17,012 bases of DNA from an uncultured Christensenella sp. GTDB taxonomy: Bacteria > Bacillota > Clostridia > Christensenellales > UBA1242. This document shows, one piece after another, positions 1 to 17,012 of the stretch. The notes under the pieces are model-generated. The model was not told where the DNA came from. It saw only the letters and a program-made list of their open reading frames with translations, and searched no databases. The stretch covers positions 1-17,012 of the forward strand of contig CASFHZ010000047.1 in the NCBI GenBank assembly GCA_949294585.1, written 5' to 3'. Positions within the stretch are counted from its first letter, which is position 1; the number at the start of each line of letters is the position of its first letter. Made by a program: the position numbers and the translations under genes.

Positions 1-31
1 ACCTTATCAATTGATAAGGTTATTTTTTATT
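1..31. terminator. Perfect 20-bp palindrome (ACCTTATCAATTGATAAGGT) followed by a T-run. Likely an intrinsic terminator, possibly bidirectional, just 3' of the giant minus-strand gene.
   Basis: Bases 1-10 are the exact reverse complement of 11-20, giving an 8-bp stem with an AATT loop. On the plus strand it is followed by TATTTTTTATT (21-31). The stop codon of the 45..7562 gene sits 14 bp away. The window edge prevents seeing the minus-strand U-tract. Confidence 0.4.
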
Positions 32-44
32 GAATAGATTTTAT

Positions 45-3000
45 CTATTTAATTTTCATTCTCTTTCTTAGAAGAATAAATAGAATTGTTAGTCCAACAA
101 CTACAACTGATACAACAACAATTACAATAATTGAAACTGTGTTTAGTGGTTCATTTTTTATAACTCTGTATGAGTATAACAATTTTCCACTTTCTGAATA
201 TAGTTGAATATAATATGTGTTTGCATTTTCTAATGAGATTTGATAACTTGGGTTAATTGTCCCTTGTTCAAGTAGGTCACTGCTTATGTGCAAATCACTG
301 TAACCCGTTATTTTTAATACGCAATCACCAACATCTTCAATTAAATCACTTGTGTTAAATGAAACAATGATAGGTGAGGTTGTTGCTTTATTTTCTGCTA
401 TTGAAACAGATATTGGAGCAGTTGTGTTGTTTATCCAGAAACTGAATGTAAATTCTTGATTAAATTCATTCCCTGTATTAATTGTAACTGTGTATCTTCC
501 AGCACCTGTTAATGCATCGTATATTGATATTAAGAAATTCTTTAAATATGGTTTTAGTGAAGGTGAACCATCACTGTTTTGAACTGTTTTATATGTTAAA
601 TTACCCATATTTTCATTTGTCAATTGACTTGTTATGTCTTCATCGTTTTTGATTATTTTTGTTACATAATAATCAGCATATTCAGAAAACTCAAAAGCCC
701 ATCTTGATTCATTAGGTCTTATAATTAAGAAATAGGTTGGTTCTTCATTTATTTTTGTTACATTTCCATCAACTGTTACAGAAGCACTAAACCAAACTTT
801 GTATAGTCCTGTTTCTGTAAACAAGTAACTTCTGTTGTCACTGTCAATTGAAGGGGTGTAAGCAACACCATTTCTAAGAGCAGAAAGTTTTGGCTGAGCA
901 TTAGAATCATAGTATTTTGATGTTGAACTTGGAATATTAATTCTAACCTCACTGTCATACACTGCATTGTTTATTGGAGATTCCCCATTAACTGTGAATA
1001 TAACACTTCTTAGATATCTAATTGTGTAGGTACTATTTGATGAATCAAACATATGAACATTGCCAGCCAAATCACTAAATGTTAAATAGTATGTTCCAGA
1101 TGTTGTTAGAGTTATTATTGTTAAGTCATTGCTTATTTCTGTTTTTGGAGTGTATATGGTTTGATTATCACCAAAGTAAATTGTTACATTAACTTTGTTT
1201 TCTGGAATACCATAATAAGACTTCCAAGCAATGCGTTTATATGAAGAAGTGTTTTCCTCAATGCTAACAACAAATGATGACATTGTGCCACTTAGTGCTG
1301 TTCGTGTACCTTCGTTTGTGTAGTGTGAATAATTGGACAATATATTGTTTGTGTATGGAACAACAGTAATTGCAATTGTCCTTGTAAAGTAAGTGTTTGA
1401 ACCCACATCGTTTCCAACATTTGTTAGGTAATAGATATATGTTGTGTAACCATTAACAACAACAGGTGAAGGAACTGGTTCTTTTATGCCTTGTTCGGTG
1501 TTGTATAAAATTTCGAACTCTGTTGTGTTTAAAATATAGTGTGTTTGTATTGAATTTGTTAAATTGCCTTCGGTGTAGGTGAAAGAACTACCTGTTGCTT
1601 CTGCATAATATGTTTCACCATTAACTTTGTAAACAACTTTATAGAAATCTTCATCGTTGTCAGATATTGTAAAGTCTAGGTATGTGTCATATTGACTATC
1701 TGTGAACAAATTTGTGTATTTTATTATTAATGTATATGTTGCTGGGTTAGAAACAACTTTTCCAGAAGATATTTGTTCAATAGTGCAATCTTCATATTGA
1801 AGGAATACAGAGCAATTAAATCTTCCAACATCTTGTCTGAATGTTATTTTTATTTCATTGCCATACATTGTGCCTTTGTCGAACAAACCATTTTGGTTGT
1901 CGTTTTCTATTCCATAAAGTGTAATGTTTGGAATAATGTTGTAGGTTACAAAATTGATTGTTCTGTATGGTAAGCCCGAACTTATGTTTTCAATTGCTTC
2001 ATAAATATCAAGTTTAAAGAATATTTCTCCACCAATAATTCCTTCTGCCATATCTTGCTCTGCTTCGTACATAACAATTGTATAAACAACAGAATCGCCT
2101 GTTGGAATTAAAAGTTTTCCATAACCAGAAGCATTAAATGCATTAATTCCTGATTGTTTTGACAAATCAAATAGTTGAGAAGTGTATGATGTTGTTACTG
2201 TTAAAATAACATTATCTTTTGCACTGTTGTATTTAAACCTTATTTCTTTTGTTGAGTAATAATATTGATTTCCGTTTTCATATGTTTCAATAATGTCAAC
2301 ACTGCTGTACATTTCATTATCTATTTTTTCTGAGCCATAAATGTTTGTTATTGGATATGTGTCCGAGAAGTTATCCGTTACGATGTATTTATAAAATCTG
2401 TTTGGTGTAGGGGAGTTGACAATTATTTTTAGGTAGGTGCCTCCCATATAGTTTACATAACTTGAAGAAATTAAACTTGTGTTAACCAAATTTTGATTTG
2501 GTGTTTTAAAATATGTGTCCGAATTGTTTGAATATATTATTTCTTCTGTGTATGAGTTATCTCCATTTTTTATAAATTGAGTGATTTTTACATCAACTGC
2601 ATAAATGAGTGCATCGGATTCTGAACTTGAACTTGGGATTTTAATTAAAATACCTTCTTGATTTGAATATGTTGATGTTGAACTTGTGTGAATAACAGAA
2701 AGTGAAGTATTTAGAACAGATGCAGAAAGTGTTATTGTGTTATAGAATGGAACAAGTCCAATTACTATATTTTGCTTTTGACTATTTGCTAAAAGTGTTG
2801 CAAATTCTGTTAAATCAACTGCACTTTTTGTTGGGTTTGTTGGGTCATAAGTTGTAAGGTTATAATATTTGCTATTTGAATATGGCGTTTTTAAATATGA
2901 AGTGCCATTTACTGTTATTCTATTCCAATCAAATCCCATCATATCAACTTTTGTTAGTTGCATCGAACTCTTTGCAAATATGTCAATATTAGAATTTAAT

Positions 3001-6000
3001 TGATTATAGAAAATGTAATTTTGTTCATTGTTGTTTAGGTATTGAATAGGTGACAGGTTTGTGTCGGCAAGGGCATTTACATTTGTTAGGTATATTGTGT
3101 AAATGGTTATGTTGCCAGCCAAATCTTTTTCAACAATTTCAATATATTTGTTGTAACTATTTTGGTTGCTTAACAGTTCTGTTAATTTCATTTCATCTAA
3201 TGTGTCAAAATTATTAGTTGAATTTTCCACTGCACTTGGTGATGTTTCTTGTGTGTAGATATCATTGTATTTGGTGTTTACAATATTTCCATTAACTGTT
3301 GTTTCAAAAAATCTGTAAAGAATTGTGTAAGCATCTCCGTTTAAACTTGATGTTAAATCAATCAAATCTCTAATGTTGCTTGCATCAACGGAATAAGCAT
3401 AGTATTTATAAAGTCCAGAAGCAACAGAAGTGTTGTATTTTTGTTGTACATTTCTTAAAAGATTTTCATTTATTCCCGTTAAAGAAACCAATGTGTTTAT
3501 ATTTTTTGTTGGAGCAACTGTGTCAACAACAATTGTTCTTGTTGTTTTAAATTTTCCTGCATTATAATCTGATTCTTTTCCCTCAAATTGCATTGTTATT
3601 GAAATAACTGAATCATTATTGTATGCACCAATATCTGTTAAACTTAAATCAACATAATTATATCTATCATTTGTTTGAATAGAATCGGGATTTATTGTTT
3701 TTGATTCGCCACCATTAACAGAATAGGTTATGGCTGATTTATTGATTATTGACATAAACTCGTTTGAAGAATCTGTCCAAGCAAGTCTTATTGTTTCTTG
3801 ATTTGTGTAATAGTTGTTATTTGCGTATTTTAACTCTTCATTGTTTGTTGGGTTTAAAACTTCAAAAGATGGTTCTTCCTCTGTTATTCTAAACATAAAA
3901 CTAAATGAGTTTGCACCATATGGCAAATAGCCTTGTTCAATTGTAACTTTGTAATAACCAATTTCGGTGAATGTTATTCCCGATTTTTCTGGTTCATCAT
4001 AGAATTTTAGGTAACCGTTAGAACCAACAGAGCTATAATAGATTTTTGAAGGTTGGTCTATGTTTGAAAGTTCAAAACTATATCTAATTTCTGCATTTAA
4101 TGCATATGATTGAATAACACTGTTGCTAACATCTGATGGGTTATATGAGTTAATACTGTTTTCTGTGTTAAATGTTCCACCATCTGTTAATGAATATCCA
4201 TATTTAACAACTGGAATGTAAACGAAAACAGGAAGTTTGTTTGTTTCAAGAATTACTGTGTTTTCTGCTGAGTTGTTGCTTGCAATGTATATGTCCTCAA
4301 AAAACATTTTGTTGTCTTCTTCAAGAACTTGAATCTTAATTGATTCTCCAACATAACTATATGTGCTTGAACTTTCATCAACAACAACAGGTGAGGTTAT
4401 TATTCCGTTTCTGTCAACTATAAATGTTAATGTTCTTATCATATAGTCCAAACTTCCACTAACTTTGTTTTGCGTTCCTGTCATATTGCAGTATGTTCTT
4501 GTTATTGTATATTTTCCTGCTTTTGTTTGATAGGAGTTTGTTTTTGGATTGTACTCTTTGTTTATTTCCCAAATATACATACTATTTTCTTGTGTTAGTG
4601 ATTTGTTTTCATTTGGATTGCTTCTTGAATAAATTGTATATTCTTCGCTAGATTCAACAAATTGATATGTGTATGCAGAACTTGTATCATTTGTTATGTT
4701 TTTGCTTGCAAATTCGCTAAACTTATAAGTTATTGATTCAACTTCAATTATTCCTTCTTCTGGAACAGGATTAAACATTAATTTAAGAATTTCATTGCTG
4801 TCTTTTAATGTGTTAATTGTTGTTGGAATATAGAATTTATCTTTTTTAGTGTAATTTGTTTCAAGGTCAATTGATGCTTCTGGATTATATGCATCTTGAC
4901 TTAAATAGGTTTGTTGATTGTTTTTTGTGTAAATTAATTCGGTTAGTGATGCATCAAAAGATATTTTTAAACTATGTGTTCCTGAATAATTTTTTAGATA
5001 GTTATTAACTGATATTTCATCTTGACCTAATATTGTTTTTGTGTTTACTGAATCTCTTATGTAGAAATTGTATTCATTTTCTTGCTTGTCGTTAATAACA
5101 TAAGAATAATTGTTTTCTTCTGTTCCTTGAATAAATTTACTAACACCGTTTATTGAAAGCAAGACATTTGTGTTTATCTCTGATATAGTAAAGCAGGTGT
5201 TAACTGTGTTTATTGACATTGTTGTGAAGTATTTACTAAAAATGTCCGTTGTGTCAAAAACATTTTTTAACCATTCATCTGCAATATTGAAATTTCCACC
5301 TGCATATGATAGATTATTGAATTTTATAACTTTATATCTACCCCAAGAAACAGTTACATCAGATGATAATATATTAAGTTCACTTGGTTCAACATATTCT
5401 CCATTAACTTCTTGTAATATTTTTGCACTTGTTGTGTCTATTATAAACGAAAAGTATTGTTCATTGCCAGCACTATCTTTTATTCTAAACACATACATTC
5501 CTGCCTCTGTTAAAACATTTGTTGATGGAATATAGTTAAAATCTTTTGAGTTTTGATAGGTTACACTTGTTAGTGTAGTGTTGTTATAATCAAAATAGTA
5601 TTCAACAGGAACAGCATCATAACTGTAATATTGTTTTAACACTGTTGAAGTAAAGTTTGTTGATGTGTCCATAACAAGTGGAATGAATTTGTATTCTGCA
5701 ACAATTTCACTGCCACTTGCTTTGTTGTTCCAAGAAACAGCAACTGCTTGGTTTGTCCAAAAATCTATTTCGTTGTTTCTTGTGTAGTAGTTAGAGTTTT
5801 CAAGTTTTGATACAGCAAATATTTGTATGTTCTCTATATTTATATTATCAATTGTGAATGTTGAAGAGTAACTTCTTGAAAGGTTTTTGCCAAAGTACAT
5901 TGTAACAATATATCTTCCATTTTGTGTTGCAGTAAATTCTTCGTTTGAATTTATTGTTTGAACTTCAACATAATTTCCTGAATAATTGTTTTGCAAATAA

Positions 6001-7562
6001 ACAACCAATTTTGTTTTTGCATTAAAGGTAGATGTAGATGGCTCATCTTTTTTTATAATAACACTTTGATTTGTGTAAGCACCATCAAGAAGAACAGTGT
6101 TATCTTGTGTTTTTATAGACATTTGAGCAGTTTCTTTTGTCAATTCAAAAACAAACCATTGACTAAACAAATGCTCTTCTTCATCATCGCCAATTAATGA
6201 AGTTGGAACAATATCTGTGCTTCCTGTTAGTGATGAGTAGAATTTATAAACAACTTTAACTATGTAAATTCCAGAATCAGTTATTGGTCTGTTGTCATAA
6301 GATTGTTTTGCTGGGAGATTGTCAACAGTGTATTCATTGTTTTCAAGTTTAACTGGGTCAAGTTGCCAATATCCACTTTGGGTGTCAACAACAGTACTAT
6401 TTTCAGAATTAAATATTTCAACATTATATCTAAATTGAACAGGTGCTTGATTTGTTTGTTGTATGCTTAAAGATTTATCACTTATTTTTGCCAAAATATT
6501 GGTTAAATTTGTTTCTTCTGTGTTGTTTAGTGATGTGTGATAACCATTAGTAAGAAAACTTATGTCTGTGTATTCATCATCAATAACTCCGTTTGTGTAA
6601 GTTTTAAATTCTTTTAAATCAGATGTTTCTGAATCTGAATAATACAGTTGATATCCAAAAATTTCCAACATATCAGTTCTTTTGCTGATGTTTGTGCTTG
6701 ATGGGTTAAGGTTATCAACATTATTTCCATAGGTGTAAATGAAATTGTATTTTATTGTGTAAGTGCCAAGGTCATTAAAAATTATTGAAACAAGGTTGTT
6801 GTCTGGATTTTCAACAATCGACACCAAGTTGTTGTCGGTGTTAAGGTTTGTTCCATCAAACCATATATTTTGAGTTTTTGTAACTTTTTGGAATGTTTTT
6901 GTAATTTCAACAGTTATGTTCTTTTTGTTTATTGTTAGGGTAGGTAATAAATTATTTGAGTTGCTATTTTGATAGTTATATTGAAAAACACGGTCGTATA
7001 GTATTGATGAGTTTGAAGGTGAAAAGGCATTGTCGAACTGATATTGAACATAAGTGCCGTTGTAGTAATTTGTTTCCATCAAAACATAATAGGTGTAGTC
7101 AAAAGATTTTGTTGTTTGACTTCCGTTTTCTGTAACAGTGTAATCAAAATGTAGTTCATATTTTCCACAAGGATTTGCACCATTGTCAAAAGTTGATTCA
7201 ATAAGAAGTGAAATTCCGTTATATGTAATTTTTATTCCATTTTGCTCAAGCACTTCATTTGTGTAAGAAGAGCCATTAAATGAAAAATAATATGAAATAT
7301 GCACAATTGGATTTTCACCACTTATGTTTGATTGTGCGTGAAAATCTGCCTTAACAGTTTGTGAATTTGTTACATATGCAACTTCACCATTGCTGATTGA
7401 GGCAATGGCAGACTGTCCCGAATATTGAGTAACAGTAAAATACTCACATTCTGTTTCTGCAAAAACTTCATTTTGCTTTTCAGAAAAAGAACACACGCCA
7501 CAAATGGCAAGTGATAAAATAGCAAAAATAAATAATTTTTTAAATAAACTAAATTTTTTCAT
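45..7562 (-). CDS. Giant surface protein of about 2505 aa, rich in Asn, Thr, Ser and Tyr. It has an N-terminal signal peptide and a C-terminal transmembrane anchor with a KR-rich tail. Putative adhesin or cell-surface protein.
   Basis: The minus-strand ORF is uninterrupted. The maximal ORF starts at 7598, but the ATG at 7562 gives a canonical signal peptide (MKKFSLFKKLFIFAILSLAICGVCS, with a VFA/E cleavage-like site) and is preceded by a GGGGTG Shine-Dalgarno-like stretch. The C-terminus is VSIIVIVVVSVVVVGLTILFILLRKRMKIK, hydrophobic followed by positive residues. There is no LPXTG motif and no obvious internal tandem repeats. The composition is typical of beta-rich surface proteins. Confidence 0.9.
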   Translation of the reverse strand: MKKFSLFKKLFIFAILSLAICGVCSFSEKQNEVFAETECEYFTVTQYSGQSAIASISNGEVAYVTNSQTVKADFHAQSNISGENPIVHISYYFSFNGSSYTNEVLEQNGIKITYNGISLLIESTFDNGANPCGKYELHFDYTVTENGSQTTKSFDYTYYVLMETNYYNGTYVQYQFDNAFSPSNSSILYDRVFQYNYQNSNSNNLLPTLTINKKNITVEITKTFQKVTKTQNIWFDGTNLNTDNNLVSIVENPDNNLVSIIFNDLGTYTIKYNFIYTYGNNVDNLNPSSTNISKRTDMLEIFGYQLYYSDSETSDLKEFKTYTNGVIDDEYTDISFLTNGYHTSLNNTEETNLTNILAKISDKSLSIQQTNQAPVQFRYNVEIFNSENSTVVDTQSGYWQLDPVKLENNEYTVDNLPAKQSYDNRPITDSGIYIVKVVYKFYSSLTGSTDIVPTSLIGDDEEEHLFSQWFVFELTKETAQMSIKTQDNTVLLDGAYTNQSVIIKKDEPSTSTFNAKTKLVVYLQNNYSGNYVEVQTINSNEEFTATQNGRYIVTMYFGKNLSRSYSSTFTIDNINIENIQIFAVSKLENSNYYTRNNEIDFWTNQAVAVSWNNKASGSEIVAEYKFIPLVMDTSTNFTSTVLKQYYSYDAVPVEYYFDYNNTTLTSVTYQNSKDFNYIPSTNVLTEAGMYVFRIKDSAGNEQYFSFIIDTTSAKILQEVNGEYVEPSELNILSSDVTVSWGRYKVIKFNNLSYAGGNFNIADEWLKNVFDTTDIFSKYFTTMSINTVNTCFTISEINTNVLLSINGVSKFIQGTEENNYSYVINDKQENEYNFYIRDSVNTKTILGQDEISVNNYLKNYSGTHSLKISFDASLTELIYTKNNQQTYLSQDAYNPEASIDLETNYTKKDKFYIPTTINTLKDSNEILKLMFNPVPEEGIIEVESITYKFSEFASKNITNDTSSAYTYQFVESSEEYTIYSRSNPNENKSLTQENSMYIWEINKEYNPKTNSYQTKAGKYTITRTYCNMTGTQNKVSGSLDYMIRTLTFIVDRNGIITSPVVVDESSSTYSYVGESIKIQVLEEDNKMFFEDIYIASNNSAENTVILETNKLPVFVYIPVVKYGYSLTDGGTFNTENSINSYNPSDVSNSVIQSYALNAEIRYSFELSNIDQPSKIYYSSVGSNGYLKFYDEPEKSGITFTEIGYYKVTIEQGYLPYGANSFSFMFRITEEEPSFEVLNPTNNEELKYANNNYYTNQETIRLAWTDSSNEFMSIINKSAITYSVNGGESKTINPDSIQTNDRYNYVDLSLTDIGAYNNDSVISITMQFEGKESDYNAGKFKTTRTIVVDTVAPTKNINTLVSLTGINENLLRNVQQKYNTSVASGLYKYYAYSVDASNIRDLIDLTSSLNGDAYTILYRFFETTVNGNIVNTKYNDIYTQETSPSAVENSTNNFDTLDEMKLTELLSNQNSYNKYIEIVEKDLAGNITIYTIYLTNVNALADTNLSPIQYLNNNEQNYIFYNQLNSNIDIFAKSSMQLTKVDMMGFDWNRITVNGTSYLKTPYSNSKYYNLTTYDPTNPTKSAVDLTEFATLLANSQKQNIVIGLVPFYNTITLSASVLNTSLSVIHTSSTSTYSNQEGILIKIPSSSSESDALIYAVDVKITQFIKNGDNSYTEEIIYSNNSDTYFKTPNQNLVNTSLISSSYVNYMGGTYLKIIVNSPTPNRFYKYIVTDNFSDTYPITNIYGSEKIDNEMYSSVDIIETYENGNQYYYSTKEIRFKYNSAKDNVILTVTTSYTSQLFDLSKQSGINAFNASGYGKLLIPTGDSVVYTIVMYEAEQDMAEGIIGGEIFFKLDIYEAIENISSGLPYRTINFVTYNIIPNITLYGIENDNQNGLFDKGTMYGNEIKITFRQDVGRFNCSVFLQYEDCTIEQISSGKVVSNPATYTLIIKYTNLFTDSQYDTYLDFTISDNDEDFYKVVYKVNGETYYAEATGSSFTYTEGNLTNSIQTHYILNTTEFEILYNTEQGIKEPVPSPVVVNGYTTYIYYLTNVGNDVGSNTYFTRTIAITVVPYTNNILSNYSHYTNEGTRTALSGTMSSFVVSIEENTSSYKRIAWKSYYGIPENKVNVTIYFGDNQTIYTPKTEISNDLTIITLTTSGTYYLTFSDLAGNVHMFDSSNSTYTIRYLRSVIFTVNGESPINNAVYDSEVRINIPSSTSKYYDSNAQPKLSALRNGVAYTPSIDSDNRSYLFTETGLYKVWFSASVTVDGNVTKINEEPTYFLIIRPNESRWAFEFSEYADYYVTKIIKNDEDITSQLTNENMGNLTYKTVQNSDGSPSLKPYLKNFLISIYDALTGAGRYTVTINTGNEFNQEFTFSFWINNTTAPISVSIAENKATTSPIIVSFNTSDLIEDVGDCVLKITGYSDLHISSDLLEQGTINPSYQISLENANTYYIQLYSESGKLLYSYRVIKNEPLNTVSIIVIVVVSVVVVGLTILFILLRKRMKIK

Positions 7563-7722
7563 AAAACACCCCATAATAATCATTAAAAATATTAGCATAT
7601 TTTTTGTGTTTTTACAAATATATTGTGTATATTTATTTAATAATTATTTTTATATATAACATAAATAATAAAAAATTAATAATATTAGTTATAATAAATA
7701 AAAAAACTATTATTATTGCAAC

Positions 7723-7786
7723 AAAAAAAAGAATATATCAAAGGTGAGATTAACCTCAAAAGTGATATATTCTTTTCATTTTTTTT
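7723..7786 (-). terminator. Rho-independent terminator between the T4CP gene and the giant gene. The hairpin is flanked by A8 and T8 runs, so it could act in both directions.
   Basis: The sequence is AAAAGAATATATCA (7727-7740), a 22-nt loop, then TGATATATTCTTTT (7763-7776), forming a perfect 14-bp AT-rich stem. It is preceded by AAAAAAAA (7723-7730) and followed by TTTTTTTT (7779-7786). It lies 5 bp downstream of the T4CP stop codon (7791-7793) on the minus strand. Confidence 0.5.
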
Positions 7787-7790
7787 ATTA

Positions 7791-9758
7791 TTAAAAATCA
7801 AAATCATCAAAAATATTTTTCTTGAATATTTTGGCATTTCTTTTCTTAATATCATAAAATATTTTTCTTTCATCTAAATGCTTTGATGGAGCATATTCTT
7901 CAGATGCTTTTCTTTGGTCCAAAACAGGATTTTTGAAGTATTGTGTCATTTTTGTCTTAATTGGAGGTCTGCCATATATTTTTACAATATTAACATCAAA
8001 TGGCAATTGTCCCAACTCATATGGTTCAATTAATGGCCTTGTAACAATTTGTGTTCCAACAGTTTTGGATTTATCTTTGTCATTTTTCTCAGAACGATTT
8101 TCTGAAACATTCTGAGTTTTTAATGTAACTTCGCCACACATTTTAGAAAATTCTTCTCTTGTTTTTTGGTCCTCTGTTCCAATAAATATTTGAATATTAC
8201 AGTTTCCTTTAATTGTGTCTGCAACTTCTTTTGTGTATTTATTGTCCAATTGACTATATGATTGAATTGCCAATTCAAAGAAAATTCTTCTTGAACGAGC
8301 AACTGTTATTATTGTGTCCATCTTTTCAATTTTTGGCAAGTTTGCAAACTCATCAAGCAAGAAGTAAACAGGTCGGTCCAATTGCAAATTTGGTTTTTGT
8401 GATGCTGTGTCAATTAATGTTTTATACATTTGAGAAATACACATTGTTGCAATGCTGTGTCTGCTTTCTTTTTCATCTGGAACTTTTATAAACAACACTG
8501 TTGGCTTTTCTGTGAAGTCTTCAAACGAAACATCTGTTGCACTTGTGCAATAACAAATACCCATATCTTGAAAAACTGCAATTTTTGGTTGCAAAACACC
8601 AAGGTAAGAACGGGTTGTGTTTGGTGCGTTGTTAACAACAGTGCTTGTTAGGGCAGGTACTTTTGACAACACATCTCTTCCACTTGTGTATTGTTGCAAG
8701 GTTTTCATCATATTGTCACCATCGGTGTCACGATGTGTTGCAATTTTTACAAGGTTATAAAAATTAAACTTTTCTCTTGTCATTCCAAGTTCTGGGTCCA
8801 AACTATCTTCAAGCATAGCAAGCATAAGTCCAAACAAAAAGTCCTGAGCACCTCTTTCCCAGCCTTGGTCGGTTTTACTTTCAACTGTTACAATTGTGCT
8901 TGCAATTTCACGAAGTTCGTTTTCAGCCTCATTGATTAAAGATTGTTTTTTTGCTTCAAGGTCTTGCATTAATCTATCTTTTGTTGGGTATGCAATTTTG
9001 TTGAAGCCATACCACACATTTCCATATGTGTCAGATATAATTCTGTAACCACCAACATCTTTTGGGTTTGAATTTTTGTAAACTTTAACTTCTTCTTCAA
9101 GATGGTGTGCTCTTGTGTACATAACAAATGCGTGGTCCATTGGATTCCATCTTGTTGAAGAATATGGATTACGAAGGTCAATTGTGATTATTCTGTAACC
9201 CTCTTCACGAAGTTGAATAGAGTGGTTATTATACAGTTCGCCTTTTGGGTCGGTTATAACCATACAAGGTTTTTCTGCCGAGTGAGCATATACTCTTATT
9301 GCTGGGTCCAAAACAAAAGTTGTTTTACCAGAACCTGTTGTTCCAATAATAAGAGTGTGAATAGGGTTATACATATTGATGTACATTTTGCCATTTTTGT
9401 ATAAACTTCTAATCATAACTCCAGTTTTTTTAAGTTTTGGAAGTTGGTTAAATGTTGTTGGCATATATGCCTGGTCAGTTAATAACTCTTGTTCAGAAAC
9501 AAAACGAGCTTCATAGTGCTGAGCCATTTTTTCACCAGTTTGAGTTTTTCCCGTAAAACCTTCAGTGTCCGTTGTTGTGCTTTTTGATGATGAAACCATA
9601 TACAAAATAACAGCAAGAATACCAAGTCCAAAAATAACGAGAGCTGTTGTGCTACTTAGTGCTTGCACAAAATCAATCTCTTCAATTAACATTGATGCAA
9701 CAACACCAACGATGTATGCAATTAAAGCAAAAATTATGGTGTTTCTAAATTTTTTCAT
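7791..9758 (-). CDS. Type IV secretion coupling protein (T4CP), TraG/TraD/VirD4 family, about 655 aa.
   Basis: There are two N-terminal TM helices (IIFALIAYIVGVVASMLI and ALVIFGLGILAVILYMV). Then comes Walker A (IIGTTGSGKTT), the family-typical ITDPKGE motif, and Walker B (VYFLLDEFANLPKI). The ATG at 9758 is preceded by GGAGG with a 5-nt spacer. The longer ORF back to 9785 would begin at a GTG with no RBS. These are established VirD4/TraG signatures. Confidence 0.9.
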   Translation of the reverse strand: MKKFRNTIIFALIAYIVGVVASMLIEEIDFVQALSSTTALVIFGLGILAVILYMVSSSKSTTTDTEGFTGKTQTGEKMAQHYEARFVSEQELLTDQAYMPTTFNQLPKLKKTGVMIRSLYKNGKMYINMYNPIHTLIIGTTGSGKTTFVLDPAIRVYAHSAEKPCMVITDPKGELYNNHSIQLREEGYRIITIDLRNPYSSTRWNPMDHAFVMYTRAHHLEEEVKVYKNSNPKDVGGYRIISDTYGNVWYGFNKIAYPTKDRLMQDLEAKKQSLINEAENELREIASTIVTVESKTDQGWERGAQDFLFGLMLAMLEDSLDPELGMTREKFNFYNLVKIATHRDTDGDNMMKTLQQYTSGRDVLSKVPALTSTVVNNAPNTTRSYLGVLQPKIAVFQDMGICYCTSATDVSFEDFTEKPTVLFIKVPDEKESRHSIATMCISQMYKTLIDTASQKPNLQLDRPVYFLLDEFANLPKIEKMDTIITVARSRRIFFELAIQSYSQLDNKYTKEVADTIKGNCNIQIFIGTEDQKTREEFSKMCGEVTLKTQNVSENRSEKNDKDKSKTVGTQIVTRPLIEPYELGQLPFDVNIVKIYGRPPIKTKMTQYFKNPVLDQRKASEEYAPSKHLDERKIFYDIKKRNAKIFKKNIFDDFDF

Positions 9759-10023
9759 TAATTCCTCCAAAATTAAATTTAACACACAGTGCTATTTTTT
9801 CTTTTACTTTTTTATTGTACTTAATATAAAAATATAAGTCAATTAAAAAATACTTTTTCGTTGCTAGTAAATTATTAATAAGAAACTAAGTAATTGTATT
9901 TTTTTCTATGTTAATATTATAATCACAGTGCAATAAATTTATTTTTTATTTAAAATGTTTTTTTACAATTTAATATTTTTTAAATAAAAATAAAAAAAAT
10001 TAAAAAAAATATTAAAAAATGTT

Positions 10024-10052
10024 TTGCGATTAATAAAATATGTGCTATCATA
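10024..10052 (+). promoter_or_regulatory. Candidate sigma-70-type promoter for the plus-strand membrane-protein genes.
   Basis: TTGCGA (10024-10029), then a 16-nt spacer, then TATCAT. It lies in the 342-bp divergent intergenic region. The surrounding AT-richness makes several alternative hexamers possible. Confidence 0.25.
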
Positions 10053-10127
10053 AAAGCGTAAATCAGTTTGCAATATGAATAATGTTTGTTTTTTTGCAAA
10101 TAAATAAAATAAATTTTGGAGGAAATT

Positions 10128-10502
10128 ATGAACGTATTTTTGACAAAAGTTGCTACATATTTAATGGGATTTAGTGGCATTCTTGCAGACGGCGACTGGA
10201 AAGACAGATTGGAAGGAACTCAATGGGCTTGGGTTGTTGACATTGTCAGCGCAATTGATACACTATTGTATCCATTACTAATTGTAGTTGGTGCCGCAGG
10301 AACAATTTATGCCGTTGTTATTGGTGTAAATATGGCAAGAGCTGATTCAACAGAAAAAAGAGAAGAAGCAAAGAAGAGATTAATTAATGTAATTGTTGGT
10401 CTTGCAATAATTATAGCTTTAATATTGTTCTTCAAATTATTCATATCTGTTATTGTTCCAGCATTCGTTCCAGAATCAACAGAAACAACACCAGTTGCTT
10501 AA
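10128..10502 (+). CDS. Small (124 aa) two-TM membrane protein. Putative T4SS component, VirB3/TcpE-like or VirB2-like.
   Basis: The ATG at 10128 is preceded by GGAGG (10118-10122) with a 5-nt spacer. The track's 10116 start is a TTG. Two hydrophobic helices (LLYPLLIVVGAAGTIYAVVIGV and LINVIVGLAIIIALILFFKLFISVIVPAFV) are separated by a short charged loop. It sits immediately upstream of the VirB6-like gene. The functional assignment rests on context only. Confidence 0.75.
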   Translation: MNVFLTKVATYLMGFSGILADGDWKDRLEGTQWAWVVDIVSAIDTLLYPLLIVVGAAGTIYAVVIGVNMARADSTEKREEAKKRLINVIVGLAIIIALILFFKLFISVIVPAFVPESTETTPVA

Positions 10503-10521
10503 ATTTTATTTGCAAAAAAAT

Positions 10522-10550
10522 AAAGCTCTGCCTTTGTGCAGAGTTTTTTA
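10522..10550 (+). terminator. Rho-independent terminator after the 124-aa gene.
   Basis: AAAGCTCTGC, a CTTTGT loop, then GCAGAGTTTTTTATT. The GC-containing 6-8 bp stem is followed by a T-run, 20 bp after the stop codon. Confidence 0.7.
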
Positions 10551-10625
10551 TTGTTTAAAAATTTGTATATTCTGTAATTTATTTACTAATTATATTAATA
10601 TTTATTTAAAAATTTGAAAAAAATA

Positions 10626-10654
10626 TGTACAAGTGAAAAAATATTTGCTATAAT
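10626..10654 (+). promoter_or_regulatory. Candidate promoter for the VirB6-like gene.
   Basis: TGTACA (10626-10631), a 17-nt spacer, then TGcTATAAT (-10 at 10649-10654). The RBS GGGAGGAG at 10682-10689 lies 10 nt before the ATG at 10700. Confidence 0.35.
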
Positions 10655-10699
10655 AATTAAAAAAATAACAAAATAATTGCAGGGAGGAGAATAACTCAG

Positions 10700-12943
10700 A
10701 TGGATTTTGGTGTATGGGTTATGGATTTGATTTACATTATACCCAAGTTATTATATTTTTTGTGTTCTATGTGCACAATGGTTATTGATTTGTTGCAATT
10801 GCTTTTCAGAAAATTTGCTGGACTTGATACATATTACATAAATGGAAGCGAAGTTTCTGGTGAAATAATAGATGGTGCAACTCAACAAGGTTCTGGTGAT
10901 ATGATTCTTCAAATTATAAACAAAACCTTTTTGGATACAGAAAATTCTGTTATTGCAGTTGCATTTTGGAGTATAATTTTGCTGGCTGCAATTTTGCTTG
11001 TTATAACAACAGTGGCAGCAATAATCAAAAACGAATATTCACCTGATAAGGAAAAGAAAAATTCAAAAACTGGAATTGTTATAAACTTCTTTAAGGCAAT
11101 ATTTTCATTTGCAATAATTCCAATTGCTTGCTATTTTGGAGTTTGGTTTGGCAATATTGTTCTGTTTGCAGTTGATTCTGCAATTTCACCAACTGTTACA
11201 GCAATTTCCGAAACAGAAGAAATAAATGATAAAATTGTCTTTGATGAATCCACGGGTTCACCTGCATATTATTGCTTTATGGGTGAGGCCGTTCCTGCAA
11301 AATTCACACCACTAAGTGGCTACATATCAAAAGTTTGTTTATACAATGGAAGCAGAGTTAGAGTTGATGATACTTTCTATGAAACTGTAATACTAGCCGA
11401 TGATGTGAATAACACAACAACAAACTTTGGAATGTTCAATAGTGATGCACTTCAAACAAAAGAAGATGTTGCCAGTGCAATTGATAATGTATTTATGATA
11501 AATGCAAGGTTAAAAACTCCACAAAAACTAAATCACATTAATCAAGACCCGGGATATATTTTTATCCAAAATGGCACGGTGGAATACTTTGACAAAACAG
11601 ATGTTGGTTTGGTGTCGTACTACTATAATCTTTGGTACTATAACTTCCCAATTGCAATTGTGTTTATCATTGTAATTGGAAAACTTATGGCCGAGTTTGT
11701 GTTTGGACTTATGACTCGTTTGATAACAGTGCTTGCACTTTTGTTAATTGGACCAATCACAATGTCATTTATGCCACTAGATGGTGGAAGTGCATTAAGC
11801 GATTGGAAAAAAGAATTTATTGTTAGAGTAATGTCATCATACATTTTAATACTTGCAATGAATATATTTTATCTAATACTTCCTGTTTTGGACACAATAA
11901 CTTTCTTTGGGACAAGTTCAGGACTAGCTTGGGTGGATTACATTATAAAAACATTGTTTGTAATTGCAGGTTTAATGTCGGTTAAAACAATAATCAAATT
12001 GTTTAATGGAATAATAAAGGTTGACAAAGCAAAGAGTTCAATTCTTGACGATGGTGGTGCAGCAATGTCGGGCACTTTGGGAATGGCAAAGAAAACAACT
12101 GGTATGGCTATTTCTGGTGCAAGGGCAATTGGAGGCTTAGGTCTTGCAGGAGTTGGATTGGCAGGAATGGCAATTGGTGGAGCAACAGGTGGAATAGGCA
12201 AAGGAGTTAACTACTATCAACGAAGAAAAGAACAACAAGCACTTAACTCAACAACTGCACACGGAAATGCATCAGATAGTCAACTAAAAGATAATGTAGT
12301 GTTGTTTGCTCAGGACAATATTAAAAATCAAGTACAACAAGATTATGATGCTGAACTTAACAAGAGAAGTATGGAAGCATATAAGAGAGCATATGGTAAC
12401 AATCCAAAAATTTCTTTTGAAGATTATAAAAATGCAAATGTTGAAGGTTCATATAGACAGGCAGAAGATTATTACTATAACGAAATGACACCAGAGGAGA
12501 GGCAAAAAATCAGCATAGGTGACTACACAAAACAAGTTTATGAAAACAGTCAATTTGCAAATACAATGTCATATAAGAAATGGAAGGCAATTGGTTATCT
12601 TGATGTAATGCACGATAAAGATTCTTATCAAAATGTTGTGAAAGGTCTTTCAGATTATAAAGAAAATCGAGAATCTCAAATTCAGTCAGACATATACAAT
12701 GCAATGCAAACTGGTGTTGCAAACAATCAACTAGAAAGAGATGCAATTGATGACTACAACAACCTAGTTCAACAAAGATCAAAAGCAAGAACAGATTCTT
12801 CAGAGCACGCAAAAAAACTGCACGAACTTGAAGAAAAGGACAAAAACAGAAGATGGAGAATGGCAAGAATGGGTTCAAAAGCAGTACAAAGTGGTATGGG
12901 TAATGTGTTTAGATCTGTAAATGGTATAGCTGGTAAGAAGTAA
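10700..12943 (+). CDS. Polytopic membrane protein (747 aa) with VirB6/TrbL-like, TcpH-like topology. It has a C-terminal glycine-rich segment and a charged, helical tail.
   Basis: There are about 7 predicted TM segments, with a roughly 150-aa hydrophilic loop after the third. After the last TM comes GMAISGARAIGGLGLAGVGLAGMAIGGATGGIGKG, then a roughly 250-aa domain rich in K, E, Q and D. The gene is adjacent to the T4CP gene. There is no diagnostic motif, so the family call is inferred from topology and context. Confidence 0.8.
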   Translation: MDFGVWVMDLIYIIPKLLYFLCSMCTMVIDLLQLLFRKFAGLDTYYINGSEVSGEIIDGATQQGSGDMILQIINKTFLDTENSVIAVAFWSIILLAAILLVITTVAAIIKNEYSPDKEKKNSKTGIVINFFKAIFSFAIIPIACYFGVWFGNIVLFAVDSAISPTVTAISETEEINDKIVFDESTGSPAYYCFMGEAVPAKFTPLSGYISKVCLYNGSRVRVDDTFYETVILADDVNNTTTNFGMFNSDALQTKEDVASAIDNVFMINARLKTPQKLNHINQDPGYIFIQNGTVEYFDKTDVGLVSYYYNLWYYNFPIAIVFIIVIGKLMAEFVFGLMTRLITVLALLLIGPITMSFMPLDGGSALSDWKKEFIVRVMSSYILILAMNIFYLILPVLDTITFFGTSSGLAWVDYIIKTLFVIAGLMSVKTIIKLFNGIIKVDKAKSSILDDGGAAMSGTLGMAKKTTGMAISGARAIGGLGLAGVGLAGMAIGGATGGIGKGVNYYQRRKEQQALNSTTAHGNASDSQLKDNVVLFAQDNIKNQVQQDYDAELNKRSMEAYKRAYGNNPKISFEDYKNANVEGSYRQAEDYYYNEMTPEERQKISIGDYTKQVYENSQFANTMSYKKWKAIGYLDVMHDKDSYQNVVKGLSDYKENRESQIQSDIYNAMQTGVANNQLERDAIDDYNNLVQQRSKARTDSSEHAKKLHELEEKDKNRRWRMARMGSKAVQSGMGNVFRSVNGIAGKK

Positions 12944-12961
12944 AACTAAAATTTTATAAAG

Positions 12962-12991
12962 AAATCATCACATAGTTGTGATGATTTTTTT
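12962..12991. terminator. Bidirectional terminator between the convergent VirB6-like and PRC-barrel genes.
   Basis: AAATCATCACA, a TAGT loop, then TGTGATGATTTTTTTT, forming a perfect 11-bp stem. It is A-rich on the left and T-rich on the right, and it overlaps the stop of the minus-strand gene at 12990-12992. Confidence 0.7.
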
Positions 12992-13682
12992 AATACACAC
13001 TATAAAAAAGTTCATTCAATTTGTCGTGTTGTTTTGCAATCATTACTTGCTTTGGAGAAATTATTTGATTTTGTTTTAAAATAAGTTCGTTATTTTTTCC
13101 AATGATGTCTTTTGATAGTTTTTTGCCTATTAAAATGTCACTATTAACAGTTAATTTTGATGGCATTAACTTTTGCTCGGGTTCTTCCATTTTCATAACA
13201 CTAACTGTTAAATTCTTTAACAAATCTTCATTATTTTTTGTGTATCTTGGCTTAAAATTGCAAAATTTTACATTTTCGCCAACAACAATGTTGTCCAATA
13301 TTGATATGATGTTTTTTGGAGCAATTTTTTCATTTTTATTGGTGATAAAGGAAGTTATGCAATAATTTTCATCAAATTCCAAATCAGATAAAATGCCATA
13401 ATTTTTGCCATCAACACCAACAACAATTTTGCCAATTGGTGACAATGGTTTGTCCAACATAAATTCATTTGAAATTTTTGTTGTGTTTTTTATTACAACA
13501 AAATCTTTTATACTATATACATTTTGAATTTTTAAAAAATATTCGTTCTCATCTTGGTCAAAAAAATAAATTCCCAACACTTTGTCTTGTTTTTCATTAA
13601 AGGCAATTTCGTTAACAGTTCCCAAAAATTTAGTATTGTAAATGGAAAACACTTGTTTGCCAATTATTTCAGATAGTTTCAT
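12990..13682 (-). CDS. PRC-barrel domain protein (YlmC/YmxH-like) with two tandem PRC-barrel-like repeats plus a C-terminal extension. 230 aa.
   Basis: The N-terminus MKLSEIIGKQVFSIYNTKFLGTVNEIAFNEKQDKVLGIYF fits the YlmC/YmxH pattern (L-E-x-G-K-x-V, then G-x-[LV]-x-D-[LI]). A second copy is PIGKIVVGVDGKNYGILSDLEFDENYCITS...ILDNIVVGENV. GGAGG sits 4 nt upstream of the ATG at 13682. Confidence 0.8.
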   Translation of the reverse strand: MKLSEIIGKQVFSIYNTKFLGTVNEIAFNEKQDKVLGIYFFDQDENEYFLKIQNVYSIKDFVVIKNTTKISNEFMLDKPLSPIGKIVVGVDGKNYGILSDLEFDENYCITSFITNKNEKIAPKNIISILDNIVVGENVKFCNFKPRYTKNNEDLLKNLTVSVMKMEEPEQKLMPSKLTVNSDILIGKKLSKDIIGKNNELILKQNQIISPKQVMIAKQHDKLNELFYSVY

Positions 13683-13730
13683 TTTTCCTCCTAAAATATC
13701 ATATTATTTGACTATAAATATTATTCGTGT

Positions 13731-13760
13731 TTGCACTATTTTTTCATTTGTGTTATACTT
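13731..13760 (+). promoter_or_regulatory. Candidate promoter with an extended -10 (TGtTATACT). It sits about 10 nt upstream of the SPFH gene's ATG, which implies a leaderless or very short-leader mRNA.
   Basis: TTGCAC (13731-13736), an 18-nt spacer, then TGTTATACT (-10 at 13755-13760). No Shine-Dalgarno sequence lies between this and the ATG at 13771. Confidence 0.3.
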
Positions 13761-13770
13761 TAATAGTAAT

Positions 13771-14874
13771 ATGGGAATTTTTAGTAATTTAAAACAAATG
13801 TTTTCAAGTGATATAAAACCTGACACAACAAAAATGACAGGTCTTGTTTATCCTTATCCATTAAAACATAACTCCATAAAAATAAACTCAAAAGTATTTG
13901 TCCCAAAAGGTTATTCCTTTGTTATTGGCTACAATGGCAGAGCACTTGACACTTTTGGTGAAGGTGAGTACTTTCTAAGTCCTGCAACTTTGCCAGAATG
14001 TTGCAAAAGATTAAAAATACACAAGTCAACAAAAAAGGGAACAGTAAAAAAGCAGTTCAAAGCAAATGCCTATTTTGTTCAACAAAATGAGTATGTTTTT
14101 AACTTTAAAACACAAGAAAAGGCCGAACTTGGAAGAAAAGCAAGTGGAATTTTTAAAGTTGGATTAACTGCCAATGTTAAAATAAAAATTGTTGACAGCA
14201 AAAAATTCTTAGCATCTATGCTATTTGAGTTTGCATACTTAAAACAAAATGAGGCAGAAAAAATACTCGGTTATTTAACATCGGACTATGTTGTTAATAT
14301 TTTAAGTAAATATAACTTTGCACTTTCGGAGTTTATAAATTCAAATGATGTTATTGTTGATAATATTTCTTGTGAACTTGCACAAAAATATAACAAACTT
14401 GGAATAATGCTATTAGATTTCTATAATGTTAGATATTTGCTACCCAAAAAATATATGAGTGAATACGAAGAAAACTTGCAAAAAATTGAAGAAAATGCTA
14501 GGAGTAAAGAAGTTGATAACAACGAAAATGAAGCTAATCAAAACAATGCAACAAATGATGTTATAGAAGACTATAAACCATATGGAAACATAGAAATTCA
14601 AGATTTAAAAAATGCACAAACTAAAGAAGAAACACAAAAAATTGACACAGAACAATGTGAAAATGACAAAAATGATGTAGAAATTGAAGAAAATCAAAAT
14701 CAACAACAACAAAATGAAGAAAAATCACAAGAATTTATAGACTTAAATTTGGATAATTTGTATAATACAAAAGCAAATAATGGCAAGCAATGCAAATATT
14801 GTGGATTAGTAAATTCAAACGATGCAGAAGTTTGCGAATTATGTGGAAATAAATTAGGAGGCGAAAATGAATAA
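13771..14874 (+). CDS. SPFH/Band-7 family protein (Band_7_1-like, the family often annotated as 'virion core protein-like') with a C-terminal zinc ribbon. 367 aa.
   Basis: It starts MGIFSNLK and continues LVYPYP...GEGEYFLSPATLP, which resembles the Band_7_1 pattern (MGxF...VYRFP...GPGRYTL). It ends CKYCGLVNSNDAEVCELCG, a CxxC-x11-CxxC motif. An acidic N/E/Q-rich linker precedes the zinc ribbon. The track ORF extends back to 13642, but that would overlap the divergent gene and its RBS. Confidence 0.75.
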   Translation: MGIFSNLKQMFSSDIKPDTTKMTGLVYPYPLKHNSIKINSKVFVPKGYSFVIGYNGRALDTFGEGEYFLSPATLPECCKRLKIHKSTKKGTVKKQFKANAYFVQQNEYVFNFKTQEKAELGRKASGIFKVGLTANVKIKIVDSKKFLASMLFEFAYLKQNEAEKILGYLTSDYVVNILSKYNFALSEFINSNDVIVDNISCELAQKYNKLGIMLLDFYNVRYLLPKKYMSEYEENLQKIEENARSKEVDNNENEANQNNATNDVIEDYKPYGNIEIQDLKNAQTKEETQKIDTEQCENDKNDVEIEENQNQQQQNEEKSQEFIDLNLDNLYNTKANNGKQCKYCGLVNSNDAEVCELCGNKLGGENE

Positions 14875-15070
14875 AATAACAAAGGATTGGACACTTGGTG
14901 ATGTCCTAACAGAAAATGAAGATTTGGCAGATATATTGATGGGTTTTGGAATGCACTGTTTCAGTTGCCCACTAAGTCAAATGGAAACACTTGAAGAAGC
15001 ATCAGAAGCGCACGGTGTTGATGTTGATTTTCTTTTGGAAAAATTAAATGAAGCAAACAACTCTCTATAG
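14867..15070 (+). CDS. DUF1858-domain small protein (hybrid-cluster-protein-associated redox disulfide-like domain). 67 aa.
   Basis: MNKITKDWTLGDVL...GMHCFSCPLSQMETLEEASEAHGVDVDFLLEKLN matches the DUF1858 pattern (ITKDMTIGEVL...GMHCxGCPxSxxETLEEAxxxHGID). AGGAGG (14856-14861) lies 5 nt before the ATG. The start overlaps the upstream stop codon by 8 nt (ATGAATAA). Confidence 0.9.
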   Translation: MNKITKDWTLGDVLTENEDLADILMGFGMHCFSCPLSQMETLEEASEAHGVDVDFLLEKLNEANNSL

Positions 15071-15083
15071 GAGAGTTGTTGTG

Positions 15084-15245
15084 TTAAATATTTCTTTTTT
15101 CATTAATAATAGATTGTAAGTTATTTGCAACTGTTTGAAAAAAATTTCTATATGTTTGTAATTGATTAATAGTTGTGTTTTTAGATAATTCAATGCTAAA
15201 CATAGTTGCAAGAGCAACAATTTCTTCTGGCTTTAACTGTTCCAT
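15084..15245 (-). CDS. Possible small ORF (53 aa) just below the track's length cutoff. A helical, charged hypothetical protein.
   Basis: My own translation of the minus strand gives MEQLKPEEIVALATMFSIELSKNTTINQLQTYRNFFQTVANNLQSIINEKRNI. It lies in an otherwise unexplained 260-bp gap. There is no recognisable Shine-Dalgarno sequence, so confidence is low. Confidence 0.2.
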   Translation of the reverse strand: MEQLKPEEIVALATMFSIELSKNTTINQLQTYRNFFQTVANNLQSIINEKRNI

Positions 15246-15269
15246 AATAAATTTTATGAAAAAAGTTGC

Positions 15270-15298
15270 TTGATAAGTGATTGATTTTATGCTATTGT
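15270..15298 (+). promoter_or_regulatory. Candidate promoter for the HD-domain gene.
   Basis: TTGATA (15270-15275), a 17-nt spacer, then TGcTATTGT (15293-15298). GGAGG at 15323-15327 is 5 nt before the ATG at 15333. Confidence 0.35.
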
Positions 15299-15332
15299 AA
15301 ATTAAATTTTATATGTTTAATCGGAGGAAAAA

Positions 15333-15923
15333 ATGGAAGAATATATAACAAACAATAAAAAAGAATATTTGGATTTGGTTAAAAATAACATAAAAAGGGA
15401 AGGAATTGATAATTTAATAGATTGGTTGCAAAAAACTGATTTCTTTACTGCTCCTGCTTCAACAAAATACCATTCTTGCTATGAAGGAGGTTTGTGCAGA
15501 CACAGTTTAAATGTTTATAATAGATTTGTAAAAAACCTAAAAAACGAGTTTGGTGATGAATGGGAAAAACATTGTTCACTGGAAAGTGCAACAATAATTG
15601 CATTATTTCACGATTTGTGCAAAGTAGATTTTTATACTGTTGAAATGAGAAATGTTAAAGAAAATGGTATTTGGGTTCAAAAACCATATTATGCTGTTAA
15701 TGATAAACTTCCATATGGACACGGAGAAAAATCTGTTTATATAACAAGTAGTTTTATAAAACTAACTAGAGATGAAGCAATGAGTATAAATTGGCATATG
15801 GGTGAATACGATGCAAGAGCAAAGGGTGGAGTTAGTTTGTCGGACATTTACTATAAATACCCAGTTGCTTTTCTGTTCCACCTATCAGATAATATGGCTA
15901 CATATCTTGATGAAACAATGTAA
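15333..15923 (+). CDS. HD-domain phosphohydrolase. 196 aa.
   Basis: Metal-binding motifs H..H (YHSCYEGGLCRHSLNV), HD (IIALFHDLCKV) and a downstream D (WHMGEYD) are present. The RBS is strong. Confidence 0.85.
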   Translation: MEEYITNNKKEYLDLVKNNIKREGIDNLIDWLQKTDFFTAPASTKYHSCYEGGLCRHSLNVYNRFVKNLKNEFGDEWEKHCSLESATIIALFHDLCKVDFYTVEMRNVKENGIWVQKPYYAVNDKLPYGHGEKSVYITSSFIKLTRDEAMSINWHMGEYDARAKGGVSLSDIYYKYPVAFLFHLSDNMATYLDETM

Positions 15924-15933
15924 AAATAAAGAT

Positions 15934-15966
15934 AAAAACGCAAACTTTCTTGTTTGCGTTTTTTAT
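15934..15966 (+). terminator. Rho-independent terminator after the HD gene.
   Basis: AAAAACGCAAAC, a TTTCTT loop, then GTTTGCGTTTTTTATT. The 8-bp GC-containing stem is followed by a T-run, 11 bp after the stop codon. Confidence 0.8.
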
Positions 15967-15980
15967 TAAAAAATATTATA

Positions 15981-16042
15981 AAATAAAAAAAATTGTTAAA
16001 TTTGCTTGACAAAACTGGGGGGGGGGGGGGTATTTTTATAAA
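15981..16042 (+). promoter_or_regulatory. Promoter of the LRR surface-protein gene. It has an A-tract UP-like element, a consensus -35 TTGACA (16006-16011), a G14 homopolymer in the spacer, then TATTTT and TATAAA -10 candidates.
   Basis: The region reads AAAATAAAAAAAATTGTTAAATTTGC-TTGACA-AAACT-G14-TATTTTTATAAAT. With 14 Gs, the spacer to TATTTT is 19 nt. At 12 Gs it would be an optimal 17 nt. Confidence 0.5.
16017..16030 (+). repeat. Homopolymeric G14 tract.
   Basis: Fourteen consecutive G (16017-16030) in a window of roughly 28% GC. It sits inside the promoter spacer. Confidence 0.95.
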
Positions 16043-16104
16043 TGAAATGCATTATATAAAAAAGAATGCAGATATTAAAATAAGTAATAAAAATGGGAGG
16101 AGAG

Positions 16105-17012
16105 ATGAAAAGCAAATTAAAGATAGTTGCAATGCTTAGTGCAATGTGTTTTGTTGTTTTTATGCTAACAGTTGGCGTGCTCAGTTTAAAAAATGTTGAT
16201 GTAAATGTTGGTGGAAGCATAAACTATTCAGCAAACGGAGTTATGGCAACAATTTCAAATGGTGTACTTGAAAACAATGCAAGTAATGTAACAGGCAAAA
16301 TGCAAGGGTTTACGGTTGAGTTAAACCAAGATGAAAGTGCAATTCAAAGTGCATTAAACAGTTGGTCAGGTTTAGAGTTGCAATTTAACGAAAACGGTGA
16401 TGATGTAACAATAACATTCAGTGTAACAAACAATCACACAACCGACTATTTGCAAGTTAACATAGAAGTTGATGCAGGCACACCAACAAACGCAACAGTT
16501 GGTGTTAATAGCAACAATAATACCCTATCACCAAGCACAGTTAGTGATGGAAGTAATGCATATACACATGTAATAACATTTCATATAGAGAATACGAACC
16601 TTAATGCAAGCATAAGCAATTTTGCCATAAGTGTTAACTTAACAAAGGGTGTAATACCATTAGAGTCAGATTATTCATACTTAACATTTACTAAAGATGA
16701 ACAATCTCTAACAGCAAGTGTTACAGGTTTTGATAATTCAGTAAGTGAAGTAAATATACCATCAAAAATAAAAGATGATAAAGATGATAATGGAAATGTT
16801 TATACAGTAACAGGTATAGGAAGTCGTGCATTCGAGGATTGCACAAATTTAGCAAGTGTAACAATCCCAGACAGTGTAACAAGTATAAGATATAATGCAT
16901 TCGATGGTTGCAGTGGCTTAACGAGTGTAATAATAGGTAATGGTGTAACAGATATAGAAAGTTCTGCATTCTCTGGTTGCACTAGTTTAACAAGTGTAAC
17001 AATCCCAGACAG
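16105..17012 (+). CDS. Secreted or surface protein with BspA-type leucine-rich repeats. It is 5'-partial, open at the window end, so at least 302 aa.
   Basis: I translated this myself; it is absent from the ORF track because no stop codon falls within the window. It begins MKSKLKIVAMLSAMCFVVFMLTVGVLS, a signal peptide or N-terminal anchor. Then comes a roughly 230-aa N/T/S-rich region. It ends ...GIGSRAFEDCTNLASVTIPDSVTSIRYNAFDGCSGLTSVIIGNGVTDIESSAFSGCTSLTSVTIPD, which is classic BspA/LRR_5 repeats. GGGAGGAG lies 3-4 nt before the ATG. Confidence 0.85.
   Translation, partial: MKSKLKIVAMLSAMCFVVFMLTVGVLSLKNVDVNVGGSINYSANGVMATISNGVLENNASNVTGKMQGFTVELNQDESAIQSALNSWSGLELQFNENGDDVTITFSVTNNHTTDYLQVNIEVDAGTPTNATVGVNSNNNTLSPSTVSDGSNAYTHVITFHIENTNLNASISNFAISVNLTKGVIPLESDYSYLTFTKDEQSLTASVTGFDNSVSEVNIPSKIKDDKDDNGNVYTVTGIGSRAFEDCTNLASVTIPDSVTSIRYNAFDGCSGLTSVIIGNGVTDIESSAFSGCTSLTSVTIPD

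Follow-up and report, generated by a model that had tools for sequence, protein, structure and literature searches.

A giant, predicted Ig-fibre of UBA1242 gut Clostridia as a candidate adhesin or tether, often encoded beside a chromosomal T4SS remnant

A very large reading frame lying directly downstream of a gene for a VirD4-type coupling protein (T4CP) raises the question of what its product does at the cell surface, and whether it serves a conjugative element, as a first-pass annotation had proposed. The locus lies in a window of 17,012 nucleotides from an uncultured Christensenella sp. (GCA_949294585.1 CASFHZ010000047.1:1-17012), in which all features of the giant gene and the T4CP locus stretch are on the minus strand and the pilin and VirB6-like genes beyond them are on the plus strand. 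The 7.5-kb reading frame (45..7562, stop codon at 45-47) is a genuine gene, given its full-length homologues at 46-87 % identity and a dN/dS of 0.061 against the 87 % relative. This ratio is uniform along the gene, which is under strong purifying selection. An alternative first ATG at 7598 appears in the ORF listing (45..7598, 2517 aa); the ATG at 7562, which yields a protein of 2505 aa beginning MKKFSLF, is the better start because a GGGGTG Shine-Dalgarno sequence precedes it at 7567-7572, the starts of homologues coincide with it, and a conserved promoter has the ATG at 7598 inside its -10 element. From the T4CP stop codon the gap is 228 nt to the ATG at 7562 and 192 nt to that at 7598, so the previously given pair of 190 bp and 2505 aa mixes the two starts, a minor slip.

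The encoded product is predicted to be a type-I-anchored surface protein with about 2450 residues outside the cell. Hydropathy places one hydrophobic segment at the N-terminus (residues 3-29), where the putative signal peptide region (7458..7562, minus strand) reads MKKFSLFKKLFIFAILSLAICGVCSFSEKQNEVFA / ETE across a presumed cleavage site, and another at the C-terminus (2470-2502 of 2505), where the order on the minus strand is a KNEPLN motif (141-158), a single predicted TM helix (69-137) and a basic tail, RKRMKIK (48-68). All 28 homologues have the signal peptide, the helix and the tail, and among the full-length representatives the tail occurs in 121 of 121 and a signal-peptide-like N-terminus in 113, so that hydropathy and conservation both uphold the topology first annotated. 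A borderline internal hydrophobic segment (1599-1617, score 1.7 against a threshold of 1.6) we read as a beta-strand. The protein is rich in N, S, T and Y (10.7, 10.4, 10.3 and 8.2 %) and, as had also been described, carries no LPXTG-type motif near its C-terminus, a regex search returning only three internal chance matches. Its N-terminus includes the sequence LAIC/GVC, which is non-canonical for a lipobox, and the cysteine is not kept in homologues such as P0003, P0008 and P0020, which argues that the protein is not a lipoprotein.

Structural modelling suggests a long fibre. Confident AlphaFold models of the two halves (pLDDT 83.4 and 80.3) are all-beta and consist of Ig/FN3-like domain chains, and Foldseek matched them to Ig chains with E down to 1.8e-15; the fold search that the first-pass annotation had put forward thus returned Ig-like adhesin-type folds. 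On these models the protein would be a string of some 20-25 divergent beta-sandwich domains of Ig/FN3-like type, and models, Foldseek matches and topology signals together describe a long, surface-exposed tandem array. Generic Ig chains also make S-layers and wall scaffolds, and two S-layer proteins, 7ptp and SbsB, turned up in the structural search. The fibrillar Ig-like repeat adhesins that the array resembles, SiiE (Salmonella), Ebh (Staphylococcus) and the GhpA grappling hook (Aureispira), form a structural class, not a homology family: they have no sequence homology with the giant protein, they contain recognisable sequence repeats where it has almost none, and the secretion and anchoring of SiiE (T1SS) and GhpA (T9SS) differ from its own. 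The sole weak repeat signal in a profile self-comparison joins residues 482-528 to 1234-1284 (hhalign probability 62 %), and the sequence has no matches in Pfam, NCBIfam, PHROG or PDB, in line with the earlier remark that obvious repeats and known motifs are lacking.

Conservation is low at the tip of the protein and increases towards its base. The membrane-distal N-terminal ~200 residues (6999..7598, minus strand) are the most variable part, with 33-40 % mean identity against 66 % at the C-terminus in an 18-sequence alignment, and the membrane-proximal module formed by the last ~438 aa (48..1361, minus strand), which comprises four beta-sandwich domains followed by the motif, TM helix and tail, is the best-kept region among distant homologues (30-35 % identity). 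An exhaustive search with a profile of this module recovered at least 561 cluster representatives at E<=1e-3, of which 401 reached E<=1e-30; in the 561 the match always lies at the extreme C-terminus, and family members are nearly all 2.4-3.2 kaa long with the same termini. The giant protein therefore appears to represent a new, undescribed and fast-diverging family of constant size, as the earlier description of a large type-I-anchored surface protein without a recognised family had anticipated. Its owners are uncultured Christensenellales of the family UBA1242 (Christensenella sp. UBA1242, UBA5893, UBA5489), and the assignment of the window organism to UBA1242 follows the names of these owners rather than a genome-level classification. 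The genus UBA5489, with genomes of 0.76-0.92 Mb, has been placed in family UBA1242; UBA5489/UBA1242 are without amino-acid, nucleotide and lipid synthesis, ATP synthase and standard transporters, and UBA1242, with genomes <1 Mb, have been proposed to be partner-dependent or obligate symbionts that unexpectedly retain sporulation genes (PMC12306168).

The intergenic region suggests that the giant gene is transcribed from its own start. Directly after the T4CP stop codon lies an intrinsic-terminator-like hairpin with a U-run (7717..7777, minus strand), whose dG of -19.5 kcal/mol (z -4.3; equalled by none of 200 shuffles) substantiates the hairpin previously noted at 7723-7776, and sequence-unrelated hairpins with a T-run stand at the same position in L006, L007, L010, L012, L014, L018, L028 and L030. 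Closer to the giant gene is a conserved promoter block (7589..7650, minus strand) made up of an AT-rich upstream element, a -35 element TTGTAA (7612-7617), a 17-nt spacer and an extended -10 composed of TG (7596-7597) and TAATAT (7589-7594). Across 15 species the block stays almost unchanged while the surrounding intergenic DNA is not alignable; its core 20-mer occurs once per locus and nowhere but here, and similar extended -10 promoters are present in distant lineages. The conserved pattern (-35 TTGnCA, extended -10 TGnTAnAAT) resembles sigma-A promoters and not those of sigma-E/K/F/G. The giant gene thus appears to have its own strong sigma-A-type promoter 3' of the T4CP terminator, and the terminator and separate conserved promoter argue against the co-transcription with the T4CP gene that had been suggested.

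The neighbouring genes resemble a minimal T4SS. As first annotated, the giant gene follows a T4CP gene on the same strand: the upstream gene (7791..9758, minus strand, 655 aa; 7791..9785 in the ORF listing) matches PF02534 (E 1.7e-55), TraG-D_C (E 1.9e-35) and the NCBIfam model 'VirD4-like, CD1115 family' (285 bits, cut-off 250), and its product has two predicted N-terminal TM helices with Walker A (GTTGSGKT) and Walker B (FLLDEF) motifs intact, all of which identifies it as a T4CP. It shares 83-86 % identity across species whose giant proteins share 50-58 %, with a dN/dS of 0.054. Divergent from it is the gene for a putative VirB2-like T4SS pilin with two TM helices (10116..10502, plus strand; PF18895, E 9e-10, 38.9 bits, cut-off 26.6; NCBIfam Mbov_0395 family, 34.4 bits, below the cut-off of 40), which adjoins the T4CP gene wherever a T4CP-linked locus extends far enough to show it. 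A VirB6-like polytopic membrane protein of 747 aa with at least 6 TM helices (10700..12943, plus strand) is encoded next; it matches NCBIfam MMCAP2_0566 (84.7 bits, cut-off 90) and Mbov_0396 (57.6 bits, cut-off 70) below threshold, evolves fast (57 % identity and dN/dS 0.25 against a relative whose other proteins are ~90 % identical), and is missing from the locus in L025, L027 and L029. VirB4 was not found in the window or within +/-10 kb of any window-clade locus, and the distant lineages L006, L007 and L030 do carry it in their clusters. The giant gene stands beside T4CP and pilin genes in 23 loci from several deep clades, among them every window-clade locus and L006, L007, L025, L027, L028, L029 and L030. 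The co-occurrence with VirD4 and VirB6 that the first-pass annotation proposed to check therefore holds, with the VirB2-like pilin added, in most loci examined, and fails in a P0020-like clade.

We lean towards reading the giant Ig-fibre of UBA1242 as an adhesin or tether, possibly aiding a domesticated chromosomal T4SS, rather than as the mating adhesin of a mobile element. The strongest rival, which we consider doubtful, is that it is an envelope or coat protein, S-layer-like or wall-spanning and possibly glycosylated, that protects or shapes a minimal cell envelope, its adjacency to the T4CP gene being an accident preserved by small-genome synteny. The P0020-like clade, the largest of the family and the nearest one for 45 of the 121 full-length representatives, speaks for this: its giant gene has a nucleoside hydrolase/GT2 glycosyltransferase on one side and rplA-rplK-nusG-secE-secA on the other, the adjoining gene being a GT2/TPR glycosyltransferase, and T4CP, pilin, VirB6-like and VirB4 genes were absent from the 1.4-5 kb upstream and <=10 kb downstream available on these contigs. 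Related chromosomal T4SS clusters without any giant-family gene also exist (L031, L033), and the gene's own promoter behind the T4CP terminator, the S-layer proteins among the structural matches and purifying selection spread evenly over the whole length would suit a structural coat. However, the trio of T4CP, pilin and giant gene remains intact despite changed outer flanks or inversion of the T4CP gene (L005, L025, L027, L029), recognition fibres more typically show a variable tip on a conserved base than lattice proteins do, and known S-layers, attached through SLH and CWB2 anchors, offer no parallel for a ~2450-aa rod on a single C-terminal TM anchor.

That the protein is a mating-pair-formation adhesin of a conjugative element, with an ICE- or plasmid-derived T4SS and a surface protein like PrgB or the CDS14 of Mycoplasma ICEs, we regard as improbable. 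Monoderm T4SSs do rely on surface adhesins for contact (PMC12102498), the T4CP belongs to the conjugative CD1115 family, VirB4 joins the cluster in some lineages, and the pilin and VirB6-like protein resemble Mycoplasma ICE Mbov_0395/0396 (MMCAP2_0565/0566) in sub-threshold to near-threshold matches. Yet about 25 loci yielded no relaxase, integrase, transposase, tRNA target or flanking repeats, and the Pfam-annotated flanks of L002, L003, L005, L006, L007, L029, L030, L031 and L033 no relaxase, integrase, excisionase or plasmid replicon; the giant protein matched nothing on 72,556 plasmids or among viral contigs, the best plasmid relatives of the T4CP are only 28-32 % identical, and the window clade has no VirB4 at the locus. 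The sole MobH match, in a 196-aa HD hydrolase, scored 15.5 bits against a cut-off of 200. In the T4CP-linked loci examined, the neighbours of the giant gene are always housekeeping or sporulation genes, and it adjoins ypeB-sleB-spoIIR-sipL-veg in L002, L006, L007, L029 and L030, and in L012 by BLAST matches to L002 genes. Such shared sporulation neighbours, although the giant proteins share only ~30 %, point to vertical inheritance at one chromosomal position over deep divergence, and the divergence of the T4CP (44 %) parallels that of SleB (57-60 %), SpoIIR (47 %) and Veg (42-45 %). The giant gene thus appears to be a vertically inherited chromosomal core gene of these tiny-genome gut Clostridia; a conjugative or mobile element at the locus is not supported by sequence, and the mobility part of this rival is already largely refuted. 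Of the features looked for in a mobile monoderm MPF-FATA T4SS, the T4CP is present, whereas relaxase, integrase and borders, and VirB4 at window-clade loci, are missing; conserved chromosomal synteny, lack of a relaxase and a VirB2-like pilin are those of a domesticated chromosomal T4SS.

The two adhesins offered as analogues share a setting with the giant protein and no homology. PrgB/aggregation substance and other LPXTG adhesins (pCF10, ICE antigen I/II) are likewise large Ig-domain surface proteins beside Firmicute T4SS genes, but PrgB was absent from both the top structural matches and the sequence matches, the giant protein is about twice the size, a TM anchor replaces the C-terminal sortase signal, and the gene is chromosomal, has its own promoter, lacks an accompanying relaxase and is not always T4SS-linked. 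Mycoplasma ICEs also place a surface protein alongside a minimal T4SS; unlike the CDS14-type lipoprotein, the giant protein has no conserved lipobox cysteine, the locus has no DDE transposase or ICE borders, and no NCBIfam family matched at E<=0.01, leaving no evidence of CDS14 kinship. Very improbable, finally, is a fibre made in sporulation that decorates the spore or the mother-cell/forespore interface, which would explain the position beside spoIIR, sipL, sleB and ypeB in the loci named above and would fit the sporulation genes kept by UBA1242 (PMC12306168), but which sits poorly with a promoter that is not sigma-E/K/F/G-like, the different neighbourhoods of L005, L027 and L041, the opposite strand of the adjoining sporulation genes, and a ~2450-aa ectodomain that would not fit the intermembrane space.

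For the adhesin or tether reading, a precedent is found in the Patescibacteria, in which species such as Southlakia epibionticum carry on the chromosome a T4SS of MPF-FATA descent, equipped with VirB2-like pilins and lacking a relaxase, that is essential for epibiotic growth (PMC12102498). Both cases combine a reduced-genome, partner-dependent host with monoderm-type chromosomal genes, PF18895 pilins and no relaxase, and co-option for a non-conjugative role would be common to them. The host here, in contrast, belongs to another phylum, the spore-forming Clostridia; among the components, conservation is highest and linkage constant for the T4CP, whereas that of Patescibacteria is usually remote from virB4 and not essential; and a giant Ig-fibre gene is adjacent, where no adhesin has been found in Patescibacteria clusters. 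The giant protein may plausibly cooperate with its T4SS. Its cytoplasmic tail, though, is not long enough to touch the T4CP ATPase, and the P0020-like clade, the T4SS clusters without a giant gene, and the terminator and separate promoter likewise weigh against it.

The observation behind the first-pass annotation is confirmed and its interpretation partly supported. We propose that the protein would be exported by Sec and then held in the cytoplasmic membrane by its one C-terminal helix, with ~7 basic residues in the cytoplasm and ~2450 residues projecting outward as an Ig/FN3-like fibre whose length could be of order 100 nm. In this picture the conserved module at the base would be seated in wall and membrane, the variable tip at the far end would recognise the target, and the fibre would tether the cell to a surface or to a partner cell. 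It may also supply the contact function for a monoderm-type, relaxase-less T4SS remnant of T4CP, VirB2-like pilin and VirB6-like protein, with VirB4 in some clades, as has been deduced for Patescibacteria. Judged only from its modelled fold and topology, the giant protein is probably an adhesin, and a core chromosomal gene so often found beside a domesticated T4SS probably serves these Clostridia in cell attachment rather than as the mating adhesin of a mobile element.

The product of the window's giant gene is a chain of Ig-like domains, exported by Sec and anchored at its C-terminus; the gene itself is a constrained chromosomal core gene that often lies beside a relaxase-less T4SS remnant. 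Its open reading frame occupies 45..7598 of the minus strand and specifies 2517 aa from the first ATG, the form in which an exact-sequence look-up found the protein recorded, on a 7.9-kb contig. Judged from the sequence, translation almost certainly begins at the ATG at 7562 and yields 2505 aa, because a GGGGTG Shine-Dalgarno precedes that codon, homologues mostly begin MKK..., and the ATG at 7598 lies within a conserved promoter, in its -10 element. The codon pattern indicates a real gene under strong purifying selection: against the 87 %-identical relative L002 its dN/dS is 0.061, uniform (0.04-0.08) over all 2505 codons and comparable to that of the gene for the VirD4-type coupling protein (T4CP; 0.054) and of housekeeping neighbours (0.04). 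Hydropathy analysis revealed clear hydrophobic segments at both termini of this N/S/T/Y/I-rich protein and one borderline internal segment, residues 1599-1617, which we read as a beta-strand. A motif search found no C-terminal LPXTG, profile self-comparison with hhalign detected essentially no sequence repeats (one weak pair only), and the only match in Pfam, NCBIfam, PHROGs and PDB sequences was a sub-threshold one to Clathrin (21 bits vs 29.6). The first-pass annotation had described adjacent same-strand T4CP and 2505-aa genes, the latter product with a signal peptide and a C-terminal TM anchor and without LPXTG, obvious repeats or recognised motifs, and that description is confirmed.

AlphaFold2 models built from a 28-sequence alignment for residues 1290-2489 (pLDDT 83.4) and 40-1239 (pLDDT 80.3) are both nearly all beta-strand. 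Foldseek matches in the PDB were exclusively multi-domain Ig/FN3 chains, including the neck of the GhpA grappling hook at E 1.8e-15, axonemal/titin-like proteins, contactins, receptor phosphatases, alpha-2-macroglobulin MG domains and S-layer proteins, with no enzymatic, lectin-like or PrgB-like domain among them. The structure search suggested in the first-pass annotation has thus returned Ig/FN3-type chains for both modelled halves. Strand counts in these models lead us to estimate 20-25 beta-sandwich domains, which, if extended, would form a rod with a length of order 100 nm.

The giant gene is also predicted to be transcribed on its own. With dG -19.5 kcal/mol and z -4.3, and with a U-run behind it, the hairpin at 7723-7776 qualifies as a credible intrinsic terminator after the T4CP gene, and eight other lineages carry a hairpin and T-run of unrelated sequence at the same place. 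Downstream of it, 15 species share a ~60-nt block (window 7650-7589) with hardly any variation, the remaining spacer being unalignable; the block contains an AT-rich upstream element, a -35 element (TTGTAA/TTGTCA), a 17-nt spacer and an extended -10 element (TG-n-TAATAT). The core 20-mer of this promoter block is present in one copy per locus and nowhere else in the locus, and analogous extended -10 promoters precede the giant gene in distant lineages. Co-transcription with the T4CP gene through the hairpin, raised in the first-pass annotation, is disfavoured by this credible terminator and separate conserved promoter, and we predict a strongly expressed vegetative transcription unit for the giant gene.

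Full-size homologues were found in 28 clusters by a word-indexed search. A profile built on the 438 conserved C-terminal residues, run without a word index over 1.84 billion representatives, retrieved 561 clusters at E<=1e-3 (401 at the stricter E<=1e-30), with the match invariably at the extreme C-terminus. Full-length sequences make up 121 of 148 retrieved representatives and span 2441-3169 aa (median 2709); the basic tail is present in all 121, a signal-peptide-like N-terminus in 113, and K-x-(E/D)-P-L-N directly before the TM helix in most. Identity climbs from 33-40 % over the first 200 residues to 66 % over the last 400. In the window the motif reads KNEPLN (141-158, minus strand), immediately N-terminal to the TM helix. 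Motif, TM helix and basic tail together have a layout resembling a sortase/exosortase-type sorting signal, which no known C-terminal model matches; an NCBIfam search of the C-terminal 51 aa at E<=10 for known sorting signals (PEP-CTERM, Firmicu-CTERM, LPXTG type) gave noise only. Lipoprotein anchoring was rejected, the Cys not being conserved.

The owners among GTDB-representative genomes are uncultured Clostridia MAGs and 'Christensenella sp. UBA1242, UBA5893, UBA5489'. Members of family UBA1242, including genus UBA5489, have genomes of 0.76-0.92 Mb, lack amino-acid, nucleotide and lipid biosynthesis, ATP synthase and standard transporters, and keep sporulation genes; they are common in the guts of animals and humans, and a partner-dependent lifestyle has been proposed for them (PMC12306168). 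With genomes of this size, the 7.5-kb giant gene amounts to ~1 % of the genome. No description of the family or its gene cluster was found in the literature, and the mSphere paper on UBA1242 speaks only of 'hypothetical membrane-bound proteins' (PMC12306168); the family is undescribed and specific to tiny-genome Clostridia.

The T4CP gene forms an adjacent minus-strand pair with the giant gene (open reading frame 7791..9785), and homologues of 655-658 aa are consistent with the start at 9758 assigned in the first-pass annotation. Its product matches PF02534 (E 1.7e-55), TraG-D_C and TrwB_AAD_bind, scores 285 bits against NCBIfam 'VirD4-like, CD1115 family' (cut-off 250), and has two N-terminal TM helices and intact Walker motifs. 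Divergent from it on the plus strand are genes for a VirB2-like pilin (10116-10502, PF18895) and a polytopic VirB6-like protein of 747 aa (10700-12943), followed by PRC-barrel, SPFH, DUF1858 and HD-hydrolase genes. The arrangement of T4CP, giant, pilin and VirB6-like genes is the same in every locus of the window clade, the closest lineages, with sufficient flank. Loci L006, L007 and L030 additionally hold a VirB4-type ATPase; L025, L027 and L029 retain only pilin, T4CP and giant genes amid housekeeping genes (Nth-Obg-DegV, or Alr with methyltransferases), and the T4CP gene of L025, although inverted, still adjoins the giant gene. The linkage of homologues to VirD4/VirB6 genes that the first-pass annotation had suggested looking for is borne out in that the T4CP is kept alongside in the window clade and these six further loci.

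Several other features of the window merit description. The VirB6-like gene evolves fastest (57 % identity and dN/dS 0.25 against L002, neighbours being at ~90 % and 0.04-0.10), falls to 31-36 % identity across the clade and is missing at the locus in L025, L027 and L029, which could mean that its exposed loops are under diversifying selection or that the component is being lost. A bidirectional terminator-like hairpin (10522-10547, both strands) intervenes between pilin and VirB6-like genes, so that pilin expression may exceed that of the downstream gene. Searched against Rfam, the intergenic regions matched sRNAs (STnc370, isrJ) below threshold only, on the hairpin after the pilin gene; these matches probably just reflect that hairpin. 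The SPFH/Band-7 frame (13642-14874, plus strand), as listed, overlaps the PRC-barrel gene (12990-13682, minus strand) by 41 nt; its true start is probably the internal methionine of MGIFSNL..., because homologues have 341-383 aa, and its C-terminus carries a zinc-ribbon-like tail (Cys-x2-Cys ... Cys-x2-Cys). A 196-aa HD protein (15333-15923, plus strand), syntenic only within the window clade, has no Pfam match and hits a phage 'metal-dependent phosphohydrolase' PHROG at E 2.5e-53; it was rejected as a MobH relaxase (15.5 bits vs a cut-off of 200). The frame at 16093-17012 (plus strand), open at the right end, encodes a signal peptide and then BspA-type leucine-rich repeats, with three 69-nt tandem DNA units at 16807-17012 (VTxIGxxAFxxCxxLxSVxIPDS), and is probably another surface protein. 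Synteny breaks there because dnaI takes its position in L002; in L005 an LRR_5 gene follows the giant gene.

Giant and T4SS modules are frequent but not obligatory neighbours, as each occurs without the other. The clade nearest to P0020, a giant-family homologue, comprises 45 of the 121 full-length representatives. One flank of the giant gene there holds a nucleoside hydrolase and a GT2/TPR glycosyltransferase; the other, in L041, holds two genes of no assigned function and then rplA-rplK-nusG-secE-secA. In L034, L037, L040 and L041, tblastn covered 1.4-5 kb on the upstream side and as much as 10 kb on the downstream side, and found neither a T4CP gene nor one for a pilin, a VirB6-like protein or VirB4. 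In these four loci the gene for the TPR-containing GT2 glycosyltransferase lies upstream of the giant gene in opposite orientation, a conserved placement which hints that the N/S/T-rich fibre may be glycosylated. Orthologous chromosomal T4SSs, with the T4CP facing pilin-VirB6-like-VirB4 amid housekeeping genes and no relaxase, occur in L031 (GCA_964320065.1, 665-kb contig) and L033 (Hadza human-gut contig, 198 kb), where there may be more than one pilin and no giant-family gene was found at the clusters. Behind the L033 T4SS lie genes for products of 1769 aa and 1247 aa, which lack a Pfam match on record and an obvious N-terminal signal peptide; these products and the ~1.6-kaa proteins beside VirB4 in L007 and L030 gave no hmmsearch match and were rejected as giant-family members. 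VirB4 of this T4SS is highly conserved (62-65 % identity over >100 protein clusters), and domesticated chromosomal T4SSs may be widespread in these gut Clostridia. Chromosomal homologues never linked to T4SS genes, the outcome set against the proposal in the first-pass annotation, were found in part: the homologues are chromosomal, and T4SS linkage is absent in the P0020-like clade and otherwise frequent. The P0020-like loci suit a reading of the giant protein as an envelope or S-layer-like protein with no T4SS relation, and the T4CP adjacency kept across the window clade suits it less; we consider it unlikely.

Rather than a mobile element, the cluster is vertically inherited and chromosomal. 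The loci examined (+/-10 kb flanks) yielded no flanking repeats and no gene for an integrase, relaxase, transposase or tRNA, an IstB_IS21 match in the flanks having been rejected as an IS element (the gene is DnaI, beside a DnaB_2/DnaD-type gene). The giant protein had no homologue on 72,556 plasmids (tblastn) or in a scan of viral contigs, and even the nearest plasmid T4CPs share just 28-32 % identity. In L002, L006, L007, L029 and L030 the giant gene directly adjoins ypeB-sleB-spoIIR-sipL-veg; L012 also has these genes, as BLAST matches to those of L002. T4CP divergence among these lineages (44 %) parallels that of SleB (57-60 %), SpoIIR (47 %) and Veg (42-45 %). The mating adhesin of a mobile element originally proposed is therefore improbable, T4CP adjacency notwithstanding, given the missing mobility genes and borders, the missing plasmid or viral homologues and the housekeeping-like divergence. 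A spore-associated fibre, which the adjoining sporulation genes might suggest and the predicted vegetative promoter does not, is very improbable.

The structural and evolutionary parts of our explanation are nearly certain. Overall, we lean towards a surface adhesin family with a possible T4SS contact role; that the giant protein is an adhesin or tether is probable, and that it cooperates with the T4SS is a more tentative proposal. The variable tip of the fibre would recognise a partner, and the fibre might provide the contact function for a T4SS-derived channel. Direct contact with the T4CP ATPase is unlikely because the cytoplasmic tail has only 7 residues; any coupling would run via membrane or extracellular parts such as the VirB6-like protein or the pilin. 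In Patescibacteria, a chromosomal, relaxase-less, pilin-bearing T4SS is essential for epibiotic growth (PMC12102498), and the T4SS of the window family is likewise chromosomal, relaxase-less and accompanied by a pilin. Speculatively, and with rather low confidence, the conserved T4CP-pilin-giant trio could be a dedicated device for cell-to-cell contact and translocation, its VirB6-like and VirB4 components being retained in some lineages and lost in others (the window clade possibly doing without a locus-encoded VirB4), by which ultra-small, spore-forming Clostridia of <1 Mb dock on partners and import or exchange macromolecules, an independently evolved Firmicute counterpart of the Patescibacteria epibiont T4SS.

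Domesticated T4SSs, giant Ig-like adhesins and T4SS-associated adhesins are known individually; what is new is that a spore-forming Firmicute with a reduced genome combines them, with a non-repetitive fibre of 2.5 kaa held by a TM anchor. Our work adds a large protein family of >500 clusters without a sequence-library match. The giant gene is likely central to UBA1242 biology, given its share of the genome, its strong purifying selection and its strong dedicated promoter, and it offers a candidate contact structure, with the adjacent relaxase-less T4SS genes as a candidate transfer channel. The system would then represent a second, phylogenetically independent case in which a minimal, host-dependent bacterium has a conjugation-type machine fixed in its chromosome.

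What the first reader, a model, noticed from the sequence alone, without database searches (positions are those of the whole stretch)
7791..12943. A fragment of a type IV secretion or conjugation module (T4CP plus a small 2-TM protein plus a VirB6/TcpH-like protein) points to an integrated conjugative element or plasmid.
The 655-aa protein carries unmistakable TraG/VirD4 motifs. Divergently across a 342-bp AT-rich region lie a 124-aa two-TM protein and a 747-aa polytopic membrane protein. The latter has the large extracytoplasmic loop and C-terminal cytoplasmic extension typical of VirB6/TrbL and TcpH. A small two-TM protein paired with a VirB6-like protein mirrors the TcpD/TcpE-TcpH and VirB3-VirB6 arrangements of Firmicutes T4SSs. 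No relaxase, VirB4 ATPase or cell-wall hydrolase lies in the window, so the rest of the element should lie to the left of position 1. Alternatively this is a reduced or decayed module. The genes from 12990 onward look like housekeeping genes, so about 12.95 kb may be one boundary of the element.
Basis: partly seen in the sequence, partly recalled or inferred. Interest (0 to 1): 0.6.

Follow-up and report, generated by a model that had tools for sequence, protein, structure and literature searches.

The report
Chromosome-fixed conjugation-type secretion module
These genes are not a stray piece of a plasmid-like mobile element: they are a conjugation-derived membrane machine (motor ATPase, pilin, channel protein and a 2,500-residue surface fibre) that uncultured gut Clostridia keep at one chromosomal site under strong selection, so it probably does a host job such as contact-dependent DNA or protein transfer.

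Summary
- a VirD4-type coupling protein, 7791-9758 (-);
- a VirB2-like T4SS pilin, 10128-10502 (+), rather than VirB3, TcpD or TcpE;
- a VirB6-like polytopic protein, 10700-12943 (+).

The mobile-element reading fails.
- At least 13 species-level MAGs of uncultured Clostridia carry the same block. Some are deposited under Christensenella or Christensenellales names.
- It sits between sporulation or housekeeping genes on the left and PRC-barrel, SPFH, DUF1858, HD, DnaI, DnaB, Pth and Mfd on the right.
- No relaxase, integrase, VirB4, tRNA or att repeat lies within about 10 kb.
- No plasmid in PLSDB is related.
- GC3 matches the flanks.
- dN/dS is 0.05-0.25.
- The coupling protein is 83-92% identical across species, against at most 31% to any plasmid homologue.

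Deeper-branching relatives keep a fuller cluster, with a VirB3-VirB4 fusion following the VirB6-like gene. Its parts score best against the mycoplasma ICE models Mbov_0395, 0396 and 0397.

I read it as a domesticated, mycoplasma-ICE-type T4SS-derived apparatus paired with an Ig-like fibre. In this clade VirB4 is no longer in the cluster. The substrate, and whether VirB4 is encoded elsewhere, remain unresolved.

The parts
45..7562 (-). Giant surface fibre protein. About 2,505 aa from the ATG at 7562 (MKKFSL...); the ORF extends to 7598, giving 2,517 aa. It has an N-terminal signal peptide, about 2,450 extracellular residues rich in N, S, T and Y, and a C-terminal TM anchor with a basic tail.
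   Evidence: ORF. TM helices at both ends and composition. No Pfam or NCBIfam hit. Full-length homologues at 46-87% identity, always next to the T4CP. Collinear distant homologues of 2,400-2,800 aa next to a T4CP in L007, L030, L033 and L034. AlphaFold model of residues 1400-2517: pLDDT 82.5, a chain of beta-sandwich domains ending in a TM helix. Foldseek top hits are the GhpA grappling-hook fibre (E 2.7e-15) and the SbsB S-layer protein. dN/dS 0.06 against L009.
7717..7783 (-). Hairpin followed by a U-run, directly after the T4CP stop and upstream of the giant gene. Likely a terminator or attenuator.
   Evidence: Inverted repeat I6. RNA fold -19.6 kcal/mol, z -3.7, 0 of 200 shuffles fold as well.
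7791..9758 (-). Type IV coupling protein (VirD4/TraG type), 655 aa: two N-terminal TM helices, an all-alpha domain, Walker A and B motifs.
   Evidence: PF02534, PF12696 and PF10412; NF045973 285 bits against a cutoff of 250. Motifs. TM helices. 83-92% identity across the clade. At most 31% identity to any of 705 plasmid hits. dN/dS 0.05.
9759..10127 (.). AT-rich divergent control region between the T4CP/giant genes and the pilin/VirB6-like genes. It contains a TTTGCAAA-core motif at 10085-10104.
   Evidence: Sequence. Both genes have GGAGG ribosome-binding sites in mirror-image 5' regions (I4). The upstream motif recurs in L001, L004 and L009. No credible small ORF.
10128..10502 (+). VirB2-like T4SS pilin, 124 aa: a leader ending ...GILA|DGDW, then a two-TM hairpin with a conserved basic loop ARADSTEKREEAKKR.
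   Evidence: PF18895 38.9 bits against a cutoff of 26.6; NF045849 (Mbov_0395 pilin-like) 34.4 bits against 40. Alignment with relatives. 64-91% identity in the clade. dN/dS 0.11.
10522..10547 (+). Terminator-like hairpin with a T-run after the pilin gene. A promoter-like site (10626-10654) follows, ahead of the VirB6-like gene.
   Evidence: Scan. The fold of 10500-10565, with this hairpin as its main stem, is -15.5 kcal/mol, z -3.6.
10700..12943 (+). VirB6-like channel protein, 747 aa: TM core with an extracellular loop of about 160 aa (about 160-315), a Gly-rich linker (465-502) and a fast-evolving helical cytoplasmic C-terminal domain (about 500-725).

Best explanation
What it is. The window holds a vertically inherited, chromosomally fixed module derived from a monoderm (MPF_FATA, mycoplasma-ICE-like) type IV secretion system. 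It is not a mobile element. It has four genes in two divergent pairs: T4CP then giant fibre on the minus strand, and pilin then VirB6-like on the plus strand.

How it most likely works (inferred):
- The VirB6-like protein forms the membrane channel.
- The VirB2-like pilin forms a short conduit or pilus through the wall. Its gene is followed by a terminator-like hairpin, which would allow higher pilin expression.
- The hexameric VirD4-type ATPase recruits and energises the substrate at the cytoplasmic face, probably docking on the long, fast-evolving cytoplasmic tail of the VirB6-like protein.
- The roughly 2,450-residue chain of Ig-like domains is anchored by its C-terminal helix. It could reach on the order of 100 nm if fully extended (my rough estimate, not measured) and would hold a partner cell. 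In this it resembles the CDS14 lipoprotein of mycoplasma ICEs and the surface module of gut megaplasmids.

Substrate (inferred). No relaxase or oriT-type partner is present. The closest sequence relatives (mycoplasma ICE T4SS) support oriT-independent chromosomal transfer. The most likely job is therefore contact-dependent, relaxase-independent exchange of DNA between cells of the lineage. Protein or nutrient transfer, as proposed for Patescibacteria, is the main alternative.

Shown: homology of the parts, fixed chromosomal position, co-divergence with neighbouring genes, purifying selection, and loss of the adjacent VirB3-VirB4 gene in this clade.
Inferred: assembly, direction of transfer and substrate.
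Open: whether a VirB4 encoded elsewhere completes the machine.
For: Homology of the parts. The VirB4 of relatives scores 580.6 bits, full length, on NF045975 'Mbov_0397 ICE conjugal transfer ATPase' (cutoff 590), against 154 bits on the clostridial CD1110 model. The order pilin, VirB6-like, VirB4 mirrors the consecutive locus tags Mbov_0395, 0396 and 0397.

Fixed position and vertical descent:
- The order giant, T4CP, pilin, VirB6-like, PRC, SPFH, DUF1858, HD, DnaI, DnaB (and Pth, Mfd where the flank reaches) is conserved, in whole or over the part each contig covers, in L001, L004, L006, L009, L010, L015-L023, L035, L037 and L041, on contigs of up to 191 kb.
- The left flank (YpeB, SleB, SpoIIR, SipL, Veg) is shared by L009 and the deep relatives L033 and L034.
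- Pairwise identities of module genes track those of the flanking genes, Pearson 0.92-0.99.
- GC3 is 0.21-0.24 in the module and 0.19-0.25 in the flanks.

Not mobile:
- No tRNA and no exact att-like repeats.
- No plasmid DNA or VirB6-like protein match in 72,556 plasmids; T4CP at most 31% identical to plasmid homologues.
- No relaxase, integrase or VirB4 within 10 kb.

Functional: dN/dS is 0.05-0.25 and the ATPase motifs are intact.

Giant protein coupled to the T4SS genes: it is adjacent in five divergent lineages, and its fold is a fibre of Ig-like domains.

Precedents from papers:
- Mycoplasma ICE: a minimal channel plus an essential surface lipoprotein that promotes contact (PMC6030558).
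- oriT-independent chromosomal transfer that needs the T4SS only in the recipient (PMC6819513).
- Chromosomal, relaxase-less T4SS with VirB2-like pilins in Patescibacteria (PMC12102498; PMC12857230).
Against: - VirB4 is the one ATPase regarded as universal in T4SSs. It is missing from the cluster and from at least 10 kb on each side in this clade, so the four genes alone may not be a working secretion system.
- No substrate, relaxase, VirB1-like hydrolase or VirB8-like protein was identified.
- All evidence comes from MAGs and metagenome contigs. 'Core genome' status has no denominator: I could not count clade members that lack the block.
- The window's VirB6-like protein itself scores just below both NCBIfam cutoffs. 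Foldseek against the PDB gave no significant hit (best was TrwI/VirB6 at probability 0.33).
- Conserved adjacency of the giant gene does not prove a physical or functional link.
- No expression data.
Confidence: 0.65

Rival explanations
1. One reading: a fragment of an integrated conjugative element or plasmid, with the rest (VirB4, relaxase, integrase) lying outside the window.
For: The three proteins belong to conjugation families. Some T4SS genes can lie far apart in real elements.
Against: - Both flanks in relatives are sporulation, replication or translation genes, with no relaxase, integrase or VirB4 within 10 kb.
- The site is the same in at least 13 species-level genomes.
- Identity co-varies with the neighbouring genes.
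- GC3 equals the flanks.
- No att repeats or tRNA.
- No plasmid relatives; T4CP at most 31% identical to plasmid T4CPs but 83-92% identical within the clade.
Confidence: 0.04
2. The contigs are large conjugative megaplasmids, like the 'Hodor' elements of gut Bacillota. Those carry a T4SS, a hard-to-detect VirB6, giant surface proteins and some housekeeping-like genes.
For: Hodors combine VirD4, VirB4, VirB6, a protein of about 2,640 aa, a protein of more than 7,300 aa, and SecYEG plus trigger factor (bioRxiv 10.64898/2026.02.21.707213). So housekeeping-like neighbours do not on their own prove a chromosome.
Against: - The neighbours here are Spo0A, SpoIIR, SipL, YpeB/SleB, Veg, HisS, CysS, YchF, Tex, DnaB-DnaI, Pth and Mfd. 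In distant relatives they are GpsA, a class II tRNA synthetase and other translation or ribosome-type genes recognised by eye.
- No Rep, Par or MOB_H relaxase was seen.
- GC is about 30% here against 45-47% for Hodors.
- Hodor giant proteins carry S-layer and MBG domains; this one has no Pfam hit.
- The HD protein nearby is a 196-aa phage-type phosphohydrolase, not a MobH relaxase.
Confidence: 0.04
3. The module is a domesticated T4SS whose job is not DNA transfer. It would instead do protein delivery, uptake of molecules from a partner cell, or adhesion and pilus display, as proposed for the essential chromosomal T4SS of Patescibacteria. VirB4 would be supplied from elsewhere in the genome.
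For: - Shared features: chromosomal, relaxase-less, with VirB2-like pilins. L007 has three pilin-like genes, recalling patescibacterial pilin arrays (PMC12857230).
- T4CPs are often encoded far from virB4 in Patescibacteria (PMC12102498).
- T4SS parts are visibly dispersed in related lineages: L026 has pilin plus VirB6-like without a T4CP, and L028 and L029 have only VirB6-like paralogues.
Against: - No effector candidates lie in cis.
- These organisms carry sporulation genes and are not known epibionts.
- The closest sequence models are DNA-conjugation systems.
- In Ca. Southlakia the T4CP was not essential, whereas here the T4CP is the best-conserved gene.
Confidence: 0.22
4. The giant surface protein is only a neighbour, an ordinary adhesin or S-layer-like protein. 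The three T4SS genes are a leftover that has been retained for some minor membrane role or is non-functional.
For: No Pfam link ties the giant protein to T4SSs. VirB4 and a lipoprotein of about 750 aa present in relatives are missing here.
Against: - Giant-T4CP adjacency holds in five lineages whose T4CPs are only 38-44% identical.
- All four genes are under purifying selection. The T4CP is the most conserved gene in the neighbourhood (83-92% identity, dN/dS 0.05) and the 7.5-kb giant ORF has dN/dS 0.06.
Confidence: 0.08

Closest known systems
Mycoplasma integrative conjugative element (MICE, e.g. ICEA of M. agalactiae) T4SS: CDS5 (VirD4), CDS15 (small TM protein), CDS16 (VirB6-like), CDS17 (VirB4), CDS14 (surface lipoprotein)
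   Same: - These are the best-scoring curated models. The pilin hits Mbov_0395. The VirB6-like family hits MMCAP2_0566 and Mbov_0396. The VirB4 of relatives hits Mbov_0397 at 580.6 bits over its full length.
- The gene order is the same: small TM protein, VirB6-like, VirB4.
- The set is minimal, with no VirB1-like or VirB8-like protein and no recognised relaxase. It includes a surface protein needed for cell contact (PMC6030558; PMC12857230).
   Different: - MICEs are mobile: they have a DDE transposase, excise, and occur in variable copy number. This block has no recombinase and sits at a fixed chromosomal site in walled, spore-forming Clostridia.
- The surface partner is a 2,500-aa TM-anchored Ig-like fibre, not a lipoprotein.
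- VirB4 is absent from the cluster in the window's clade.
- The window's own pilin and VirB6-like proteins score just below the NCBIfam cutoffs.
Chromosomal T4SS of Patescibacteria/CPR (e.g. Ca. Southlakia epibionticum)
   Same: - Derived from monoderm MPF_FATA conjugation machinery.
- Chromosomal and mostly without a relaxase.
- Carries VirB2-like PF18895 pilins.
- The T4CP is often unlinked from virB4.
- Interpreted as exapted for a host function (PMC12102498; PMC12857230).
   Different: - A different phylum (Bacillota/Clostridia with sporulation genes).
- The link to a conserved giant fibre gene was not mentioned in the parts of those papers I read.
- Here the T4CP is the most conserved component and VirB4 is missing in cis.
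- No VirB4 phylogeny was made here, so common origin is untested.
Conjugative plasmid and ICE T4SSs of Firmicutes (CD1115/CD1110 family of C. difficile CTn elements, C. botulinum and Bacillus plasmids, pLS20 p028)
   Same: The T4CP passes the CD1115-family cutoff. Relatives' VirB6-like proteins show weak pLS20_p028 similarity. Relatives' VirB4 hits CD1110 at 154 bits.
   Different: - Only 28-31% T4CP identity to plasmid homologues, and no VirB6-like match in 72,556 plasmids.
- No relaxase, VirB1-like hydrolase or VirB8-like protein.
- Not on a mobile element.
'Hodor' conjugative megaplasmids of the human gut (T4SS plus conserved giant surface-protein module)
   Same: A T4SS with a cryptic VirB6 is coupled to conserved, very large, signal-peptide-bearing surface proteins thought to aid transfer.
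   Different: - Hodors are plasmids of more than 300 kb with Rep_3, ParABM, a MOB_H relaxase, sortases and about 45% GC.
- This locus has none of these. It lies among core chromosomal genes at about 30% GC.
GhpA 'grappling hook' fibre of Aureispira, and SbsB-type S-layer proteins (structural analogues of the giant protein only)
   Same: Long chains of Ig-like beta-sandwich domains. Foldseek E 2.7e-15 for GhpA and 9.4e-10 for SbsB.
   Different: - About 10% sequence identity.
- Generic fold similarity only, with TM-scores around 0.1 because the chains are flexible.
- No functional link to T4SSs is known.

Membership tests
Type IV coupling protein (VirD4/TraG; NCBIfam NF045973 CD1115 family) | Score above the curated HMM cutoffs | tested here: met
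   NF045973 285 bits against a cutoff of 250. PF02534 189 against 20.1, PF12696 122 against 22, PF10412 107 against 20.5.
Type IV coupling protein (VirD4/TraG; NCBIfam NF045973 CD1115 family) | N-terminal membrane anchor plus intact Walker A and B NTPase motifs | tested here: met
   TM helices at 7-25 and 37-55. GTTGSGKT at residue 139 and YFLLDE at residue 465.
VirB2-like T4SS pilin (Pfam PF18895) | Score above the Pfam gathering threshold; small protein with a leader and a two-TM hairpin with a charged loop | tested here: met
   38.9 bits against a cutoff of 26.6. TM helices at about 40-71 and 92-110. Conserved loop ARADSTEKREEAKKR. Leader cleavage is inferred, not tested.
Mbov_0395 pilin-like conjugal transfer protein (NF045849, equivalog) | Score above the curated cutoff | tested here: not met
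   34.4 bits against a cutoff of 40. It is a relative, not a member at equivalog level.
VirB6-like channel protein of the MMCAP2_0566 / Mbov_0396 type (NF045848, NF045889) | Score above the curated cutoffs | tested here: not met
   Window protein: 84.7 against 90 and 57.6 against 70. Its homologues pass: L034 126 bits; L033 119 and 103 bits. 9 of 10 sampled family representatives pass NF045848 and 6 of 10 pass NF045889. The family assignment therefore holds by transitive homology: blastp of the window protein against the L033 and L034 proteins gives E 7e-46 and 7e-32.
VirB6-like channel protein of the MMCAP2_0566 / Mbov_0396 type (NF045848, NF045889) | VirB6-type fold and topology: polytopic, large extracytoplasmic loop, optional C-terminal extension | tested here: met
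Complete type IV secretion system (any MPF class) | VirB4-family ATPase, the signature protein of the superfamily | tested here: not met
   None in the window (best E about 2). None within 10 kb on either side in clade members. Present directly after the VirB6-like gene in L007, L031, L033 and L034. Whether one is encoded elsewhere in these genomes could not be tested.
Integrative conjugative element or conjugative plasmid | Relaxase (MOB) and oriT | tested here: not met
   No relaxase family hit in any window protein or in the precomputed Pfam lists for flanking genes of relatives. The HD protein has only a generic HD motif match to MobH (E 0.006, 15.5 bits against a cutoff of 200). Its homologues are phage phosphohydrolases.
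Integrative conjugative element or conjugative plasmid | Integrase, recombinase or transposase, att direct repeats, tRNA or other insertion-site signature | tested here: not met
   No such genes. No tRNA. Only imperfect AT-rich repeats.
Integrative conjugative element or conjugative plasmid | Patchy presence or variable location among related genomes; compositional or phylogenetic discordance with the host | tested here: not met
   - Same site in at least 13 species-level genomes.
- All 3 loci recovered through the flanking PRC gene carry the block; n is small and two of them duplicate known loci.
- Identities co-vary with the flanks.
- GC3 equals the flanks.
- The true frequency across the whole clade was not measured.
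Patescibacteria-type exapted chromosomal T4SS | VirB4 falling in the Patescibacteria-specific clade sister to MPF_FATA | not tested
   No VirB4 phylogeny was built, and the window clade has no VirB4 in cis. The resemblance is functional and organisational only.

The most novel reading that the evidence does not exclude
A lineage of walled, spore-forming gut Clostridia has domesticated a mycoplasma-ICE-type conjugation pore as a core chromosomal organelle. The pore is coupled to a surface fibre that could reach on the order of 100 nm (my rough estimate). In the window's clade it runs on the VirD4-type coupling ATPase alone, with no VirB4 anywhere in the genome. It would mediate relaxase-independent, distributive exchange of chromosomal DNA (or another contact-dependent exchange) between cells.
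Probability: 0.15. Interest if true: 0.88.

Novelty: new variant of a known kind. Interest (0 to 1): 0.62.

Why it matters
T4SSs in Gram-positive bacteria are known almost only from mobile elements. A 2025 review states that VirB2-type pilins are absent from Gram-positive T4SSs except in Patescibacteria (PMC12857230).

Here a relaxase-less T4SS-derived module with a VirB2-like pilin is fixed in the chromosome of uncultured Clostridia. It is under strong purifying selection and is always paired with a conserved 2,500-aa fibre.

The wider family is large:
- more than 245 VirB4 clusters at E<1e-100, on contigs of up to 665 kb;
- 3,335 VirB6-like representatives.

The four paper searches aimed at such a system found no description of it. 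If it is functional, it would extend 'exapted conjugation machinery' from CPR epibionts to mainstream gut Firmicutes. It would also offer a candidate mechanism for chromosomal gene flow or cell-cell interaction in these organisms, and a natural test of whether a T4CP can work without a neighbouring, or any, VirB4.

Tried and rejected
- Exact look-up of the window's 747-aa protein found nothing. I went through homologue ids instead.
- I tried to find a relocated VirB4 of the window clade.
  - A search with the L034 VirB4 listed only hits at 61% identity or more, all from L034's own wider lineage.
  - VirB4s of the other deep lineages are about 50% identical to it, so a window-clade VirB4 would fall below the list.
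  - The cluster-member look-up returned no accessions to link proteins to MAGs.
  - The question is unresolved.
- HD-domain protein (15333-15923) as a cryptic MobH relaxase: rejected. It has only a 30-residue generic HD motif match and no PDB relative. Homologues at 42-49% identity are phage 'metal-dependent phosphohydrolases', and only 2 non-mobilizable plasmids carry one.
- att-site search: only imperfect AT-rich repeats.
- Invertible pilin cassette. A 20-nt inverted repeat brackets the pilin gene. Both arms recur only in the closest relative, and the core TTTGCAAA is itself a palindrome. An operator-like site is more likely; not pursued.
- The 722-aa protein of L033 as a second VirB6 paralogue: rejected by hhalign (probability 0.2).
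- Small ORFs in the intergenic regions: none credible.
- Rfam: no hits.

Full report
**1. What is in the window**

The window is about 30% GC and has no tRNA or Rfam hit. The region of the finding holds four large genes in two divergent pairs.

| Gene | Coordinates | Size |
|---|---|---|
| Giant protein | 45-7598 (-) | 2,517 aa |
| T4CP | 7791-9758 (-) | 655 aa |
| Pilin-like protein | 10128-10502 (+) | 124 aa |
| VirB6-like protein | 10700-12943 (+) | 747 aa |

- **T4CP.** It is an unambiguous VirD4-type coupling protein. It scores PF02534, PF12696 and PF10412, and NF045973 at 285 bits against a cutoff of 250. Walker A and B motifs are intact, and it has two N-terminal TM helices.
- **Small protein.** It passes the Pfam T4SS_pilin threshold (PF18895, 38.9 against 26.6). 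It is just under the mycoplasma 'Mbov_0395 pilin-like' model (34.4 against 40). It has a leader plus a two-helix hairpin with a highly conserved basic loop.
- **747-aa protein.** It has no Pfam hit and scores just under two curated conjugation models: MMCAP2_0566 at 84.7 against 90, and Mbov_0396 at 57.6 against 70.

The small protein, however, scores as VirB2-like rather than VirB3, TcpD or TcpE.

**2. Is the 747-aa protein VirB6-like?**

- An AlphaFold model built from 27 homologues has pLDDT 77.5. It shows a helical membrane core with a mixed alpha/beta loop of about 160 residues, a disordered Gly-rich linker and a long helical C-terminal domain.
- Foldseek against the PDB was not significant; its highest-probability match was R388 TrwI/VirB6.
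- Homologues in related loci pass the NCBIfam cutoffs: L034 at 126 bits; L033 at 119 and 103 bits.
- A profile search of 1.84 billion representatives found 3,335 family members, 1,041 of them at E<=1e-30. Of ten sampled, nine pass MMCAP2_0566 and six pass Mbov_0396.

The window protein is therefore a somewhat divergent member of the mycoplasma-ICE-type VirB6-like family.

**3. Context in relatives: the decisive evidence**

Homologues of the 747-aa protein at only 31-56% identity, and of the giant protein at 46-87% identity, lie on contigs of up to 191 kb. The gene order is always the same: giant, T4CP, pilin, VirB6-like, PRC-barrel, SPFH, DUF1858, HD, (FeoA), DnaI, DnaB, peptidase M1..., Pth, Mfd.

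A scan of one genome per GTDB species found 21 loci. All are from uncultured Clostridia, several deposited as Christensenella, Catabacter or Christensenellales. Thirteen have the window-type arrangement.

Left of the giant gene the neighbours are:
- YpeB, SleB, SpoIIR, SipL, Veg and HisS in the closest relative (L009, giant protein 87% identical);
- TrxB, rubrerythrin, YchF, CysS and Tex in L010.

In the window's own organism a second contig (L040) extends 895 nt beyond window position 1. It holds only a 146-aa TM plus zinc-ribbon protein. No relaxase, integrase, recombinase or VirB4 appears anywhere in these flanks. Searching metagenome contigs through the flanking PRC gene returned three loci, and all carry the block.

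**4. Signs of vertical descent and selection**

| Gene | Identity across clade members |
|---|---|
| T4CP | 83-100% |
| Pilin | 65-100% |
| Giant | 48-99% |
| VirB6-like | 31-91% |
| PRC, HD, SPFH (flanks) | 55-98%, 67-99%, 45-97% |

- The pairwise identity matrices of module and flank genes correlate, Pearson 0.92-0.99.
- Against L009, dN/dS values are as follows:

| Gene | dN/dS |
|---|---|
| T4CP | 0.05 |
| Giant | 0.06 |
| Pilin | 0.11 |
| VirB6-like | 0.25 |
| PRC, HD (flanks) | 0.04 |

- The excess change in the VirB6-like gene is concentrated in its cytoplasmic C-terminal domain.
- GC3 of the module genes (0.21-0.24) equals that of the flanks (0.19-0.25).
- The nearest T4CPs among 72,556 plasmids are 28-31% identical. 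The VirB6-like protein and the DNA itself have no plasmid match.
- No exact direct repeats bracket the block.

**5. The fuller ancestral version**

Deeper relatives carry more genes. Their T4CPs are 38-44% identical to the window's, and their giant proteins are collinear but recognisable mainly in the C-terminal 430 residues. Their order is VirB4, VirB6-like, pilin, then (divergently) T4CP, giant, a Rho-like protein, YpeB, SleB, SpoIIR, SipL, Veg ... Spo0A (L033 and L034). L007 has an equivalent cluster, and L031 and L030 have parts of one.

- The left flank matches that of L009. The module has therefore stayed at one chromosomal place across deep divergence.
- Their VirB4 carries an N-terminal VirB3-like TM hairpin.
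- It scores 580.6 bits, end to end, on 'Mbov_0397 family ICE conjugal transfer ATPase' (cutoff 590), against 154 bits on the clostridial CD1110 model.
- Pilin, VirB6-like and VirB4 thus reproduce the order of the consecutive locus tags Mbov_0395, 0396 and 0397 of the mycoplasma ICE models.
- This VirB4 family is large: 245 clusters at E<1e-100, on contigs of up to 665 kb.

In the window clade only 46 bp separate the VirB6-like stop from the convergent PRC gene. No VirB4 remnant is detectable. A protein of about 750 aa (a predicted lipoprotein in L030 and L031) that sits in or next to the cluster in L030, L031 and L033 is also absent.

**6. The giant protein**

- It has a signal peptide, about 2,450 residues rich in N, S, T and Y, a C-terminal TM helix and a basic tail.
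- It shows recurring DxAGN motifs.
- It has no Pfam or NCBIfam hit.
- The model of residues 1400-2517 (pLDDT 82.5) is a string of beta-sandwich domains ending in the TM helix.
- Foldseek finds fibre and S-layer proteins built from Ig-like domains: GhpA 'grappling hook' at 2.7e-15 and SbsB at 9.4e-10.

It is thus a long, membrane-anchored surface fibre. It is adjacent to a T4CP in five divergent lineages and has a low dN/dS. Both points argue that it is a working partner of the T4SS genes.

**7. Regulation hints**

- Stable hairpins followed by U-runs sit right after the T4CP stop (z -3.7) and the pilin stop (z -3.6).
- A promoter-like site precedes the VirB6-like gene.
- A TTTGCAAA-core motif lies upstream of the pilin gene and, in the window and L009, also downstream of it.

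These are consistent with separately tuned expression. They are not proof of function.

**8. Comparison with known systems**

- **Mycoplasma ICE T4SS: closest in sequence and gene order.**
  - It has a cluster of TM proteins (CDS5 to CDS19) that includes VirD4 (CDS5), VirB6-like (CDS16) and VirB4 (CDS17).
  - It also has an essential surface lipoprotein (CDS14) that promotes donor-recipient contact. It has no VirB1 or VirB8 (PMC6030558; PMC12857230).
  - That machinery supports oriT-independent chromosomal transfer, for which the T4SS is needed only in the recipient (PMC6819513).
- **Patescibacteria: closest in lifestyle of the locus.** This T4SS is chromosomal, mostly lacks a relaxase, and has VirB2-like pilins (PMC12102498; PMC12857230).
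- **'Hodor' megaplasmids.** These gut elements also couple a T4SS to conserved giant surface proteins. They have Rep, Par and MOB_H genes, sortases and about 45% GC, none of which applies here.
- **Prior description.** The four paper searches aimed at such a system found no description of this clostridial chromosomal system.

**9. Verdict**

The best explanation is a domesticated, MICE-type T4SS-derived surface apparatus made of a T4CP motor, a VirB2-like pilin, a VirB6-like channel and an Ig-like fibre. It is vertically inherited in a lineage of uncultured gut Clostridia. In this clade the VirB3-VirB4 gene has left the cluster.

The likely role is contact-dependent transfer. I favour relaxase-independent DNA exchange, by analogy with the closest relatives. 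Protein or nutrient exchange remains a serious alternative.

The main unknown is whether a VirB4 is encoded elsewhere.

Novelty: a new variant of a known kind (exapted chromosomal T4SS). Interest: about 0.6.

Noticed in passing
L009:17684-18814, L007:4502-5659, L033:18513-19874, L034:18068-19159: A Rho-like protein of 363-453 aa directly follows the giant gene in four divergent lineages. It has Rho_N and Rho RNA-binding domains but scores only 24-82 bits against Rho cutoffs of 315-509. In the window's own organism the first 895 nt left of position 1 hold a 146-aa TM plus zinc-ribbon protein instead (L040). It could be a nucleic-acid-binding partner of the module, or just a neighbour.
   Followed up: partly
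window 10700-12943 (residues about 500-725): The cytoplasmic helical C-terminal domain of the VirB6-like protein evolves much faster than its membrane core: 24-50% against 66-78% identity with L009, where the T4CP is 92% identical. Gene-wide dN/dS is 0.25. From my own knowledge, VirB6/TraG-type proteins are specificity targets of entry exclusion in some conjugation systems.
   Followed up: partly
L024:2908-7398, L028:4344-11436, L029:9089-15763: Two to four tandem VirB6-like paralogues, all starting with a ...F..IPQF.YF.Y... motif, sit among housekeeping-type genes. The stretches held for L028 and L029 contain no T4CP, VirB4 or pilin; L024 has a pilin gene and a T4CP directly upstream.
   Followed up: no
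L007:8152-9989: Three pilin-like genes (99 aa, 96 aa, and a 283-aa protein with a pilin-like N-terminus) lie in one cluster. This recalls the VirB2-like pilin arrays of Patescibacteria.
   Followed up: no
L033:1-2182, L034:1354-4008, L031:11452-14202, L007:12904-15606: The VirB4 of relatives carries an N-terminal VirB3-like TM hairpin (M..IPRKTK...), so it is a VirB3-VirB4 fusion. It scores almost at the cutoff of the mycoplasma 'VirB4_plasma' model (580.6 against 590). The family has more than 245 clusters on contigs of up to 665 kb.
   Followed up: partly
window 10085-10104 and 10505-10524: A 20-nt inverted repeat (95% complementary) with a palindromic TTTGCAAA core brackets the pilin gene. 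Both arms are kept in L009, and the upstream arm also in L001 and L004. Possibly an operator site.
   Followed up: partly
window 15333-15923: A 196-aa HD-domain protein has a weak MobH/TraI_2 N-terminal motif match (E 0.006-0.04). Its real relatives are phage 'metal-dependent phosphohydrolases' (42-49% identity; Streptococcus phages Dp-1 and MS1, and gut phages). It is conserved next to DnaI-DnaB in the clade. It is not a relaxase.
   Followed up: yes
window 13771-14874: An SPFH/Band-7 protein has an acidic, Q/N/E-rich linker and a C-terminal zinc ribbon. The mechanical ORF start (13642) overlaps the PRC gene, and the likely start is the ATG at 13771. It is followed by a 67-aa gene (14867-15070) whose homologues in relatives carry Pfam DUF1858.
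   Followed up: no
window 16093-17012: A signal-peptide protein with 23-aa (69-nt) leucine-rich repeats runs off the right end of the window. In relatives this position holds DnaI-DnaB, so it is a lineage-specific insertion of a surface protein.
   Followed up: no
L030:7533-9866, L031:6631-8946, L033:4567-6735: A protein of about 720-780 aa of unknown family sits in or next to the T4SS cluster of deeper relatives and is absent from the window clade. The L030 and L031 copies have lipoprotein-type signal sequences. It is not VirB6-like by hhalign.
   Followed up: partly

Follow-up and report, generated by a model that had tools for sequence, protein, structure and literature searches.

The vlp genes of Mycoplasma hyorhinis, reportedly a multigene family of surface proteins, are said to carry poly-A tracts in their promoter spacers. 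A guanine tract occupies the same position in Neisseria meningitidis porA and Treponema pallidum tp0126, where it lies between the -35 and -10 elements and where expression is best at a 17-nt spacer (as summarised in PMC7864442). Poly-G promoters are also present in T. pallidum tprE/G/J and tprL, with length variation measured in vivo, and the slippage of the T. pallidum poly-G has itself been measured (PMC7864442). In Candidatus Mycoplasma girerdii, repeat-based phase variation of BspA-like genes was described from metagenomic data (PMC5476646). Phase variation in gut Firmicutes and Clostridia is described mainly as invertible DNA switches, and in the literature consulted repeat-based cases come only from pathogens and Mollicutes. 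The poly-G promoter-spacer type of switch is well known in pathogens, and it is the host group that is unusual in the present case.

Here we describe a run of 14 guanines ahead of a BspA-like leucine-rich repeat (LRR) gene in a 17,012-nt stretch of DNA with 30.1% GC (hereafter the window). The G14 feature is real and highly non-random. We consider it probable that it is a slipped-strand contingency locus of the porA / tp0126 / vlp type acting through the promoter spacer, and we infer the switching mechanism from the comparisons given below. The original prediction of a promoter switch is supported by comparative evidence independent of it, with switching as the behaviour that this evidence suggests.

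The G14 tract and its promoter

The homopolymer occupies positions 16017-16030 of the coding strand, inside a 140-nt intergenic region. It alone exceeds 4 nt among the G or C runs of the window, the next-longest being of 4 nt, and about 2e-7 runs of at least 14 nt would be expected; the claim that it is improbable by chance is therefore upheld, while the GC content of about 28% on which that claim was based has to be corrected to the value measured. A perfect -35 hexamer TTGACA (16006-16011, + strand) lies 5 nt 5' of the run, from which it is separated by the non-repeat part of the spacer, AAACT (16012-16016; AAACTT in strains L001 and L002). TTGACA occurs 26 times in the window on both strands, and for a given point the probability that one stands 0-8 nt to its 5' side is about 0.007. 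The hexamer TATTTT (16031-16036), a proximal -10 candidate with 4/6 matches, abuts the 3' side of the run, giving a 19-nt spacer, and is followed by a distal -10-like hexamer, TATAAA (16037-16042), at 25 nt from TTGACA. The run is therefore flanked, as predicted, by a perfect -35 on its 5' side and an AT-rich -10 region on its 3' side, and the spacing arithmetic of the prediction also agrees with ours, the distance to TATTTT being 19 nt at G14, 18 nt at G13 and 17 nt at G12. The -35 hexamer is kept in L004, L210, L208/209, L212/213, L214 and L224, and a -10 directly after the G run is also found in relatives. On the 5' side of the -35 there is an UP-element-like A/T-rich region (15966-16005), which contains, by alignment, a stretch AAAAAATTGTTAAATTTGC common to the promoters of the window gene and its paralogue. 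On the 3' side, a ribosome binding site GGGAGGAG (16095-16102) and the start codon ATG of the LRR gene (16105-16107) were read from the sequence, and the region originally singled out ends on the last base of this codon.

A sigma-70 consensus scan of the whole window returned 96 sites against 97 expected in shuffled sequence, that is, no enrichment in this AT-rich DNA, and the G14 promoter was missed because its spacer is 19 nt long. Since such a scan is uninformative in AT-rich DNA, the assignment of the promoter rests on relatives and not on a consensus match by itself. The weakness of the proximal -10 in the window, with its 4/6 matches, counts against a switch. A minus-strand ORF at 15996-16220, in which the tract would be read as poly-Pro, was rejected as spurious, being without conservation in L004.

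The gene upstream of the intergenic region (15333-15923, + strand) encodes a 196-aa protein that has no family match and is found in identical form on contigs from three other samples. It is followed by a hairpin terminator at 15934-15963, with the core ACGCAAAC...GTTTGCGT and then TTTTTATT; our terminator scan lists this hairpin on the - strand, and the palindrome and its T-run are readable on the + strand too. This putative terminator insulates the downstream promoter from read-through transcription. The position of the terminator bears on whether the tract could be transcribed, as part of a 5'UTR made from an upstream start, and act via RNA or DNA structure (G-quadruplex, R-loop or transcriptional slippage), which we regard as very unlikely. 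AT-rich -10-like hexamers do occur upstream, at 15970-15985, but the terminator extends as far as 15963 and a good -35 is lacking upstream, while a perfect TTGACA is kept immediately 5' of the tract both in the window and in L004. Moreover, a three-tetrad quadruplex would need a run longer than G14, the leader folds into a structure no better than that of shuffled controls, and Rfam gives no match in the window.

Related promoters, strains and contig ends

Two close relatives of the N-terminal domain of the LRR gene product were found, P0008 and P0120. The P0008 locus (L004), whose N-terminal domain is 81% identical to that of the window gene, reads TTGACA-GTT-G13-A-TAAAAT at 6960-6988 and then ATAAT, with a spacer of 17 nt, a perfect -35 and a proximal -10 (TAAAAT) with 5/6 matches; its distal hexamer, at 6988-6993, is a perfect TATAAT. 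Among 213 loci, L004 alone matches the pattern TTGACA, 3-6 nt, at least ten Gs and an AT-rich hexamer. A homopolymer of at least about 8 nt between the -35 and the -10, as in contingency loci, is hence present both in the window (G14) and in L004 (G13), if the -10 is the one that the relatives indicate. The comparison of G14 with G13 is one of paralogues and not of alleles. As P0008 is found in a housekeeping context (groES-groEL ... gap), one of the tract-bearing copies lies beside a conjugative-transfer module and the other in a chromosomal housekeeping region, and the poly-G promoter would appear to characterise a small subfamily of genes in this organism. Nucleotide identity between the window and L004 is 75-98% in the sequence coding for the N-terminal domain and about 40-67% in the promoter and 5'UTR. 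The bases beside the tract differ (AAACT vs GTT on one side, TATTTT vs ATAAAA on the other), therefore a recent copying of the whole promoter is unlikely. By our own arithmetic, the probability that a pure 13-nt run survives such divergence under independent substitution is about 0.6^13, or 1e-3, which argues that the tract is being kept up, whether selection or continual slippage is the cause.

More distant members of the family have ordinary promoters. L210, which comes from the sample that also yielded L001, has TTGACA-17-TATTAT without a G run, and L208/209 and L212/213 have TTGACA-18-TACAAT, in which ...AAAAAGGG (GGG) stands directly before the -10; L224, L225 and L226 are without a G run. 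These fixed TTGACA-17/18-TAnnAT promoters probably represent the ancestral state. In another species (P0126, 35% GC), TTGACA-AAAAAGGC-G8-TAAAAT is found with a 16-nt spacer, about 300 nt 5' of the ATG. Across the family, the -10 comes right after the G run and the spacer measures 16-19 nt while the G run varies from 3 to 14 nt. Given that relatives keep the -10 after GGG or a G run, the -10 is expected right after the run, and it is the total spacer length that is conserved; a constant spacer with a variable G run is the pattern that would be expected of the spacer of a working promoter.

The G8 of the P0126 locus is identical in five independent assemblies (L214-L218) and thus stable at the consensus level. 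L220, otherwise the same as the L215-L218 alleles over 1170 nt, has G7 at the very end of the contig, and this G8 vs G7 is the only length difference observed at one and the same locus, in the other species and at a contig end. The constancy of the G8 in the five assemblies would fit a G run that is merely a fixed, non-switching spacer suiting this promoter family, or a mutational expansion without a regulatory role, expression in either case being uniform from cell to cell, and so would the window tract, which is known from assembled sequence at one length, G14. We nonetheless hold either to be unlikely, since tract lengths differ between the window and L004, 19 nt would be a poor fixed design, and the tract is pure while its flanks diverge. 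In addition, G/C homopolymers of 13-14 nt are highly slippage-prone in other bacteria.

A different placement of the -10 has to be considered, in which the true element is the distal TATAAA/TATAAT (window 16037-16042, L004 6988-6993) and the tract is outside the core promoter, on its 5' side. Such a promoter would work without TTGACA, or with TTGACA only at tract lengths that bring the distal hexamer within 16-18 nt, namely G5-G7 in the window and G7-G9 in L004; either both observed alleles would be off, or the tract would modulate the distance to an upstream element or activator in the style of Bordetella fim or T. pallidum tprL. The sequence offers some ground for this: no non-coding stretch is better conserved between these two loci than a 13-nt block TATAAWTGAAATG, which starts 6 nt past the tract in both, the TATAAA of the window matches the TATAAT of L004 within this block, the L004 hexamer is a perfect consensus, and poly-G promoters that do not act via spacing are known, e.g. 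tprL (PMC7864442). The best-conserved downstream hexamer, 25 and 22 nt away from the -35, is indeed a misfit to a simple spacing model. On the other hand, with spacers of 22-25 nt either allele would need 5-8 slippage steps to reach an on state, the TG extended -10 motif is absent, and in the relatives the G run is directly followed by the -10 at spacers of 16-18 nt, the TAAAAT of L004 standing at exactly 17 nt. We therefore think it rather unlikely that the distal hexamer is the true -10, and in what follows the proximal hexamer is preferred; the distal ones could nevertheless give a second permissive range at short tracts.

Several observations on the other species and on the nearest relatives may be recorded here. 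In L214 (2320-2370) and L226 (about 60-110), both family members from other species, a direct repeat RTGACGGCA is present twice with 11-nt spacing, followed by TACAAT, some 100-150 nt 5' of the ATG, and it looks like a candidate activator-dependent promoter. In L214 the G8 promoter lies further upstream, and so may or may not be the one that drives the family gene. Just 5' of the G8 promoter, L214 holds 400 nt (1780-2190) that are GC-richer by eye, with smpB nearby in L215; a convincing ORF, a tRNA or tmRNA and an Rfam match were looked for in this segment and none was found. In L006, which has the closest GroEL relative of L004 (64% identity), a 336-aa ORF (7783-8793) contains a G9 (7792-7800) at codons 4-6, as ATG TCT TAC GGG GGG GGG, and this G9 could be a frameshift switch in coding sequence.

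The window, L001 and L002 represent three strains, distinguished by SNPs and obtained from different samples or assemblies, and all have a G run at the site. L001 and L002 read ...TTGACAAAACTT and then G7, and both contigs end within the tract. The L005 contig (P0120) begins at the first base after an L004-type tract, and four Logan contigs (L219-L222) begin at the tract, three of them exactly 10 nt before the -10 regardless of the G count and the fourth inside the run. Illumina errors at homopolymers and GGC motifs also break contigs at long G runs. We rejected contig ends as a proof of length heterogeneity, since they fit a systematic sequencing failure at GGC or G runs equally well, and the exact assembled length of the tract is itself uncertain. 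The tract being the point at which several contigs stop or begin could also suggest an artefact of sequencing or assembly, such as the poly-G tails of two-colour Illumina chemistry or a chimeric join. This is hardly credible, as the three strains have the run at one and the same site, the L004 contig spans the paralogous tract, five assemblies span the tract of the other species, and every one of these runs has a -35 before it, a -10 after it and an intact gene further downstream; we discarded it on the strength of independent strains, loci and assemblies.

The organism of the window is very poorly sampled, which limited comparison across samples. No match to an exact 22-mer from the conserved coding sequence of the leader was found in genome, metagenome or viral contigs. 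A degenerate 22-mer of the upstream part of the promoter was searched in metagenome contigs and set aside, the matches listed being unrelated AT-rich promoters. A stretch of 25 bases in L184, AAATTGTTAAATTTGCTTGACAAAA, is identical to one in the upstream half of the window promoter; it was rejected as a homologue, for it belongs to an unrelated organism of 39% GC and to an rpmF promoter (reverse strand, 8325-8410). The match being due to chance or convergence, short identities between strong AT-rich promoters are no evidence of homology. As for the host, the GroEL of L004 has at most 64% identity to any GTDB species representative, and its top matches are MAGs of uncultured Clostridia, Christensenellales-like bacteria or Oscillospiraceae, several of them labelled as coming from gut samples of sheep, cattle, goat, rabbit or human.

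The LRR protein, its family and its genomic setting

The 5' part of the LRR gene (16105-16650, + strand) encodes a membrane/signal helix at aa 2-27 and a beta-sandwich N-terminal domain at aa ~30-182, and BspA-type LRRs (Pfam LRR_5, PF13306) follow at aa 234-301 (16804-17012, + strand), the gene running past the window end. The LRR_5 match (E 2.7e-19; 69.7 bits against a Pfam gathering cut-off of 27.7) and the N-terminal helix bear out the prediction of a BspA-type LRR gene downstream of the tract. In the AlphaFold model of the N-terminal domain (pLDDT 87.6), the membrane helix of aa 2-27 is followed by the beta-sandwich. Products of contingency loci act at the surface or in host interaction, and the LRR_5 repeats together with the modelled helix and beta-sandwich indicate a product of this kind. 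By eye, no lipobox was recognised, the sole Cys (C15) lying mid-helix in the context SAMC, which is atypical for a lipobox.

Residues 1-182 have no Pfam or NCBIfam match, and a Foldseek search of the domain against the PDB gave nothing significant, the top match being FimA (E 3e-3, TM ~0.3). A search with the full 302-aa protein was swamped by the LRR repeats and a word-index search with the N-terminal domain gave only the two relatives named above, so that the family became visible only with an exhaustive HMMER search. This recovered about 441 protein clusters at 50% identity, in which the domain is almost always N-terminal and is followed by variable C-terminal or passenger parts, for total lengths of 133-3201 aa. 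Residues 1-182 are common to the window gene, P0008 and P0120 (66-81% identity) and the divergence beyond them is complete. In L005, an abrupt change from low-GC family sequence to unrelated high-GC sequence occurs at about 500-1335; this looks like an assembly chimera, and therefore the C-terminus of P0120 is not real.

The window carries a conjugative-transfer module, with the LRR gene at its edge. The module includes a VirD4/TraG-like coupling protein (7791-9785, - strand; ~28% identity to a Clostridium plasmid VirD4), a T4SS pilin-like protein (10116-10502) and a 747-aa protein (10700-12943) that resembles Mycoplasma ICE membrane proteins weakly and at a score below the cut-off. For the last of these, the similarity is to the MMCAP2_0566 and Mbov_0396 conjugal-transfer families, even though the host looks Clostridia-like. 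Also in the module, next to the coupling protein, is a giant ORF of 2517 aa (45-7598, - strand); it has no significant Pfam domain, and its product may act in conjugation, at the surface or in transfer. At its left end (1-20) the window has a 20-nt palindrome ACCTTATCAATTGATAAGGT; this end lies within about 3 nt of the end of an independent 16,028-nt contig (ERZ17292902 k87_12532147), and may be a repeat or element boundary at which assemblies break. At the other side, a contig from sample SRR14679161 (L003) is the same as the window up to the terminator of the 196-aa gene and then diverges (window 15966-15975). Because this divergence comes right after the terminator, the promoter and the LRR gene behave as an exchangeable, variable unit and together appear to be a cargo cassette.

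The proposed switch and its known counterparts

We propose that the G14 run makes up most of the spacer in a promoter of the sigma-A (sigma-70) type, and that this promoter would drive the gene of a membrane-anchored BspA-like LRR surface protein. During replication, slipped-strand mispairing would add or remove G residues in the run, and each change of length would alter both the distance from TTGACA to the -10 and their helical phase. In the window, G11-G13 would bring TATTTT into register (spacers of 16-18 nt) and the promoter would be active, whereas at the observed G14, with 19 nt, no hexamer is in register and the promoter would be weak or off. In L004, TAAAAT would be in register at G12-G14 (spacers of 16-18 nt), a range that includes the observed G13 with its 17 nt. 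The spacing arithmetic thus predicts that the window allele is low or off and one slippage step away from a permissive 18 nt, and that the L004 allele is on. The population would be a mix of cells displaying and not displaying the LRR protein. The tract, its place, its recurrence in a paralogue and in further strains and the type of gene product are seen directly, whereas the hypermutability of the tract, the position of the transcription start site and the effect of the tract on transcription are inferred.

The device shows signs of being family-level and of being carried beside a mobile element. It is possible, and we put it forward tentatively, that this lineage evolved an expandable poly-G spacer from an ordinary GGG-TAnAAT promoter, and that the spacer individually switches members of an undescribed helix plus beta-sandwich surface family with variable passengers (BspA LRRs), one copy of which stands beside a conjugative module. 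If this is true, contingency-locus biology would extend to the BspA-like adhesins of a commensal-type lineage that is uncultured. Clostridia, for which mostly site-specific DNA inversion has been described, would then also have repeat-based phase variation of promoters. It would also explain the systematic breakage of such loci in metagenome assemblies, and a ready-made phase-variable adhesin cassette could spread horizontally. The copy beside the conjugation genes suggests that switchable adhesins can be mobile cargo. The combination of TTGACA, a short linker, at least eight Gs and an AT-rich hexamer provides a searchable signature for variable surface antigens in MAGs.

With porA and tp0126, the locus shares a G tract in the spacer of a sigma-70-type promoter ahead of a surface or outer-membrane protein gene. 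It differs from them in its host, which is uncultured and low-GC Bacillota/Clostridia-like, in its tract, which is longer (13-14 nt) and makes up nearly the whole spacer, and in its product, a membrane-anchored BspA-like LRR protein. The T. pallidum tpr genes are also paralogous, encode putative surface proteins and have poly-G in their promoters; however, the tprL tract overlaps the -10 region without changing the -35/-10 spacing, whereas the geometry here is of the spacing type, and in tprE/G/J only tracts of up to 8 G are permissive. Candidatus M. girerdii offers the likeness of BspA-like LRR surface-protein genes under slippage-prone repeats, but there the repeats are mostly dinucleotides in coding sequence and act by frameshift, in contrast to a promoter homopolymer that would act on transcription. 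The vlp system resembles the present one in that the paralogues have a common 5' cassette (promoter, leader and N-terminal region) with variable C-terminal parts, and in that each promoter spacer has its own homopolymer, so that the copies could switch independently. It differs in its use of poly-A where poly-G is found here, in that our proteins are not lipoproteins as far as can be recognised by eye, and in that here only two or three members are known to bear a tract and one of the copies lies beside a conjugative-transfer module.
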